A program made the position numbers and the translations under genes. A stretch of DNA of 64,000 nt. It comes from an uncultured Veillonellaceae bacterium (GTDB taxonomy: Bacteria; Bacillota; Negativicutes; JARBTT01). Every line of letters starts with the position of its first letter. Positions within the stretch are counted from its first letter, which is position 1. The DNA is taken from NCBI GenBank assembly GCA_963805085.1, contig CAWDTA010000002.1, positions 1,591,478 through 1,655,477 on the forward strand. The letters are read 5' to 3'. The notes below the pieces were generated by a model. That model made no database searches. It was not told the DNA's origin and worked only from the letters and a program-made list of their open reading frames with translations. Below, in pieces: positions 1 to 64,000 of the stretch.

Positions 1-5
1 CTTGC

Positions 6-956
6 GTGATTGGCAAAAAGAAAATCAAAGCAAATGATCTGCCAACAACTGCCTATATCATGCTCGGAGAAAAGTGTAAAAATAACTGTCAATTTTGTGC
101 GCAATCGCGAGAAAGTAGTGCTCGGACAGATCTGCTTTCACGGGTGACTTGGCCAATTATTGATAGCGAAGAAGCCGTACATGGCATTGATAATGCATAT
201 GAAGCAGGAACCATAAAACGAGCCTGTTTGCAGGTCGTAGATAACCCAGATAGTTGGGATACTACGGTGAGTGCCTTAGATTTATTACATAACAGCAGTA
301 AAGTGCCGATTTGTGTTTCTAGTCATTTAGAAACGGTAGAAGAGGCAAAAAAACTGGTGGCAAGAGGTGCGCAGCGAGTTTGTATTGCACTAGATGCCGT
401 TACCCCAGACTTATATGCAAAGGTAAAAAACGGTGATTGGGCTACTAAGTGGAATCTGCTACTAGCATGTGCAAAAAACTTGCCGGGACGTATCACTACG
501 CATCTCATCGTCGGCTTAGGCGAAAGCGAAGAAGAGATGGTAGAGCGGATGGCAAGCTGCATTGACAAAGGGATCAGCATTGGTTTATTTGCTTTTACGC
601 CTGTGCGCGGTACTGCTTTGGCAGATAAATTACCGCCATCAATTGGTCAATATCGGCGTATTCAGATTGCACATCGTTTGCTTCAACGTGGCTATCAGCA
701 AGAGGTTATTGGTTATGAAAATAGCTGTATTGACGAGTTTAAAGTACCAGAAGTAGAACTTTTATCTATATTGATGGATGGCAAAGCTTTTCAAACAAGT
801 GGCTGTGCGGATTGCAATCGTCCTTATTATAATGAACGTCCCGGTGGCATTATTTATAATTATCCTCGTCCTCTTACTCCTATTGAAGTTACCAAGGCGA
901 TTGAAGAGTGCGGGATCGTGAGGAGAGAGTCTTATGAACTGGCGAGTTATTCATAG
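6..956 (+). CDS. radical SAM enzyme, BioB/LipA-like (candidate LipS-type lipoyl synthase component)
   Basis: 316-aa ORF with the CX3CX2C motif CKNNCQFC near the N-terminus. It overlaps the downstream lipoate-ligase-family gene by 23 nt. The start is at the window edge, so the N-terminus may be incomplete. Confidence 0.7.
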   Translation: MIGKKKIKANDLPTTAYIMLGEKCKNNCQFCAQSRESSARTDLLSRVTWPIIDSEEAVHGIDNAYEAGTIKRACLQVVDNPDSWDTTVSALDLLHNSSKVPICVSSHLETVEEAKKLVARGAQRVCIALDAVTPDLYAKVKNGDWATKWNLLLACAKNLPGRITTHLIVGLGESEEEMVERMASCIDKGISIGLFAFTPVRGTALADKLPPSIGQYRRIQIAHRLLQRGYQQEVIGYENSCIDEFKVPEVELLSILMDGKAFQTSGCADCNRPYYNERPGGIIYNYPRPLTPIEVTKAIEECGIVRRESYELASYS

Positions 957-1758
957 TGGAATTGCGAATGCTATAGCAAATATGGCAATTGATGAAGCCA
1001 TATTACTGTCACACAGTGCAGGGAAAGTTCCCCCGACACTCAGATTCTATGGGTGGAAGCCAGCCGCAGTTAGTTTAGGCTATTTTCAACGATCTAGGTC
1101 TGAAATAGATTTAGATCAATGTAAAGAACAGCAAATTGATGTAGTGCGAAGATTAACTGGTGGCAGAGCAGTATTGCATGATGCCGAGCTAACCTATAGC
1201 ATCGTAGTTCGGGAAGATGATCCGCAGATTCCGCGAACCATCACGGCATCTTATTGTTATTTCAGTAAGGGACTCTTAGCAGGTCTTGAAAAACTGGGTA
1301 TCAATGCGGAAATGACTGTACCGCTCGCGGCGTATGGACAGAAAAAAAAGCAACCTGCGTCAGCGGCTTGCTTTGATGCACCTTCTCATTATGAACTTAC
1401 CGTAGCGGGGCGAAAGTTAGTAGGAAGTGCCCAAGTGCGCAAAAATGGCGTTATCTTACAGCATGGATCATTGCTTCTTCGATTTTCCGCTGAGCAGTTC
1501 GTAGACTTATTGCGAATGCAATCAGAAGAAAAACGGGAGCAAACGATTCACATGTTAAAGAGCAGGGCAACTTCCCTTGAAGAAGTGCTAGGAAGATCAG
1601 TTACCTGGGAGGAAGTGTATCGTCCTATGCCAGAAGCGTTTGCGTCTGCGCTAGGAATTCAGCTAGAGCAGGGAGAGCTTACCGCGGAAGAACAGGCGAT
1701 AAGTAATGAACTTGCCGCCACAAAATACAGTCAGGATTCTTGGAATATACTGCGCTAA
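934..1758 (+). CDS. lipoate-protein ligase / octanoyltransferase family protein (short form, LipM/sLpl size)
   Basis: 274 aa with BPL/LPL catalytic-domain-like motifs (RFYGWKP..VSLGYFQ, RRLTGGRAVLHD, GRKLVGSAQ with the conserved Lys). AGGAGA RBS upstream of the ATG. Confidence 0.8.
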   Translation: MNWRVIHSGIANAIANMAIDEAILLSHSAGKVPPTLRFYGWKPAAVSLGYFQRSRSEIDLDQCKEQQIDVVRRLTGGRAVLHDAELTYSIVVREDDPQIPRTITASYCYFSKGLLAGLEKLGINAEMTVPLAAYGQKKKQPASAACFDAPSHYELTVAGRKLVGSAQVRKNGVILQHGSLLLRFSAEQFVDLLRMQSEEKREQTIHMLKSRATSLEEVLGRSVTWEEVYRPMPEAFASALGIQLEQGELTAEEQAISNELAATKYSQDSWNILR

Positions 1759-1799
1759 TACGATTCATAGCAAATAGCGAAACCGAGGGAGGGGAAAAT

Positions 1800-3200
1800 A
1801 TGCAATATGATGTAGCAGTGATTGGTGGCGGCCCCGGTGGCTATGTTGCTGCCATACGAGCCGCTCAATTAGGTGGAAAGGTTTTATTAGTCGAAAAAGA
1901 TAAATTGGGTGGAGTGTGTCTAAACCGTGGTTGCATACCAACGAAGACGTTATTAAAGAGTGCGGAAAAATGGCAGGAGCTTAAAAAGTGTACTGAATTT
2001 GGTTTACAGGCGGATAATATAGGCTTTAACTTTGATGCGATTATGGAACGGAAAAATCAAGTGGTCAGCAAATTGCGGGGTGGGGTTGAGCAGTTGGTTA
2101 AAAGCAACGCGATAGAATTGATATATGGGACGGCGATGCTAGAGGATGCGCATCATTTGAGTGTTGAGGAAGATGATGGGCAAATCAGCTATGAAGCAAA
2201 AAACATTATTATTGCTACAGGATCTGTGCCGATGAGTCTACCCATACCAGGGCGGGAATTATCTGACGTCATTGACAGCAATCAGCTACTAGAAATGACT
2301 GAGGTACCACGCAGTATGATTGTAATCGGCGGCGGTGCTGTAGGTATAGAATTTGCTGCTATTTTTCAATCCTTTGGTTGCGAAGTTACTGTAGTAGAGA
2401 TGCTCCCAACGATTTTACCGAATGTCGATAGTGACTTAGTAAAACGAGTAGGTATTCCGATACGTAAACAGGGCATTAAAATGCTGACCAAGACAAAAGT
2501 AACGAGTATCGAAGAGAGTGCTGACGGTGTTAAAGTTTTCCTTGATAATGGCAAGGGACTCCAAGTGCTTGCTGTAGAAAAAGTATTAATAGCAACTGGA
2601 CGAAAACCTGTAGTAGAGGGACTTGGTCTTGAAACCGCAGGAGTCGAGTATAGCAAGCGCGGTATCAAAGCGAATGAAAAAATGGAGACCAATATAGCAG
2701 GCATTTATGCCATCGGTGATACAACTGGACAAGAAATGTGGGCACACGCCGCTTCAGCAGAAGGCATGGTTGCCGCCGAAAACGCAATGGGCGGAAATAC
2801 TACCATGGATTACAGCGCAGTGCCGGGCTGTATATTTACTTCGCCAGAAATAGCGATGGTTGGAATTACGGAGCAAGCGGCTGAGGAGCAAAACATAGCG
2901 ATAAAGGTTAGCAAATTTAACTTCGCCAGCAATGGCAAGGCTGTTTCGATGGGTGAAACAGATGGACTAGTGAAAATCATCACCAACGCCAATAATGACA
3001 AGATCATAGGCATGCACATCCTCGGCGCCCACGCCAGTGACCTCATCATGGAAGGCGCAATCGCCATTCGTAATGGCCTAAAGGCAGAAGATATCGCGAA
3101 AACGATTCATCCCCATCCAAGTCTATCCGAGACAGTAATGGAAAGCGCCCATGGGATAGATGGGGATATGATTCATCAGGTGTTGTTGAAGGGACGGTAG
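1800..3200 (+). CDS. lpd: dihydrolipoyl dehydrogenase (E3 component)
   Basis: GGGPGGY FAD fold, redox disulfide CLNRGCIPTK, second dinucleotide fold GGGAVGIE, C-terminal HPHPSLSE. ATG 1800 is preceded by GAGGGAGGGG; the ORF-track start at 1740 has no RBS. Confidence 0.9.
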   Translation: MQYDVAVIGGGPGGYVAAIRAAQLGGKVLLVEKDKLGGVCLNRGCIPTKTLLKSAEKWQELKKCTEFGLQADNIGFNFDAIMERKNQVVSKLRGGVEQLVKSNAIELIYGTAMLEDAHHLSVEEDDGQISYEAKNIIIATGSVPMSLPIPGRELSDVIDSNQLLEMTEVPRSMIVIGGGAVGIEFAAIFQSFGCEVTVVEMLPTILPNVDSDLVKRVGIPIRKQGIKMLTKTKVTSIEESADGVKVFLDNGKGLQVLAVEKVLIATGRKPVVEGLGLETAGVEYSKRGIKANEKMETNIAGIYAIGDTTGQEMWAHAASAEGMVAAENAMGGNTTMDYSAVPGCIFTSPEIAMVGITEQAAEEQNIAIKVSKFNFASNGKAVSMGETDGLVKIITNANNDKIIGMHILGAHASDLIMEGAIAIRNGLKAEDIAKTIHPHPSLSETVMESAHGIDGDMIHQVLLKGR

Positions 3201-3241
3201 TAGTAGGTTCATCAATCAATTTAATATGCAATGACTTTTAA

Positions 3242-3266
3242 CCCGCGAATTTCGCGGGTTTTTACT
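3242..3266 (+). terminator. rho-independent terminator of lpd
   Basis: Perfect hairpin ACCCGCGAA/TTCGCGGGT followed by TTTTT. Confidence 0.85.
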
Positions 3267-3465
3267 TTGTTGTTTTGAAAGAATTCGGGGAGTTTAATCA
3301 GTGAAAGCAAAATTTAGCGGATGGCGTATTTCTGAGATTATTATTTCGTCAAGATTGTCTATGTATAATGTATTAATTTGCAGGAATTTGTATTGTTTAA
3401 ATGGAATTTTACAAATTAAGAATTAAATGTAAAATTTAATTGCTTTAATTGAAAGGACGGAAAAT

Positions 3466-3552
3466 ATGTATTTTAAGTTGATTAGAATAGTTTTTGTTGT
3501 AGTAATGTTTATAATGGGAACCATTTGCGGAGATCAAACTGCATTTGCCTAA
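3466..3552 (+). CDS. 28-codon ORF that is essentially only a signal peptide (MYFKLIRIVFVVVMFIMGTICGDQTAFA); possibly a truncated gene
   Basis: GAAAGGACGG RBS-like stretch 5 nt upstream of the ATG. Hydrophobic core plus AFA (AXA) cleavage-like end. The stop codon directly abuts the left inverted repeat of the transposase unit. Confidence 0.25.
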   Translation: MYFKLIRIVFVVVMFIMGTICGDQTAFA

Positions 3553-4416
3553 TGTCACGGGGACGGGGTTACTGACAACGTTTTTGCTGTGAAATAAGAT
3601 CAACTGGGGGTGTAATGCATGGCGAGAAAGGCTAGAGAGAAAAGCGAAAGTGAAATTTATCATATAATTATGAGGGGAATAAACCGACAGACGATTTTTG
3701 AGGATGAAGAGGATTGTACCCAATTTCTTCAAACGCTCCAGAGATACAAAGAAAAAAGCGGATACCAAATTTATGCCTATTGTTTGATGGGAAATCATGT
3801 GCACCTGCTGTTGAAAATTGGACTAGAACCATTAGAACAAGTGATGCGGCGGCTATGTGGCAGCTATGTATATTGGTATAATAGTAAGTATCAGAGAGTA
3901 GGCAATCTATTTCAGGATCGATTTAAAAGCGAACCAGTAAAAGACGATGAATATTTTCAAATTGTGCAAAGATATATACATCAAAATCCAGTAAAAGCAG
4001 GGATGGTAAAACATGCGGAAGAATATAAATGGAGCAGCTTTTATGAATATGTAAATAAGGCAGATTTGGTAGATGTAAATTTCTCTCTTGGAATGATAAG
4101 CAATGATAGAGGAAAGGCAATACAGACTTTCATGCAATATACCAATGAAGTGAATGATCATGCATGTATAGATATAGATAACGAAACCAAACTGCGAATT
4201 ACAGACGAAGAAGCAAGGGCTATAATAAAAACAGAATGTAGAGTAAAGAACGTAAAAGATTTACAGAATCTTGATGCAATAACAAGAAATGAATACTTAA
4301 GAAAGCTAAAAAGTAAATATAACTTATCAATTCGACAAATTGAAAGAATTACGGGTATTAACAGAGGTATTGTTTTAAAAGCATGAAGCGATGTCAATAA
4401 CCCCGTCCCCTTGACA
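3553..4416 (+). mobile_element. Y1 (IS200-like / REP-associated-type) transposase unit bounded by 25-nt inverted repeats
   Basis: Left TGTCACGGGGACGGGGTTACTGACA (3553-3577). Right TGTCAATAACCCCGTCCCCTTGACA (4392-4416), whose reverse complement matches the left repeat at 23/25 positions. Confidence 0.6.
3619..4386 (+). CDS. IS200-like Y1 transposase-domain protein with C-terminal HTH region
   Basis: 255 aa. N-terminal YHIIMRGINRQ..IYAYCLMGNHVHLLL (HuH motif) and ..YIHQNPVKAGMV..YKWSS (Tyr region), typical of Y1_Tnp/RayT-like proteins. C-terminal ...LSIRQIERITGINRGIV is HTH-like. Confidence 0.75.
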   Translation: MARKAREKSESEIYHIIMRGINRQTIFEDEEDCTQFLQTLQRYKEKSGYQIYAYCLMGNHVHLLLKIGLEPLEQVMRRLCGSYVYWYNSKYQRVGNLFQDRFKSEPVKDDEYFQIVQRYIHQNPVKAGMVKHAEEYKWSSFYEYVNKADLVDVNFSLGMISNDRGKAIQTFMQYTNEVNDHACIDIDNETKLRITDEEARAIIKTECRVKNVKDLQNLDAITRNEYLRKLKSKYNLSIRQIERITGINRGIVLKA

Positions 4417-4488
4417 CAATTAATGACTATCAATGGAGAAGGACGCCGCTGAAAGATGAGGATAGGCAGTAACTTTACTTAAACGAAA

Positions 4489-4839
4489 ATGGAGGATAAG
4501 CATATTAAACTATTATTTATATGCAGTAAAAATAGATGGCGAAGCTTGACAGCGGAAAAAGTGTTTCAGGGTATTAATGGTTATGAAGTGAAGTCGGCAG
4601 GGACAGAGGAAAAAGCCCGTATTAAAGTAACGGGCGGACATATCGGCTGGGCAGATTTAATTTTTGTAATGGAAAAGAAACATGTAAGAAGGTTACAAGA
4701 GAAATTCAGGGATAGTCTTGATAATAAGAAAATTGTGTGTCTTAATATCCCTGATGATTATCAATTTATGGATCGTGAATTAATTGAAATTCTGATATCT
4801 ACAGTTTCAGAATATATTGAATTACCGATAACGATTTAG
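4489..4839 (+). CDS. small low-molecular-weight phosphotyrosine-phosphatase-like protein
   Basis: 116 aa. N-terminal P-loop LLFICSKNRWRS (C-X5-R-S). No clear RBS. Confidence 0.6.
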   Translation: MEDKHIKLLFICSKNRWRSLTAEKVFQGINGYEVKSAGTEEKARIKVTGGHIGWADLIFVMEKKHVRRLQEKFRDSLDNKKIVCLNIPDDYQFMDRELIEILISTVSEYIELPITI

Positions 4840-5395
4840 CTCATAGGGGGACAGTAACCTGTCGTGCGCCACGAAAGCGAAGATGCTTAAGCATCTCTAT
4901 GCTTAACTAGAGATGGAGGAAGGCCCTCCGAAGTCGCCATACAGGTGGAGACTTCAAACCACCGTAAGCTGCTGCGGTCAAAAGCCGTGGTGGTGAGCGT
5001 TACGGGAAAAGGCGAAACAAGATTTCGTTAGGTAAGTGCCAATGGAGACGAACAAAATTGAACCGCTGTAGAAGTATCGAAACTTGCAAATGTCGTCAAA
5101 ACCGGGTTCTGACAGGTAGTCCGGGATGAATCTGGAGGAAACCTGATTACTGTCCAGATGGCGTCCGGTATAGAGGCGGCGTGAACGTGGCACAGGCTTT
5201 AGTTAGGAACGTGGGAACCTACGACCCTGATGATAAAGGAAAAGTCTCAAGCGGAGAACCCGCAAGGACGAAAGTACAGATGCAGGGTATAGGGGCGGAA
5301 CAGTCTGTAGTAGTGATGAAAATCCGTAATGGGAATGGAGCAAAGGGACTGTGTTATCTAGTTTTGAACACTGGTCAACCAAAAGGGAGGAGCCT

Positions 5396-6644
5396 ATGAA
5401 CAAAACAAAACCGTTTGAAATTTCCAAGAAAGTAGTAATAAAAGCATACGAACAAATAAAAGCGAATAAGGGAACAGCGGGAATTGATGGTGTATCTGTA
5501 GAAAAATTCGAAAAAAAACATGAAAAATAACTTGTATAAACTGTGGAATCGAATGTCATCAGGATGTTACTTTCCTTCTCCTGTCAAAGCGGTAGAAATA
5601 CCGAAGAAAAGTGGAGGGAAAAGAACACTTGGCATACCAACGGTAACCGACCGAATCGCTCAGATGGTAGTCAAACTATACTTTGAACCAGAAGTAGAAC
5701 CATATTTTAGTCAAGATTCCTATGGTTATAGACCTGGAAAGTCAGCAATAGACGCAATTGATATAACTAGGAGAAGATGTTGGAAATATGATTGGGTATT
5801 AGAGTTCGACATTAAAGCATTGTTTGATAACATAGACCATGAGCTACTTATGCGTGCGGTAACTCAGCATACGGATAATCAGTGGATTATTCTGTATATT
5901 ACCAGATGGTTAAGTAGTCCATTTCAAACATCCGAAGGCAAAACCATAGAGCGAACAGCCGGCACACCACAAGGTGGAGTAATCAGTCCAGTACTAGCAA
6001 ATCTATTTTTGCACTATGCATTTGACAAATGGATGGAAAGGAGCAATCCCCAGAATCCGTGGGCGAGATATGCAGATGATGGGATAATCCACTGTAAAAC
6101 TAAAGAAGAAGCAGAAAAACTACTCATAGGATTAAAGGGAAGATTTGCAGAATGCAAATTAGAGCTGCATCCAGATAAAACGAGAATTGTTTACTGTAAA
6201 GATGAAAAGCGTACAGGTGACCATCAACATATACAATTTGATTTCTTAGGATACACTTTCCGCCCAAGAAGCTCACAGAGCAAGAACGGTGAGCGATTTC
6301 TCAATTTCCTACCAGCAGTAAGCAATAAAGCTGTAAAAGCAATGGGGCAAACCATAAGACAATGGAAAATCCATCGGATGACAGAAAAGGAACTGGTGGA
6401 TATAGCCCAGATGGTCAATCCTGTAGTTAGAGGTTGGATAAACTATTACGGCTGTTTTTACAAATCAGCAATGAATGTAATATTACACAAACTAAATTGG
6501 ACACTGATTAGATGGATGGTAAAGAAGTATAAGAGACTAAAATCTAGCAAAAGACGTGCCCGAAACAAGCTAAGGGAAATGGCACAGAGCAAGCAGAAAT
6601 TATTTGTTCATTGGCGAATGGAAATTATTCCAACGGTTAGATGA
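5396..6644 (+). pseudogene. group II intron reverse transcriptase/maturase, split by a +1 frameshift in an A8 run
   Basis: A 44-codon ORF (MNKTKPFEISKK...GIDGVSVEKFEKKHEK*) in frame 2 continues in frame 0 as MKNNLYKLWNRMSSG.... The run G-A8-C lies at 5510-5519; removing one A gives a continuous protein of about 415 aa. RT motifs include YADDGIIHC, and an X/maturase-like C-terminus follows. Confidence 0.8.
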
Positions 6645-6647
6645 TGG

Positions 6648-6718
6648 GAGCCGGATGAATTGAGAGGTTCAAGTCCGGTTCTGAGAGAGCCTGAGGGTGA
6701 AACTCCCTCGGGCTACTT
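6648..6718 (+). ncRNA. group II intron domains V and VI
   Basis: DV is GAGCCGGAUGAAUUGAGAGGUUCAAGUCCGGUUC, with the AGC triad, a GAGA (GNRA) tetraloop and a 2-nt AA bulge. DVI stem 6685-6697/6705-6718 has an unpaired A at 6715. Confidence 0.85.
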
Positions 6719-6960
6719 GCCCCTGTGTCCCATTGAAATCCCGACAATTTTATTTGATAAAGCAATGAAGAATATAATAAAAAATCTTGTACCAATACGG
6801 CCAAATAGAAGTCTTCTCGAAGAGAGACTTCAAGAAAAAATAAATATCCAGTTAACAAGAAATGCTGTCAAAGAGGATTATAACCTTTCTTTGGCTTCTT
6901 TAAAGTTTTCAAGGGTGAAAACTTTATGCTTGCATTTTGTCCAAAAATGGTATATATTTG

Positions 6961-7000
6961 AATTGTAATTAATTGCAATTAATTACAATTAATTGCGATT
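6961..7000. repeat. four tandem 10-bp AATTRYRATT units
   Basis: AATTGTAATT AATTGCAATT AATTACAATT AATTGCGATT, with 10-bp (one helical turn) phasing. The second unit is a perfect palindrome. Confidence 0.7.
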
Positions 7001-7630
7001 ATGGATGGATTTTCTTATAAGGTCAGCGTCAAGAAAGTGCTAATTTAATACTTTGCTGTATTTTGGATGAAGGTAGCTCTTTAGAGCTGGTTTGTAGGAG
7101 CAGATTTCAACTGCTTCAGTCCGAAAGGTTGCGGTGGTGAATGTTATGGAAAAATACGGGATATATTTCGACATGTATGGCTTAGAGAGACGAACGAAAG
7201 TAAACCATTTTATTTGTAGAAAAATGTAAAGCTTATTCGCAAAATAAAGTGAAAATTGACAGAGAAATATAATGTAAATAATAAAAATATAATTATTATT
7301 ATAAAATATTTGGAAAACAAGAAAGAATGGCTGTATGTGGCACTTTGGCCTGTCTGGAACTAGTACTGTAACCACCCATTTCTTATTTGAGGGTTCTTTA
7401 TTTCTAAAGGAAGCAGAAAAATTTTGTTTCGTGATACAGAAAATGAAAAGGAACAGGCTGAAAAAAGGTAGAGAGTGCCAATACCTCGTCCCCCTGCCAC
7501 GTCGAATTGGCAGGATAGTGTTTTTGACGTATCTGTAAGAGCATTATGGTGTTTGTTGGGTTGCGTTAACTACACTTATACTTTTAGGATTTATTTTTGA
7601 CATTCTAAGTAGATTGGCAAAATAAATTAA

Positions 7631-7644
7631 TTTGTCGCGACAAA
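7631..7644. promoter_or_regulatory. perfect 14-bp palindrome in the lasso precursor leader (candidate operator or 5'-UTR hairpin)
   Basis: TTTGTCGCGACAAA lies 42 nt upstream of the precursor ATG. A TTGACA hexamer sits at 7597-7602. Confidence 0.35.
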
Positions 7645-7686
7645 AAATTAAGGTTAAATTTTAACTGAAAGAAGGGAGGGTGCAGA

Positions 7687-7794
7687 ATGAAAAAGTATCA
7701 AGCTCCTAAAGTTATAGTGCTTGGCAATGTCCTTGAGTTGACACTGGGCTGGGGAATGTATGGTAAAAAGGATATGACAAACTGGTATTATTAA
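7687..7794 (+). CDS. lasso peptide precursor (35 aa): leader MKKYQAPKVIVLGNVLELTL, core GWGMYGKKDMTNWYY
   Basis: Not in the ORF track. GAAGGGAGGG RBS 6 nt upstream of the ATG. The leader fits YxxPx(L/V)x3Gx5Tx, with Thr at -2. The core starts with Gly and its only acidic residue is Asp9. Bulky W13/Y14/Y15 follow. The gene sits directly upstream of the cyclase. Confidence 0.85.
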   Translation: MKKYQAPKVIVLGNVLELTLGWGMYGKKDMTNWYY

Positions 7795-7800
7795 GCAATA

Positions 7801-7835
7801 AAATATCGCCATGGGACATTCCCATGGCGATATTT
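7801..7835 (+). terminator. attenuator-type hairpin between the precursor and cyclase genes
   Basis: Perfect 15-bp stem AAATATCGCCATGGG / CCCATGGCGATATTT with a 5-nt loop, followed by TATAA. It lies 7 nt after the precursor stop and 21 nt before the cyclase ATG. Confidence 0.7.
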
Positions 7836-7855
7836 TATAATGCAGGAGGTCTTTT

Positions 7856-9697
7856 ATGCGTAATTTTTGTGGGTTATTGCCTAAAATTGATACAAGAAAT
7901 GCTCCTGATATTGAATTTTATGGAAAAAACATGGGAGATATAATTAGGCCTTTATGGGTAGAACCGCCTTATAGAGAGCAATCATTTTTAAGGATAAAAG
8001 AAAAACCGTATGAATGTATTTTGATTGGTAATTTTTTTGCAAAAAAAGAGGAAATTAAGACAATTTTTTATAAGTGTATTAAGAATTCAAATTATACTGA
8101 ATTGATTACTTTGCCAGGTAATTATAATTTGATCGTTCATGAAAATGAAAATACGTTAATTTTTTCAGATATAACTGGTCTCAAGCCTGTGTTTTTTACT
8201 GATTATAATAATCAGTTTATTGCATATTCGTCATCTAGTCTTATATTACAACAGTTAATAAATGCAGAGATAAATACTGACTGGATTTCCAAATTTTTGA
8301 TTTGCCCTGGAATACAGGAATTGTTACAAGACCAATCTCCATTTCAAAATATAAAATGTATATTACCAGGACATTTTCTTTTCTTTTCTCCTAACAAAAC
8401 CCAATATTTTCCTTATTGGATTCCACCGCCTGGAGAAAAGAATATTACTGATGTTTCTAATAAATTAAAAACGCATCTTTTAATGGGCATAAATAATCGA
8501 GTCTCGATGTATGGGGAAAATATGTCGGCTGATTTAAGTGGAGGTTTAGATTCTACAAGTTTATCCGTATTGGCCGCGAAAATGATGGATAAAAAGGGAC
8601 AAACCTTGAATACGATTACATATGGAAGTACTTCTGAAAGAGAAGATACTATTTATGCCCAAAAAGTTGCTTCAAAATTTGCAAATATTAATTCTAATAT
8701 TTTAGGAGTACATGAATTTCCTTCAGCTTTTAGTAATTTAGAAATTCCTTTAACAGACGAACCACTCATAAACGCAACTACATTCGGAAACTTTTACTAT
8801 GGTTTTAATTTTATTAAAGCAATGAACTCGGAACTTCATCTTAGTGGTGAAGGTGCAGATGCGGTTCTTTTATCTCCATATTCTTATTTGGCTGATTTGA
8901 TTTTAAAGAGAAAAATAAAAACACTTTTTAGCCATATCAATGGATGGGCAAAAGTAAAAAACATTTCGCAAGGATTTTTAATCAAAAGCGCATTCATGCT
9001 TAGTATAACTAAATACCAACATTGGGCTAAAAAACAATCTATAAATCTGCAAAGAAATCAAAACAAACAAAATATTTTTGAATTGGGTTGGTTTCAAGCC
9101 CCCCAAAAAGCTAGCTGGCATACTGATGAAGCAGTGAGAGTTATTGTTTCTTTGTTAAAAACACATTCGATAACAGGTATTCCGTTTTCTGAAAAGCCGG
9201 GACAACATGAAGCTTATTCTAATATTTTGGCTATTGGTCGTACGTCAAGAGTGCTTCAACAGGTAGCAGGAGCATATGACGTTAATTTAGATTTTCCATA
9301 TTTAGATGCCATGATTGTTGATACTTGTTTACAAGCAAAGACAGAAGACCGCAATAATCCATTTCTTTTTAAACCATTGCTCTATCATTCTTTAAAATCC
9401 GATATTCCAGAGTTTATTTTATCGAGAACAACTAAAGGAGATTATACCGATGACTTATATAAAGGAATTCAAAAAAATCTCAATACTGTTATTAATTTGT
9501 TCCAAGAGTCGTACCTGCATAATTTAGGATTAATTTGTTCGAATACTTTAATAGAAGCGGCTAAAACATTTAATATGGGATTGGATGTTGGACTTTGTCA
9601 ATTTTGCAATACAGTAGCAGCAGAATTATGGATAAGAAATATTAAATCTAATCAACAACAGTATTGGAGGAAAAAATATGTTGCCAACAAAACTTAA
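7856..9697 (+). CDS. lasso peptide cyclase (asparagine synthetase-like macrolactam synthetase, C protein)
   Basis: 613 aa with the PP-loop motif SADLSGGLDSTS. GCAGGAGG RBS. Position in the cluster fits. Confidence 0.8.
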   Translation: MRNFCGLLPKIDTRNAPDIEFYGKNMGDIIRPLWVEPPYREQSFLRIKEKPYECILIGNFFAKKEEIKTIFYKCIKNSNYTELITLPGNYNLIVHENENTLIFSDITGLKPVFFTDYNNQFIAYSSSSLILQQLINAEINTDWISKFLICPGIQELLQDQSPFQNIKCILPGHFLFFSPNKTQYFPYWIPPPGEKNITDVSNKLKTHLLMGINNRVSMYGENMSADLSGGLDSTSLSVLAAKMMDKKGQTLNTITYGSTSEREDTIYAQKVASKFANINSNILGVHEFPSAFSNLEIPLTDEPLINATTFGNFYYGFNFIKAMNSELHLSGEGADAVLLSPYSYLADLILKRKIKTLFSHINGWAKVKNISQGFLIKSAFMLSITKYQHWAKKQSINLQRNQNKQNIFELGWFQAPQKASWHTDEAVRVIVSLLKTHSITGIPFSEKPGQHEAYSNILAIGRTSRVLQQVAGAYDVNLDFPYLDAMIVDTCLQAKTEDRNNPFLFKPLLYHSLKSDIPEFILSRTTKGDYTDDLYKGIQKNLNTVINLFQESYLHNLGLICSNTLIEAAKTFNMGLDVGLCQFCNTVAAELWIRNIKSNQQQYWRKKYVANKT

Positions 9698-11450
9698 AAC
9701 AGTTTTGTATACATTGAAATTAGCTTGGGATACTAACCGCGTTATGGCGTTTTTTTTAGTAGCATTACTGTTTATACAAGCAATTATGGGCGTTGCTGTT
9801 TTATGGACAATGGGACGCATAATCAACGAAATTGTCGCAAATCAATTCAGTTTAATAACTATAGCTATGCTTGTATCAACATTAGCAATGACTTTAATTT
9901 TTCCTACAGTTTTTCAAATAGCTCAGAGCATTTTTATGGATAAAGCTAGTATACATGTTGGTTATCGTTTTTTGCAATCAATTCTTTCGATGGTTACGAT
10001 AGAAGAATTAGAAAAACCAAAATTTTTTCAACAAGTCACAAATGTTCGTCAGCGACTACAAAGAGATCTGGCTGGAGTAATTATATTTGTTTCTTATGGG
10101 GCGCAAAACCTTTTAATGGGGACAGTGTTGCTAATTGTTCTCGGAATGTATTCCTGGCCATTAGTTTTTTTTCTTTTATTTACACTTATTCCTCGTGCAC
10201 AAATAGAATTGGAATTTGTTTCTATGACAGATGAAACACTTGAAATGAACGACCCAGAAGCACGACGTCTTAGCGCAATAAGAAATAGTATGTTAAGCCG
10301 TGATACGGTAATGGATGCATTGATACATAATATTGCAGATTTATTAACGAAAACTTATGAAAATTTGTTTGATGATGTATCCAAAAAAATTAATCGAGAA
10401 CGAAATCGTATACTGAACAATGTTTTATGGCGAACTCTGATTTTTGTTGCAGGTCCTACTATTTCAATTGCTTGGATTATTACACAGAAAGATATTAATG
10501 CCGGTAATGTTTTTTTATATATTAGTGCTATTTTGGCAATGGGAATGTCAATCTTAAATGGGTTTTATAATGTAGGCGTAGCCATGCGTATTTCTTCTTT
10601 TGCGAATGAAATTAAAGCAACATTAGATATGGACATTAAAAAGAAAGCTAAAGCTATTCCAGTAGATTCGAATGAATTTTCCGTTCAAATTCAGGATTTG
10701 TGGTTTAGATATAATACTGATACAGAACCGCTGTTACAAGGAATAAACCTGACAATAAACCACGGTGAATGTATTGCGCTAGTTGGTGAAAATGGGGCTG
10801 GAAAAACAACATTAATAAAATTGATTTCGGGATTATATTATCCAGATAAAGGAAATATAAAGATTAATAATTCTTTACTAATACCAGATAATATACCCTC
10901 CTTTCGTAACGAAATGGCGGTTTTAACTCAGGATTATCTTCGCTTTGCTGGCACTGTGGCGGAAAATATAACTTTTGGTCTATGTCGAGATGAAGAAAAG
11001 CTAATCTCTGTATTAAAAGATGTTGGACTATATTCGTTTGTTGAACAGTTACCCAATAAATTAGATACTTCTTTATCAGGCTCATTTGGAGGAACAGAAT
11101 TATCAGGAGGTCAGTGGCAAAAAATTGCCTTAGCTCGTGTTCTGTATCGTTCACCTAAATGCTTAATTCTTGATGAACCATTAGCGTCTTTAGATGTAGA
11201 ATCAGAAGTGGAGTTTTATCAGGCAATTCGCCGTTGGAGTAAAGGGCGTACTGTTATTATTGTGTCTCATCGATTAGCAGTTAACCAATTTGTAGATCGA
11301 ATTTTGTTTTTAAAAGACGGAAAAATTGTTCAAGACGGAACACATACTAACCTAATGCAAGAACAAGGATATTATTCTGAACTTTACATAAAGCAACTTT
11401 ATAATCTTGGTTTGCTAGAAAAGGAGGGAAGAATTAAGGATGAAATATAA
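9678..11450 (+). CDS. ABC transporter permease/ATPase half-transporter (lasso D-type exporter, subunit 1)
   Basis: 590 aa. N-terminal multi-TM region. Walker A GENGAGKTT, signature LSGGQWQK, Walker B LILDEP. Overlaps the cyclase gene by 20 nt. Confidence 0.85.
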   Translation: MLPTKLKTVLYTLKLAWDTNRVMAFFLVALLFIQAIMGVAVLWTMGRIINEIVANQFSLITIAMLVSTLAMTLIFPTVFQIAQSIFMDKASIHVGYRFLQSILSMVTIEELEKPKFFQQVTNVRQRLQRDLAGVIIFVSYGAQNLLMGTVLLIVLGMYSWPLVFFLLFTLIPRAQIELEFVSMTDETLEMNDPEARRLSAIRNSMLSRDTVMDALIHNIADLLTKTYENLFDDVSKKINRERNRILNNVLWRTLIFVAGPTISIAWIITQKDINAGNVFLYISAILAMGMSILNGFYNVGVAMRISSFANEIKATLDMDIKKKAKAIPVDSNEFSVQIQDLWFRYNTDTEPLLQGINLTINHGECIALVGENGAGKTTLIKLISGLYYPDKGNIKINNSLLIPDNIPSFRNEMAVLTQDYLRFAGTVAENITFGLCRDEEKLISVLKDVGLYSFVEQLPNKLDTSLSGSFGGTELSGGQWQKIALARVLYRSPKCLILDEPLASLDVESEVEFYQAIRRWSKGRTVIIVSHRLAVNQFVDRILFLKDGKIVQDGTHTNLMQEQGYYSELYIKQLYNLGLLEKEGRIKDEI

Positions 11451-13224
11451 ATTTGCCGAAAGAATTACTGCAATTAAAAACTGGGTAAGCAGTTTTTTAA
11501 TCAATCTTAAACTTGCGTTTAATGTTGATCTAAAAAGTACTTTAATTTTAATTTTTTCTGCTTTTATTACCGGCATTGCACCAGTTGTCTTAGCTATTAC
11601 AACTGGAATGGTGGTTGGACAATTTATTCCTGGGTCTGCAGCTTCCATAGGTAAAATAATTATAATATATACTGTAACTTACAGTATGCTACAATTTGGT
11701 CATATAGGAGTGGTGTCTCAACGTGGGCGACTGGCGGAAAGAATTACGAGAACTATGAGTGAGCAAATTATGAAATTGCCGCCAAAATGGATAGGAGTAG
11801 AACATTTCGAGAATAAAGAAATATACGATAAAATAGCAACAGTTGATAATTTAATTGGGAGTATGGCATCAGTTTTTTTTGTACAAGCAATAACTTCGGC
11901 AATAACATGTCTTGGCACATTTGTTCTTCTATGGGTAATAGATTGGCGTATAGCGATATTATCATCAATAGTTATAATACCTCTAGCTGTTTGGCAAGCA
12001 AAAGAGTCAAGAAAATCGCAAATTGATATCCAGATGTTGTCTCCTAATTATAGACGAATCAATTATCTACTTGAACTATCAACAGAAATAAAGACAGCAA
12101 AAGAAATAAAATTATTAAATGCTGAAAAATTTATTCTTGATAATTATCAAAAGCACAGCGAATCAATTCTGAAAGAACTTTTGTATATACGATTAAAAGA
12201 AGGCATAAAGTCAATATCAGGTACGATTATTTGCGGATTATCTTTAGGCGTGATATGTGGACTTATAGTGTTTTGGTCAATTGATAGTCAATTGGATCCT
12301 GTTAAATTAGCGATTTTTTTTGTTGCAATTAAAGAGGGACAACAAGCAGTGGGGCAAGTATATTCATTTATGTGGGCATTTTCCACTTTAACGTTATTTT
12401 TCTCTACGATGATAGAAATGCAAAAATTTGAGGGATTGCCACAAGGAACACAAAATATAACAGAAATAGAGTCCTTGGCAACTAATAATATAAGTTTTAC
12501 ATATCAAGGAAGAAATCGGGCAGCACTTTCCGAAATTAATATTAGTATTAATCGAGGAGAAATTTTAGTTATTGTTGGTGAAAATGGCGCGGGGAAAAGC
12601 TCTTTAATTAAACTTCTTACTCGTATGTATGATCCGAAAGAAGGAACACTCAATATTAATGGTAATGATTTGAAACAATTTGATACTACCAGCTATAGAA
12701 ATTTACTGGGTGTTTCTTTGCAAGATGTGGGCAGATTTCCGTTAACTCTGAAAGAAAATATTTTCTTCGATAAAAATGATTGTACGGAAAACGTGAAAGA
12801 AGTATTCAAAAAAATAGATATGGAGACTTATCTTGCAAAACTGCCTAAAGGTGGAGATGAATTGGTAGGGCGGCAATGGGGTGGTATTGAGATGTCAGGA
12901 GGTCAATGGCAAAAAATAGGATCTGCGCGGGTGTTTGCTAGACCTAATACAGATTTACTGATTATGGATGAGCCAAATACATTTTTGGATGCACATGCTG
13001 AGGCGGCTTTGCTTGATAATATAGTAAAATATATCCGAAATAATAATCTGAGCTGCATTTTCATTACTCATCGTTTAGGTGCAGCACGAATAGGTGATCG
13101 TATTCTCGTTATGCATGACGGAAAGATTGTTGAGTCTGGAACACACGCGGAGCTAATAAAAAATCAAGGGAAATATTCAAAATTATGGAGTATACAGAAA
13201 GAACAGTATCAGTTAGTTGATTAA
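11440..13224 (+). CDS. ABC transporter permease/ATPase half-transporter (subunit 2)
   Basis: 594 aa. TM region, Walker A GENGAGKSS, signature MSGGQWQK, Walker B LLIMDEP. Overlaps the upstream ABC gene by 11 nt. Confidence 0.85.
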   Translation: MKYKFAERITAIKNWVSSFLINLKLAFNVDLKSTLILIFSAFITGIAPVVLAITTGMVVGQFIPGSAASIGKIIIIYTVTYSMLQFGHIGVVSQRGRLAERITRTMSEQIMKLPPKWIGVEHFENKEIYDKIATVDNLIGSMASVFFVQAITSAITCLGTFVLLWVIDWRIAILSSIVIIPLAVWQAKESRKSQIDIQMLSPNYRRINYLLELSTEIKTAKEIKLLNAEKFILDNYQKHSESILKELLYIRLKEGIKSISGTIICGLSLGVICGLIVFWSIDSQLDPVKLAIFFVAIKEGQQAVGQVYSFMWAFSTLTLFFSTMIEMQKFEGLPQGTQNITEIESLATNNISFTYQGRNRAALSEINISINRGEILVIVGENGAGKSSLIKLLTRMYDPKEGTLNINGNDLKQFDTTSYRNLLGVSLQDVGRFPLTLKENIFFDKNDCTENVKEVFKKIDMETYLAKLPKGGDELVGRQWGGIEMSGGQWQKIGSARVFARPNTDLLIMDEPNTFLDAHAEAALLDNIVKYIRNNNLSCIFITHRLGAARIGDRILVMHDGKIVESGTHAELIKNQGKYSKLWSIQKEQYQLVD

Positions 13225-13260
13225 ATAAGCGTTTTCATTAAAAATGCGGGAGGAATATTG

Positions 13261-13527
13261 ATGAAAAACCTTCGTATGCCAGAACATGTAAAAATCAGCT
13301 CTTTTGAAGGAAAGGCTATTTTGTTAGATTCGCGTAACAATATGTATTATTGTTTGAACGAAAGTGCGTTAGAGTTTTTGGATATTTTTAGTAATGTTCA
13401 ATCTTTTGAACAGGCCGTGGAAGATTTTGTGAAAAAATATGAAGGTGTATCTATTGAGCAAATAAAACAGGATATGCGAGATTTATTTACAGAATTAATA
13501 AATGCTGGGTTGCTTGAACATTTCTAA
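13261..13527 (+). CDS. PqqD-family leader-recognition protein (lasso B1 / RRE)
   Basis: About 88 aa. ..AILLDSRNNMYYCLNESALEFLD.. resembles PqqD/RRE proteins. GCGGGAGGA RBS before ATG 13261. Confidence 0.7.
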   Translation: MKNLRMPEHVKISSFEGKAILLDSRNNMYYCLNESALEFLDIFSNVQSFEQAVEDFVKKYEGVSIEQIKQDMRDLFTELINAGLLEHF

Positions 13528-13551
13528 ACTTTATGGAAGGAGAATATAATA

Positions 13552-13974
13552 ATGACTAAGCAAATGGCTTGGAATTCATTAGATTTAGATTTAAATTTAT
13601 TAGAATATATTCAAGGATTATTCTCTATAATATTAGCTTATATTCTATTACATGGCTTTTCGTTAGAAAAACTAAGAAAATTATTATTAACTGTAACAAA
13701 AAAAAGAATGAAGGAAGAATACAGTTTTGATGAAGCTATTAGAGTATGGCTGGCTATTAGAAAATCTCAAAAATTTTTGTTACTAAGAGTAGCTTGTATG
13801 GAACAATCATTAGCATTTGTTATTTTTTCTATTTTAAAAAGAAAACGTGTTTTATGGTGCATTGGAGCCAAATTAAATCCGTTTGAAGCACATGCATGGA
13901 TTGAAATAGAAGGAGAGCCTTTTCAAGAACCGGATTATTCAAAACGACAGTTTCAAAAATTATTTGTTACTTGA
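13552..13974 (+). CDS. lasso peptide leader peptidase (B2, transglutaminase-like Cys protease)
   Basis: 140 aa. ACMEQSLAF (candidate Cys), FEAHAWIE (His) and a downstream Asp, in the order expected for a lasso B2 catalytic triad. GGAAGGAG RBS. Confidence 0.75.
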   Translation: MTKQMAWNSLDLDLNLLEYIQGLFSIILAYILLHGFSLEKLRKLLLTVTKKRMKEEYSFDEAIRVWLAIRKSQKFLLLRVACMEQSLAFVIFSILKRKRVLWCIGAKLNPFEAHAWIEIEGEPFQEPDYSKRQFQKLFVT

Positions 13975-14206
13975 AGATAATAAATTAACCCACAATAAAA
14001 AAACAATCACACTAAAGTGCGTGTTGTCTTTTGAATTGACACAAAACGCGTTGTTAGTAGGCTTTGAGACAATCTAAAAGACACATCATAGATCCGAGGT
14101 GATAAAATGTGATTGGCAAAAGGTTATTGAGTCGGGATAAGAAAAATAAGTAAGGAGATTTCATAGTATTTATGTACTAAAGTTGCTATTGAAAGGGATT
14201 GCCTAT

Positions 14207-14953
14207 ATGATAGATAAATCTGGATTTGTATCTGAATTATTGATTAATATAAGAAGAGAAAATATAAATCAATATCCTTATAATCTTGATGTTTTAAAAA
14301 ATTTGAATAAGTTGGTTTTAAATGAAAAAGTAACATTTTTAGTTGGAGAAAATGGAACGGGGAAATCAACGCTAATTGAAGCTATTGCGATTGCCTATGG
14401 ATTTAATCCGGAAGGTGGTTCTATAAATTTTAATTTTTCAACTAGATTTTCTTCATCTCAACTTTACAAAAACATAAGGATTAGAAAAACATTAAATCAT
14501 CCTAAAGATGGATATTTTTTAAGAGCAGAAAGCTTTTACAATGTTGCAACAAATATTGAAGAAATGGATGATATTCCATCAGGAACAAAAAAAATTATTG
14601 AATCATATGGTGGTAAATCGCTGCATGAACAATCACATGGTGAATCATTTTTTTCCCTTTTTTTAAATAGATTTAGAGAAAATGGCTTTTATATTTTAGA
14701 TGAACCAGAAGCCGCTCTTTCGGTAGAAAGACAATTGACATTTGTTTCACGATTACATGAACTAGTCGAAAACAATTCCCAGTTTGTTATTGCTACTCAT
14801 TCACCGATTATATTATCCTATCCCAATTCAACAATATATGAAATTGGGCAAGATGGTCTCAACATAGTAACTTACGAAGATACAGAACAATATAAATTTA
14901 TGAAGTTATTTATTAATAATTATCCTAATATTCTAAAGAAAGTAATGGATTGA
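14207..14953 (+). CDS. stand-alone ABC/SMC-like AAA ATPase (COG3910-like)
   Basis: Walker A GENGTGKST, Q-loop/signature-like HEQSHGES, Walker B FYILDEPEAALS, ATHSP switch. The start is uncertain (ATG 14207 versus TTG 14183). Confidence 0.7.
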   Translation: MIDKSGFVSELLINIRRENINQYPYNLDVLKNLNKLVLNEKVTFLVGENGTGKSTLIEAIAIAYGFNPEGGSINFNFSTRFSSSQLYKNIRIRKTLNHPKDGYFLRAESFYNVATNIEEMDDIPSGTKKIIESYGGKSLHEQSHGESFFSLFLNRFRENGFYILDEPEAALSVERQLTFVSRLHELVENNSQFVIATHSPIILSYPNSTIYEIGQDGLNIVTYEDTEQYKFMKLFINNYPNILKKVMD

Positions 14954-15097
14954 AGAATTTTATAAAAAAGAGATTATTGTTCGTCCTTGTGCTGCCATTT
15001 GTTCTCTTACTCATGATAACGTGAAAATTATTGTTAACTTGCAAAAAAAATCTAGTCTTTGGTCTAAACAATACCCATAAAAATGAGGTTGGGCGAT

Positions 15098-15310
15098 GGC
15101 TAAAAAGCACATTAACTACCTACAATGATTAGATACAACATGCACACTTGGTATCCCTGGGGCGAAGAAAGAGCTATTCTTGCCAATTCAGGCCGGCGTT
15201 CTTGTACTATCCGTGACTCTAAGGGACGGTTTGTTAAAGGTTCAATCGGAAGTTTTGCGCGGCAAAAAGTTCAACGTGCATATGAGTTACTGCAGGTTGA
15301 GCCTCTAATT
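15098..15310 (+). pseudogene. degraded N-terminal remnant of a DUF255/YyaL-type thioredoxin-domain protein
   Basis: ...HINYLQ* is followed by a frame change to YNMHTWYPWGEE, resembling the conserved SPYLLQHAHNPVxWYPWGEEAF N-terminus. The reading frame collapses afterwards. Confidence 0.4.
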
Positions 15311-15869
15311 TTTTACGCGCAAAATTTTTGATTGCCTCAGAAGAAGGAAATCGCGGCTGGTTTGGCTATGGATTTTCAATCGTCTGCTATCCATTATTTT
15401 TATCTTTTCTAGGCGTAAAAAACATTTTTAGCTTAGCTTTTTAGCTGCCAATTGATTTAGCGATAGCTAGTTTTTCGCAATTTGAATATAACTTCCCCCC
15501 TCCCCGCTATTTGGTCTTGATAAAAAAATGTAATTTTAATCTATTTTATAGGGATGCCCCATAAAAAGCGAATAAGCCATTGTCAGTTTTTCCTTGTCGC
15601 ATACAGGACACAGGGTTACATCTTTGCTAGTAAGAATTAATATACAAAGGGACGGTTGTAATTGTCTTTATTTTACTGATTTGGTATGGGAATCTGCGGC
15701 AAACTACTAAAGCATAGAGGGACAGAAACGCTGTCCCTAATATCGATGTTTGCTGAGTTTTAACCCAATTCACAATGCAACCTCCAACCTCTCCCCATGC
15801 CCCGATAGTGCTTACTATTGACATTATAAAAAGCAAGACGTATACTTTTAATTAGATTTTAATAAAGAT

Positions 15870-16110
15870 ATCTGAAAAGCGATGATTAGGAAGAGTATTC
15901 ATGCTAGGTAGTGGACAGAGAGTGGGGATGGTTGAGAACCTGCGACGATTGGTATGAGGAAAATCACCTGAGAGCTGATGGCTGAAAGTGGAGTAAGTCA
16001 ATTCGTATTCCTGCGTTAAAGGATAAGGTATGTTAGTACCTGAATGCATGATTAGGTGGTATAACGAGGTAGAAGCTTCGTCCTGAAAAGGGCGAAGCTT
16101 TTTGTGTTTT
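15870..16110 (+). promoter_or_regulatory. T-box leader (Ile specifier) controlling ileS
   Basis: AGAGAG box and GGUUGAGAACC distal element. AUC followed by A at 15963-15966 in GAAAAUCACC. T-box core UUAGGUGGUAUAACGAGG. Terminator GAAGCUUCGUCC..GGGCGAAGCUU plus U-tract (16072-16104). Confidence 0.8.
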
Positions 16111-16147
16111 ATTGAGCATAATAAATAGAAGAAAAGGAGTTTTAAAC

Positions 16148-19100
16148 GTGTATAAAAAAGTGGATTCCAAAACCAATTTTGTGAATATGGAAAAATCTGT
16201 TCTTGCGTTATGGGAAGAAAAAGACATTATAAACAAAAACTTTCAGATGAATGAGGAGGGTGAATATTTTACCTTCTACGATGGCCCGCCAACAGCGAAT
16301 GGTGTACCGCATATTGGTCATGTCGTTACTCGGGTTATTAAGGATCTTATCCCGCGTTATAAAGTAATGAAGGGTTATAAGGTTTTACGTAAGGCAGGTT
16401 GGGACACGCATGGCCTCCCAGTTGAACTTGAGGTGGAGAAAAATCTTGGTATATCCGGCAAGCCGCAAATCGAAGAGTATGGTGTGGAAAAATTTATAAA
16501 GAAGTGTAAAGATAGCGTATTTACCTATGCAACTCAGTGGAAAGATATGTCCGAACGAGTGGGTTACTGGATTGATATGGAGAAGCCTTATGTTACCTAT
16601 GAAAATGAATATATTGAATCGGTATGGTGGTCTTTGAAACAACTTTGGGATAAAGAATTGCTATACAAAGGACATAAAATTGTTCCGTATTGCCCACGAT
16701 GTGGGACAGCGCTGTCTTCACATGAAGTTGCCCAAGGCTATAAGGATGTTAAGGATAGCTCTGCTTATGTGAAATTTAAACTGAAGGGTAAAAATGTTTC
16801 TATTTTGGTTTGGACGACAACCCCTTGGACGTTGCCAAGTAATGTAGCGCTTGCTGTTAATCGCAAATATGATTATGTGGAAATCATCAATCAGGAAGAG
16901 CATTTAATCCTTGCCAAAGCATTACTTAACCAAATTGAAGGTGAATATGAGGTAGTTCGAGAGTTTAAAGGAGAAGAGCTTCTTGATCATGAATATGAGC
17001 CTATATTCTCTTTTGTTACGCCTGAGAAAAAAGCTTACTACGTTGTGCATGGAGATTTCGTAACGCTCAGTGATGGTACGGGGATCGTTCATATTGCACC
17101 TGCTTACGGTGAAGATGATAATCGGCTTGGACAAAAATATGATCTGCCTTTGGTAAATCTAGTGGATGTTCAGGGAAACTTTGTAGAAGAAGTTACGCCT
17201 TGGCAGGGGATGTTTGTGAAAAAAGCAGATGAAAAAATCATTGTAACGATGAAGAACAATGGTGCTCTCTATAAAACAGAAAAGTATCTTCATTCCTATC
17301 CTTTCTGCTGGCGCTGTGATACACCGCTTTTATATTATCCAAGAGATTCGTGGTTCGTAAAGATGTCCTCATTACGCGATAATCTCTTGAAAAATAATGA
17401 TAAAATCAACTGGTATCCTGACAATATCAAGAACGGACGTTTTGGTAATTTCTTAGAAAATGTGATTGATTGGGGACTAAGTCGGGAACGTTATTGGGGT
17501 ACGCCTCTACCAATATGGGAATGCGAATGCGGGCATAGGGAGTGCATTGGCAGCATTGCAGAATTACGAGAAAAGGGAATCCAGGTGCCAGAGGGTCTCG
17601 AACTGCATAAACCTTATATTGATGCTGTAGCATTGCAATGTCCTCATTGTGCAAAAGAAATGAAAAGAGTAAGTGAGGTTATTGATTGTTGGTACGATTC
17701 TGGTTCAATGCCGTTTGCTCAATACCATTTTCCTTTTGAGAATAAAGAATTGTTTGAACAAAATTTTCCTGCCCAATTTATATCGGAAGCAGTCGATCAG
17801 ACGAGAGGTTGGTTTTACACACTTCTCGCTATATCTACGGCTATATTTGACAAGAGTTCTTTTGAAAACTGTATCGTTCTGGGACATGTGCTAGATAAAA
17901 ACGGCATTAAAATGTCAAAACATAAAGGAAACGTTTTAAGTCCATTTACAGTCTTGGAAAATGAAGGGGCCGATGCTTTGCGGTGGTATTTTTATACCGC
18001 CAGTGCGCCTTGGCTTCCATCAAGATTTTATGAAGATGCAGTAATTGACGTTCAACGTAAATTTTTGAATACCTTATGGAATGTATATTCTTTCTATGTC
18101 CTGTATGCTGAGATTGACCAGTTTGATCCGACGAAGTATCAAGAGAGAGAAAGCCAGCATGTCATGGATAAGTGGATTATATCTAAGCTTAATACGATGA
18201 TCCATAAAGTCGATGAAAATTTGGATGCGTATAATATCACTGGAGCAGCAGAACTTATCCAAGAGTTTACTGAGGAATTGTCAAACTGGTATGTGCGGAG
18301 AAATAGAACTAGATATTGGGTTATGGATATGACAGAGGATAAGATTGATGCTTATCTTACCTTGCATACTGTGTTAAAGAATCTAGTCATCGTGGCAGCG
18401 CCTTTTGTACCATTTATCACGGAAGAAATTTATCAAAATCTGGTCGTACGCCTAAATGCGGCGGAACCGGAGAGCGTTCATTTGTGCAGATGGCCTGTTT
18501 ATGATGAAAAACTCGTTGATCGGCAGTTGGAAACTGAGATGGAGTTGACTTACCAAATCTGTGGTCTTGGCCGGAGTGCAAGAAATGTGGCCAATATTAA
18601 AAACAGACAACCTCTTTCGAAGATGCTGCTCAGTACGAAGAACTTACCTGACTATTATATCGACATCATCAAAGAAGAATTGAATATAAAGAGCGTAGAA
18701 GTCAACGCCAACATGGCTGATTATGTAAGTTATACCGTAAAACCAAATTCGCCAGTGTTAGGGAAAACCCATGGTAAGTTTATACCTAGCATTAGAAAAG
18801 CGATTGCAGAGATGGATCAAATGGCATTAGCGTTGAAAATTTTAAATGGTGAGACACTTACCGTAGAAATTGATGATACTGCCATCGAATTTAACGCTAA
18901 AAATTTGTTGATCTCAATGAATGGTCTAGAGGGCTTTGCTTTCGCTGGCGAAGGTGAAGTTGGCGTTGTGCTTGATACCCATATCTCTGAAAGCTTGAGA
19001 GTTGAAGGGTATGCGCGCGAAATCATCAGCAAAATCCAAACGATGAGAAAAGATAGTTCTTTTGAGGTAATGGACAAGATTACAATCTATATGACAGGGA

Positions 19101-19249
19101 ATAGCCTTCTTCAAGGCGTTGTCAATCAATATAAGGACTATATCATGAGCGAAACTTTAGCAGTGCAGATTATATTTGATGAAGCAAGAGAGTATACCGA
19201 TGTAATAATTAACGGTGAACAATTGAAGTTGGCTGTTGCAAGACAATAG
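16148..19249 (+). CDS. ileS: isoleucine--tRNA ligase (long, type 2-like form)
   Basis: HIGH motif (PHIGH), KMSKS motif (KMSKHKGN), CP1 editing region, Zn-type CxxC pairs. GTG 16148 is preceded by AAAGGAG; the ORF-track start at 16112 sits just downstream of the T-box terminator (within its trailing T-rich region) with no RBS. Confidence 0.95.
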
Positions 19250-19301
19250 CCCCATCCGAGTTTATCCGAGAATTTAATTCAATGAAAGTAGTAAAAATAG
19301 A

Positions 19302-19347
19302 ACTCCTGCCAAATTTTTGTAGAAATTTGGCAGGAGTCTTTTGTATT
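19302..19347 (+). terminator. rho-independent terminator of ileS
   Basis: ACTCCTGCCAAATTT / AATTTGGCAGGAGT stem followed by CTTTTGTATTT. Confidence 0.85.
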
Positions 19348-19349
19348 TA

Positions 19350-19415
19350 GAGGAAATAATAGAACTTCTGATATCTTCGATTTCAGAGCATATTGAATTA
19401 CCGATAACAATGTAA
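19350..19415 (+). pseudogene. 3'-terminal remnant of a paralog of the 4489-4839 phosphatase gene
   Basis: Translates to EEIIELLISSISEHIELPITM*, versus DRELIEILISTVSEYIELPITI* at 4777-4839. Long identical nucleotide runs (ATTGAATTACCGATAAC). No upstream coding part. Confidence 0.75.
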
Positions 19416-19483
19416 CTGTTTGAATATTTCGTTCAACGCAGATATCGACTCCGCGGTACTTAATAAAATATAACTACTTATAC

Positions 19484-19514
19484 TTGACTTACAGTTAACT
19501 ATAAGTGCTATGCT
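19484..19514 (+). promoter_or_regulatory. MerR-type promoter with 19-bp spacer and embedded dyad operator
   Basis: TTGACT (19484-19489), 19-nt spacer, TATGCT (19509-19514). The dyad ACTTACAGTT|AACTATAAGT (19487-19506) matches at 9/10 positions. Confidence 0.65.
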
Positions 19515-19555
19515 AAAATCAATTAAGCAGTGAGACTATATTGGGGGGCAGAAAA

Positions 19556-19918
19556 ATGAATATTACTGAGGTTAGCAAAAAATTTAATCTTTCACCATAT
19601 ACTCTGCGTTATTATGAACGAATTGGGGTATTGCCTAATGTTACACGGAACAAGAGCGGTATTCGTGATTATTCGGAAGCAGATTGTCGTTGGGTTGAAT
19701 TTGTAAAATGTATGAAAGGAGCAGGATTACCAATTGAAGTACTAATTGCATATGTCCCTTTATTCCAACAAGGTGATGCAACAAAAGAAGCAAGAAAAAT
19801 ATTACTGATTGAGCAGCGAGATCACTTGGTAGAGCGTATCATGGGAATGCAAAAAGCAGTAGATCGTTTAAATGTAAAAATCGAACGTTTGAACGAATCT
19901 ACTGCGACCAAAGCATAG
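19556..19918 (+). CDS. MerR family transcriptional regulator
   Basis: N-terminal HTH ITEVSKKFNLSPYTLRYYERIGVL and a coiled-coil C-terminus. GGGGGG RBS before ATG 19556. Confidence 0.85.
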   Translation: MNITEVSKKFNLSPYTLRYYERIGVLPNVTRNKSGIRDYSEADCRWVEFVKCMKGAGLPIEVLIAYVPLFQQGDATKEARKILLIEQRDHLVERIMGMQKAVDRLNVKIERLNESTATKA

Positions 19919-20097
19919 AAAGTACATGATCGTCTTATTCGCAGGTGCTGACAAGTAGAGGTATTTAAGCGGGATAGTAATAGTTTTTAGTGCAACAGTA
20001 GGAGTTATTTTAACAATTTAAAATGAAAGTCCTTCATATTAGTTAAGCTTAAGATTTTTTTTTCATCTATATTTTAAAATAATTAGGAGGTCAATAC

Positions 20098-20799
20098 ATG
20101 TTCATGAAAAATTTGTTAGTAATGTCTTTTACTCTGATTTTTTGTACAGTATGGAGTGGATTTGTTGAAGCAGCTGCTCCGGAGAATATCACAAAAGTAC
20201 CTAAAGATAAAATAGCGATTGTTATGGTCGAATTCCAAAATATCTGGTTAGACCCTAAAGGCGATTTGAATCCGTTGATTAAGAATCAGTTAGAAAAGAA
20301 AAAAGCGGTGGAAAAGTCTATTGAATTAGTCGATAAGGCTCGAGATGGCGGAATAAAGCTTATTTATGCTCCGCTTAGCTATTCTGCTGGATATCCAGAA
20401 ATCGCTCCCGATCAAATTGGTATAAGTTATCATCTCAGAAGTAAAAAACGGTTAGAGGAAGGCAGTTTTGGGGCAGAATTTTATCCAGCAACAGCGCCAA
20501 AAGAAGGCGACTATATTGCACGGGGGCGAGTGGGCGTAAGCTCTTTTGTTGGGAGTAACCTAGAGCAAATATTGAGGGCAGGGGGATACACTACGATTGC
20601 GGTGGCTGGTTTTGCAACTCATGTGTGCGTTGAATCGTTAATTCGTGACGCTTATGATCGAGGATACAAGGTGATCTTGCTTGACGATGATGTTGCAGCG
20701 TTCGAAGATGGCCAGGATAGCTATATTAAAAAATACATCATGCCTCATTTTGGAGTAACAATGTCAAATGATGAGTTTTTTAACAACTATATAAAATAG
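20098..20799 (+). CDS. isochorismatase-family cysteine hydrolase with N-terminal signal peptide
   Basis: Signal-like MFMKNLLVMSFTLIFCTVWSGFVEAAAP. Catalytic-Cys region AGFATHVCVES. AGGAGG RBS. Confidence 0.75.
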   Translation: MFMKNLLVMSFTLIFCTVWSGFVEAAAPENITKVPKDKIAIVMVEFQNIWLDPKGDLNPLIKNQLEKKKAVEKSIELVDKARDGGIKLIYAPLSYSAGYPEIAPDQIGISYHLRSKKRLEEGSFGAEFYPATAPKEGDYIARGRVGVSSFVGSNLEQILRAGGYTTIAVAGFATHVCVESLIRDAYDRGYKVILLDDDVAAFEDGQDSYIKKYIMPHFGVTMSNDEFFNNYIK

Positions 20800-20846
20800 T
20801 CATTCTAAAATTAGAATATTGCTAACTTTGTCATAAACTTTGATAA

Positions 20847-20893
20847 AAATTGCCTTCTATGGATCATAGAAGGCAATTTTGTGTTTGTTTTTC
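20847..20893 (+). terminator. rho-independent terminator
   Basis: AAATTGCCTTCTATG-GAT-CATAGAAGGCAATTT followed by a T-rich tract. Confidence 0.8.
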
Positions 20894-21010
20894 ACAAGAT
20901 AGCTCCTTAACACTGTAACTTATCTTCCTAAAACTACAGCCTACGTTTGGTGTATTGAATTAAGAAAATTACTAACATATACTAGAAATGTAGAGAAGGG
21001 GGTGGTCAAG

Positions 21011-21448
21011 ATGAAAATTACCATCGAAAATATACCTGACGGAATTGAACCAGAAATAATCATAAGATGCAATGAGGTTGATGATGCACTACTGCATCTT
21101 ATCTACTCCATTAATTCAGCTTCAAAAAAGCTAGTAGGGATTTCAGATTTGCAAATGCATATGATCAATCCTAAAGATGTATTTTATTTCGAATCAGTTG
21201 ATAGTAAAGTATTTATTTATTGTCAAGAAAAGGTTTTTGAATCAAGACTAAAGCTTTATGAGATTGAAAAGACATATGAGAATTTGGATTTTTTCAGAGC
21301 CTCAAAATCAACGATTCTTAATATTACGAAAATAGATTCTGTAAGGCCAGTTTTCTACGGAAGATTTGAAGCGTTACTGCAAAATGGCGAAAAAGTAGTT
21401 ATTTCTAGGCAATATGTGCCTGTACTCAGAAAGAAATTAGGATTATAA
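21011..21448 (+). CDS. stand-alone LytTR-domain DNA-binding protein (no receiver domain)
   Basis: About 145 aa. The C-terminal half (...FFRASKSTILNITKIDSVRP...VVISRQYVPVLRKKL) is LytTR-like. Confidence 0.7.
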   Translation: MKITIENIPDGIEPEIIIRCNEVDDALLHLIYSINSASKKLVGISDLQMHMINPKDVFYFESVDSKVFIYCQEKVFESRLKLYEIEKTYENLDFFRASKSTILNITKIDSVRPVFYGRFEALLQNGEKVVISRQYVPVLRKKLGL

Positions 21449-21461
21449 GGAGGTTTTATTC

Positions 21462-21893
21462 ATGAGATTGAGTCAATATTTAAAACAATTCTTAAAGGAA
21501 TTTTTTACAGCTTGTGGGTGTTTGATGATAGTTGCTTCAATATTTTTGGGGATTAATTTTATAGATACAATTAAAACATCACTGCTATGGCAATTTATCA
21601 TAATAGCAGCAGCATTTACACTTTTCAAATTTTCGTTTGCAAATAATCTTGATTTAGGGAAAAAAAATCAATTAATTTTATTTACGATTTTTACTACACT
21701 AGCAGATATAATGGTTGTACTATGGCTGTGTTTATTTAGTCCCAATATAGATAGTAATATTGTAATACTTTATATCATTGTGATTTTAATTGTGAAGGGA
21801 GCAGTTTTTGCAATGATGTATATTGATGGCCAAAGACAAGCCAAACAGCTCAATGAAAAACTGAGCGAGTATAAGAACGGTACTAGTGAATAA
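21462..21893 (+). CDS. small polytopic membrane protein (DUF3021-like), partner of the LytTR protein
   Basis: 143 aa with about 4 predicted TM segments. AAGGAGG RBS. Starts 13 nt after the LytTR gene. Confidence 0.6.
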   Translation: MRLSQYLKQFLKEFFTACGCLMIVASIFLGINFIDTIKTSLLWQFIIIAAAFTLFKFSFANNLDLGKKNQLILFTIFTTLADIMVVLWLCLFSPNIDSNIVILYIIVILIVKGAVFAMMYIDGQRQAKQLNEKLSEYKNGTSE

Positions 21894-22244
21894 AAATAAT
21901 TACATTATCAAGGCAAAAGGGCAGGTTTCTTGCCCCATCTATAGTTAGTAATGATACGAATTTGATTTAGAAGTGAGAGGGATTGGTGTAATGCTAATGC
22001 CTTTATACTAAATACAAGTTTTCAGGTCGTAGAACTAAGTTTCAAGAAGTGTTATTATGGAAAAAGAATCAAATAAATTAATAAAGGAGGAAAGTCCATA
22101 TTTTACAGCATGCTCATAAACCAGCTGATTGGGGAAATAAACCTATAGTTGTTAAGCAAATTTATTGCAAATCACAAACATACTAGAAGTTTTTGTAATT
22201 GCTTGCTTCGATAAGAATAATGTGACATTTTCATTTTAAATGTA

Positions 22245-22281
22245 AAAGAACCAGCTACTGTGATTAAGTAACTGGTTCTTT
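22245..22281 (-). terminator. terminator of the MCP gene
   Basis: AAAGAACCAG / CTGGTTCTTT stem. On the minus strand it is followed by TTTTACA. Confidence 0.6.
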
Positions 22282-22335
22282 GTCTATGGTCTCAAGTTTG
22301 ACAGCTTTGTTTGTAAAATAATAAAAGTTTAACCC

Positions 22336-24036
22336 TTAAATTTTAAATTTAGCTGTAATTACGTTAAGTTGAGTGGCGATTTTTGCCAGTGATTCAGAGC
22401 TGGAGCTTACCTCATGGAGGCTGGCGCTTTGTTCTTCTGCCGCTGCGGCTACTGTCTGTGTACTTGCACCTGTTTGCTCTGCGACTACACCGATGTTTTG
22501 TACGTTGTTTACAACAGATTGCATACCATGTGCAGTTTCTTCTACGGCTGTGCTGATTTGCTCAATGCCTGAGCGTACTTCGGATAATTTACCAATGATT
22601 GCTTGAAATCCTTGTTGTGTTTCGTCTGTGGCTGTTTTGCCAGTGACTACTTCTGCGTTGGCTTTTGTTACTACATTGACAGCAAACTGGATATCCGTTG
22701 TCATTTTACCAATGATTTCTTCAATCGTGTTGGTAGCATCTGCACTTTGTTCAGCTAATTTGCGGACTTCTTCAGCTACTACGGCAAAGCCACGCCCTAC
22801 TTCACCAGCTCTAGCTGCCTCAATTGCAGCATTCAAAGCTAAAAGATTGGTTTGACCAGCAATGGTGCGAATGGTTGTAACAATTTGCTGAATATCATCA
22901 GAGCCTTTTACCAGAGATGATGAAACATTGGTGATGTCTGACATCGATTGTTTGATGGTGTCATTTTGTTTTACTAATTTATGAATGAGTTGCATTCCTT
23001 GTTCCGCTTCGCCAACGGTGTCTTGTGTGACACTGTTTACGTGTGCAGCACTAGCGCTAATTTCTTCCGCGCTGGCACCAACTTCTTCAATAACGGCAGA
23101 GATTTCAGTGATGTTTTTGGTGTTTTGGTCAGAGCCAGAAGCAACCTCTGTAATGTTTTTAGCAACACTTTCTGCCACATGGAGTTGTTCTTCAACGGAT
23201 GAAGAGAGTTCTTGACTAGAAGCAGCTAATGTATCGGCATCGTTTCTCAGTTGGCTAACAATATTTCTCAGTGCTTTCTTTGTTATAATGAGTGCTTCGC
23301 CCATATCGCCAATTTCATCGTTGTGTCTGGCATGTATATCTTGGCGCGATAAATCCAATCCGCTTAGTGATAAAATTTCATTTTGTAGACTTTTAATTCT
23401 GCGGGATAGATAGCGACTGTACCAGATTAAAAGAACAATAATCGCAATAATCCCTACGCTACTAGAAATTAACACCATTTTAAAAATGGTGGTTTCGTGT
23501 TCATTGAGGGTGCTAATTCTTTTGCTCATTGCAGCATCTTGGGCCTGCATCGTTTTTTCGAATAATGCATTTATGGACGTAGTCTTTTGGCGAAGTTCTG
23601 TTAATTTATCGGTATATATAGGGGTATTCGATTTTTTTAGTTCTAGAACTTGTTTCATATCTTCACCATAAGACTGCATGGCACTTTGTAGATTTTCAGC
23701 GGCTTGTTTATTGCCAGATCCTGTTTTGTCTTCTATTTTCATCGCGATATCGGCTACATTTTTATGACTGGTATTAAACAATGTTAAGGTATCGGAGGCA
23801 TATTTTTCATCATTATAAGCAAGAAAGCCGCGTAATTCACTCAAACTTTCATGAAAATTATCCTGTGCTGCTTGCAAAGCAAGTGTTCTTTGTATTGCAC
23901 CAGATAGAATAGATTGATAATCAGCGCTGACTATTCGCAGTTGATATAATAATGTTCCTACTGTAATGGTCATTAGCGTGATGGCAATCCCCATGAGAAA
24001 CCCTAACTGGAGACCAATTGGTATACGTTTGTTCAT
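22336..24036 (-). CDS. methyl-accepting chemotaxis protein
   Basis: Two TM segments flank a periplasmic domain. HAMP region and a highly conserved signalling hairpin (..[39 protein letters not shown]..). AAGGGG RBS favours the MNKR start. Confidence 0.9.
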
Positions 24037-24379
24037 TGATTTGCCCCTTTTCAATCATAAATTTTGTTGTTCTATTAAAATAGTTGCTTTATTTAAAAAA
24101 AATTTTTATTTACGGCGATAGTTATGAAAAGAGCAAGAGTGCTTGTATCGTTTAATAAAAAACAAATTTTCACAATAATATTTTATCATAGTTAATAGAT
24201 GTTTAATATTATACAAATGGTACAAGAAAAGGATGGTTAGATCATACTGAATGACAGTATGTCAGAGTTGTATTTACATATATAATGGCAATTAAGAAAC
24301 GAGGTTGCAAAAACAGTCCAAATTTATAAAAAATAAAATAAACAAGTGTTTGCGTTAAGACCAAAACAGGGGTGTTATT

Positions 24380-26428
24380 ATGGACAGAAAACAATATGAC
24401 GTATCTAAAATAGTAAAAGATAGTGAGCAAGCATTGACTAAAAAGAAATATCTAGAAAAACTGTTCCAACACTTGGCAGGAAATGAACAGTTTTTTAAAG
24501 AAATTTTAGATGCTGCACCTTGTCTTTTATGTTGTTTAGACTGTAATGGAAATTTTTTATATATGAACCAACGGTATGCTGAATTTCGGGGAATTCATCA
24601 TGAAAAAATGATCGGTCATCATTTTAGTGAGGTCATTTTGCCAAAATTCCACAAAAAACGAGCTGAGGTTTTTGCTAAATGTCTACAGGGGGAAACTGTA
24701 AAAATTCAAAATCAAGACCGCCTCAAAAAGGCTAAGAAAGATAGTTGGCTTCATGGAATATACATGCCGATACTTTTAAAAAATCAGAAAGTAGAGAAAA
24801 TACTGGTTGCGATGATGGACGTCACGGAGCAAGAAGAGATGCAGCGGCAGTTAAATGAAGCTGAGAAATTTGGGCGTACGGGCAGTTGGAAAATCAATTT
24901 GGCGACAAAACAATTTACCTGTTCCGATGGTGTACTAGATTTGTATGAGATGAGCCGTGAAGAGGTAGACAAGTACTCTTATGAAGCTTTATTTTTGCGA
25001 TTATCAGACATAGATATTGCAAAAATTACAGCAAAGTTTAGACTGATTTTCAAGAAGCGGCATTCAGTGTCAGAAGAATTGTGGATTCATCTGCCTCAAG
25101 GGACAAGACGATTAGTTAAAGTCACTGGTTACATGTTGAAAAATGCTGAAGGTCGTTCTATGGAAATATTCGGAAAAATTGACGATATCACGCAGCAAAA
25201 AACGCTAGAAAAAGCTGAACAAGATGTGACGCTTCGCTTAAGAGAATTTTCACGAGCGATGCCGGGCGTAGGAATGATTGTAGATGCAATGGGAAAAATT
25301 GTGGAGATTTTCGATGACAGTCAGCTATTGACTGATGCGGATTCTGTGTCATGGGAAAAACAAAAGATTACTACGCTGTTGCCAAGCAAAGTAGCTGAAA
25401 AACTTAGTCGGGAGATTAGCATTGCAATTGCAAAAAACATGGTTAGATTTGGTGAATATACACTACCTTTATTGCGTGGAGAGCGTATTTTTGATGTACG
25501 CATTGCGCCACTTAGTTACCGTTTGGAAGAACATTCGACGGTAGCTTGTTATTGGGCAGATGTTACAGAAAAAAACCATACAAAAAAATTATTGAAGTCA
25601 AATTATGAAAAACGTCGACAACGAGATTTGCTAAATGACCTAGCAACGGGTAAAATTGAGCCATCACAGGAAATTTTAGATCAGGCTTGGCAAGTTAAAC
25701 TTAATTTGACGTTTGATTTTTCCTGTTATTTGATTGGTTTTCAAAAGAATTTAAAATATAATAAAAGAGATATATTGAATGAAAAGCAAGATACCTTACA
25801 GGTGATGATAGACTTGCTTATTGAGAAACTGTCTGGAGACACAGGTACAATTGTCTGGGAAAGTAAGGAGGGTATTGTGATGCTCGTTCCTGTTGATGAG
25901 AATAAATTGATGAAGAGGGAGCAAGAATTAATCCAGGCTGAAAAGTGGGGGATGTTGATTGGTCAATATGTCCCAGAGTTAGAATATTGTATAGGAATTG
26001 CTGAATTCTGTCCTGAAACATTCTGGAAGTTTGCTGAAGTATATGCTGAGGCATGTGCAGCGGTTGAGTTCGGTGAAAAAATGGCAGACAAACAGCGGGT
26101 GCATCATTATTTGGATATTGGAGTTTTTCAGTTTTTTCCTGCAGTAATAAATCAAGAGTATGTTAATAGTTTTGTAAATCGAATGTTGGGGAAATTAGAG
26201 GAATATGATCGGATAAATGGTACAGATTTGGTATACACATTAGAAAGAATTTTACAGATCGATAATTTGAATATGGTTGCCAAGGAACTTTATGTACACC
26301 GGCAGACAATTCTTTTTCGTAAGAGAAGAATTGAAACAATTTTAAATGTTTCCCTGAACGATTTTGAAGCTAGATTAGCGCTAGGAATGGCGTTCAAGTT
26401 TAAGCAGGCATATGGCAAAGATACGTAA
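24380..26428 (+). CDS. PAS-domain sensor fused to a PucR/CdaR-type C-terminal HTH regulator
   Basis: 682 aa. PAS-like repeats (..NGNFLYMNQRYAEFRG.., ..GSWKINLATKQF..). C-terminal ..MVAKELYVHRQTILFRKRRIETIL.. is a PucR-type HTH. Confidence 0.65.
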   Translation: MDRKQYDVSKIVKDSEQALTKKKYLEKLFQHLAGNEQFFKEILDAAPCLLCCLDCNGNFLYMNQRYAEFRGIHHEKMIGHHFSEVILPKFHKKRAEVFAKCLQGETVKIQNQDRLKKAKKDSWLHGIYMPILLKNQKVEKILVAMMDVTEQEEMQRQLNEAEKFGRTGSWKINLATKQFTCSDGVLDLYEMSREEVDKYSYEALFLRLSDIDIAKITAKFRLIFKKRHSVSEELWIHLPQGTRRLVKVTGYMLKNAEGRSMEIFGKIDDITQQKTLEKAEQDVTLRLREFSRAMPGVGMIVDAMGKIVEIFDDSQLLTDADSVSWEKQKITTLLPSKVAEKLSREISIAIAKNMVRFGEYTLPLLRGERIFDVRIAPLSYRLEEHSTVACYWADVTEKNHTKKLLKSNYEKRRQRDLLNDLATGKIEPSQEILDQAWQVKLNLTFDFSCYLIGFQKNLKYNKRDILNEKQDTLQVMIDLLIEKLSGDTGTIVWESKEGIVMLVPVDENKLMKREQELIQAEKWGMLIGQYVPELEYCIGIAEFCPETFWKFAEVYAEACAAVEFGEKMADKQRVHHYLDIGVFQFFPAVINQEYVNSFVNRMLGKLEEYDRINGTDLVYTLERILQIDNLNMVAKELYVHRQTILFRKRRIETILNVSLNDFEARLALGMAFKFKQAYGKDT

Positions 26429-26450
26429 GATATCTTAAGGAGGTTACAAG

Positions 26451-27107
26451 ATGAAGAAAATGCAAACTAGATTGAAAATTTTATCACCGGATATTCCCGA
26501 AGAATTGGAGCAACTTGATTTTGCGGATAGGAAGATCCGCAATGAGGATTATTTTGAGATTGGAATCATTGATGATTGCATAATTGAGAATCAAGCAGCA
26601 GAACGTGTTGTTTTTAATAAAGTAATATTTGAAAACGTAACGTTCCAAAAAGTGGAGTTTAGCAAATTAGAGTTGTTAAATGCTATTTTTAAAAAGTGTG
26701 ATTTATCAAATGTAGATTTTAACGAAGCAATTCTGCATCGAGTTGAAATGATAGATTGCAAAATTATGGGTGTAAACCTAACGGCAACAACAGTACGTAA
26801 CGTACTATTTGATCATTGCTATGGGGACTATGCTAACTTTCGTAGTGCGGATTTTAAACAGGTGAAATTTCAGCAATGTTCATTAGTCAATGCTGATTTT
26901 TCTATGTCAAAATTACTCAATGTAGAATTTTCTGAGTCAAACTTAGATAAGATGCAATTATCAGGGACGAAACTGGCAGGGATTGATTTAAGTAGTTGTG
27001 AATTTAACCAGATTGGTGTTACCAAGGAAGATGTGAAAGGGTGCATTATTTCATCTGAGCAAGCAATTGCCTTTTCAAAACTCTTTGGACTCATTGTTAA
27101 CGAATAA
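26451..27107 (+). CDS. pentapeptide-repeat protein
   Basis: Repeated A(D/N)LxX-like pentads (ANFRSADFKQVKFQQCSLVNADFSMSKLLNVEFSESNLD...). AAGGAGG RBS. Confidence 0.85.
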   Translation: MKKMQTRLKILSPDIPEELEQLDFADRKIRNEDYFEIGIIDDCIIENQAAERVVFNKVIFENVTFQKVEFSKLELLNAIFKKCDLSNVDFNEAILHRVEMIDCKIMGVNLTATTVRNVLFDHCYGDYANFRSADFKQVKFQQCSLVNADFSMSKLLNVEFSESNLDKMQLSGTKLAGIDLSSCEFNQIGVTKEDVKGCIISSEQAIAFSKLFGLIVNE

Positions 27108-27344
27108 AGTAGATGGTTAGTAGAGTTAATAAAAAATGATCTAGAACAGATTTACTAATAAAGTTGAGGTAATAACATATGCAAATAGGCAGTAGTATCT
27201 TTATTTTTGAAGTACTTCATGGTTGATTGAGCACGCAAAAGCTTATTTTAGTGGCGATACTGAGTACCATAGCTCCACTTGGTGGAAATAAAAGCAGTGG
27301 TTTTGCCATTATTTAAAATCAGTATGCTTGTAACTAGATAAAAA

Positions 27345-27393
27345 ATAGATAAAGAGCTTCCCTGGAAAGAAATTCTACAGGGAAGCTCTTTTG
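27345..27393 (-). terminator. terminator of the collagen-like gene (bidirectional hairpin)
   Basis: AGAGCTTCCCTG / CAGGGAAGCTCT 12-bp stem with T-runs on both strands. Confidence 0.75.
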
Positions 27394-27422
27394 AGAATTA
27401 CGGAGAACTAATCTCTATTATA

Positions 27423-28445
<1,023 letters not shown>

Positions 28446-28854
28446 TCACGCTCCTCATTAGTTTTTGAAGCATGTCGTTGCCTATAAATAATTTTTGGTC
28501 AATAACATGTTACATAGCATTATATGTAGCAACGCTTTGAAACGCGCTATGCAGACATTGTACAATAAACTGATTTTAAGGAAAAAATAAGGGCATCTAA
28601 ATCTGCGCAGTGCCGAGAAATCTTAGCATTTAAGAATAACTATTAAAAGAATGCCAGACAAGCTGGATTTCTATAAATCTAATAGATACATATTGCCAGT
28701 GTGAGCTAGTAAGTAAACAAAAGCTGTCTGGTTTGGTCATTCTAAAGTATTGTTGATAATCTAATTAATGTAATCAATAAATGATAGTAAACACATAAAA
28801 ATTTAGTTGAATTAAGATAGTGAATAGAGATATAGTAATACTGGAGGGATTATT

Positions 28855-29757
28855 ATGGATTCATATCGTAAGTATATCATTGGGTTTATAGTTCTGATTA
28901 TACTGATTTCTACAGCTTATATGTTTTGGCCTCGGGAAGATATTGTGGCACAGGGAGAATCGATCATTCGTAAAGATGCTGCGGATAAAGACGATTTGCC
29001 AAAGAGCTTTCGTAGGTTTGATGATCTAAAAGCTTCTGGTAGCGCGCAGTATTCAGCAAACAATCTGAACTATATGAAGAACACTTTACAGCAAAAAAAT
29101 GTTGTTTTAGTGGATCTTAGACAGGAAGCGCATGGATTTGTAAATGGTATTCCAGTAAGCTGGTATGGAGCTAATAATTGGGCAAATATTGGTAAAAATG
29201 CTGACGAAGTACTCGAAGTTGAAAATGAGGCGCTAATAGAAATAGCGGACAAACAAGAAGTTAGTATACATAAAGATTTTAAAAAAGATAAAGAAACAGG
29301 TGCTTTGCTATCAAACAAGTCAGAAATAGTAAAAATCAGTGAGGTTCGTTCAGAAGAGCAATTGGCACAAAGTCTAGGAATGGGATATTTCCGTTTAGTA
29401 GTTACAGATCATCGGCGACCTCTAGATAATGATGTTGATTTGTTTATTGGTTTCATTAAAGATCTTTCTCCCGACACTTGGCTGCATTTTCACTGTGAAG
29501 CAGGACATGGACGGACAACTACTTTTTTAGCCATGTATGATATGATGTCAAATGCTAAAAATGATACGCTTGCGCAAATTGTTGACCGTCAATATAAAGC
29601 TGGCGGAATTAATTTGTTTGAGCAGCATAAGCAGGATTGGAGAACCCCATATGATGAAGAACGTACAGCTTTTATCAAAGAATTTTATGAGTATTGTCGG
29701 CAAAATAACGATAACTATGCTACATCATGGTCTAGTTGGTTAGCTAAAAAGAAGTAG
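28855..29757 (+). CDS. PTP-like phytase / inositol polyphosphate phosphatase, membrane-anchored or secreted
   Basis: N-terminal TM/signal anchor. P-loop HCEAGHGRTT (CX5R[S/T]), as in Selenomonas-type PTP-like phytases. GGAGGG RBS. Confidence 0.7.
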   Translation: MDSYRKYIIGFIVLIILISTAYMFWPREDIVAQGESIIRKDAADKDDLPKSFRRFDDLKASGSAQYSANNLNYMKNTLQQKNVVLVDLRQEAHGFVNGIPVSWYGANNWANIGKNADEVLEVENEALIEIADKQEVSIHKDFKKDKETGALLSNKSEIVKISEVRSEEQLAQSLGMGYFRLVVTDHRRPLDNDVDLFIGFIKDLSPDTWLHFHCEAGHGRTTTFLAMYDMMSNAKNDTLAQIVDRQYKAGGINLFEQHKQDWRTPYDEERTAFIKEFYEYCRQNNDNYATSWSSWLAKKK

Positions 29758-29791
29758 AAAAAGTATTTAATGCTGTTAAATATTGAAAAAA

Positions 29792-29845
29792 AATAAGGGG
29801 TAAAAATAGTACTTTGAAGTACCATTTTTGTCCCTTATTTTAATA
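29792..29845 (+). terminator. terminator after the phytase-like gene
   Basis: Long imperfect stem AATAAGGGGTAAAAATAGTAC / GTACCATTTTTGTCCCTTATT followed by TTAAT. Confidence 0.65.
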
Positions 29846-29891
29846 TGTAGTTATAACTTATAAACAGAATAAGACTGACTCATATTCAAAA

Positions 29892-29945
29892 ATAGCTTCT
29901 GCTGAATTTTTGTGTGATTTTGGCAGAAGCTATATCTTTTTTTAT
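29892..29945 (+). terminator. second, orphan terminator-like hairpin
   Basis: ATAGCTTCTGC / GCAGAAGCTAT stem followed by ATCTTTTTTTA. There is no ORF between it and the previous terminator. Confidence 0.55.
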
Positions 29946-30347
29946 GGAGTGAAGATAATGGGTGATATTACATACTGGGTTTTTAAGGAGGCAGAGGGAA
30001 TTGAAACACTGCTTCTTTGCGTTCTTTGTGCGTAACAAAACAATCGTCTTTTCTCCTGGTTTTCGTTCTCAGTAACAGTAATTTCATTCTTTATAAAAAC
30101 ATTTGTACTTTTTTAAATTCAATAGAGCGTTAACAATTTACTAATCAAAAAAATTGTCGTAAAATAAAAGGCATGTTGCGATAAAGGATGTATGCTTCTC
30201 CTGAAAGTACAAATGCGATTACAAGCTCTTCGGCTGATCATAAACTTGTTAGCATGTTTATCTCCGCATTTTTTTTCAATCGTCCCGCATAACCTCTTTA
30301 TCGCAAGGTCGTTTATTGAGAAGAATTTAGGAAAAAGAGGTTATTTC

Positions 30348-31769
30348 ATGAAAGAACAGCAAGATTCTGATATTCTGCATGAGGGACTGCAGCGCGACTT
30401 AAAAGAGCGCCATGTCCAACTCATCGGAATCGGCGGCGCTATTGGCGTCGGACTTTTTCTCGGCTCAGCTTCAGCCATAAAGGCAGCTGGACCATCAATC
30501 GTTTTAGCCTACGGGCTTGGCGGAATATTCATCTATTTCATTCTCCGCGCTCTCGGTGAGCTTACAGTAGAACAGCCGATTGCTGGCTCCTTTACTGCGT
30601 ATGCTTATCAATTCATTGGCCCTTTGGCTGGTTACCTTACTGGCTGGTCATATTGGCTCTTTTGGGCCTTGGTTTGTATGCTGGAGACAACCGCTACTGG
30701 TATTTATGTGCAGTTCTGGTGGCCGGATATGCCTCAGTGGATCTCGGCGCTGGCCTGTACGGTATTCTTGACTTTGGCAAATCTCGCTTCTGTAAAGGTG
30801 TTCGGCGAATTTGAATTTTGGTTTGCTTTGATCAAGGTTATTGCCATCATTGCCATGATATTCTTCGGTTTCTCGATGATTTTGTTCGGCATCGGCAACG
30901 ACGGCATCGCGATAGGCTTTTCCAATCTTTGGAGTTATGGCGGGATTTTCCCCCACGGGCTGTCTGGTTTTATTACATCCTTAGTTATGGTGGCCTTTGC
31001 CTTTTTGGGGATGGAACTGATCGGCGTCACAGCTGGGGAAGCCGAAAATCCTGAAAAAACAATTCCATCAGCAATCGACAAGGTATTTTACCGCGTCTTG
31101 ATTTTTTATGTTGGTTCACTGCTCGTCATCCTTTCCGTCTATCCTTGGGAACAGATCGGCACGATGGGCAGTCCGTTTGTTCTGATTTTTGACCGCTTGG
31201 GAATTCCGGCAGCAGCTGGCATCATCAACTTTGTTGTTATTACGGCGTCTCTATCGACAGGTAACAGTGGGATTTATGTGACAGGTCGTACGCTGCACAG
31301 TCTGGCTTTGCAAGGGAAAGCTCCGAAATACTTTGTTAAACTCAGTAAATCCGCTGTACCACACCGTGGCATTTTGGCTTCTGTAGCCATGATGGTGCTC
31401 AGTGTAATCCTCAACTATTTCATTCCAGAAGCAATATTCAATTACCTTATGAGCGTCATTACCTTTATCGGTCTTTATGTATGGTTTATTATCCTTTGGT
31501 CGCAGCACAGCCGCCGTAAAAAGCTCAGTGCGGAGGAAGTTTCTAAACTCAAATTTCCTATGCCAGGCTATCCATACACCAATTGGATGACGATTCTCTT
31601 CTTAGGTTTTGTTATCTTTGCGATGGCTATAGATGATGCTCACCGCGTATCTCTGGTTGTCGGACCTTTATGGCTGTTGATCCTGACAGGAATTTATTAC
31701 AAGGCAGGATTCCATAAAAAGAATGAGAACGAAGTAGATTCCTTAAGCCCACAAGCTGACAATGATTAA
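30348..31769 (+). CDS. APC-family amino acid permease (AroP/ProY/LysP-like)
   Basis: N-terminal LKERHVQLIGIGGAIGVGLFLGSA signature and about 12 TM segments. AAAGAGG RBS at ATG 30348; the upstream extension in the ORF track is not supported. GC content is visibly higher than in the neighbours. Confidence 0.85.
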   Translation: MKEQQDSDILHEGLQRDLKERHVQLIGIGGAIGVGLFLGSASAIKAAGPSIVLAYGLGGIFIYFILRALGELTVEQPIAGSFTAYAYQFIGPLAGYLTGWSYWLFWALVCMLETTATGIYVQFWWPDMPQWISALACTVFLTLANLASVKVFGEFEFWFALIKVIAIIAMIFFGFSMILFGIGNDGIAIGFSNLWSYGGIFPHGLSGFITSLVMVAFAFLGMELIGVTAGEAENPEKTIPSAIDKVFYRVLIFYVGSLLVILSVYPWEQIGTMGSPFVLIFDRLGIPAAAGIINFVVITASLSTGNSGIYVTGRTLHSLALQGKAPKYFVKLSKSAVPHRGILASVAMMVLSVILNYFIPEAIFNYLMSVITFIGLYVWFIILWSQHSRRKKLSAEEVSKLKFPMPGYPYTNWMTILFLGFVIFAMAIDDAHRVSLVVGPLWLLILTGIYYKAGFHKKNENEVDSLSPQADND

Positions 31770-31771
31770 AA

Positions 31772-32058
31772 GACTCAGCCTTCGGGCTGAGCCAGGTTGT
31801 AGACAAACTATGGACAGATAGGGCGCGGGGGGCGGCGATAAGCACTCATCTGCAGCGTTGCAGTAAGGTGCTGTTCGTCGACGTACACAAGTACGACTCC
31901 TTCACAGCCCCTTACTGCGCCTTGCATTGAAGCACTTCTCACTAACCGGCAACCTATCTTCGTACTAGTTTACAAGTGGAACGGATTTTTTTATTTTCTG
32001 TTCATCGACATAAATATTTTTATTTTGTCTACAGTCTGACTCAGCCTTCGGGCTGAGC
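31772..32058 (+). repeat. duplicated 21-nt terminator hairpin flanking a 236-bp MITE-like, highly structured insert
   Basis: GACTCAGCCTTCGGGCTGAGC occurs at 31772-31792 (no T-tract) and 32038-32058 (followed by T7). The insert has perfect 10-bp terminal inverted repeats: TGTAGACAAA (31798-31807) and TTTGTCTACA (32024-32033). Confidence 0.6.
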
Positions 32059-32088
32059 TTTTTTTATTTATGATAATTAAAGATTGAT

Positions 32089-32134
32089 TGACAAGGACTT
32101 TACGATAAGTTAAAATCAATTTGATACTTATCGA
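32089..32134 (+). promoter_or_regulatory. sigma-A-type promoter with a flanking inverted repeat (candidate ArsR autoregulatory operator)
   Basis: TTGACA (32089-32094), 17-nt spacer, TAAAAT (32112-32117). CGATAAGT (32104-32111) and ACTTATCG (32127-32134) bracket the -10 element. Confidence 0.6.
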
Positions 32135-32165
32135 ATTGTAATAAAACTAGCTAGGGGTTGAAAAA

Positions 32166-32453
32166 ATGGATACAAAAAAAATGGCGAAAATATTTAAGGC
32201 ACTTTCAAATGAAAATCGTTTGGAGTTATATTTAAAAATTGCTGAGGCTCATGAAGCTAGTTTTAAAACTGGTGGAGAGTGCTGTGTTGCAGATATCATT
32301 GCCTGTTTAAATATTGGTGCACCAACAATTTCACATCATATCAAGGAATTGGTGAACGCAGATCTTATTACCACTGAAAAAAAAGGAAAATTCTTAGTCT
32401 GCAGGGTAAATGAAGAACTGGTTAGTGAAGTAAGCAAGATGCTAGCTCTATAG
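32166..32453 (+). CDS. ArsR/SmtB family transcriptional regulator
   Basis: 95 aa. KIFKALSNENRLELYLKI plus ..GAPTISHHIKELVNADLI.. (winged HTH). A CC pair lies in ..GGECCVADI... Confidence 0.85.
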   Translation: MDTKKMAKIFKALSNENRLELYLKIAEAHEASFKTGGECCVADIIACLNIGAPTISHHIKELVNADLITTEKKGKFLVCRVNEELVSEVSKMLAL

Positions 32454-32642
32454 CAGTCCATCCCCTTGAATAATTTATTTCTAATCTCTATTGAATGTTG
32501 GGTTAGGAAGGCTTAAGTTGATAAAAATTTTTACTCTAAAATTCGACAGTTATAAAACTATAAAGCTATAAAACTAGAGCGCGTTCACAGTTTTACTTGG
32601 AATGAAAGTATATTAAGTAAACTATGAAGAGTTAGAGGAGCG

Positions 32643-33431
32643 ATGAAAATGAAAGTCTTTTATTTTACAGCTACGGGAAACAGTTTATACGTTGCAAAAA
32701 AAATTGGTGGCGAGCTATACTCAATTCCTAAGATGTTAAAAGAAGGAAAAAGTGAATTTGAAGACGAAGAAATTGGTATCGTATTTCCTTGTTATGGGTT
32801 GGGAGTTCCGAGGATTGTAATAGATTTTATACAAAAATCAAAATTTAAGAACAAATACTTCTTTGCGATTATGACTTATGGCAATATGTCCGCGGCTGGA
32901 CTACATTATATGGAGCAAATCGGGAGTGAAGCAGGAATTCAGTTTAACTATACCAATGAAATATTAATGATTGATAATTATTTGCCTATATTTAAGATAG
33001 AAGATCAGATAAAAAAAGAGAGTTCAAAAAAAATTGAAGAAAAATTAGATCAAATAGTAAGTGATATTAAAAGTAGACGAGAAAAGGTTATAAGAAAAGG
33101 AATTTTCACCGATGTAGTGTCTAAAACTACTCACAAGCTCATCGCTAAATTTCATTATGATAACGGAGATAAGTGGTTTTGTGTTCAGGACAAATGTAAC
33201 AGTTGCAAAGTATGTGAGAAGGTTTGTCCCGCCAATAATATTAAAGCTGAAAGCAAGCCTGAGTTCTTGCATAAATGTGAAGGATGCTATGCATGTATAC
33301 ATCATTGTCCGCAAAATGCAATACATTTAAAATTTGAGAGAAGTAACGCTAGATTCGTGAATCGAAATGTAAAACTAAAGGAAATAATCGATGCAAATAA
33401 TCAGGAAAATTCCTATATTGCAATGTCATGA
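32643..33431 (+). CDS. EFR1-family flavodoxin-like protein with 2x[4Fe-4S] ferredoxin domain
   Basis: MKVFYFTATGNSLYVAKK N-terminus. CNSCKVCEKVCP and CEGCYACIHHCP cluster motifs. Confidence 0.75.
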   Translation: MKMKVFYFTATGNSLYVAKKIGGELYSIPKMLKEGKSEFEDEEIGIVFPCYGLGVPRIVIDFIQKSKFKNKYFFAIMTYGNMSAAGLHYMEQIGSEAGIQFNYTNEILMIDNYLPIFKIEDQIKKESSKKIEEKLDQIVSDIKSRREKVIRKGIFTDVVSKTTHKLIAKFHYDNGDKWFCVQDKCNSCKVCEKVCPANNIKAESKPEFLHKCEGCYACIHHCPQNAIHLKFERSNARFVNRNVKLKEIIDANNQENSYIAMS

Positions 33432-33626
33432 AAGAAAAATAGACGAAATTTGTAATGCACCTTTGTGTGTTCATGGACCACATTTTAAAGGAATTGGCGA
33501 AAAGTACGGCCCTTTTGATTTGACATTAATGGGATATGTTATAGAAAAAAATTCACAAATGGAGTGAGTAAGTTTATACTAAATTATATATAGTTTTTAT
33601 TTTAAAAATAAAAATGAGGTGTAAGA

Positions 33627-34250
33627 ATGAAAGTATTACTTATTAATGGGAGTCCAAGAGAACAAGGTTGTACTTATACGGCTTTATGCGAAGTAGCCAA
33701 AGAATTAGAAAATGCAAATGTTAAAACTGAAATTTTCCATGTTGGTAAACAACCGATTCGTGGTTGTATGGCTTGTGGTGTTTGTTCGAAGACTAATTCT
33801 GGCAAGTGCGTTTTTAATGATACTGTAAATATTGCTTTAGAAAGAGCAAAAGAAGTGGATGGTTTTGTCTTTGGTTCTCCCGTCCATTATGCAGCTGCAT
33901 CTGGGCAAATCACATCATTTTTAGATAGATTTTTCTATGCGGGAACTGGCTTTCAATATAAGCCAGGTGCTGCCATTGTGAGCTGTCGTCGTGGCGGATC
34001 AACAGCGGCGTTTGAGCAACTCAATAAATATTTTACGATTGCCAATATGCCGATTGTATCTTCGCAATATTGGAATATGGTGCATGGCAATACGCCCGAA
34101 GAAGTAAAGCAAGATTTAGAAGGTATGCAAACCATGCGGGTATTAGGGAAAAACATGGCTTGGCTTTTGAAATCCATTCAAGCAGGCAAAGAAGCAGGCA
34201 TTGAATTACCAAAAAAAGAACCAAGAGAGATTACAAATTTTATACGTTAA
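33627..34250 (+). CDS. NADPH-dependent FMN reductase / iron-sulfur flavoprotein family protein
   Basis: MKVLLINGSPREQGCTYTAL N-terminus. Cys cluster CMACGVC..C. Flavodoxin-like fold motifs. Confidence 0.75.
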   Translation: MKVLLINGSPREQGCTYTALCEVAKELENANVKTEIFHVGKQPIRGCMACGVCSKTNSGKCVFNDTVNIALERAKEVDGFVFGSPVHYAAASGQITSFLDRFFYAGTGFQYKPGAAIVSCRRGGSTAAFEQLNKYFTIANMPIVSSQYWNMVHGNTPEEVKQDLEGMQTMRVLGKNMAWLLKSIQAGKEAGIELPKKEPREITNFIR

Positions 34251-34295
34251 GAGTTTTGTAAGCAATGGTGAAGAATTAAAATAAAGTGATGATAA

Positions 34296-34340
34296 AAGAG
34301 GCTGAGATGATGTGGATTTTCTCAGCTTCTTTTACTAGAT
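34296..34340 (+). terminator. rho-independent terminator
   Basis: AGAGGCTGAG / CTCAGCTTCT stem followed by TTT. Confidence 0.6.
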
Positions 34341-34422
34341 AAATAAAAAAATCCAGGTAAATATTAATTGACTGAATATATAGAATTATGCTATGATAAA
34401 CGCAATCAATGAGAGCGGAACG

Positions 34423-34457
34423 TTGGATGGTGACATTAAGTTGGCCAAACCTTCAAA
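34423..34457 (+). promoter_or_regulatory. RAT (ribonucleic antiterminator) element, copy 1, upstream of licT
   Basis: GGATGGTGACATTAAGTTGGCCAAACC resembles the Bacillus RAT consensus GGATTGTTACTG....GCAGGCAAAACC. The 35-nt block is identical to 35515-35549. Confidence 0.7.
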
Positions 34458-34516
34458 TTTATTGAATAAATTTTGGAGGGGATTAAGATGTATAAAATAA
34501 TAGCAAGGATAGATAG

Positions 34517-34562
34517 CCGAAAAATGACAAGGATGAGTTAGTTGTCTGTTTTTCGGTATTTT
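34517..34562 (+). terminator. leader terminator upstream of licT
   Basis: CCGAAAAATGACAA...TTGTCTGTTTTTCGG stem followed by TATTTTT. Confidence 0.6.
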
Positions 34563-34605
34563 TGTGTCTGAAATGAAAGTGTGCGTGCAAGAGGGGGCGG
34601 CAGTC

Positions 34606-35442
34606 ATGATAATAAAAAAGATACTCAACAATAATGTCATTATTACTGAGAATGAAAAGACGCAGGAAATTGTTGCGATGGGGCGAGGTATTGCGTTTAA
34701 AAAGCGTTGTGGCGACGATGTGCCAAGAACAGAAATCGACAAAGTATATACGCTTTCTAATCAAGAAGTTTTTCATCGGTTTGAACAACTTGTGCAGAAT
34801 CTTTCGATGGAATACATGGAGATATCTAGCGAAATTATTGAGATGGCAGAGCAAAAATTACAAAAAAAACTCAACGATTGTGTTTATATATCACTTACCG
34901 ACCATTTGCATATGGCAATTACACGGTTCAGAGAAGGCGCTGTCGTCAAAAATATGATGGATTGGGAAATCAAACGGTATTATCGTGATGAATATGCGAT
35001 CGGTGAAATGGCATTGGGGATGCTGAATCAGAAATTTGGTTTAGAATTACCAGTTGATGAGGTTGGATTTATAGCACTGCATATCGTTGATGCACAGATT
35101 GATGGAGACAAGCCAATTGCAGATCACATCGCGAAGCTAATACAAGAGATTACGAATATTGTTCGTCATACCTACGCAATGGAGTTTGATATAGAATCTT
35201 TACAATATTATCGTTTTATTACGCATTTGAAATTCTTTGCGAAACGTATGTTTACAGAACGAGAAGCAATTGCTGAAATCGATGAAGAAATGGAAAAGCT
35301 CATCCAGAAAAAATATGCAGCAGCGTATCGGTGTGTACAGAAAATTGATACGTTTATTCAGATGAAGTACAAATATCAGGTTAGTGCAGATGAAAAATTT
35401 TATCTGATGATTCATATCGCTAAGGTAACAAGAAGAAAATAA
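34606..35442 (+). CDS. licT: BglG/LicT-family PRD-containing transcriptional antiterminator
   Basis: N-terminal CAT domain MIIKKILNNNVIITENEKTQEIVAMGRGIAFKK, then two PRD-like regions. GAGGGGG RBS before ATG 34606. Confidence 0.9.
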   Translation: MIIKKILNNNVIITENEKTQEIVAMGRGIAFKKRCGDDVPRTEIDKVYTLSNQEVFHRFEQLVQNLSMEYMEISSEIIEMAEQKLQKKLNDCVYISLTDHLHMAITRFREGAVVKNMMDWEIKRYYRDEYAIGEMALGMLNQKFGLELPVDEVGFIALHIVDAQIDGDKPIADHIAKLIQEITNIVRHTYAMEFDIESLQYYRFITHLKFFAKRMFTEREAIAEIDEEMEKLIQKKYAAAYRCVQKIDTFIQMKYKYQVSADEKFYLMIHIAKVTRRK

Positions 35443-35514
35443 GTTCACTAAGTCCTAAATACATATTTAGTGCTATAGAATTCTAGGCGTAAAGGAGGAT
35501 AGAAAATCGTTTTT

Positions 35515-35549
35515 TTGGATGGTGACATTAAGTTGGCCAAACCTTCAAA
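35515..35549 (+). promoter_or_regulatory. RAT element, copy 2, upstream of the PTS gene
   Basis: Identical to the 35-nt block at 34423-34457. Its 3' end overlaps a hairpin that pairs with the GGAGG RBS of the PTS gene. Confidence 0.7.
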
Positions 35550-35576
35550 GTTATCTTTAAAATTTTGGAGGAATAA

Positions 35577-37490
<1,914 letters not shown>

Positions 37491-37572
37491 TAATGAATAT
37501 TTCACCTGTAAGACACTTTATGTTTTAGAAATATATTAAATAATTGAAGAATACAATGTTGGAGGAAAAACA

Positions 37573-38943
37573 ATGAAAAAAGCGTTAGCAGTATTAGGAC
37601 TTTCTACCGTAATTTTTTGTGGCGGCGTACAAGCTGAGGCAGCACCGGTATTTTTTCAAGATGTGCCACTGAGCGACTGGTCTTATGAAGCCGTCAATGG
37701 GCTAATTGCCACAGGACATGTGAATGACTACACCGAACCGATACCACAAGGCCGTATCATGAGCCGCATGGAAATGGCCTTGGTTGTCGATGATGCTATG
37801 CAAAACCTCAAAGCATTTACGCCTGCTGAGCAGGATACGATTCAGAAATTGAATAAAGAATATTACTATGACATCAAAAAGATACAGATACTGTCGAAGC
37901 TCGACAATGCGGATCTGGAAAAGGCTACGAATGAGATAAACGGCACGACCTTTACGGAAGAAGAAAAAGCTGGCCTGAAGAAAGCGGCAGCTTTTGCGGA
38001 TAAGTTTTCTATCAATGGCTATGCCCGCCTGCGCAATGATCACTATCTGAAGGATACGGGCAAGACAACTCGCGCAAATATGGTTCATGTGCAAGTCAAT
38101 ACGACGTACAAAGTAGATGATAATTGGCAGGTCCATACCGATCTTGGCTATCGTAATTCCTTTAGCGGCTTTGATGAACTGAAATCCCTTTCACCGGGTG
38201 AGAATGCGACGGGTACCACCATGGATACCTATGTGACTGGCCGCATGGCGGACAATGCCCTCGGTCTTAAAGTCGGCAAGTGGAATGAATGGAACATTTA
38301 CGGCTGGGGCATGGATATCGACTGTGATTTTGCTGGCGTGCAGCTCGATTATGGTAAAAAAGATTTCAAGACCTATTTCACCGCGGGAAAGATGGATCTT
38401 TGGGATAATGCCATGGGTGGCGACCGTGAGTATGAACAGGTTACCAGCCTGCGCTTCTTCTATCCATTTGACAAGAAAAATGACATTAATTTCGGTGTTT
38501 CCTGGAGTTCTGCTATGGCCAGCCGCTACCAAGATCCTGATCAAGGGCGCGTATTCTATTACTATACCCATGCGCATCATAACTTTGATAACAACTGGGA
38601 TCTTCGTGCGGGCCTTATCAACAGCGATGCAAAACGAGATGATACGGCAACTGCAAGCACAAAGACAAAGCAGCCGGGCCGCTGGCTGCAGCTCCGGTAC
38701 AAGGGGGCCGATCTTCAGGCTCCTGGCTCTTATGGCGTTACCGCTACTTACCGCTATGAACCGGCCCTCACCTGGCCAACGGTCACGGACTGGTGCGGGC
38801 GCAATGAACGTTTCGTCCGCCTTGGCGTAAGCTATGTACCGGAGAAGAACATCCTCTTGGATACCTTCTATACCTGGGCAAGAGAAATTGACACTGGTGA
38901 GAAGGATGACCTGTACCGTTTCCAAGCACAGTTCTTCTTCTGA
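37573..38943 (+). CDS. SLH-domain outer-membrane porin (OmpM-like)
   Basis: Signal peptide ending VQAEA. SLH motif FQDVPLSDWSYEAVNGLIATGHV. Coiled linker. Beta-strand-rich C-terminal part ending ..YRFQAQFFF (terminal Phe, typical of OMPs). Confidence 0.75.
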   Translation: MKKALAVLGLSTVIFCGGVQAEAAPVFFQDVPLSDWSYEAVNGLIATGHVNDYTEPIPQGRIMSRMEMALVVDDAMQNLKAFTPAEQDTIQKLNKEYYYDIKKIQILSKLDNADLEKATNEINGTTFTEEEKAGLKKAAAFADKFSINGYARLRNDHYLKDTGKTTRANMVHVQVNTTYKVDDNWQVHTDLGYRNSFSGFDELKSLSPGENATGTTMDTYVTGRMADNALGLKVGKWNEWNIYGWGMDIDCDFAGVQLDYGKKDFKTYFTAGKMDLWDNAMGGDREYEQVTSLRFFYPFDKKNDINFGVSWSSAMASRYQDPDQGRVFYYYTHAHHNFDNNWDLRAGLINSDAKRDDTATASTKTKQPGRWLQLRYKGADLQAPGSYGVTATYRYEPALTWPTVTDWCGRNERFVRLGVSYVPEKNILLDTFYTWAREIDTGEKDDLYRFQAQFFF

Positions 38944-38984
38944 TGAAGCAGTGAAATAAAAAATATAATAGGGAGATGCTTTGT

Positions 38985-40511
38985 ATGAAGCTGAAAAAAC
39001 TTATTAAAGTTGTATTTGGCATGATGACTTTAGGAACAATGACGTTTAGCTCATTTTTCAGCCTTGCATGTGCAGCACCGAATGATGTAAAGCCAAGAAC
39101 AATCGTCATGACGGATGGCGAAGTCGATGATATGGATTCGTTTTTAAGATTTCTGCTCTATACGAATGATCTTGATGTAAGAGGCATCATTTATACTAGT
39201 TCCATGTGGCATTACAAGGGGGACGGCAGTGGAACTCAATTTAATACCCATATGGATATTGTCAAATTATATCATCCGGGTTGGCACACAGATCTTCGTT
39301 GGTGTGGAACAGATTGGATTAAGGAATATATTGATAAATATCGCACGGTTTACCCGACTCTTTTACAGCACGATAAAAATTATCCGTCTCCGGATAAGCT
39401 GCAAAGCCTGGTGCGTGTGGGAAATATTGATTTTGAGGGCGAGATGAATTACGACACCGAAGGCTCGAAATTCATAAAAGAGGCGCTTCTTTCTGAGGAT
39501 GAAACGCCGATTTATTTTGAAACCTGGGGTGGTGCCAATACTTTTGCCAGAGCCTTGAAATCTATCGAAGATGAATATAAGGGGACGGCAAAATGGGACA
39601 GGATGTATCAGAAGGTTAGTAAAAAAGCCATCCTGTATAATATCATGGACCAGGATGACACATATAAAACCTATATTGCTGTTAAATGGCCAGATATCAA
39701 GGTTTATTACAACAGCTGGCAGTTCGGAAGTCTGGCCTATATATGGCCTAAAACGCTACCAGAGGCACAGCAGAAATACTTCCGTGGCGAATGGATGAAG
39801 AAAAATATTTTGAAAGGCCCGCTTATTGGCGGCTATATGACCTATGGCGATGGGCATAAGCTTGAAGGCGACCCGGAGGACAAGTTCGGCTCGATGGAAG
39901 AAGCCACTAAAAACGGTTACGGAAAATATGACTTGATATCCGAAGGGGATTCTCCGTCTTTCCTGTATCTTATCAATAATGGTCTGCGTTCTACTGAAAG
40001 TCCGACCTATGGCGGCTGGAGCGGCAGACTTTCACTGTCGGCTTCCACTAAGAACCTTTGGGAGGATAACGAAGGTTCCTTTGACTACAATCCGTATACG
40101 AAAAAGTTGGATAAATACTATTCGCAGACACGATGGATTGATGCTATTCAGAATGATTTTGCTGCACGTGTGAAGTGGACGATGAATGATTACCAGCATG
40201 CTAACCATGCACCGCAGGAGATTAAGATTCAGGAAGGTTTGGACATCAAGGTGAAGCCTGGTGAGAAAGTCACGCTGCATGCCTCGGCCAGCGATCCGGA
40301 TGGAGACAAGCTAAACTATAAGTGGTATCCATATGAGGAAGCTGGCTCGTATCGTGCTCCTGTTGCAATCAAAGGCAAGGGACAGGACGCAAGCCTTATG
40401 GTACCTGCTAATGCCATAAAGGGTGAGACCATTCATCTTATTTTAGAAGTAACAGATAGCGGGCAGCCGCCAATTACTCGTTATGCTAGGGTAATCATGA
40501 CTGTAGAGTAG
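38985..40511 (+). CDS. secreted DUF1593 (nucleoside-hydrolase-like, Sde182-type) protein with C-terminal Ig-like domain
   Basis: Signal peptide ..SLACAAP. The MTDGEVDDMDSFLRFLLYTNDLDVRGIIYTSS motif is characteristic of DUF1593. GGGAG RBS favours ATG 38985. Confidence 0.6.
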   Translation: MKLKKLIKVVFGMMTLGTMTFSSFFSLACAAPNDVKPRTIVMTDGEVDDMDSFLRFLLYTNDLDVRGIIYTSSMWHYKGDGSGTQFNTHMDIVKLYHPGWHTDLRWCGTDWIKEYIDKYRTVYPTLLQHDKNYPSPDKLQSLVRVGNIDFEGEMNYDTEGSKFIKEALLSEDETPIYFETWGGANTFARALKSIEDEYKGTAKWDRMYQKVSKKAILYNIMDQDDTYKTYIAVKWPDIKVYYNSWQFGSLAYIWPKTLPEAQQKYFRGEWMKKNILKGPLIGGYMTYGDGHKLEGDPEDKFGSMEEATKNGYGKYDLISEGDSPSFLYLINNGLRSTESPTYGGWSGRLSLSASTKNLWEDNEGSFDYNPYTKKLDKYYSQTRWIDAIQNDFAARVKWTMNDYQHANHAPQEIKIQEGLDIKVKPGEKVTLHASASDPDGDKLNYKWYPYEEAGSYRAPVAIKGKGQDASLMVPANAIKGETIHLILEVTDSGQPPITRYARVIMTVE

Positions 40512-40540
40512 GAGATATATGAGTTCTTTGTTAATAGTAG

Positions 40541-40745
<205 letters not shown>

Positions 40746-40812
40746 ATAAAGAAACGCTGGGGCAGGACACGGAAGCTGTCCTCTTTGGCGTTTTTCAAAG
40801 GAGATATGCAAA

Positions 40813-42168
40813 ATGAATTGTAGAAAATTTCTTTGTACGGGTATAGCCAGTGTGTTCATGGCTGGAATGCTGTTCGGTTCAGGTGTATCCGTTGAAGCGG
40901 CTGCCAAAGCAGCACCCTCGTATCGTACGGTTACAGAGGTCTATGACTGGGGTGCAGCAGTTTCCAAGGTTATCGTTGACCTAGGAGAGGATGTCTCTGC
41001 AAACGCAGTGGATAATGGGACGTTCAAAGTCTATGCAAAACGTGTTTTAGCTGAAGGTGCAATGACACCGAAGCAGGCTATGCAGGCGAAAAACAAGATT
41101 TCTTTAGGCTCAGAAGCGCAGAAAGACAGTGATCTTGAAGGGTATCGTGAGATCACGAAAGCTTATGTATCCGATGCTGACGGTAAAGCTGTTGACAAGG
41201 AACGCTATGTGACCATTGAGATGAAGGTTGGTCCGGATATTGCCATCGGCTCGGCACTTAATTTTGACGTAAATAGTTTTTTTAATAACTGGGTAAAACC
41301 GGAATATACGATTACACAGACGAAAGCCGCCGATTCGGTCAAAGGGCTGGTAATTGATAATAATAAGGAAAATGTGCGTCCGATTGTCGATAAATTCAGT
41401 TATGCACATAAGATTTTTGGTCGCTTGTCCTATGGCTATGCAAGCTACGAGCCGAAAGATAACGAAAAACATCCGCTGATTCTCTGGCTTCATGGTATGG
41501 GAGAGGGTGGAACCGATAGTCCGTCAATTCCAATTTCGGCCAATAAGGCGGATATGTTTGCGGATGATTCCCTGCAGTCGCATTTTGGTGGTGCTTATGT
41601 ACTTGTACCGCAGGCACGTACCTACTGGATGCATGGTTATAAAAATTTTGGGGATGGGACGTCTATCTATGAAGAAAGTCTTATGCAGCTCATTGAGGCT
41701 TATGCCGCTGAACATCCGAATGTCGATAAGAGTCGTATTTATATCGGCGGGGATTCCAATGGCGGTTATATGACAATGCTGATGATTCGCGATTATCCTG
41801 AGTATTTTGCAGCAGCTTTTCCAACCTGTGAGGGGCTGGCGGATAAACTGATCAGCGATGCGGATATTGGAGCGTTCAAGAAGACTCCAATCTGGTTTAC
41901 TGCAGCGAAGACGGATACGACGCTTCCACCAAAAGACTATGTTGTGCCGACCTTTCAGCGTTTGCAGGCAGCTGGTGCGACGAATGTTCATTTCAGCTTT
42001 TTTGACAATGTTGTTGACCAGACGGGCTTGTATAAAAAGGCGGATGGCTCAGCATTTGAATATCCTGGTCATTGGTCTTGGATTTATGTGTACAATGATC
42101 AATGTGAGGATACCATCGGTGGAAAGACTGTAAAGCTTATGGATTGGCTCGCAGCACAGAAAAGATAA
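40813..42168 (+). CDS. secreted alpha/beta-hydrolase esterase (prolyl-oligopeptidase/carboxylesterase-like fold)
   Basis: Signal peptide ..SVEAAAKA. HPLILWLHGMGEGG oxyanion-type region. Nucleophile elbow GGDSNGG. Conserved C-terminal His region. Confidence 0.7.
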   Translation: MNCRKFLCTGIASVFMAGMLFGSGVSVEAAAKAAPSYRTVTEVYDWGAAVSKVIVDLGEDVSANAVDNGTFKVYAKRVLAEGAMTPKQAMQAKNKISLGSEAQKDSDLEGYREITKAYVSDADGKAVDKERYVTIEMKVGPDIAIGSALNFDVNSFFNNWVKPEYTITQTKAADSVKGLVIDNNKENVRPIVDKFSYAHKIFGRLSYGYASYEPKDNEKHPLILWLHGMGEGGTDSPSIPISANKADMFADDSLQSHFGGAYVLVPQARTYWMHGYKNFGDGTSIYEESLMQLIEAYAAEHPNVDKSRIYIGGDSNGGYMTMLMIRDYPEYFAAAFPTCEGLADKLISDADIGAFKKTPIWFTAAKTDTTLPPKDYVVPTFQRLQAAGATNVHFSFFDNVVDQTGLYKKADGSAFEYPGHWSWIYVYNDQCEDTIGGKTVKLMDWLAAQKR

Positions 42169-42180
42169 TAATTTTTATAA

Positions 42181-43608
<1,428 letters not shown>

Positions 43609-43692
43609 ATAAAATGCAGGAGTATGGCGTTGACGCTGTACTCCTGATGGTATAAAAAAGACAGATGATTCTGAAAAAAAGGAGCAGGTTTC

Positions 43693-46083
43693 ATGAAAAA
43701 AACAGCAGCATTAGCATTTACGATAGCTTTGGTCCTTGCTGGTGTACAGGTACAGGCCGCCAAGGCGCCTGTTGAGAAAACCACTGCAGACGGCTATGAA
43801 CTTGTCGAAAATATGCATGGGCCGGAGCTGGGATATTCGAAAGATTCCGGGGTAAAGCTTCTGATCGTGGATGAAAAAGCCTTCAAGGATATGAACCGCA
43901 ATGGTAAGCTTGATAAATTCGAGGACTGGCGCCTTACGCCGCAGCAACGTGCTGAGGATCTTGCCCAGCAAATCAGTATCGATCAGATTGCCGGTCTTAT
44001 GCTCTATAGTATGCATCAGCGCAATCTGCAGCCGGAGCTCAATGATGCGCAGAAACAAATGCTGAGCCAGGATAACGTGCGTACCGTACTGAATGCTGAT
44101 ACCGGGGCAAGCATTGAAACTACGGCAAAATGGAACAATGCAATGCAGGCCTATACAGAAGCGCAGCCGTTTGCGATTCCGGTCAACACAAGCTCCGACC
44201 CGCGCAATGATGCGCGCGGCGATGGTGTGTACCTCAAGGGAACGACGGGTGGTGTATCCCGCTGGCCGAGTAACCTGGGGCTCGCGGCAACTTTTGATTC
44301 GTCGATTGAAAAACACTTTGCTCAGGTCTATGCGAAAGAATACCGTGCTATGGGCATAGGTACAGGGCTTTCACCGCAGATTGACTTAGCAACTGATCCA
44401 CGTTGGCCGCGGTTCTATGGCACATTCGGTGAAGATCCGGCACTTTCCCGGGATATGGCCCGGGCCTCGATTGATGGTGCACAGTCCACAGTGGACGCAG
44501 TAGGGAAAGATCTTGGCTGGGGCAAGAATAGCATCAATGCCATGATGAAGCATTGGCCAGGCGATGGTGTCAGTGAAGGCGGTCGCGAAGCACATTCGAA
44601 ATATGGAAAATATGCGGTTTATCTGGGAAATAATTTTCAGACACAGCTGATCCCATTTGTTGAAGGTGGCCTGAAGCTTGATGGCAAGACAAAAGTGCCA
44701 AGTGCCGTGATGTCGTCGTACTCGATTGCCTGGTCCGATGATGGTTCGTTGGGAGAAAAAGTTGGCAGCGCTTATAGCAAGTATAAATTGGATCTTTTGC
44801 GCAACAAATACAAATATGATGGCGTTATCTGTACGGATTGGGGTGTCACGCATTCACCGGGTGAGGGCGTAGCTGGTCTTTCCATGGCATGGGGCGTTGA
44901 AGATGGTTATACGGAAGCCGAACGTCACTATAAAGCCCTCATGGCCGGTGTTGATCAGTTCGGTGGTAACAATGTGAAGCAGCCGGTGCTTGATGCCTAT
45001 GCGATGGGCATAAAAGAACATGGCGAAGCCTTTATGCAGAAGCGTTTCCGTACATCCGCTACTCGTTTGCTGCGCAATATTTTCCAACTTGGTCTGTTTG
45101 AAAATCCGTATCTTGATGTACAGCAGAGTGTAGCGACTGTCGGCAATGCAGCCGATTTAGCAGCAGGCTATGATGCCCAGCTCAAATCCATCGTCATGCT
45201 CAAGAATAAGGGGGGCGTGATTCATGCTGCAGCTGGTCAGGAAGTACAGAAACCAACGGTGTACATTCCGATGGTGTACCGGCCAGTGATTGTCAATAAA
45301 CGTTTTGAAACCTATACCGCAGCGAACTGGAGTCTGCCAGTGAATCTTGCCGTTGCTCAGCAGTATTTCAACGTCGTGACAGACAGTGTTCCTTCACTTA
45401 GTGAGAAAGATAAGGATGGGAAACCGATGGCTGATGTGCAGGATATTGTGCGTCTCAATCCAGTAGAAGTTGCAAAATGTGATGCTGTGCTGGCTGTGGT
45501 TGATACTCCGACCCCAGAGGGCAACAATTTTGATGGTATTGGTTATGCCGATGATGAGGGCTATATTCCAATCTCTTTGCAATATGGTAAATATACGGCA
45601 GACTCCGCTGCTGTACGCAAGACCTCTATTGCAGGAGATCCGGGCGAAAATCGGTCCTATTATGGAAAAACGGCACGTACCATCAATTCACATGATCTCG
45701 ATGGTGTAGTTTATGGTCGTGATTGTGCGGCAAAGTCTGGTAAAAAGATGCCGATCATCACGCTGGTCAAAGCAATGAAGCCGATGATCTTCAGTGAGAT
45801 TGAGCCGCTTTCGGATGCTATTCTTATGGGATTCAGTGTCAGTGATCAGGCGTACTTTGATATCCTTACCGGCAAGACCGAGGCGCAGGGGCTTTTGCCA
45901 ATGCAGCAGCCGAAGGATATGATCACCGTAGAAACACAACTGGAGGATGTACCACGAGACATGGTATGCTATAAAGACAGCGAAGGGCACAGCTATGACT
46001 TTGCTTACGGCATGAATTGGAAGGGTGTCATCAATGATGCAAGAACTGCAAAATATAATGTGTCGGTGCTCAAAGCAAAATAA
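43693..46083 (+). CDS. secreted glycoside hydrolase family 3 beta-glucosidase
   Basis: Signal peptide ..VQVQAAKAP. GH3 N-terminal domain motifs (..SDPRN.., KHWPGDG, ..VICTDWG nucleophile region). 796 aa. Confidence 0.8.
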   Translation: MKKTAALAFTIALVLAGVQVQAAKAPVEKTTADGYELVENMHGPELGYSKDSGVKLLIVDEKAFKDMNRNGKLDKFEDWRLTPQQRAEDLAQQISIDQIAGLMLYSMHQRNLQPELNDAQKQMLSQDNVRTVLNADTGASIETTAKWNNAMQAYTEAQPFAIPVNTSSDPRNDARGDGVYLKGTTGGVSRWPSNLGLAATFDSSIEKHFAQVYAKEYRAMGIGTGLSPQIDLATDPRWPRFYGTFGEDPALSRDMARASIDGAQSTVDAVGKDLGWGKNSINAMMKHWPGDGVSEGGREAHSKYGKYAVYLGNNFQTQLIPFVEGGLKLDGKTKVPSAVMSSYSIAWSDDGSLGEKVGSAYSKYKLDLLRNKYKYDGVICTDWGVTHSPGEGVAGLSMAWGVEDGYTEAERHYKALMAGVDQFGGNNVKQPVLDAYAMGIKEHGEAFMQKRFRTSATRLLRNIFQLGLFENPYLDVQQSVATVGNAADLAAGYDAQLKSIVMLKNKGGVIHAAAGQEVQKPTVYIPMVYRPVIVNKRFETYTAANWSLPVNLAVAQQYFNVVTDSVPSLSEKDKDGKPMADVQDIVRLNPVEVAKCDAVLAVVDTPTPEGNNFDGIGYADDEGYIPISLQYGKYTADSAAVRKTSIAGDPGENRSYYGKTARTINSHDLDGVVYGRDCAAKSGKKMPIITLVKAMKPMIFSEIEPLSDAILMGFSVSDQAYFDILTGKTEAQGLLPMQQPKDMITVETQLEDVPRDMVCYKDSEGHSYDFAYGMNWKGVINDARTAKYNVSVLKAK

Positions 46084-46108
46084 AGGTTGATTTCTGGTAT
46101 TCAGTTTT

Positions 46109-46146
46109 GGCGGTTTGCAGTTGTTGGATTGCAAACCGCCATTTTT
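46109..46146 (+). terminator. rho-independent terminator of the GH3 gene
   Basis: GGCGGTTTGCA / TGCAAACCGCC stem followed by ATTTTT. Confidence 0.85.
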
Positions 46147-46210
46147 AGGCTCTATAATAAATGTTGCAACCTTGATTTTCATCAAGACCACAACATCTAT
46201 TATAGAGCCT
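46147..46210. repeat. 64-nt long imperfect hairpin at the rearrangement junction
   Basis: Outer perfect 13-bp arms AGGCTCTATAATA / TATTATAGAGCCT. Inner AATGTTG/CAACATC and CTTGAT-TTTC-ATCAAG. Confidence 0.6.
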
Positions 46211-46213
46211 AGA

Positions 46214-46787
46214 GTATGGAGAATTGGCAAAAGCCATCATTTAAAATGTTGGCGGGAAAGAAAATGTAATATCGTTAGCGCACTGTTATACGAGATTGCG
46301 TTTCAAATTACATGATGAAAAGAAAACGGCGACAGAGGCTATTGATACAAACCGTATCTATATCGGCGGAGATTCCAATGGTGGGTATATGACAATGCTA
46401 ATGATTCGCGATTATCCAGAGTATTTCACAGCGGCTTTTCCGACTTGTGAAGCTTTGCGAGATAATCTCATCACAGATAGCGATATCCAGAAGATGAAGG
46501 AAGTGCCGATTTGGTTCACGGCGGCTAAAACTGATGGGGTCGTACCACCAGACAAATATGTAGTACCTACTTATAAACGCTTGTTAGCTGCCGGAGCGAA
46601 GAATGTACAGTTCAGTTTCTTTGATAAGGTCCGCGATACGACGGGGTTATACAAACAAGCAAATGGAAAACCGTTCGAGTATAACGGACACTGGTCTTGG
46701 ATATACGTTTACAACAATGAAGGTATAAGTACGATTGATGGTCGTGAAATTACGCTTATGGAATGGCTTGCTACGCAGCATAAATAA
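46214..46787 (+). pseudogene. chimeric remnant: PTS EIIB N-terminus (with in-frame stop) fused to the C-terminal part of an esterase paralog
   Basis: 46214-46338 is near-identical in nucleotide sequence to 35589-35713 of the PTS gene, with TAA replacing AAA at 46240-46242. From about 46341 the frame reads IDTNRIYIGGDSNGGYMTMLMIRDYPEYF..., colinear with the last 150 aa or so of the 40813-42168 esterase. Confidence 0.8.
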
Positions 46788-46822
46788 TATATAGTTAAAT
46801 GTAATCTCTTATAGTTAAACTC

Positions 46823-46866
46823 ATAGCTCAGCTCTTCTATTTTGTGAAAGCTGGGCTATTTTGATT
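46823..46866 (+). terminator. terminator-like hairpin
   Basis: ATAGCTCAGCT / AGCTGGGCTAT stem (one G-T pair) followed by TTTGATT. Confidence 0.5.
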
Positions 46867-47080
46867 ACAATAAATTATAATAATGGAGTAGATATTTTTG
46901 TTTAAAGTCTTAATGCAGAATAAAATCTAAATTTAACTTCACCTCAAAATTAAGTACTTACAAAAAAGTAGGTAATTGTCTAGGGCTAATCGTGGTATTA
47001 TAATAAGATTATAGCCAAAGATAAAGCAGTAGAAAATTGGATGAACTGATAACAAGATAAGCTTTGCGAGGGAGGATATT

Positions 47081-47482
47081 TTGAAAATAAGGGAAAAATA
47101 TACTTGTCCATTAGAATTAACACTTGATATGATATCAGGAAAATGGAAGCCTATTATCATGTGGAGACTTCGTTTGGGGAATCAGCAGCTTTCGACGTTA
47201 CATAGAGATATCCATGGGGTCAATCAAAAGATGCTCATACAGCATTTAAGTGAATTGGTCGATTGTGGAATCGTCAATAAGAAAGTGTATGAAGGCTATC
47301 CGCTAAAGGTAGAGTATTTCCTTACTGAGCTTGGTTGGAAATTTATGAAGGGATTAGAACTCTTTCAGAACATCGGCCAAGAAATACTAGGCGGGGATGC
47401 AACATTACCCTCTTTGATCAATGAGCTTAAGAGGGCAAAAAGAAAATATCCAAGCAGTGTAAATTCTTCATATAGTAGTTAA
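47081..47482 (+). CDS. HxlR family transcriptional regulator
   Basis: CPLELTLDMISGKWKPIIMWRL signature. GAGGGAGGA RBS before a TTG start. Confidence 0.8.
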   Translation: MKIREKYTCPLELTLDMISGKWKPIIMWRLRLGNQQLSTLHRDIHGVNQKMLIQHLSELVDCGIVNKKVYEGYPLKVEYFLTELGWKFMKGLELFQNIGQEILGGDATLPSLINELKRAKRKYPSSVNSSYSS

Positions 47483-47524
47483 GTTGTATGGTACTTATTA
47501 AAATAGTGAGAGGATGAATGTAAA

Positions 47525-48070
47525 ATGGTATTGATTCATTTAGCAGACGGTTTTGAAGAAATTGAGGCAATTAGTGTGATTGATGTTTTACGCAGAGCAG
47601 AAATTGAGGTGAAAACAGTTTCAATCATGGGGAAAAGAGAAGTGCTAGGCGCGCATAATATTATGGTGATGGCTGATGTTTTATATGAAGATGTTGATTA
47701 TGCAGGTGCGGATATGATCATATTGCCAGGTGGTGGCGTGGGAACACAAAACCTAGATAAACATGCTGGTTTAAATGAACAGTTATTATTAGCAGTAAAG
47801 CAAGGGAAATGGGTTACAGCAATCTGCGCAGCACCAACTGTTTTGGGCAGATTAGGCATTCTCAAAGGGAAGAAAGCTACTTGTTATCCAGGCTGTGAGC
47901 AGGCTTTAGAAGGCGCAGATGTAAGTTTGCCAGATAGTTCAATCGTTGATGGTAAGATTATTACTTCACGTGGACCTGGGACTTCACTACATTTTGCATT
48001 CACAATCGTAGAAGTGTTGAAAGGTGCAGAAATGGCAAATACGTTAAGAAAGCAAATGATTATTGGATAA
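47525..48070 (+). CDS. DJ-1/PfpI family protein
   Basis: 181 aa. Nucleophile elbow AICAAP. ..ILPGG.. motif. Confidence 0.85.
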   Translation: MVLIHLADGFEEIEAISVIDVLRRAEIEVKTVSIMGKREVLGAHNIMVMADVLYEDVDYAGADMIILPGGGVGTQNLDKHAGLNEQLLLAVKQGKWVTAICAAPTVLGRLGILKGKKATCYPGCEQALEGADVSLPDSSIVDGKIITSRGPGTSLHFAFTIVEVLKGAEMANTLRKQMIIG

Positions 48071-48078
48071 AATGCTGC

Positions 48079-48120
48079 TTTAAGGGAAGGTTTCGTAAGG
48101 TGTTGCAGTCCCTTAAATTT
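48079..48120 (+). terminator. weak terminator-like hairpin
   Basis: TTTAAGGGA / TCCCTTAAA stem with a large loop, followed by TTT. Confidence 0.4.
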
Positions 48121-48283
48121 ATCAGTGTATATTCTTCAATGTTTTACCTAGCTAGCATATAAATGGAGACTTAATTCAGACAAATTTTAATACCGCCTGA
48201 ATTGTAGTCGTAATTATCTAGGGGAAAACGCGAGCGTACTAGAGCGGTTTAGTCATCGGATAAATAGTAGGAGTTTACAATTT

Positions 48284-49162
48284 GTGAAAAAATATAAAAA
48301 AATTTATTTGGAAATAACTAATGTATGCAATTTAAAATGTGATTTTTGTCCAGAGACCAAGCGGAAAGCTGAATTTATGGCAGAAGATACATTCAGATAC
48401 ATTCTAGATCAAATCAAACCATTTACGGATTATATTTACTTGCATGTAAAGGGCGAACCATTGTTGCACTCTGCTTTGGACAAATTTTTAGATATCAGTG
48501 CCGTAAAAGGGTTTAAAGTAAACATTACGACAAATGGTACCTTAATCGATAGAGTCGTCGATACTTTACTCGTAAAACCTGCACTTAGGCAAATTAATTT
48601 TTCCTTGCATAGTTTTGATAGCAATCAACAAGAGGTATCAAAAGATGACTATATTGATAGTGTTTTAAACTTTTCTCGCAGAGCCGCTTTAGAGTCAAAT
48701 CTCATTCTATCCTTGCGATTATGGAATTTAGAGGAAGCTTTATTAACCGAGGATCAAAGAAAAAGAAATTTAGATATTATTCATAAAATTGAAGAACACT
48801 TTCAATTGCCTTATCAAGTGCAGGGGAATTTATCGGAGGGCAAGGCCTTGAAACTAGGAAAGCGTGTATATTTGAATCAGGATTATGAATTTCAATGGCC
48901 AGATTTAAAGGCAGAAGAGAATTTTGCGAAAGGCTCTTGCTATGGGTTAAGAAATCAAGTTGCTATTTTAGTGGATGGCACAGTTGTCCCTTGCTGTCTT
49001 GATGGCGAAGGCATCATTGATTTAGGGAATATTCATCAAGAGAAGTTTTCTGATATTATCTATGGAGAAAGAGCAGAGAGTATCAGACAGGGATTTTGTA
49101 ATCATACTGTGGTTGAAGAACTTTGTAGAAAATGTGGTTATAGGAAAAAATTTAGTAAATAG
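48284..49162 (+). CDS. radical SAM protein with short SPASM/twitch-like C-terminal Cys cluster
   Basis: CNLKCDFC (CX3CX2C) at the N-terminus. C-terminal ..VPCCLDGEG.. and ..CRKCGY.. cysteines. GTG start. Confidence 0.7.
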   Translation: MKKYKKIYLEITNVCNLKCDFCPETKRKAEFMAEDTFRYILDQIKPFTDYIYLHVKGEPLLHSALDKFLDISAVKGFKVNITTNGTLIDRVVDTLLVKPALRQINFSLHSFDSNQQEVSKDDYIDSVLNFSRRAALESNLILSLRLWNLEEALLTEDQRKRNLDIIHKIEEHFQLPYQVQGNLSEGKALKLGKRVYLNQDYEFQWPDLKAEENFAKGSCYGLRNQVAILVDGTVVPCCLDGEGIIDLGNIHQEKFSDIIYGERAESIRQGFCNHTVVEELCRKCGYRKKFSK

Positions 49163-49193
49163 TGTTGGTGACATGGCTTTATAGGCAATAGCG

Positions 49194-49240
49194 AAACAGG
49201 CATAATTACATGAACATCATGTAATTATGCCTGTTTTTTA
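49194..49240. terminator. bidirectional terminator between convergent genes
   Basis: AAACAGGCATAATTACATG / CATGTAATTATGCCTGTTT 19-bp stem with a T-run downstream (+ strand) and a short A-run upstream (short T-run on the - strand). Confidence 0.85.
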
Positions 49241-49271
49241 GAATTTTGGCAGAAATGTAGTGAGCAGAATA

Positions 49272-50396
49272 TCACTTATTTTTACAACTGAGGGAATTAT
49301 GTCTCTTTGGATTTTTCATCAGCTTCCTTAGATAACAGACAATCAATGCAATGAAGGGCACAATGATTTGTATCGGAAAATTAATGCGGAGAGGATTTAC
49401 TTTTAGCCCTATGATAATGTGCTCTGGGTAATTTTTTGCGATGAGCATGGAAATGATCACAATTGCTATACCAAAAGGTATTGCCAGATATTTCGGGTCT
49501 TTTAACTTTATCAGCTGAGATGTCCCCAACATGGCTGCATAGGTAAGAAGACTTACTTTAAAGAAACCGCCTATTATCATAGTGATAACTACAAATATGT
49601 CCAATTTACTCAAAAAACCTAGTTGTATAAGACGTGTGGAATCAAAAAAAGGAAATAAGGTCGAAGTTGCACCTATTATGCCTAAGCTAACAATAAACAT
49701 AATTGTATTTAGGGAAAGAAAGATCCCCAAAAATAGGACGGCAAGTAGCGACATTTTTCGTACTTTGGTGGGATCATTGACAGCGGAGTAGAACATAGTG
49801 AAGATAATGGTCTCACCGTAAGGAAAGGTAACAAGCAGCCAGCCATCTTTTATGAGGGAGGGGAGGTCTTTTTCAAGAAAAGGTTTTAAATTTTGAAATT
49901 TTACCACATCGGGTGTTGCAGATAGTGATAGAAATAATACAATAAAGATAACAATCCATAGCGGTAGTATGAGCTCAGCTGCCCGTGAAATATTTTCCAC
50001 ACCAGAAAATGCCCCATAGACAAAAATTACGGTCAATGTTATGGCGATTATAAGTGGGAGCATATCAGGCATTGAGCTAATCAGTATGAGTTCTGTAAAG
50101 TCTCTGATGATTCTCCCTGCTTGATAGGTAAAATATATAATATATAGGATACTCACAAGAGAGCCTATATATATGCCAAAAATTTTAGGCATATAGGTAA
50201 CAATTGTATCATTAGGGTATTGATAAAATAGTTTTATATACATAAGCTGTTCTATTATACCTACTGGTATATAAAAAAGTAGTACCAGCCATGCATCCTG
50301 TTTTGCATCAGGCGTGAGAAAAAAAAGTACAGAACTGCCAAATGAAAATAATATCATAGCTGCAAAGAACTGATATGGAGATATTTTTGTTTCCAT
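49272..50396 (-). CDS. spore germination receptor B subunit (GerAB/GerKB family permease-like)
   Basis: 374 aa with about 10 TM segments. N-terminal ..ISPYQFFAAMILFSFGSS.. is typical of GerxB proteins. Confidence 0.8.
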   Translation of the reverse strand: METKISPYQFFAAMILFSFGSSVLFFLTPDAKQDAWLVLLFYIPVGIIEQLMYIKLFYQYPNDTIVTYMPKIFGIYIGSLVSILYIIYFTYQAGRIIRDFTELILISSMPDMLPLIIAITLTVIFVYGAFSGVENISRAAELILPLWIVIFIVLFLSLSATPDVVKFQNLKPFLEKDLPSLIKDGWLLVTFPYGETIIFTMFYSAVNDPTKVRKMSLLAVLFLGIFLSLNTIMFIVSLGIIGATSTLFPFFDSTRLIQLGFLSKLDIFVVITMIIGGFFKVSLLTYAAMLGTSQLIKLKDPKYLAIPFGIAIVIISMLIAKNYPEHIIIGLKVNPLRINFPIQIIVPFIALIVCYLRKLMKNPKRHNSLSCKNK

Positions 50397-50409
50397 AGTT
50401 AGCCTCCGG

Positions 50410-51564
50410 TTAATAGGTCGGTTTAGTTATTACCCCTATCCTTTTTATACTAGAATGTACTTCGATTTCTACCTCAAGTTCAGGCAAAACTTTGCTCCAA
50501 TTTCCCTCTAAGTCTTTCCATTCCTTAGGATAGTCCCTGTGTATTGTTTCACCAAAGTCAAAGATATCTGTATTGAAGGTCGTTTGCGCTGCATATAAGG
50601 CTTTCTCCACTTCTTTCTTAATGATTTCATTTTCCATTTGTTCAAACTCTGCTAGTATTTCGGGATTTTTCATAGGATCAAAGTCTCCGGTCATATCCGC
50701 TATAGTTCCTGTATTGTGGATGATGATCTGTATTAGGGGCTTATTATCTTTCATGATAGGCTTTACCGTACTATGTGCAGAAACAAGCTTTATTGTTATC
50801 TTATCTTTATTAGATACCGGGATTATAATATTTCTCATTCTAACCTTATTTCGTATCCACTGAACGCCCCTTATTTCTTCTTCACCCATTATATATCCCG
50901 CAAATGTATCTTTTTTAAATACCGCAATTCCTATCATGTTAAATACTTTATCCTTTTGTTCATTTTCACGCAGACTAATAACTCCTGCCATGGGTGATGC
51001 CGTTTTGCTGCCTAATGATGTGAAAAATTCTATACTATTAATGACAGGGATATAGCCATAGCTTGATTGTAATTTTAATATGTCATTAATGGCATTCGCA
51101 GGAACCGGATCTTCTGGCGTTGTTGTTTTTATTATTTCAGCCGCCTTGCCATTTGTAACAAGGATGGCTATATTCGTGTGAATTTCATAGCTTCTTATAA
51201 TAAAATCAATAAGTTCAGCGACTCCTGCTTTTGCCATATCTTCACCGATTACGATAAATTTTACATGTGCTAATACTAACTTCTTACCTAATTGTTTTGA
51301 CAAATGTTCTAAGGCATCAGGTACGGTATTCCCGGTACTGGTTAATACTAGGACATCGGTTTGCTGCTTATCGCCCTTACCTTCACCAGAAGACTGTTTG
51401 GTTGTTTTTAATACCTGCGTAGATACCATATATTTACCATCCTCTGTAATATCAATACCAAAGGTTGTTGCTATAGCTAATTCCTCAATCTCAGTTTTTG
51501 ACCTACAACCTACGGATAAAAACATCATCATAAGAATGATAAAAAATGCAATTATTTTTTTCAT
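50410..51564 (-). CDS. Ger(x)C family germination lipoprotein
   Basis: Lipobox ..FLSVGC|RS. Then ..EIEELAIATTFGIDI.., typical of the GerxC N-terminus. Confidence 0.8.
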   Translation of the reverse strand: MKKIIAFFIILMMMFLSVGCRSKTEIEELAIATTFGIDITEDGKYMVSTQVLKTTKQSSGEGKGDKQQTDVLVLTSTGNTVPDALEHLSKQLGKKLVLAHVKFIVIGEDMAKAGVAELIDFIIRSYEIHTNIAILVTNGKAAEIIKTTTPEDPVPANAINDILKLQSSYGYIPVINSIEFFTSLGSKTASPMAGVISLRENEQKDKVFNMIGIAVFKKDTFAGYIMGEEEIRGVQWIRNKVRMRNIIIPVSNKDKITIKLVSAHSTVKPIMKDNKPLIQIIIHNTGTIADMTGDFDPMKNPEILAEFEQMENEIIKKEVEKALYAAQTTFNTDIFDFGETIHRDYPKEWKDLEGNWSKVLPELEVEIEVHSSIKRIGVITKPTY

Positions 51565-51596
51565 GGGGGACTCCTTTTCTTATTTCCCTAGATGGT

Positions 51597-53240
51597 TTAC
51601 CTTGGCTTTTTGCGTGTGGATTGATTTCTAGTAATAAGTTTTGAACGTTTCAGCACAGACCAAAAGGGTGCTCTTACCATAACGTCGGAAAGCTCATTTT
51701 TCATAAGAGGCGCCAATGGAGCCATATAGGGAACACCAAAAGATCGGGCAGATATCATATTCACAAACAAGATCATCATACCGCCGATAAGACCTAGCAT
51801 ACCTAAAGTTCCACCTAAGAATAGGAACATAAAGCGAGGCGTCATGAGATAAATATTCATCTCGGGAGTAGGTGTTGTTAAAGCAGCTATCGCTGAGAGA
51901 GCAACTACAATAACGGTAAGAGTGCTTACTAAGCCTGCCTCAACAGCGGCTTGACCTAACACCAGTGCACCAACAATACTTACAGCTGGTCCTATTACTC
52001 TTGGCATTCTAATACCCGCTTCTTTCAATATTGCATAGGCAAATAACATGGCAATGCATTCCCACATTACAGGAAGGGGAACTCCGGCCCGAGATTTTAT
52101 TAGGGTAGTGACTAAATCGTAGGGAATTAGTTCCTGATGAAAGGTTAATAACGCCACATAAAAGCCGGGAAGTGTGAGTGTCAGAAAAAATGCTATAGAC
52201 CGAATCCAGCGAGTCAGTGTGCCGGACATATATTTCAAGTAATAATCATCAGTCGCTTTCATAGAATCTACAAAAAGATAGGGAACAACTAACACAATAG
52301 GCGTTCCATCGGTGATAATAGCAACATAGCCTTCTACGAGTTTTCCAACTACAATATCTGGTCTCTCTGTGCGAAATATGGTGGGGAAAATAAAAAAAGG
52401 ACTGTCTTCGATATATTCTTCAATGTAGGTATTAGCTAGTACAGCATCAATATCAATTTTATTCAACCGTTCTCTTACCTCGTTAACGATTTTATCATGG
52501 GCAATGCCTTTGAGATAGCAGATACTAACATCTGTTTTGGTTTGCCTGCCAATCTGAAAAGGTTCAACTTTGAAGTTAATATTTTTAATTCTTTTTCTGA
52601 TTAAGCCGATATTTGTCTGTCTGGATTCAATAAATGCTTCTCGCGGACCACGTAGAGAAGTTTCAGTGTCTGGAATAGTGACACTTCTTGAAGGGGGATT
52701 TTTAAAATCAATTGTCAAGGCAGCATTGACACCATTGATAAATATGACGACTTTACTCTCTAATATCGCGTTGAGTGCCTCGTCCATTTTTTTGTAGATA
52801 TCCTCAGGGCGTATTCCAAGTAAATATTGCACATAGTCCTTGATATTAGGCATATGCGTAGTATCGGCAGGTTGACTAACTAATTTTTTTACAATGGCTT
52901 CTTCGAGGAGGTCTTGCTTTACCATTCCATCTAGATAGACAAGCATTGCACTATAGTCTTGATTACTGGTTATTTTAATTTCCCTTAGTATGATATCTGA
53001 GCAGTTTTTAAATATATTTCTTATATATTGTTCATTCGCTTTTAATTTAGGTAATACGGATTGAGCTTCGATTTCCGAAGATCGTAATTGCTCGCTGTCA
53101 GAGATGCTATTTTCCTTAGTATCAGTACTACCTGTCATTAAATTTTTCAATGATTCTAGTATGGAGCTGCTTTTTGAGTTGGAATCTGGCGGTTCACTAG
53201 CTGAAGTTTTTTCATGATGAGGAAGCCTTTTTTTTGTCAT
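51597..53240 (-). CDS. spore germination receptor A subunit (GerAA/GerKA family)
   Basis: Soluble N-terminal domain plus a C-terminal TM bundle. ..DYSAMLVYLDGMV.., ..GPREAFIES.. motifs. AAGGGGGAG RBS favours the MTKK start. Confidence 0.85.
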   Translation of the reverse strand: MTKKRLPHHEKTSASEPPDSNSKSSSILESLKNLMTGSTDTKENSISDSEQLRSSEIEAQSVLPKLKANEQYIRNIFKNCSDIILREIKITSNQDYSAMLVYLDGMVKQDLLEEAIVKKLVSQPADTTHMPNIKDYVQYLLGIRPEDIYKKMDEALNAILESKVVIFINGVNAALTIDFKNPPSRSVTIPDTETSLRGPREAFIESRQTNIGLIRKRIKNINFKVEPFQIGRQTKTDVSICYLKGIAHDKIVNEVRERLNKIDIDAVLANTYIEEYIEDSPFFIFPTIFRTERPDIVVGKLVEGYVAIITDGTPIVLVVPYLFVDSMKATDDYYLKYMSGTLTRWIRSIAFFLTLTLPGFYVALLTFHQELIPYDLVTTLIKSRAGVPLPVMWECIAMLFAYAILKEAGIRMPRVIGPAVSIVGALVLGQAAVEAGLVSTLTVIVVALSAIAALTTPTPEMNIYLMTPRFMFLFLGGTLGMLGLIGGMMILFVNMISARSFGVPYMAPLAPLMKNELSDVMVRAPFWSVLKRSKLITRNQSTRKKPR

Positions 53241-53637
53241 AATTCTCCCCCTTCTCTTGTTAATCAATCAATAGAAAAGATATTTCATAGTATTTACATA
53301 GAATTCAAAAATAATCTTTCGCTAAATCTATTTAAAGCCCAAAATGATCACCAAGGTACAATAATCATACAAAATATTAGCTAGGGCGTTGTTTTTTTTT
53401 TAAGAAATGATATAATTTTCTAAAAGATATAGGTTGGCGCCTCGAATATATGCTGGGAGGTATCAGTGGTAGCATTGTCGCAATCTAGATGTGGAATTTT
53501 GAACTATGATCATATCCAGTTATTCTTTATTACCCGGATGATACTTGCTTTAAAGGAATGGTGATAGTATAGAGATGATGATGAATCGAAAAATCGTAGA
53601 TGAGCCTAAAAAAGCAATAAAGAGGCTGGAGGCTTCA

Positions 53638-55410
53638 ATGAAAAAAGTTGTAGCAAAAAGCATTTTAGCTACAACTTTTTTCTTTATTATTCTTAGCATG
53701 TTGCAACCTGCTTATTGTGTGGCTAATGACGGCGTAATTAATAAGAAAGTCCTTATCATTGATTCGTTTAATCAGGACTTACCTATTAGTAAGATATTTT
53801 TAAAAGGGGTACAAGATGAACTTGCACAGCAAGCTAACTTAAAAATAAATTATTATTATGAATACCTTGATCAAGAAAATCTAAAATATTTGCCTAAATA
53901 CTTGCAAGAAAAATATTTCAATCAAAGACCAGATTTAATTATAGTGCACAGAGAGGCAGCCTTCGAGTTTATGCTGAAGCATACTGAAGTCGTTTTTCCG
54001 GGGGTACCCGTCATTTGTGCTGGGGACACAAGAGAAAAATATAACAATGAAGTATTCCCACCAAATTTTATGCAAGTCTTGGGAAGTGTGGATATTGCTG
54101 AGTCGTTTCGAGTATTACTCAAAACAAGACCAACAACCAAGAAAATTTATGTTGTGATTGGTGCTTCGGATTTAGAAAGAGGAATGAAGTCTAAATTACG
54201 TGAGAATTTAGCTCAATTTTCTGGGCAAGTTGAGATCATCTATCTTGACAATCTTACTGTCCCTGAGATGCTAGACAAAGTAAGTACGATCACTGGTGAT
54301 GCTGCCATTATGTATTTTTTTGCTTTCAAAGATGTGGCAGAAACAAGTTATTTGCCAAGAGAATTAATGAATATGATCTATGCTAGGGCCAAAGTTCCCA
54401 TTTATACAACCGCGGGCAGTTACCTCGGCAGTGGCATCGTCGGCGGATATTTATTCAATGGGGAATTACTAGGAAAAAAAGTAGCGGACTTAGGCCTTGG
54501 CATTTTACAAGGAGAAAAGTCACTTCCTTCTGGTGTTGAAATTTTCCCGTCAGCAGAATATGTTTTTGATTGGCGGGAGTTAAAGCGTTGGGATATTGAT
54601 CCAAACTATCTGCCTTATGGCAGTAAGGTGAAGTTTAGCGAACCTAGTTTATGGGATTTATATCGAGGGTATGTGATTGGTACTATCGTCGTTTTGGTAT
54701 TGCAAGCAATGTTGATCTTTGGGCTATTAACGAATCGCAGAAAGCGTAAGAAGGCTGAGGCTATCCTAGAAAAAATGAATGCAAATTTGGAAGCTATGGT
54801 TATGGAACGGACGCAGGAGCTAGAAGCTGCAAATAAAGAACTGAGGGCGGCAAAGGAACGGCAAGAAGATTTAATTAGTGTTCTGAGCCAGTTAAATAGA
54901 CATTTGGATTTTACTTCCAGAACAGATGCGTTGACAGGCCTTTTTAATAGGCGTCATATGACCGAGAAAGTTGAGGCTGAGTTTGAACGGTTTCATCGGA
55001 CGGGGAGAACCTTCGCAGTAGTTATTGGCGATGTTGACCATTTTAAGCAGGTGAATGATACGTATGGTCATAATAGTGGAGATTTTTTATTGCGAATTGT
55101 GGCAGACGAGCTTCGTAATGCAGTACGTGCGTATGATACTGTTTCTAGGTGGGGTGGCGAAGAATTTTTGTGTTTGTTGCCGGAAACGGATATTGATACA
55201 GCATTGAAGGTCGCGGAAAGAATGCGAAGTATGATAGTAAATAAAAGCTTTGTCTGGGAGGGTTTGTCCATACCAATTAGTATGACCTTTGGTGTGACCA
55301 TAGCTAATACTGGTGATACAATGGAGCGAGTAATCGATCGAGCCGATCAAGCACTCTACAAGGGAAAAGAAAGCGGAAGAAATAAAGTAGTATTAGCCGA
55401 CGGTGTCTAA
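53638..55410 (+). CDS. diguanylate cyclase with a periplasmic ABC-substrate-binding-like sensor domain
   Basis: Signal/TM segment, periplasmic domain, second TM segment, coiled coil. GGDEF domain with RWGGEEF active site and an RxxD-type I-site context. GGAGG RBS at ATG 53638. Confidence 0.85.
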   Translation: MKKVVAKSILATTFFFIILSMLQPAYCVANDGVINKKVLIIDSFNQDLPISKIFLKGVQDELAQQANLKINYYYEYLDQENLKYLPKYLQEKYFNQRPDLIIVHREAAFEFMLKHTEVVFPGVPVICAGDTREKYNNEVFPPNFMQVLGSVDIAESFRVLLKTRPTTKKIYVVIGASDLERGMKSKLRENLAQFSGQVEIIYLDNLTVPEMLDKVSTITGDAAIMYFFAFKDVAETSYLPRELMNMIYARAKVPIYTTAGSYLGSGIVGGYLFNGELLGKKVADLGLGILQGEKSLPSGVEIFPSAEYVFDWRELKRWDIDPNYLPYGSKVKFSEPSLWDLYRGYVIGTIVVLVLQAMLIFGLLTNRRKRKKAEAILEKMNANLEAMVMERTQELEAANKELRAAKERQEDLISVLSQLNRHLDFTSRTDALTGLFNRRHMTEKVEAEFERFHRTGRTFAVVIGDVDHFKQVNDTYGHNSGDFLLRIVADELRNAVRAYDTVSRWGGEEFLCLLPETDIDTALKVAERMRSMIVNKSFVWEGLSIPISMTFGVTIANTGDTMERVIDRADQALYKGKESGRNKVVLADGV

Positions 55411-55499
55411 CCTATTTATATATCCCTCATCGTGGTATAATTCATTTGAATTGTTAGAGAAGTATAGAATGATCAATTTATGAGCTAGGAGTTGTATGA

Positions 55500-56627
55500 A
55501 TGAATCCAATTATCAAAAGGAGTCTACGCCTTTATTTAGCGTTGATAGTAGCCATTTGCTTAGTCAGTCTTTTTTCAATGAGTACATCGTGGGCGAGTGT
55601 CTTCAAGCATGCGACGCTTGCGGATATTACGCTGTATGGAACTGGTGGCGTTAAGCTTACGCCGGCATTTTCTGCCGAACAAACAAAATACAGAGTAAGT
55701 GTCAATAGTGATATTACAAATCTGCTGATTCGAGCAACCATGGCAGAAGCAGATGCGATGAAAATTAATGGTCAAGATGTAAAGACGGGTGACGATTATA
55801 ATGCAAAATTGGGAGTAGGCAAGAATAAATTTGAGTTGACGGTTACGGCACAGAGCGGTGCAACGAATACGTATACGATTTATGTCAAGCGGGAAAATAT
55901 CAAGCCTGTTATTGATAAGTTTTTGAAACTGAACTATACAGATTCTGCTACGGGGCAAACGATGCCGTATCGTTTGTTCGTACCTGAAAACTACGATGCG
56001 AGCAAAGCATATCCGTTGGTGTTGTTTCTACATGGTTCAGGAGAGCGCGGCGATGACAATGAAGCGCAGCTAACTGCTAACCAGGGGGCAACAATCTGGG
56101 CAAAACCTGATGAACAAGCGAAACATCCGTGTTTTGTTTTAGCGCCACAAGCACATAGTGGCGCTGGTTTTGATTTGAGAGAAGATGAGGGCGACAGTGA
56201 GTTAGAAATTTCAGATGACCTTACGATGGCATTAAAAATTATAGATCAAGTAAGCGCAAAGTATACGATAGATAAAAGACGTCTTTATGCAACGGGCGTG
56301 TCACAAGGCGGCTTTGGTGTATGGAACGCTAATGAAGCGTATCCTAAATTATTTGCAGCGATAGTTCCGGTTTGCAGCGGCGGCAATTTGCAATTTGCTT
56401 CGAGGTTAGTGGATAAACCGATCTGGGCATTTCATGCCGAGGGTGATCCTGTAGTTCCAGTAAAATATAGTAGGAATATGATCAATGCTATCAGAAATGC
56501 CGGCGGGAAGCCGATGTATTCGGAGTTTCCGAGAGAAATGTTTATCAAACCGATGGGACATTATTCTTGGGTATTAGCGTACCAAACTTCGGAGATGAGA
56601 GATTGGTTATTCAAACAAAAGCAATAA
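55500..56627 (+). CDS. secreted esterase: cadherin-like beta-sandwich domain plus alpha/beta hydrolase
   Basis: Signal peptide ..STSWASV. ..LADITLYG..LTPAFSAEQTKYRVSV.. (cadherin-like). LVLFLHGSGERGDDN and GVSQGGFG nucleophile elbow. Confidence 0.7.
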   Translation: MNPIIKRSLRLYLALIVAICLVSLFSMSTSWASVFKHATLADITLYGTGGVKLTPAFSAEQTKYRVSVNSDITNLLIRATMAEADAMKINGQDVKTGDDYNAKLGVGKNKFELTVTAQSGATNTYTIYVKRENIKPVIDKFLKLNYTDSATGQTMPYRLFVPENYDASKAYPLVLFLHGSGERGDDNEAQLTANQGATIWAKPDEQAKHPCFVLAPQAHSGAGFDLREDEGDSELEISDDLTMALKIIDQVSAKYTIDKRRLYATGVSQGGFGVWNANEAYPKLFAAIVPVCSGGNLQFASRLVDKPIWAFHAEGDPVVPVKYSRNMINAIRNAGGKPMYSEFPREMFIKPMGHYSWVLAYQTSEMRDWLFKQKQ

Positions 56628-56696
56628 GCCAAAATTTTCGTAACCTGTAATTTAGTAATATAGTATAGTCAAACATAGAGGGGAAAAAGATATTGT

Positions 56697-57842
56697 ATGA
56701 GTACTAGTGTGTTAACAGAGCGAGGTTTTGCCGAAACTATTGCCGAAAATGGCGGGCGGGTATTTAGAGTCGGCGGCTGTGTCCGTGATCAGTTTATGGG
56801 GGTAACGGCAAAAGACATTGATTTTAGCGTAGTGGGGATGGTAAAGAAGAATTTTAAAGAACTGTTTCCTGAGGCGCAGGAGATTGGTAAATCTTTTCCT
56901 GTTTTTCTTTTAAAAATAGATGGCGTGAAGCGTGAAGTTGCTTTTGCGAGAACCGAGAAAAAAATAGGCCCTGGCTACAAAGGATTCAGAGTGTCAGCTA
57001 AGCCTAAGATTACGATTGAAGAAGATCTTTTTCGTCGCGATACTACAGTGAACTCGATGGCTGAGGACTGTTTAACAGGTGAAGTTATTGATCCTTTTGG
57101 TGGACGAGCCGATATAGAAGCAAAGGTACTTAGAGCGACGAGTGAACATTTTTCGGATGATCCTATGCGGGCGTTACGGCTGGCCGGGCATGCGGCTCGC
57201 TTTGACTTTGCAATAGATATTGCTACGTTGCCACAGATGAGAGCGACGAACGTAGAATTGGCCGAGGAGCCTGTAGAACGCATGGTGGCGGAGCTTGGCA
57301 AGGTGTTACCAGAAGCGAAGCAGCCAGGACGCTTTTTTAGAGTTCTAGGACAGACAAAGTTATTATCGGTTACCTTTCATGAGTTGGCAGCTTTACCAAC
57401 TGAAGCGTTTGCTAAAGCAATGGAACGGCTAGATGCAGTGGCAAACGTTACGAAGGATGCCAAACTTCGCTTTGCTGCTTTAGGAACGGTATTGACTAAG
57501 GAAATGTTAACCGCGTGGAATAAGCGCATGACCTTGCCTGGCGATTGGTTAGATGCAGCGATTACAGTCAGTGAATCCATAGTCTTTTTAGAACAGCTCA
57601 CCGCCGATAAAGTTGTTGATACCATGAACAAATTAAGACGTGGTTCCCTGAATCTAGAGGAGTTTGACCTCATTACGCAAGCTACTGGGGTAAAAATCCC
57701 GCAATTAGGTCCAATGAAAGCGGTAATGGCCTTGGCAAAAGGTGAGGCGGTACCTAAGTCTTTGCAGGGCAAAGAAATCGGTGAGTGGCTAAAGAGAAAG
57801 CAGGTTGAAACATTAGCGAAACATTTGAATTTGAGAGGCTAA
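56697..57842 (+). CDS. tRNA nucleotidyltransferase / poly(A) polymerase family protein (CCA-adding-like)
   Basis: GGCVRDQFMG..KDIDF head-domain motif and the downstream RRDTTVNSMA motif. Confidence 0.75.
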   Translation: MSTSVLTERGFAETIAENGGRVFRVGGCVRDQFMGVTAKDIDFSVVGMVKKNFKELFPEAQEIGKSFPVFLLKIDGVKREVAFARTEKKIGPGYKGFRVSAKPKITIEEDLFRRDTTVNSMAEDCLTGEVIDPFGGRADIEAKVLRATSEHFSDDPMRALRLAGHAARFDFAIDIATLPQMRATNVELAEEPVERMVAELGKVLPEAKQPGRFFRVLGQTKLLSVTFHELAALPTEAFAKAMERLDAVANVTKDAKLRFAALGTVLTKEMLTAWNKRMTLPGDWLDAAITVSESIVFLEQLTADKVVDTMNKLRRGSLNLEEFDLITQATGVKIPQLGPMKAVMALAKGEAVPKSLQGKEIGEWLKRKQVETLAKHLNLRG

Positions 57843-57978
57843 TGGATGGCTCTTTTGTCTAGAATAGATTGATTTAGTATGGTGGTATATGGAGAGATTG
57901 TTAACATATAACCCAGAAGCATATTTGTGCACGGTTTTGTATTGTCTAATAGAATTAAAAACCAAGGAAAGATGAGTT

Positions 57979-58686
57979 ATGAAAGAATCAAGCATATCGG
58001 GAGCGATAACGAGTATCGCTCGTATTCACACGGAGTTTCCGATGAAATTTGGTGTTCCGCGGCAAAGTGGGCTTGTGCCACTCGGAGCGACGATTATATT
58101 TGAACCGCCATATCGTGATTTTAGTGCGGTTCGGGGCTTAGAAGGATTTTCGCATATGTGGCTGATCTGGCAGTTTTCAGAAGCAGTAGGCAGTAAATAT
58201 TCTCTTACGGTTCGTCCGCCACGTTTGGGTGGCAATACACGGATGGGAGTATTCGCTACACGTTCTCCTTTTAGACCAAACCATCTAGGTCTTTCTTCCG
58301 TTAAACTGGAACGGATTGAAAAACATCCGAATTTGGGGCCGATTCTGCATGTATCGGGTGCCGATATGATCGATCAAACGCCGATTTTTGATATTAAACC
58401 ATATCTGCCGTTTACAGATAGTCATCCAGATGCGATAGCCGGGTTTGCTGGTCCTCTCGTAGATTATAAACTGCAAGTCATTTTCCCTGAAAAATGGCTC
58501 GCGCTCATACCAGAGTATTTAAGGCAGGGATTATATAGTGTGTTAGAACAAGATCCTCGTCCGGCCTATGTGCAAGATCCTGCCCGTGTTTTTGGAATTC
58601 CTTTCGCCGAGTTTGATATTCGTTTCACAGTGGAAAATGGTATCCTAACAGTTTTGCATATAGAATGTCTTGATAAAAATAAGTAA
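57979..58686 (+). CDS. trmO: tRNA (m6t6A37) methyltransferase TrmO/TsaA family
   Basis: ..FGVPRQSG.., ..FSHMWLIWQF.., ..RSPFRPNHLGLSSVKL.. motifs of the YaeB/TsaA family. Confidence 0.8.
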   Translation: MKESSISGAITSIARIHTEFPMKFGVPRQSGLVPLGATIIFEPPYRDFSAVRGLEGFSHMWLIWQFSEAVGSKYSLTVRPPRLGGNTRMGVFATRSPFRPNHLGLSSVKLERIEKHPNLGPILHVSGADMIDQTPIFDIKPYLPFTDSHPDAIAGFAGPLVDYKLQVIFPEKWLALIPEYLRQGLYSVLEQDPRPAYVQDPARVFGIPFAEFDIRFTVENGILTVLHIECLDKNK

Positions 58687-58691
58687 TATGC

Positions 58692-58742
58692 GAAAGAGAG
58701 CAAAGTAACGCATGAGATTACTTTGTTCTCTTTCTCGTTTTG
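58692..58742 (+). terminator. rho-independent terminator
   Basis: GAAAGAGAGCAAAGTAA / TTACTTTGTTCTCTTTC stem followed by TCGTTTT. Confidence 0.8.
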
Positions 58743-58855
58743 CAGGAATTTTGAGTTTTATAGTAAATATTAAAAGTTAAAGCTTTTTGGATTTAAAAAA
58801 GATTTATAGTTGACTTTACATTTAACTGATACATAAATAATTTAGGAGAAAGATT

Positions 58856-60799
58856 ATGAAACCTAAAATTGGAGTAATTTCACCATCTAGCACATTAACG
58901 CAGTTAATACAGAAAATTGTAGATCAAAGAAATTTATCTTTTATAATTAAACAGGCTTCACAAGAGGATGCTTTAAGCATTGCTCAAAATCTTATTGATG
59001 AGGGGATAACTGTAATCATAAGTCGTGGAAATACTGCACAGATGTTACGTAGTCACGTAGATATTCCAATTGTCGAAGTACAGCATACATTTTTTGATTG
59101 TTATTTTTCTTATCAAAAAGCTCGTCTTATTTCTGATAAAATTGCTTTTTTAGCAACCTCAGAAGGTTACATAAAAATTCTAAATAAATCTAAACCGTTT
59201 TTAGAAGATGTATTAATATATCCTATCAATCCATTATTAGGTAAAGATGCTACGCAGAAAAAGATAGATGAATTAATATCTATGGGAATAAAAGTGGCAA
59301 TTGGGGGACTTTCTCTTGAAAAAGAAGTAATAAAACACGGCATTGACTATATCATGACAACGGCTGATGAAGATTCAATAAACGATGCTATTAATGCAGC
59401 ACTTCATTTATTAAAAGTTGAACACGAAAAGACGCGAAAAAGTTTAGAATTGCAAAGCCGTTATGAATTGATACGGGCTATTTTGAACTGTGTATCAGAA
59501 GGCATTGTCAGTATTGATCGTGATGGACTTGTTACAAATATAAACGGAAATGCCAGTAGATTCTTGGAACCGTTACATTGTGGACAACATATTGATCATG
59601 TTATAAAAAAAAGTTATTTTTCTGATGTGTTAAAAAAAGGTGAATCTGTTCGTGGCGCTTTACTTACGATAAAAAACCATTCGCTTATCCTAAATATTGA
59701 TCCCATCAAATTAAATCAACAAGTGCTCGGCGCTGTTGCAACTTTGCAAAAACAAGCGGAAATTCAAAATATAGAACATAAAATGCGCCGCTTGCTCGTC
59801 CAAAAGCATGTTGCTGATAAAACGTTTGCCGATATTATTGGTTCTAGCCCAGCGATTCAAGCAGCAAAAAAATTGGCAATTAAATATGCGGCTGTAGACA
59901 GTACAACCATGATTGTTGGTAACACAGGAACAGGAAAAGAATTATTTGCGCAAAGTATTCACAATGCTTCTAATCGACGTCGCGCCCCATTTGTGGCGAT
60001 AAACTGTGCTGCATTTCCGCCAAGTGTCCTAGAAAGTGAGTTGTTTGGCTATGTTAAAGGAGCCTTTACGGGAGCTCTTAATGAAGGCAAACCAGGCGTG
60101 TTCGAACTTGCCCATATGGGAACCATTTTTTTGGATGAAATTAGTGAGACCTCATTGGATGTACAGTTAAAACTTTTACGAGTTATCCAAGAAAGAAAAG
60201 TCATTCGCATTGGTGACGACAAAGTAACGCCAGTTGATATACGTATTATTACCTCAAGCAACAAAGATTTGAATAACTTAGTAAAAGAAGGATTGTTTCG
60301 TGAAGATTTTTTCTACAGGATATGCGTATTAAAATTGTGTCTTCCATCGCTAAATGAACGCCGTGAAGATATTCCAGAACTTATACGATATTTTCTAAAA
60401 AATCCTCACTTACCTACTTGTGATATTACAGATGAAGCTTTGGAGCTGCTATCCATGTGTGAGTGGCGCGGAAATATCCGTCAACTTGGTAATATTGTTG
60501 AACGGTTAGCTGTAATGTGCGACGATGGCATCGTCAATAAAAATTTGGTGCAAGAAGTTGCAGATGATATATCTTTTAAGAACGACGAAGATTTTGTTCC
60601 TGCTGCGTTAACTACATCCACCCCGAAGGGAACTCTGACCGAAAAAGAATTTATTTACCAAATATTATGTGAAGTGAATGGAAACAGAACAAAGGCAGCA
60701 AAACGGTTAGGAATTAGCATAACAACACTATGGCGAAAAATGAAGAAATATATGAAAGAAGATTCCCATTGCTTTGATTTAATAAAATATAACAGATAA
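58856..60799 (+). CDS. sigma-54-dependent transcriptional activator with PrpR-type N-terminal domain, PAS, AAA+ and Fis-type HTH
   Basis: PrpR_N-like MKPKIGVISPS...VIISRGNTA. Walker A GNTGTGKE. GAFTGA sigma-54 contact loop. C-terminal ..NRTKAAKRLGISITTLWRKMKK. Confidence 0.9.
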   Translation: MKPKIGVISPSSTLTQLIQKIVDQRNLSFIIKQASQEDALSIAQNLIDEGITVIISRGNTAQMLRSHVDIPIVEVQHTFFDCYFSYQKARLISDKIAFLATSEGYIKILNKSKPFLEDVLIYPINPLLGKDATQKKIDELISMGIKVAIGGLSLEKEVIKHGIDYIMTTADEDSINDAINAALHLLKVEHEKTRKSLELQSRYELIRAILNCVSEGIVSIDRDGLVTNINGNASRFLEPLHCGQHIDHVIKKSYFSDVLKKGESVRGALLTIKNHSLILNIDPIKLNQQVLGAVATLQKQAEIQNIEHKMRRLLVQKHVADKTFADIIGSSPAIQAAKKLAIKYAAVDSTTMIVGNTGTGKELFAQSIHNASNRRRAPFVAINCAAFPPSVLESELFGYVKGAFTGALNEGKPGVFELAHMGTIFLDEISETSLDVQLKLLRVIQERKVIRIGDDKVTPVDIRIITSSNKDLNNLVKEGLFREDFFYRICVLKLCLPSLNERREDIPELIRYFLKNPHLPTCDITDEALELLSMCEWRGNIRQLGNIVERLAVMCDDGIVNKNLVQEVADDISFKNDEDFVPAALTTSTPKGTLTEKEFIYQILCEVNGNRTKAAKRLGISITTLWRKMKKYMKEDSHCFDLIKYNR

Positions 60800-60995
60800 A
60801 AGATTGTCTTGAAAAATTACGAAGTGAGCCTTGCAATTGATTTCAATAATGAAAAAATATGCAAAGGATCGCAATGTCCTGAAAAGTAATTTATCACGTA
60901 TATTTTCGGTATATTGCAAAAATTCAATCAATATATAATGATTTATAAAATATGAATTGGATTTGCATCAGAGATTTATTAGAGTATTAATCAAA

Positions 60996-61028
60996 GAAAA
61001 GCTGATTCTTGCACAGAATCAGCTTTTC
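60996..61028. promoter_or_regulatory. perfect 14-bp inverted repeat just upstream of the sigma-54 promoter (terminator or binding site)
   Basis: GAAAAGCTGATTCT-TGCAC-AGAATCAGCTTTTC ends 14 nt before the -24 element. Confidence 0.45.
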
Positions 61029-61042
61029 TTACTTATGAAGGC

Positions 61043-61058
61043 TGGCACACTTCTTGCA
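61043..61058 (+). promoter_or_regulatory. sigma-54 (-24/-12) promoter
   Basis: TGGCAC-N5-TTGCA (TGGCACACTTCTTGCA) matches the consensus exactly. It lies 38 nt upstream of ATG 61097. Confidence 0.85.
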
Positions 61059-61096
61059 TTTAAAATAGGCATAAACAATAAAAAGGGGGAACAGTC

Positions 61097-61975
61097 ATGC
61101 AATTGGTACTCATTGGGTTTGGCGAAGCAGCCTATAATATCGCTATCGGGCTAAAATCAGAAGGATTAACGGATATTGGTGCTTACGATGTAAATGCAAC
61201 AAATCCTCAATTAGGTGAAATGATTCAAAAAAGAGCCAAAGAAGCTGACGTTAAGTTGTTTGATAGTTTAGAAAACGCTTATCAATCTGGCAAATTTATT
61301 GCATCTCTCACGAGTGCGAAAGTCGCAGTAAATGTAGCGGAATCCATTATTCCGCATCTGACGGAAAAACAAGTCTATGTCGATATGAATTCTGCTGCAC
61401 CTACGATAAAAGCAGATATTGCAAGAATTCCACATGCAGAGGGTGTTAAATTTTGTGATGCCGCTGTTATGGGTACAGTTCCTGGCAATAAACATAAAGT
61501 ACCTATGTTTTTGGCAGGAGAGGGTGCTAAAGATTTTGAAAGAGAATTTTCACAATATGGCATGAAATTAACCGTGTTGGATGCAGAAGCGGGCGGGGCT
61601 TCCGCAATTAAGATGTTCAAAAGCGTAGTCATGAAAGGGATCCCACAGCTTATGTTTGAATCCTTTGAAGCAGCGCAGAATTATGGTGTATTAGATACAC
61701 TGGTAAAGTCTCTTTCTAGCTCTATTAATGGTAAAACTGTGGAGCAATTAGCCGATAACTTTATTGCTCGTACAATGATTCATGCATCACGCCGTAGCGC
61801 AGAAATGAAAGATGTGGTAGCAACCTTGGAAAGCTTAGGGGTTGATGCCTCGATGTCAAAGGCGACTGTCCATAAATTAGACCATATGGCTGAGCAAAAC
61901 TGGGTAAATAAGCTCGGTGCAGGCGGCGATAAGATGGATTATAAAGAAGCGATGAAACATTTTATAGAACAATAA
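61097..61975 (+). CDS. NAD(P)-dependent oxidoreductase, 6-phosphogluconate-dehydrogenase-like with DUF1932-type C-terminus
   Basis: Rossmann N-terminus LVLIGFGEAAYNIA. AAGGGGGA RBS. Confidence 0.65.
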   Translation: MQLVLIGFGEAAYNIAIGLKSEGLTDIGAYDVNATNPQLGEMIQKRAKEADVKLFDSLENAYQSGKFIASLTSAKVAVNVAESIIPHLTEKQVYVDMNSAAPTIKADIARIPHAEGVKFCDAAVMGTVPGNKHKVPMFLAGEGAKDFEREFSQYGMKLTVLDAEAGGASAIKMFKSVVMKGIPQLMFESFEAAQNYGVLDTLVKSLSSSINGKTVEQLADNFIARTMIHASRRSAEMKDVVATLESLGVDASMSKATVHKLDHMAEQNWVNKLGAGGDKMDYKEAMKHFIEQ

Positions 61976-62001
61976 AATGATATAAAAAGGAGTGTTTTTT
62001 C

Positions 62002-62709
62002 ATGAGTAAAATTAACTATAACGAACTTCCTGAATTAATTCCACAGAATTTAATAGAGCGAGTAAAGAGATTGAGCCCGGCACAGCTCTGTGATGGCATG
62101 GAGAAACTAGGGATTGAACGTAATGGTTGTATGGATGCTAGTTTGATGCCTTTAGATAGCGATAAGATTTTGATCGGAACTGCCTGTACGGTGGATACGG
62201 AAGATGGTGATAATTTTCCGATTCATATTGCAATTTATCAAGGTAAGCCAGGATATGTATTGGTGGTTGCTGGAAAAGGATATACCGAAAGAACTTATAT
62301 GGGGGATTTGATGGGCGCTTCAGCAGAAGCAATCGGATTAAACGGGATTATCGTTGATGGATATGTGCGGGATAAAGTTGGATTATCACAGCTTTCTATT
62401 CCGATTTATGCCAAGGGGATTATGCAACGAAGCCCGTCAAAAAAAGGACCAGGTGAAATTAATACGGTTGTAACTTGTGCGGGGGTTAAAGTAAGTCCAG
62501 GCGATCTGATTTTGGGAGACGCGGATGGTGTTAGCGTTATTCCGCGTGAACGTATTGAGGAAGTGTTAGAAGCCGCTGAAAAGAAAGAGGCTTATGAAGT
62601 AAAACGTAGAGCAACTATAGCAGAATATGCTAAGTGTAGGAAAAATAATGAGCTTCTTCCGGAATTAGCTCCAGCGTGGGTAATAGAAATGATAAATAGC
62701 AATAAATAG
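62002..62709 (+). CDS. RraA-family protein (class II aldolase / oxaloacetate decarboxylase-like)
   Basis: ..LCDGMEKLG.., ..GDLMGASAEAIGLNGIIVDGYVRD.., ..GDLILGDADGVSVIP.. motifs of the RraA/HMG-aldolase family. Confidence 0.75.
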   Translation: MSKINYNELPELIPQNLIERVKRLSPAQLCDGMEKLGIERNGCMDASLMPLDSDKILIGTACTVDTEDGDNFPIHIAIYQGKPGYVLVVAGKGYTERTYMGDLMGASAEAIGLNGIIVDGYVRDKVGLSQLSIPIYAKGIMQRSPSKKGPGEINTVVTCAGVKVSPGDLILGDADGVSVIPRERIEEVLEAAEKKEAYEVKRRATIAEYAKCRKNNELLPELAPAWVIEMINSNK

Positions 62710-62772
62710 GTTGGATATGAAACCACTAGTTAGAAATTATAAAATATGATATGTGGCGAAGGAGAGAGTGAA

Positions 62773-64000
62773 ATGCTAACAATTTTAGGCTATTTATTGA
62801 TTATTGTATTTTTAGTGCTCGTTATAAAGAAAAAACTATCTCCATTTACCGGCTTAATCGTAGTATCGCTGACAGCGGCACTTCTTGCTTGTTTATTAAA
62901 TGGTATTCCTCTAGAAAAAATACTTATCTGGATTAGAGATGGATTATTCTATACCGTTGATACAAAAGGCAAGGTGAAGTTAGGCACAATTAATCCAACC
63001 ATCATGATATTGTTTGCCATTCTTTACTTCAGTCTTATGATGAATGTCGGATTATTTGATCCTCTTTGTACCTACCTGATAAGAAAAGCCAAAGGTGATC
63101 CGCTGAAAATTATTATGGTGACAGCCTTTACTGCATCTGTTGTTACCCTAGACGGAGATGGGACAACTACTATATTAATTATTACTGCAGCTTTTGTGCC
63201 TTTATTTAAACAAATGGGCTTAAAATTATCCAACTTGGCGATGCTGATTATTCTTCCCTGTGGATTAGGCAATTGCTTGCCCTGGGGCGGACCACTTGCA
63301 CGGGCAGCAGCAGTGCTCAATCTAGAAGTAAACGATTTATTTGTAGCTGTTTTACCAATTCTTGGCATATCGTTTATTTATGTGTTTATTGTAGCTTATA
63401 TGATGGGGAAAAAGGAGAGAAAAAGACTTGGTTATATTTCTGGGGGAAATACGGTAATTTCGCAAGACCAGATAGAAGAAATGGTGGCGGTTATCGAAAA
63501 TAATGATAAAGAGCTTAAGAGACCTAAACGCTTTTGGTTTAATCTTATACTGACAATAGTTATGCTGACAATTTTAATTTTAGGATGGGTTAGCGGCGCT
63601 ATCGTATTTTTGCTTGGTACAGGCATTGCTTTGGCCATTAACTATAATGATAAAGAACAGCGTGAGCGTATTACTGCAAACGGCGGTGATGCCATTGCCG
63701 TGACCTCAATCATTATTGCGGCAGGGTGTTTTTTAGGTATTTTAAATGGCAGCGGTATGGCGGCAGCCATTGCTAATCATATGGCGAGTTTAATACCGCC
63801 GTCTTTAGGCAGCCATACAGCTTTGATTTTCGCTTTTCTTGGGTCTTTTGCATGTTATGCTCTGCCTGTTGATGCTTATTATTTCGGCATACTGCCTGTT
63901 GTTGCTCCTATTGCCTATCAGTATGGCATAACGCCTACTGAAATTGGTATGGCATCCTTTATGGGGCAGGCCATTCGTTACGCAAGCCCGACAGTTGCGT
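62773..64000 (+). CDS. CitMHS-family (citrate-Mg2+/H+ symporter-like) transporter, 3'-truncated by the window end
   Basis: An open frame from ATG 62773 (GAAGGAGAGAG RBS) runs to the window edge and is not in the ORF track. Polytopic. ..VTLDGDGTTT.., ..LPWGGPLARAA.. motifs typical of CitMHS. Confidence 0.75.
   Translation, partial: MLTILGYLLIIVFLVLVIKKKLSPFTGLIVVSLTAALLACLLNGIPLEKILIWIRDGLFYTVDTKGKVKLGTINPTIMILFAILYFSLMMNVGLFDPLCTYLIRKAKGDPLKIIMVTAFTASVVTLDGDGTTTILIITAAFVPLFKQMGLKLSNLAMLIILPCGLGNCLPWGGPLARAAAVLNLEVNDLFVAVLPILGISFIYVFIVAYMMGKKERKRLGYISGGNTVISQDQIEEMVAVIENNDKELKRPKRFWFNLILTIVMLTILILGWVSGAIVFLLGTGIALAINYNDKEQRERITANGGDAIAVTSIIIAAGCFLGILNGSGMAAAIANHMASLIPPSLGSHTALIFAFLGSFACYALPVDAYYFGILPVVAPIAYQYGITPTEIGMASFMGQAIRYASPTVA

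What the first reader, a model, noticed from the sequence alone, without database searches (positions are those of the whole stretch)
7597..13974. Complete lasso-peptide biosynthetic gene cluster (A-C-D-D-B1-B2) in a diderm spore-former
Six co-directional, tightly packed genes (overlaps of 20 and 11 nt, gaps under 65 nt) encode every component of class II lasso peptide biosynthesis. They are a 35-aa precursor, an Asn-synthetase-like cyclase with the SGGLDS PP-loop, a heterodimer-style pair of ABC half-transporters for export/immunity, a PqqD-like RRE (B1) and a Cys/His/Asp leader peptidase (B2). The gene order is unusual: both transporters sit between C and the split B, and there is no kinase, isopeptidase or other tailoring gene. 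The host context (Negativicutes-like, with an outer membrane) is one from which I know of no characterised lasso peptide. The cluster is much more AT-rich by eye than the flanking housekeeping genes.
Basis: partly seen in the sequence, partly recalled or inferred. Interest (0 to 1): 0.88.

Follow-up and report, generated by a model that had tools for sequence, protein, structure and literature searches.

The report
Lasso peptide gene cluster in Pelosinus
This is a genuine, intact gene cluster for a small knotted ("lasso") peptide, carried on a laterally acquired 7.5-kb block in a Pelosinus bacterium; it is a new example of a well-known kind of natural-product pathway, with an unusual gene order, and not a new kind of system.

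Summary
The host is a Pelosinus (Negativicutes).

The precursor is MKKYQAPKVIVLGNVLELTL|GWGMYGKKDMTNWYY. It carries the YxxPxV leader motif and Thr at -2. Asp9 is the only acidic core residue, so a Gly1-Asp9 ring is predicted (lasso M = 1880.80 Da).

The cluster is part of a 7.5-kb AT-rich block (7479-14950) that also holds an ABC-type ATPase gene. A 94%-identical copy of this block lies in a different genomic context. dN/dS between the two copies is 0.09-0.23 for all six genes. Three other Pelosinus species lack the block upstream of ileS.

The nearest cyclases are at most 45% identical and are cyanobacterial-type (A-C-B1-B2-D, often with a PIMT-like methyltransferase). The C-D-D-B1-B2 order occurred only in the window and its near-copy: 2 cyclase genes against 76 followed directly by B1/B2.

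Thousands of lasso clusters are already predicted, about 16% of them in Bacillota. This is therefore a new member of a known kind, of moderate interest.

The parts
7479..14950 (.). AT-rich 7.5-kb block (GC 0.32) holding the whole cluster plus an ATPase gene. The same block occurs 94% identical in a different genomic context (L032).
   Evidence: blastn: window 7479-14950 = L032 442-7913, 93.95% over 7475 nt, with unrelated flanks. The block is absent upstream of ileS in three Pelosinus species.
7597..7686 (+). Upstream control region: -35-like TTGACA (7597-7602), perfect 12-bp palindrome TTGTCGCGACAA (7632-7643, possible operator), and Shine-Dalgarno GGGAGG (7674-7679) 7 nt before the ATG.
   Evidence: Sequence read directly. 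The region is almost identical in L032. Promoter function is inferred only; the consensus scan found no more sites than in shuffled sequence.
7687..7794 (+). Precursor A: leader MKKYQAPKVIVLGNVLELTL, core GWGMYGKKDMTNWYY.
   Evidence: NF033521 lasso_leader_L3 scores 19.5 bits (cut-off 19). The leader has YxxPxV and Thr at -2. The 17-aa leader motif is shared with 14 other precursors of the clade, all with D/E at core position 8 or 9. dN/dS is 0.17 against L032.
7798..7838 (+). Perfect 19-bp inverted repeat (hairpin) between A and C, followed by a U-rich stretch. Likely a partial terminator or mRNA stabiliser that sets the ratio of A to enzyme transcripts.
   Evidence: Folding gives -31.7 kcal/mol, z = -6.7, with 0 of 200 shuffles as stable. 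Listed as inverted repeat I9. Conserved in L032, with one change in the loop only. The function is inferred.
7856..9697 (+). Lasso cyclase C (Asn-synthetase-like, ATP-dependent macrolactam synthetase).
   Evidence: PF00733 2.6e-19; NF033561 scores 287 bits against a cut-off of 300. D226-L-S-G-G-x-D-S233 is invariant in 18 homologs. The AlphaFold2 model has pLDDT 89.9, and its best PDB fold matches are TsnB9, beta-lactam synthetase, carbapenam synthetase and AsnB at E 1e-13 to 1e-16.
9678..11450 (+). ABC half-transporter D1 (membrane domain plus ATPase domain). It overlaps C by 20 nt.
   Evidence: PF00005 3.3e-33. Walker A, signature, Walker B with Glu, and H-loop are all canonical, with about 5 hydrophobic segments. 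It is 31% identical over 588 aa to the D gene of the cyanobacterial-type lasso cluster L002, which equals its best hit anywhere apart from the near-copy of the cluster.
11440..13224 (+). ABC half-transporter D2. It overlaps D1 by 11 nt.
   Evidence: PF00005 6e-26 and PF00664 1.2e-8. The ATPase motifs are canonical. It is 29% identical to the L002 D gene and only 23% identical overall to D1.
13261..13527 (+). B1, a PqqD-like RiPP recognition element (88 aa from the ATG at 13261; the TTG at 13258 is the alternative start).
   Evidence: PF05402 1.6e-9, 38.4 bits against a cut-off of 23.4. NF033530 lasso_PqqD 9.6e-12, below its cut-off. Gene calls in L001 and L032 use the ATG.
13552..13974 (+). 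B2, a transglutaminase-like cysteine leader peptidase.
   Evidence: PF13471 6.8e-15. NF033537 lasso_biosyn_B2 scores 59.4 bits against a cut-off of 33. Cys82, His114 and Asp128 are invariant in 9 homologs.
14207..14953 (+). Stand-alone ABC-type (AAA_15/AAA_21) ATPase of 248 aa, co-inherited with the cluster. Its role is unknown and it is probably not a core lasso gene.
   Evidence: It lies inside the block shared with L032 and is 95% identical at the protein level. It belongs to a very large 'AAA family ATPase' family with at least 56% identity across phyla. There is no significant RNA structure or terminator between B2 and this gene. PADLOC hits are generic.

Best explanation
The region is a functional class II lasso peptide biosynthetic operon in a Pelosinus genome. 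The proposed mechanism follows.

1. The 35-aa precursor is translated from a strong ribosome-binding site. A stable hairpin after its stop codon probably lets more A transcript accumulate than enzyme transcript.
2. B1 (an RRE) binds the YxxPxV...T(-2) leader and presents it to B2.
3. The Cys82/His114/Asp128 triad of B2 cuts after Leu20 and frees Gly1 of the core GWGMYGKKDMTNWYY.
4. C adenylates the side chain of Asp9, the only acidic core residue, through its PP-loop. It then joins Asp9 to the Gly1 amine while the tail is pre-threaded. The product is a 9-residue ring with a 6-residue loop and tail, held by the bulky Trp13, Tyr14 and Tyr15. Predicted monoisotopic mass is 1880.80 Da.
5. D1 and D2, translationally coupled to C, form a heterodimeric ABC exporter that secretes the peptide and thereby probably protects the producer.

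What is shown: the gene content, the catalytic motifs, conservation of the precursor family, purifying selection, and the mobile-block context. What is inferred: the cleavage site, the ring position, threading, the heterodimer, the export/immunity role and any bioactivity.
For: Curated profile hits for A, C, B1 and B2.

The PP-loop of C and the triad of B2 are invariant across homologs.

The AlphaFold2 model of C (pLDDT 89.9) matches ATP-dependent amide- and lactam-forming AsnB-family enzymes at E down to 2.5e-16.

The leader fits the [Y/W]xxPx[L/V/I/F/A] plus Thr(-2) rule for discrete lasso RREs (PMC6784204 and PMC13381572).

Fourteen unique cores of the same clade all have D/E at position 8 or 9.

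A second copy of the cluster, 94% identical, encodes a variant core GFGMFGNKDMTNWYY that keeps G1, D9 and the tail. dN/dS is 0.09-0.23 for all six genes.

Gene overlaps and Shine-Dalgarno sites indicate a single operon.

The hairpin is strongly stable, z = -6.7.

D1 and D2 have complete canonical ATPase motifs. Each is about 30% identical to the D gene of a related lasso cluster.
Against: There is no experimental evidence of expression, cyclisation or threading.

C scores just under the NF033561 cut-off (287 against 300). A is below the lasso_cyano cut-off (19.4 against 33).

No convincing sigma-70 promoter was found; the number of consensus sites is no greater than in shuffled sequence.

Only six residues follow the 9-residue ring, which leaves little room for loop plus tail.

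No sequence-level relative of C, B1 or B2 has a solved structure. The single-sequence B2 model was unusable, at pLDDT 40.

The export and immunity role of D1/D2 rests on analogy only.
Confidence: 0.88

Rival explanations
1. The core A-C-B1-B2 genes make the lasso peptide, but D1/D2 (and the trailing ATPase) are passengers. On this reading they are a generic heterodimeric multidrug or lipid exporter that landed inside the operon, and not a dedicated lasso exporter or immunity system.
For: In 76 related cyclase genes, C is followed directly by B1/B2. Only the window and its near-copy have D-D in between, which looks like an insertion. D1's best non-self hit (31%) is a tandem ABC pair in a non-lasso context, L033/L034. 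NCBIfam's best matches are generic (MsbA and similar), far below their cut-offs.
Against: D1 overlaps C by 20 nt and D2 overlaps D1 by 11 nt, so translation is coupled to the cyclase. D1/D2 are as similar to the D gene of lasso cluster L002 (31% and 29%) as to anything else in 5.8 billion proteins apart from the near-copy of the cluster. They are conserved under purifying selection together with the cluster (dN/dS 0.20 and 0.15) in both genomic contexts. Almost every related cluster has an ABC exporter somewhere.
Confidence: 0.12
2. The cluster is intact but cryptic or non-productive in this host: a recently acquired, silent island. Alternatively it yields an unthreaded branched-cyclic macrolactam and not a true lasso.
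For: The block is laterally acquired: AT-rich, next to an IS200-type transposase and a group II intron, and absent upstream of ileS in congeners. No clear promoter was found. The post-ring segment is very short, at 6 residues.
Against: All ORFs are intact, with strong ribosome-binding sites. dN/dS of 0.09-0.23 between two diverged copies shows selection on the proteins. The bulky W-Y-Y C-terminus is conserved in both variants. A conserved aromatic or bulky C-terminal end is also seen across the clade.
Confidence: 0.1
3. It is not a lasso system at all. On this reading it is another Asn-synthetase-like amide-forming pathway acting on a different substrate, and the small ORF is fortuitous.
For: C falls marginally below the NCBIfam subfamily cut-off. 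The fold matches are to non-lasso AsnB-family enzymes, because no lasso cyclase structure is in the PDB.
Against: The exact lasso quartet is present: a precursor with the lasso leader motif, an RRE, a B2 that passes an equivalog-domain model, and C. The precursor is conserved across at least 15 homologous clusters with the acceptor residue in register.
Confidence: 0.02

Closest known systems
Cyanobacterial-type lasso clusters (NCBIfam NF033528 lasso_cyano precursors; cyclases annotated 'albusnodin/ikarugamycin family macrolactam cyclase' in Tychonema, Nostoc and Komarekiella)
   Same: These are the closest relatives of C (at most 45% identity), B2 (up to 46%) and A (about 45%). They share the same 17-aa leader motif, Y-x-x-P-x-(L/V/I)-x3-G-(N/D)-(V/A)-x3-T-L. 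They share a 15-19-aa core with D/E at position 8 or 9, and a split B1/B2. The Pelosinus cyclase falls inside this clade with 100% bootstrap support.
   Different: Those clusters are ordered A-C-B1-B2-D with one D gene. Several add a PCMT/PIMT-like methyltransferase together with a D6-T7 motif in the core. The window has two D genes between C and B1, no methyltransferase and no DT motif. The Pelosinus pair sits on a long, near-basal branch whose placement has only 59% support, so the direction of transfer is unresolved.
Fusilassin/fuscanodin-type actinobacterial clusters with split B1/B2
   Same: A discrete RRE recognises a YxxPxL leader plus Thr at -2, and a separate B2 cysteine protease and an AsnB-like cyclase complete the pathway. 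This mechanistic model is the one adopted here (PMC6784204; PMC13381572).
   Different: There is no detectable close sequence relationship: actinobacterial cyclases are 20-24% identical. The host phylum and gene order also differ.
Paeninodin-like lasso peptides, the characterised Firmicutes/Bacillota examples
   Same: Same phylum (Bacillota), split B1/B2, and an ABC transporter in the cluster (PMC8498205).
   Different: Paeninodin-type precursors use a WxxP leader, end in Ser and are phosphorylated by an HPr-kinase homolog. The window has YxxP, a C-terminal Tyr and no kinase, nucleotidyltransferase or sulfotransferase.
Microcin J25 system (McjABCD)
   Same: A dedicated ABC exporter is encoded with the biosynthetic genes and is presumed to provide export-based self-protection. 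This point rests on my own knowledge of McjD and was not tested here.
   Different: That system has a fused B protein, a single homodimeric D and a proteobacterial leader type (I/V/LxxxA; PMC6784204). Here B is split and there are two distinct half-transporters, only 23% identical to each other.

Membership tests
Lasso peptide biosynthetic gene cluster (RiPP class) | Precursor with a leader carrying the RRE-binding [Y/W]xxPx[L/V/I/F/A] motif and Thr at position -2 | tested here: met
   The leader MKKYQAPKVIVLGNVLELTL has Y4-x-x-P7-x-V9 and T19 at -2. NF033521 scores 19.5 bits against a cut-off of 19. The motif definition comes from PMC13381572 and PMC6784204.
Lasso peptide biosynthetic gene cluster (RiPP class) | Core starting with a small residue (Gly, Ala, Ser or Cys) and having Asp or Glu at position 7-9 to close the ring | tested here: met
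   The core GWGMYGKKDMTNWYY has G1, and D9 is its only acidic residue. All 14 unique cores of the clade have D/E at position 8 or 9.
Lasso peptide biosynthetic gene cluster (RiPP class) | Asn-synthetase-like ATP-dependent cyclase (C) with a PP-loop | tested here: met
   PF00733 scores 70.5 bits against a cut-off of 21. SGGxDS is invariant. AsnB, beta-lactam synthetase and carbapenam synthetase fold matches reach E about 1e-15.
Lasso peptide biosynthetic gene cluster (RiPP class) | PqqD-like RRE (B1, or the N-terminal domain of B) | tested here: met
   PF05402 scores 38.4 bits against a cut-off of 23.4. The lineage-specific NCBIfam lasso_PqqD models are below their cut-offs: 45 against 70 and 22.6 against 80.
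Lasso peptide biosynthetic gene cluster (RiPP class) | Transglutaminase-like Cys/His/Asp leader peptidase (B2) | tested here: met
   NF033537 scores 59.4 bits against a cut-off of 33, and PF13471 scores 55.4 against 26. C82, H114 and D128 are invariant in 9 homologs.
Lasso peptide biosynthetic gene cluster (RiPP class) | The product is a threaded lariat (isopeptide ring with the tail passing through it) | not testable with these tools
   This needs MS/MS, protease and heat stability tests, and ion mobility or NMR on the expressed peptide.
Class II lasso peptides | No disulfide bonds (no Cys in the core) | tested here: met
   The core has no Cys.
NCBIfam NF033561 albusnodin/ikarugamycin-family macrolactam cyclase | Whole-protein score at or above the curated cut-off of 300 bits | tested here: not met
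   The score is 287.4 bits, covering model positions 36-559 of 561. This is marginally below the cut-off. Its 35-42%-identical homologs are named as members by NCBI. It works like a member but is not formally one.
NCBIfam NF033528 lasso_cyano precursor subfamily | Score at or above the curated cut-off of 33 bits | tested here: not met
   The score is 19.4 bits. The relationship is visible in the alignment but lies below the family threshold.
Lassimiditides (aspartimidylated lasso peptides) | A PIMT/PCMT-like O-methyltransferase in the cluster plus a target Asp | tested here: not met
   The window and L032 have no methyltransferase gene. The D6-T7 motif seen in the methyltransferase-bearing relatives is G6-K7 here. 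The class definition is from bioRxiv 10.1101/2023.06.21.545981.
Paeninodin-like Bacillota lasso peptides | WxxP leader, C-terminal Ser, and an HPr-kinase homolog | tested here: not met
   The window has YxxP, a C-terminal Tyr and no kinase gene. The criteria are from PMC8498205 and PMC13381572.

The most novel reading that the evidence does not exclude
This would be the founding example of a lasso peptide lineage in Negativicutes (diderm Firmicutes). It is carried on a compact, laterally mobile 7.5-kb module. In that module a heterodimeric ABC exporter has been wedged between, and translationally coupled to, the cyclase and the split protease. A co-travelling ABC-type ATPase also turns up beside another RRE-containing RiPP locus, so it might be a RiPP accessory or immunity factor. 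On this reading the product is a new antimicrobial scaffold with an export or immunity logic that differs from the single-McjD model.
Probability: 0.2. Interest if true: 0.55.

Novelty: new member of a known kind. Interest (0 to 1): 0.36.

Why it matters
If expressed, the cluster would give a new 15-residue lasso scaffold (nearest cyclase 45% identical) from a bacterial class with no characterised lasso peptide. Solved lasso peptide structures come from only three phyla, and just 2% of them are from Bacillota (PMC12214591). The two natural variants (GWGMYGKKD... and GFGMFGNKD...) already show which core positions tolerate change. The compact seven-gene block is small enough to synthesise and express directly. 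Its affinity to cyanobacterial-type clusters is also a neat case of RiPP pathway exchange between distant phyla. It does not change the understanding of how lasso peptides are made.

Tried and rejected
- **Scan of species-representative genomes with the cyclase:** no relative was found, so the cluster is absent or too divergent there. The scan method only reaches close relatives.
- **Sequence search of C, B1 and B2 against the PDB:** no usable hits.
- **Single-sequence AlphaFold2 of B2:** pLDDT 40, unusable, and not carried to a fold search.
- **Terminal direct or inverted repeats, att-like sites or tRNA genes at the block borders:** none found. The mobility mechanism is therefore unknown.
- **PADLOC on the ATPase:** only generic ABC-ATPase matches, and the D1/D2 ATPase domains hit the same models more strongly, so there is no support for a defence-system reading.
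- **Consensus promoter and terminator scan:** counts no higher than in shuffled sequence, so it was not used as evidence.
- **Check of whether the peptide is already in the LassoPred/RODEO supplementary list:** the supplements are not held.
- **First tree script:** it timed out and was redone with a faster distance method.
- **Recent tandem duplication as the origin of D1/D2:** considered and rejected. They are only 23% identical overall, and each is closer to the D gene of L002.


Full report
**1. Observation.**
- C/D1 overlap by 20 nt and D1/D2 by 11 nt. The other gaps are 61, 33 and 24 nt.
- Each gene is preceded by a Shine-Dalgarno sequence.
- B1 more probably starts at the ATG at 13261 (88 aa), as in independent gene calls on identical and near-identical contigs.
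- GC falls to 0.30-0.34 across the cluster, against 0.39-0.44 in the flanking housekeeping genes. It is 0.322 for 7479-14950 against 0.394 for the rest of the window.

**2. Profile and residue tests.**
- C hits Pfam Asn_synthase (2.6e-19, 70.5 bits, cut-off 21). It also hits the NCBIfam albusnodin/ikarugamycin-family macrolactam cyclase model almost end to end, at 287 bits against a cut-off of 300.
- B1 hits PqqD (38.4 bits, cut-off 23.4).
- B2 hits Transglut_core3 (55.4 bits, cut-off 26) and the lasso B2 equivalog-domain model (59.4 bits, cut-off 33).
- The 35-aa peptide hits the lasso leader model NF033521 at its cut-off (19.5 against 19). It hits the cyanobacterial lasso precursor model below cut-off.
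- In alignments with homologs, D226-L-S-G-G-x-D-S233 of C is invariant in all 18 sequences. Cys82, His114 and Asp128 of B2 are invariant in all 9 sequences.
- No solved structure is detectable by sequence for C, B1 or B2.
- A high-confidence AlphaFold2 model of C (pLDDT 89.9, pTM 0.91) matches the AsnB family: TsnB9, beta-lactam synthetase, carbapenam synthetase and asparagine synthetase B, at E 1e-13 to 2.5e-16. These enzymes adenylate a carboxylate and form an amide or lactam, which is the chemistry required here.
- D1 and D2 are full half-transporters. Both have canonical Walker A, signature, Walker B-Glu and H-loop motifs, and about five hydrophobic segments each.

**3. The precursor.**
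The leader is MKKYQAPKVIVLGNVLELTL and the core is GWGMYGKKDMTNWYY.
- The leader has Y4-x-x-P7-x-V9 and Thr at -2. This is the motif recognised by discrete lasso RREs (PMC6784204 and PMC13381572).
- The core starts with Gly. Its only acidic residue is Asp9, so a Gly1-Asp9 nine-residue ring is the only option.
- There is no Cys, which makes it class II.
- The predicted masses are 1898.812 (linear) and 1880.801 (lasso).
- A perfect 19-bp inverted repeat lies between A and C at 7798-7838 (-31.7 kcal/mol, z = -6.7). Its GC-rich centre is followed by a U-rich run. I infer a partial terminator or stabiliser that raises the ratio of precursor to enzyme transcript.

**4. Host and genomic context.**
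- The adjacent IleRS is 85-88% identical to that of Pelosinus baikalensis, P. fermentans and uncultured Pelosinus. Pelosinus belongs to Sporomusaceae, Negativicutes.
- In those genomes, homology to the window is confined to 15814-19249, which is ileS plus its leader. None of the lasso genes, nor the other flanking genes, is found within 10 kb.
- To the left of the cluster lie lipoate-metabolism genes, an IS200-type Y1 transposase (3619-4386) and a complete group II intron (4915-6721, RT/maturase at 5520-6644).

**5. A second copy defines the unit.**
- A search with D1 found a 93%-identical protein. Its contig, L032, carries the same A-C-D1-D2-B1-B2 genes plus the same downstream ATPase gene.
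- blastn aligns window 7479-14950 to L032 442-7913 at 94% identity over 7475 nt. Homology stops sharply on both sides. The L032 flanks are unrelated: peptidase M20 and AbgT genes at GC 0.45.
- The conserved unit is therefore a 7.5-kb block that includes the upstream control region and a 248-aa ABC-type ATPase (14207-14953).
- No terminal repeats, att-like sites or tRNA genes mark its ends.
- Between the two copies, dN/dS is 0.17 (A), 0.23 (C), 0.20 (D1), 0.15 (D2), 0.16 (B1) and 0.09 (B2). All six genes are therefore under purifying selection.
- The variant core is GFGMFGNKDMTNWYY. Gly1, Asp9 and the tail MTNWYY are unchanged, and three ring positions differ.
- The hairpin and the upstream region, including a TTGACA box, a 12-bp palindrome and the ribosome-binding site, are conserved.

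**6. Relatives.**
- Among 5.8 billion clustered proteins, the nearest cyclase outside the window's own 90%-identity cluster is 45% identical. That cluster holds two member sequences. All named close hits are cyanobacterial: Tychonema, Nostoc and Komarekiella.
- Their contigs show phycobilisome, NblA or McdB neighbours and the order A-C-B1-B2-D. Several have a divergent PCMT/PIMT-like methyltransferase.
- The precursors of these clusters share the 17-residue leader motif Y-x-x-P-x-(L/V/I)-x3-G-(N/D)-(V/A)-x3-T-L with the window. All 14 unique cores have D/E at position 8 or 9, and 12 of them at position 9.
- In a neighbour-joining tree, the Pelosinus pair lies on a long branch inside a 31-member clade with 100% bootstrap support. 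All named members of that clade are cyanobacterial. The pair is near the base, and its exact placement has only 59% support. A shared origin is clear, but the direction of transfer is not.

**7. Gene order.**
I built profiles for C, B1, B2, D and the methyltransferase from this clade. I then scanned all fetched loci, including 79 from a metagenome scan with the cyclase alignment.
- Of 95 cyclase genes, 76 are followed directly by B1/B2, and 17 have no B gene visible (contig ends and similar).
- Only two have D-D between C and B1: the window and L032.
- Some loci are near-duplicates, so these are not 95 independent observations.
- D1 and D2 are not a recent duplication. They are 23% identical overall. 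Each is about 30% identical to the D gene of lasso cluster L002, as close as to any other protein found apart from the near-copy of the cluster.

**8. The ATPase.**
- The seventh gene belongs to a huge and highly conserved 'AAA family ATPase / predicted ATPase' family. All 8000 scored candidates reached E <= 1e-10, and the 120 best listed are at least 56% identical across Clostridia, Actinomycetota and Proteobacteria.
- It is not lasso-specific. PADLOC matches are generic.
- Its 84%-identical homologs in three contigs sit 13 nt upstream of a PqqD-domain protein and a radical SAM/SPASM enzyme, which is another RiPP-like pair. Another homolog, 83% identical, sits next to LacI and LysE genes.
- There is no terminator or significant structure between B2 and the ATPase gene.
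- I treat it as co-inherited and of unknown role.

**9. What is known.**
- LassoPred (PMC12214591) cites 4,749 unique RODEO-predicted lasso peptides from 21 phyla, 15.7% of them from Bacillota. The 47 PDB structures come from three phyla, and 2.1% of them are from Bacillota.
- The characterised Firmicutes examples are paeninodin-like peptides from Bacilli, with a kinase and a WxxP leader (PMC8498205 and PMC13381572).
- Searches for lasso peptide together with Negativicutes, Pelosinus or Sporomusa found nothing relevant.
- The library covers only open-access text, and I could not search the RODEO datasets. 'Not previously predicted' therefore cannot be claimed.

**10. Verdict.**
The region is an intact class II lasso peptide operon under selection, producing a predicted Gly1-Asp9 15-mer. 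It is carried on a laterally acquired 7.5-kb block in a Pelosinus genome.

Its distinctive points are the host class, the cyanobacterial-type ancestry, the two-gene exporter inserted between C and B1, and the travelling ATPase. None of these alters the known mechanism, so it is a new member of a known kind. Interest is moderate (0.36), not 0.88.

Noticed in passing
window 4915-6721 (RT/maturase ORF 5520-6644): A complete group II intron lies about 750 nt left of the lasso block. Rfam domains D1-D4 match at 4915-5033 and D5/6 at 6646-6721, and the RT/maturase scores 393 bits to TIGR04416. An independent assembly (L001) breaks inside it, as expected for a repeated element.
   Followed up: partly
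window 3619-4386: An IS200-type Y1 transposase gene (PF01797, 4.7e-17) lies between the lipoate-metabolism genes and the group II intron. The left side of the lasso block is a mobile-element-rich variable region.
   Followed up: no
window 14207-14953; L114 8839-11780, L115, L116, L117: The co-inherited 248-aa ABC-type ATPase has 84%-identical homologs placed 13 nt upstream of a 362-aa PqqD-domain protein plus a radical SAM/SPASM enzyme, another RiPP-like pair. In a fourth contig an 83%-identical homolog sits next to LacI and LysE genes. This may be a recurrent association of the ATPase family with RRE-containing loci, or it may be coincidence.
   Followed up: partly
window 15818-16102: A T-box leader lies upstream of ileS. 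Rfam RF00230 matches 15873-16088 over the full model at 86.8 bits, E 3.8e-19, just under the gathering score of 93. It has a near-consensus promoter (TTGACA-17-TATACT, 15818-15846) and a terminator hairpin (16071-16102). This is the only upstream sequence shared with other Pelosinus species.
   Followed up: partly
window 4489-4839 and 19353-19417: A 116-aa ORF with a low-molecular-weight phosphatase-like CX5R motif ends just before the group II intron. Its last ~22 codons recur at 83% identity as an ORF-less remnant just downstream of ileS. This hints at past rearrangement around ileS.
   Followed up: partly
window 6961-7000: Four tandem copies of a 10-nt palindromic unit (AATTGCAATT-like) sit in the AT-rich spacer between the intron and the lasso block. 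Their function is unknown.
   Followed up: no
L002 352-1755, L003 8401-9803, L025 3610-5007, L118 775-1803: The cyanobacterial-type relatives carry a PCMT/PIMT-like methyltransferase next to the precursor gene. In L002, L003 and L025 the cores share Asp6-Thr7 (GYRFYDTAD.., GGGLADTRD.., GSFKSDTRD..). No precursor was retrieved for L118. These look like candidate aspartimidylated lasso peptides outside Actinomycetota, where such clusters are said to predominate (bioRxiv 10.1101/2023.06.21.545981).
   Followed up: partly
L007 (JAQSXG010000635.1, labelled 'Neobacillus sp.' MAG): This 3-kb scaffold encodes an IleRS 97% identical to the window's (94% at the nucleotide level). That is far closer than any named Pelosinus, so the scaffold is probably a mis-binned Pelosinus contig.
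   Followed up: no
L027, L036, L037, L043: Several related loci hold two lasso cyclase sets in tandem or two precursor genes. Their precursor genes lie on the opposite strand downstream of B2, a different layout from both the window and the methyltransferase-type clusters.
   Followed up: no
window 15243-15334: A 26-nt imperfect inverted repeat (81% complementary, 40-nt spacer) lies in the 1.1-kb non-coding stretch between the ATPase gene and the ileS leader. It has no Rfam family match of note.
   Followed up: no

What the first reader, a model, noticed from the sequence alone, without database searches (positions are those of the whole stretch)
7687..7794. Unannotated precursor with textbook leader motif; core GWGMYGKKDMTNWYY forces a Gly1-Asp9 ring
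The ORF is too short for the supplied ORF track. It has a strong RBS (GAAGGGAGGG) and a leader, MKKYQAPKVIVLGNVLELTL, that fits the RRE-recognition pattern YxxPxLx3Gx5Tx (Y4, P7, V9 in place of L, G13, T19 at position -2). Cleavage after Leu20 exposes Gly1. Asp9 is the only acidic residue in the 15-aa core, so only a 9-membered macrolactam is possible. That leaves a 6-residue loop/tail (MTNWYY) whose W13/Y14/Y15 are candidate steric plugs. Fifteen residues is at the short end of known lasso peptides (sungsanpin/chaxapeptin size), and those have 8-membered rings. A 9-residue ring with such a short tail would be topologically tight. The two Lys residues inside the ring make the peptide cationic.
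Basis: partly seen in the sequence, partly recalled or inferred. Interest (0 to 1): 0.85.

Follow-up and report, generated by a model that had tools for sequence, protein, structure and literature searches.

The report
Lasso peptide precursor in Sporomusaceae island
The 35-codon ORF is a genuine precursor gene for a small knotted "lasso" peptide and sits at the head of a complete, textbook lasso gene cluster, but its 15-residue, 9-residue-ring design already has a solved precedent (lihuanodin), so it is a new member of a known kind and not a new topology.

Summary
Observation confirmed. Window 7687-7794 (+) encodes MKKYQAPKVIVLGNVLELTL|GWGMYGKKDMTNWYY, with a strong ribosome-binding site. It lies 61 nt upstream of a complete lasso operon: cyclase C, two ABC half-transporters, RRE B1 and protease B2.

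- **Family support.** The leader passes NCBIfam lasso_leader_L3 and aligns with precursors of every related cluster examined.
- **Conservation.** A sister contig carries GFGMFGNKDMTNWYY, keeping Gly1, Asp9 and the tail. dN/dS is 0.17 for the ORF and 0.09-0.23 for the other genes.
- **Nearest clusters.** The closest cyclases (42-45% identity) are cyanobacterial. Their cores are also 15 aa, with Gly1, Asp9 and an aromatic C-terminus.
- **Ring.** A Gly1-Asp9 ring is therefore well supported, though only by inference.

The novelty claims are overstated:
- The ORF is already on record as a called protein in NCBI, ENA and Logan.
- A 15-aa lasso with a 9-aa ring, 4-aa loop and 2-aa tail is solved and heat-stable (lihuanodin, PDB 7LCW).
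- Net charge after cyclisation is only +1, and 0 in the variant.

Modest points of interest:
- The cluster is a 7.5-kb low-GC island in an uncultured Sporomusaceae-like (Negativicutes) genome.
- It resembles the aspartimidylated "lassimiditide" scaffold but lacks the methyltransferase and the DT motif.
- It carries a two-gene exporter.

Verdict: new member of a known kind.

The parts
7479..7686 (+). Conserved upstream region of the island (candidate promoter and 5' UTR). It contains TTGACA at 7597-7602 and a perfect 14-bp palindrome, TTTGTCGCGACAAA, at 7631-7644.
   Evidence: Homology with the sister contig L081 starts at window 7479, and this stretch is almost invariant. No Rfam family matches it. 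The promoter and operator roles are inference only; the consensus scan did not list a promoter here.
7671..7680 (+). Ribosome-binding site GAAGGGAGGG, 6 nt before the ATG.
   Evidence: Read directly from the sequence. Identical in L081, L082 and L083.
7687..7794 (+). Lasso precursor gene A. Leader 7687-7746 (MKKYQAPKVIVLGNVLELTL), core 7747-7791 (GWGMYGKKDMTNWYY), stop 7792-7794.
   Evidence: Sequence and family hit (NF033521, 19.5 bits against cutoff 19). Variant. dN/dS 0.17. Aligned with related precursors.
7800..7836 (+). Perfect 17-bp hairpin with a 3-nt loop between A and C, followed by T/A-rich sequence. Probably a partial terminator or RNA-stabilising stem that sets the ratio of precursor to enzymes.
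   Evidence: Fold energy -31.7 kcal/mol, z = -6.7, 0 of 200 shuffles as stable. In L081 the only change is in the loop. The simple terminator scan did not list it. The function is inferred.
7856..9697 (+). Lasso cyclase C, an asparagine-synthetase-like macrolactam synthetase of 613 aa.
   Evidence: Pfam Asn_synthase 2.6e-19. NCBIfam NF033561 macrolactam cyclase, 287 bits, 2.2e-85, just under the cutoff of 300. The ATP-binding motif D226-L-S-G-G-x-D-S-T is invariant across 32 homologs.
9678..11450 (+). ABC exporter half-transporter D1 (590 aa). It overlaps C by 20 nt.
   Evidence: Pfam ABC_tran 3.3e-33. Full-length matches to MsbA/HlyB-type exporters.
11440..13224 (+). ABC exporter half-transporter D2 (594 aa). 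It overlaps D1 by 11 nt.
   Evidence: Pfam ABC_membrane plus ABC_tran. 39% identical to D1 over the ATPase domain only, which suggests a heterodimer.
13258..13527 (+). B1, a PqqD-like RiPP recognition element. The true start is probably the ATG at 13261, giving 88 aa.
   Evidence: Pfam PqqD 1.6e-09. NCBIfam lasso PqqD chaperone models 9.6e-12, below their cutoffs. 36% identical to B1 of L162. The sister-contig gene is called at 88 aa.
13552..13974 (+). B2, the transglutaminase-like leader peptidase (140 aa).
   Evidence: Pfam Transglut_core3 6.8e-15. NCBIfam NF033537 lasso_biosyn_B2, 59.4 bits against cutoff 33. C82, H114 and E126 are invariant in 7 homologs.
14183..14953 (+). AAA_15/AAA_21-type ATPase (249-256 aa), the last gene of the shared island. 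Whether it has a role in the pathway is unknown.
   Evidence: Pfam hits. Present next to B2 in L081. The shared block ends at window 14950.

Best explanation
The ORF is the precursor gene (A) of a class II lasso peptide, made by a split-B pathway (A-C-D1-D2-B1-B2).

**Proposed mechanism; every step is inferred**
1. B1 (the PqqD-like RRE) binds the leader through Y-17/P-14/V-12.
2. B2 (the Cys protease) cuts after Thr(-2)-Leu(-1) and exposes Gly1.
3. C adenylates the Asp9 side chain and joins it to the Gly1 amine. This gives a 9-residue macrolactam around the pre-folded tail.
4. The product is a 15-residue lasso, cyclo(G1-D9)-GWGMYGKKDMTNWYY, monoisotopic mass 1880.801 Da.
5. By positional analogy with lihuanodin (ring 9, loop 4, tail 2; locks Y13/R14/W15), the loop would be M10-W13. 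W13 would sit above the ring, with Y14 (and Y15) below it.
6. The translationally coupled D1/D2 pair exports the peptide and probably gives self-immunity. This points to an extracellular, most likely antibacterial, role with an unknown target.
7. The hairpin between A and C probably raises the amount of precursor transcript relative to enzyme transcript.

**Setting.** The cluster is a 7.5-kb horizontally acquired island in an uncultured spore-forming Sporomusaceae-like bacterium.

**Shown:** gene content, motifs, conservation and island boundaries. **Inferred:** cleavage site, ring, threading, plug residues, export and activity.
For: - **ORF and RBS:**
- **Precursor family hit:** NF033521 above its cutoff.
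- **Enzymes:** C, B1, B2 and two ABC exporters by Pfam and NCBIfam. The PP-loop of C is invariant, as are Cys82/His114 of B2.
- **Operon structure:** genes overlap or lie 25-61 nt apart.
- **Sister contig:** L081 has the same seven genes at 94% DNA identity. All are under purifying selection, dN/dS 0.09-0.23. Its core, GFGMFGNKDMTNWYY, changes only ring positions 2, 5 and 7.
- **Leader alignment:** in 12 precursors, G-8, T-2 and L-1 are invariant, and Y-17, P-14 and L-9 nearly so.
- **Nearest clusters:** cyclases 42-45% identical, with 15-aa cores GYRFYDTADLTRYYY, GSFKSDTRDMRRFYW, GGGLADTRDQRRFYW and GGMRNDTRDLGSYYY. G1, D9 and aromatics at 13-15 are conserved.
- **Experimental precedent:** in the characterised DTAD family, D9 is the ring residue (D9N abolishes the lasso). 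A 9/4/2 15-mer is threaded and stable at 70 C. The unmodified 'lassoed only' form is itself a lasso (10.1101/2021.05.19.444711).
- **Island:** GC 32.1% against 39.5%, with unrelated flanks.
- **Host:** IleS is 80-81% identical to Anaerospora/Anaerosporomusa, and GerA is 68% identical to Pelosinus.
Against: - No product has been observed. Cleavage, cyclisation, threading and export all rest on homology.
- The cyclase scores just under the NF033561 cutoff (287 against 300). B1 is below the lasso-specific PqqD cutoffs.
- The precursor scores below the cutoff of the cyanobacterial lasso model NF033528 (19.4 against 33).
- Cellulonodin-2, a relative of lihuanodin, unthreads at room temperature. Threading stability of short-tailed 9-rings is therefore sequence-dependent.
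- The antimicrobial role rests only on the presence of exporters.
- The NJ tree placing the cyclase as sister to the cyanobacterial clade has no support values.
Confidence: 0.82

Rival explanations
1. The macrolactam forms, but the mature product is not a stable lasso. With only six residues after a 9-membered ring, and without the aspartimide of its relatives, the tail slips out. The natural product would then be a branched-cyclic lariat, or a thermally labile lasso.
For: Cellulonodin-2, a characterised relative with a 9-ring, unthreads at room temperature and faster at 70 C. Enlarging the lihuanodin ring by one atom (isoAsp) causes unthreading (PMC13001092). The remainder of 6 residues is only one above the empirical minimum of 5.
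Against: Lihuanodin has the same 9/4/2 layout and stays threaded at 70 C. Its non-aspartimidylated form is a lasso, because the methyltransferase accepts only lassoed substrate. W13, Y14 and Y15 are as bulky as Y13, R14 and W15. The tail MTNWYY is invariant between the two natural variants, which suggests constraint on it.
Confidence: 0.12
2. The island is a recently transferred cluster that is silent or decaying, and no peptide is made in this host.
For: The composition is foreign (GC 32% against 39.5%). The flanks are unrelated in the two contigs, and mobile elements lie next to it (IS200-like transposase, group II intron). No expression data exist.
Against: All seven reading frames are intact in both copies. 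dN/dS is 0.09-0.23 at dS 0.13-0.36. The RBS, hairpin and upstream region are conserved.
Confidence: 0.05
3. The ORF belongs to another RRE-dependent RiPP class with a YxxP leader, for example the linear polyphosphorylated peptides of Bacillota, or it is a chance ORF.
For: Precursors of the linear polyphosphorylated peptides also carry YxxPxV in the leader, and their clusters co-occur with lasso clusters in Bacillota (PMC13381572).
Against: No kinase or signal-peptidase-like gene is present in the island; all its genes are accounted for. The rest of that leader consensus (LxHQxIxFETxxS) is absent. The ORF lies directly upstream of lasso C/B1/B2, and its homologs occupy precursor positions in related lasso clusters.
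Confidence: 0.01

Closest known systems
Lihuanodin, and its unmodified form pre-lihuanodin, from Lihuaxuella thermophila (Bacillota, Bacilli). NMR structure PDB 7LCW; Cao et al. 2021, bioRxiv 10.1101/2021.05.19.444711.
   Same: 15-aa core, Gly1-Asp9 isopeptide (9-membered ring), six residues after the ring (loop 4, tail 2), bulky residues at 13-15 as steric locks, split B1/B2, YxxP...T(-2) leader.
   Different: Lihuanodin has the DTAD motif at 6-9 and a PIMT-type methyltransferase that makes an aspartimide at D6. Its cluster has no ABC transporter. The window peptide has G6-K7-K8-D9, no methyltransferase anywhere in the 64 kb, and two exporter genes. I could not obtain the sequences of lihuanodin or LihC, so I could not measure identity.
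Uncharacterised cyanobacterial lassimiditide-type clusters, for example Tychonema sp. LEGE 06208 (locus L166) and metagenome loci L162, L163, L164 and L167.
   Same: These are the closest cyclases (42-45%), B2 (42-45%) and B1 (35-36%). They also have 15-aa cores with G1, D9, [ML]10 and aromatics at 13-15, and a near-identical leader segment, LGNVxExTL.
   Different: They carry a divergently transcribed PIMT homolog (three of four have the WxxxGxP motif) and D6-T7 in the core. They also have a 36-aa leader, gene order A-C-B1-B2-D and a single ABC gene. The window has a 20-aa leader and the order A-C-D1-D2-B1-B2.
Chaxapeptin / sungsanpin-type 15-aa actinobacterial lasso peptides
   Same: Same total length, class II, Gly1, aromatic C-terminus. 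The chaxapeptin core GFGSKPLDSFGLNFF was recovered by the same precursor scan in locus L013.
   Different: They have an 8-membered Gly1-Asp8 ring and seven residues after it. The cyclase is only about 25% identical and falls in a different clade of the NJ tree.
Paeninodin-like lasso peptides, the main Bacillota lasso group.
   Same: Bacillota host, split B1/B2, ABC exporter.
   Different: Paeninodin-type leaders have WxxP and the clusters encode a kinase (PMC13381572; PMC4289311). This leader is YxxP and no kinase is present.

Membership tests
Lasso peptide biosynthetic gene cluster (class II, split-B type) | Precursor leader with the RRE-binding motif [Y/W]xxPx[L/V/I/F/A] and Thr at position -2 | tested here: met
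   Y-17, P-14, V-12, G-8 and T-2 are read from the sequence. NF033521 scores 19.5 bits against cutoff 19. Aligned with 11 related precursors. Motif definition from PMC13381572.
Lasso peptide biosynthetic gene cluster (class II, split-B type) | Core whose residue 1 can be acylated, with Asp or Glu at position 7, 8 or 9 and at least 5 residues after it. No Cys for class II. | tested here: met
   Core GWGMYGKKDMTNWYY has G1, D9 as the sole acidic residue, six residues after it and no Cys. Length rule from PMC12214591.
Lasso peptide biosynthetic gene cluster (class II, split-B type) | Asparagine-synthetase-like cyclase (C) with an ATP pyrophosphatase loop | tested here: met
   Pfam Asn_synthase. 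NF033561 2.2e-85, but 287 bits against a cutoff of 300. The SGGxDS loop is invariant in 32 homologs.
Lasso peptide biosynthetic gene cluster (class II, split-B type) | PqqD-like RRE (B1) | tested here: met
   Pfam PqqD, 38.4 bits against cutoff 23.4. The lasso-specific NCBIfam PqqD models hit below their cutoffs.
Lasso peptide biosynthetic gene cluster (class II, split-B type) | Transglutaminase-like cysteine protease (B2) with catalytic Cys and His | tested here: met
   NF033537, 59.4 bits against cutoff 33. C82, H114 and E126 are invariant.
Lasso peptide biosynthetic gene cluster (class II, split-B type) | The product has an N-terminus-to-side-chain isopeptide bond and a threaded tail | not testable with these tools
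   This needs MS/MS, a carboxypeptidase or heat assay, and NMR.
Lassimiditides (aspartimidylated lasso peptides: cellulonodin-2, lihuanodin) | PIMT-homolog O-methyltransferase encoded in the cluster | tested here: not met
   tblastn with four cluster-associated PIMT homologs against the whole window gave a best E-value of 0.019, inside the cyclase gene. None is present in L081 either.
Lassimiditides (aspartimidylated lasso peptides: cellulonodin-2, lihuanodin) | D(T/S)AD motif at core positions 6-9, where D6 is the modified residue | tested here: not met
   Positions 6-9 are G-K-K-D (G-N-K-D in the variant). Motif definition.
Lassimiditides (aspartimidylated lasso peptides: cellulonodin-2, lihuanodin) | Gly1 and a ring-forming Asp9 | tested here: met
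   Met at the sequence level only.
NCBIfam NF033528 lasso_cyano (cyanobacterial lasso peptide subfamily) | Score at or above the curated cutoff of 33 bits | tested here: not met
   19.4 bits, E 7.7e-4.
Paeninodin-like Bacillota lasso peptides | WxxP leader and a cluster-encoded kinase | tested here: not met
   The leader is YQAP. No kinase domain occurs in any island gene.

The most novel reading that the evidence does not exclude
This would be the first lasso peptide from the Negativicutes. It would be a lihuanodin-type 9/4/2 mini-lasso that dispensed with, or never had, the ring aspartimide, and instead acquired a dedicated heterodimeric ABC exporter on a mobile 7.5-kb island related to cyanobacterial clusters. 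If so, it offers a natural 'aspartimide-free' comparator for asking what the aspartimide does in lassimiditides. It could also be an exported antibacterial with an unknown target in anaerobic communities. The co-transferred AAA ATPase could be an undescribed accessory or immunity component.
Probability: 0.3. Interest if true: 0.4.

Novelty: new member of a known kind. Interest (0 to 1): 0.3.

Why it matters
If expressed, the peptide would add a second, unmodified example of the smallest known 9-membered-ring lasso architecture (15 aa, ring 9, loop 4, tail 2). It would also be a naturally exported one.

- **Comparator for lassimiditides.** It gives a natural control for the still unknown role of the aspartimide, because the scaffold is the same but the DT motif and the methyltransferase are absent.
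- **New host group.** It would extend lasso peptides to the Negativicutes. A full-text search for 'lasso peptide' with 'Negativicutes' returned one paper with a single occurrence of each term, which I did not open.
- **Horizontal transfer.** It documents apparent movement of a compact RiPP island between very different lineages (cyanobacteria-like relatives and an anaerobic spore-former).

None of this changes current understanding of lasso biosynthesis.

Tried and rejected
- **phmmer of the 35-aa precursor against 1.84 billion representatives:** only itself at E <= 0.001. Precursor relatives had to be found through the cyclase instead.
- **Genome and metagenome scans with a cyclase profile:** no copy of the window's own genome, and nothing closer than 39%. 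The closest relatives (42-45%) came only from the protein search and contig look-ups.
- **L080 (Thermobifida cellulosilytica):** this might have been the cellulonodin-2 locus, but it has no PIMT homolog and the scans found no DT.D core there. It is probably another lasso cluster of that genome. I therefore had no LihC or TceC sequence and could not measure identity to the characterised enzymes.
- **L168:** no precursor was found on this short contig.
- **Rfam on the conserved 5' region and hairpin:** only chance-level hits.
- **Consensus promoter and terminator scan:** counts were no higher than in shuffles, and neither the candidate promoter nor the A-C hairpin was listed.
- **Literature search for the exact core and leader strings:** no paper.
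- **LassoPred table of ring/loop/tail values:** no supplement is held.
- **The solved-structure sequence search** holds only chains of 20 residues or more, so I could not use it for the 15-aa lihuanodin (7LCW).
- **Second precursor in the window:** none found.
- **Linear-polyphosphorylated-peptide reading of the YxxP leader:** rejected, because there is no kinase or signal-peptidase gene.

Full report
**1. The observation**

Window 7687-7794 (+) reads ATG...TAA and translates to MKKYQAPKVIVLGNVLELTLGWGMYGKKDMTNWYY. GAAGGGAGGG lies at 7671-7680, six bases before the ATG. The stop-to-stop segment (7669-7794) has no other in-frame start.

Counted from a cut after Leu20, the leader carries Tyr-17, Pro-14, Val-12, Gly-8 and Thr-2. 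Asp9 is the only acidic residue of the 15-residue core.

**2. Is it more than chance?**

- A strict leader-plus-core pattern occurs once in the window, at this ORF. Composition shuffles of the whole 64 kb give 0.11 matches on average. The real match lies 61 nt upstream of a lasso cyclase, on the same strand.
- NCBIfam's lasso leader model NF033521 scores 19.5 bits (cutoff 19). The cyanobacterial lasso model NF033528 scores 19.4 bits (cutoff 33).
- The identical 35-aa protein is already in the public protein collection from NCBI, ENA and Logan.

**3. Surroundings**

The ORF heads a compact operon:

| Gene | Coordinates | Evidence |
|---|---|---|
| C (cyclase) | 7856-9697 | Asn_synthase; NF033561 macrolactam cyclase 2.2e-85 |
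| D1 (ABC half-transporter) | 9678-11450 | ABC_tran; overlaps C by 20 nt |
| D2 (ABC half-transporter) | 11440-13224 | ABC_membrane + ABC_tran; overlaps D1 by 11 nt |
| B1 (RRE) | 13258-13527 | PqqD |
| B2 (leader peptidase) | 13552-13974 | Transglut_core3; NF033537 above cutoff |
| AAA-type ATPase | 14183-14953 | AAA_15/AAA_21 |

- The cyclase ATP-binding loop DLSGGxDST is invariant in 32 homologs.
- B2 keeps invariant Cys82, His114 and Glu126.
- Between A and C lies a perfect 17-bp hairpin (7800-7836), at -31.7 kcal/mol and z = -6.7.

**4. Comparative evidence**

*Sister copy.* A Logan contig (L081, with the partial copy L082) carries the same seven genes. It is 94% identical over window 7479-14950, and the flanks are unrelated.
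- Its precursor is MKKYQAPKVILLGNVLELTL|GFGMFGNKDMTNWYY.
- Gly1, Asp9 and the whole tail MTNWYY are kept. The core changes are W2F, Y5F and K7N.
- dN/dS is 0.17 for A and 0.09-0.23 for the other six genes, at dS 0.13-0.36. The cluster is therefore under purifying selection.

*Nearest other cyclases.* Nothing else in 5.8 billion protein clusters is closer than 45% to the cyclase. The closest hits (42-45%) are cyanobacterial: Tychonema sp. LEGE 06208, and metagenome contigs with phycobilisome genes.
- Their upstream small ORFs have the leader ...YK(A/S)PQLLxLGNVVExTL.
- Their 15-aa cores are GYRFYDTADLTRYYY, GSFKSDTRDMRRFYW, GGGLADTRDQRRFYW and GGMRNDTRDLGSYYY.
- All six distinct sequences of this group, including the window and L081, share length 15, Gly1, Asp9 and aromatic residues at 13-15.
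- An actinobacterial locus (L012, Promicromonospora) has GQGKNDTADMKKYYY.

*More distant relatives.* Nostocales cyclases at 35-39% identity have 19-30-aa cores with Gly, Ala, Trp or Leu at position 1 and Asp8 or Glu9. They have the same leader frame.

It was run and did not refute the reading.

**5. What the relatives are**

The cyanobacterial clusters carry a PCMT/PIMT-type methyltransferase next to the precursor. Three of four have the C-terminal WxxxGxP motif. Their cores have D6-T7-x-D9. This is the signature of the 'lassimiditides' described by Cao et al. (bioRxiv 10.1101/2021.05.19.444711; review PMC13001092):
- Gly1 and DTAD at positions 6-9.
- D9 forms the ring, and D9N abolishes the lasso.
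- D6 is converted to an aspartimide, and only on the already lassoed peptide.

Lihuanodin, from the firmicute Lihuaxuella thermophila, has a solved structure (PDB 7LCW). It has a 9-aa ring, 4-aa loop and 2-aa tail, with Y13 and R14 as steric locks and W15 as a possible second lower lock. It stays threaded at 70 C.

The window cluster has no such methyltransferase anywhere in 64 kb, and its core has G6-K7 in place of D6-T7. It therefore fails two defining features of the lassimiditides. It shares their scaffold and should behave like 'pre-lihuanodin'.

In an unsupported NJ tree, the window cyclase is sister to the whole cyanobacterial clade. Actinobacterial PIMT-associated cyclases lie further out. 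Whether the methyltransferase module was lost or never present is unresolved.

**6. Mechanism (inferred)**

1. B1 binds the leader. The [Y/W]xxPx[L/V/I/F/A] motif makes Val-12 a normal variant (PMC13381572).
2. B2 cuts after Thr(-2)-Leu(-1).
3. C adenylates Asp9 and closes the Gly1-Asp9 macrolactam around the tail.
4. By position, W13 and Y14 should straddle the ring, with Y15 as an extra lower lock.
5. D1 and D2 are only 39% identical, and only in the ATPase domain. They probably form a heterodimeric exporter and immunity pump. This suggests an extracellular, probably antibacterial, role, but the target is unknown.
6. The A-C hairpin probably acts as a leaky terminator or stabiliser that favours the precursor transcript.

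The predicted product mass is 1880.801 Da.

**7. Host and mobility**

- IleS is 97% identical to 'Firmicutes bacterium' metagenome-assembled genomes and 80-81% to Anaerospora and Anaerosporomusa.
- GerA is 68% identical to Pelosinus and 58% to Lucifera.
- Anaerospora and Pelosinus were checked in the taxonomy and are Sporomusaceae, Negativicutes.
- The island has 32.1% GC against 39.5% for the rest of the window.
- To its left are an IS200-like transposase ORF and a complete group II intron.
- Gene order differs from the cyanobacterial relatives: A-C-D1-D2-B1-B2 here, against M<-A-C-B1-B2-D there.

**8. Novelty**

- The exact sequences appear in no searchable paper.
It also respects the empirical minima of loop 3 and tail 2 (PMC12214591).
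- Several other predicted 15-16-aa cores with Asp9 turned up in the loci fetched here.
- This is a new member of a known kind. The modest points of interest are the Negativicutes host, the island-like transfer, the aspartimide-free version of a lassimiditide-like scaffold, and the added two-gene exporter.

**9. Limits**

- Nothing about the product was observed.
- The cyclase and B1 fall just under some curated NCBIfam cutoffs.
- I could not obtain the lihuanodin or LihC sequences.
- The tree has no support values.
- Host assignment rests on two proteins.

Noticed in passing
window 15873-16088 (+): T-box leader upstream of ileS (16112-19249). RF00230 scores 86.8 bits, E 2.2e-19, just under the gathering score of 93, so the default Rfam scan missed it.
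   Followed up: partly
window 4915-6721 (+): Complete group II intron immediately left of the lasso island. It comprises RF01999 D1-D4 (4915-5033), a reverse transcriptase/maturase ORF (5520-6644) and RF00029 (6646-6721). An IS200-like Y1 transposase ORF lies at 3619-4386.
   Followed up: partly
window 7479-14950: The lasso cluster plus an AAA ATPase form a discrete 7.5-kb block. It is 94% identical to Logan contig L081 (442-7913), the flanks are unrelated, and GC is 32.1% against 39.5% for the rest of the window. It looks like a horizontally moved island. I inspected the flanking sequence only by eye and made no systematic search for direct repeats or an integrase.
   Followed up: partly
window 7631-7644: Perfect 14-bp palindrome, TTTGTCGCGACAAA, between a TTGACA hexamer (7597-7602) and the precursor RBS. 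It is invariant in the sister contigs, and the whole 5' region is more conserved than the coding sequence. It is a candidate operator, but the island has no regulator gene.
   Followed up: no
window 14183-14953 (+): AAA_15/AAA_21-type ATPase of about 250 aa, co-transferred as the last gene of the island, with dN/dS 0.14. It is not a known lasso pathway component.
   Followed up: no
L162 1600-1755; L163 4852-5007; L166 5648-5803; L167 4079-4234: Cyanobacterial clusters (Tychonema and relatives) look like lassimiditide clusters. They have a PIMT homolog, mostly with WxxxGxP, and 15-aa cores with D6-T7-[AR]8-D9. The Cao et al. preprint text never mentions cyanobacteria, so this phylum may be an unreported home of that family.
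   Followed up: partly
L001 10426-10720 and 6207-6341; L002 10940-11305; L006 3015-3188; L088 543-722: Nostocales relatives carry two or three precursor copies with very Arg-rich 19-22-aa cores ending in R(I/Y/V)FF. One type has a long His/Gly-rich tail (GWRGWRRDHRHHRRRRRHGGGHGGHGGHGG).
   Followed up: no
window 27423-28442 (-) and 51597-53267 (-): A collagen-triple-helix repeat protein and a GerA-family germinant receptor. These fit an endospore-forming host.
   Followed up: no
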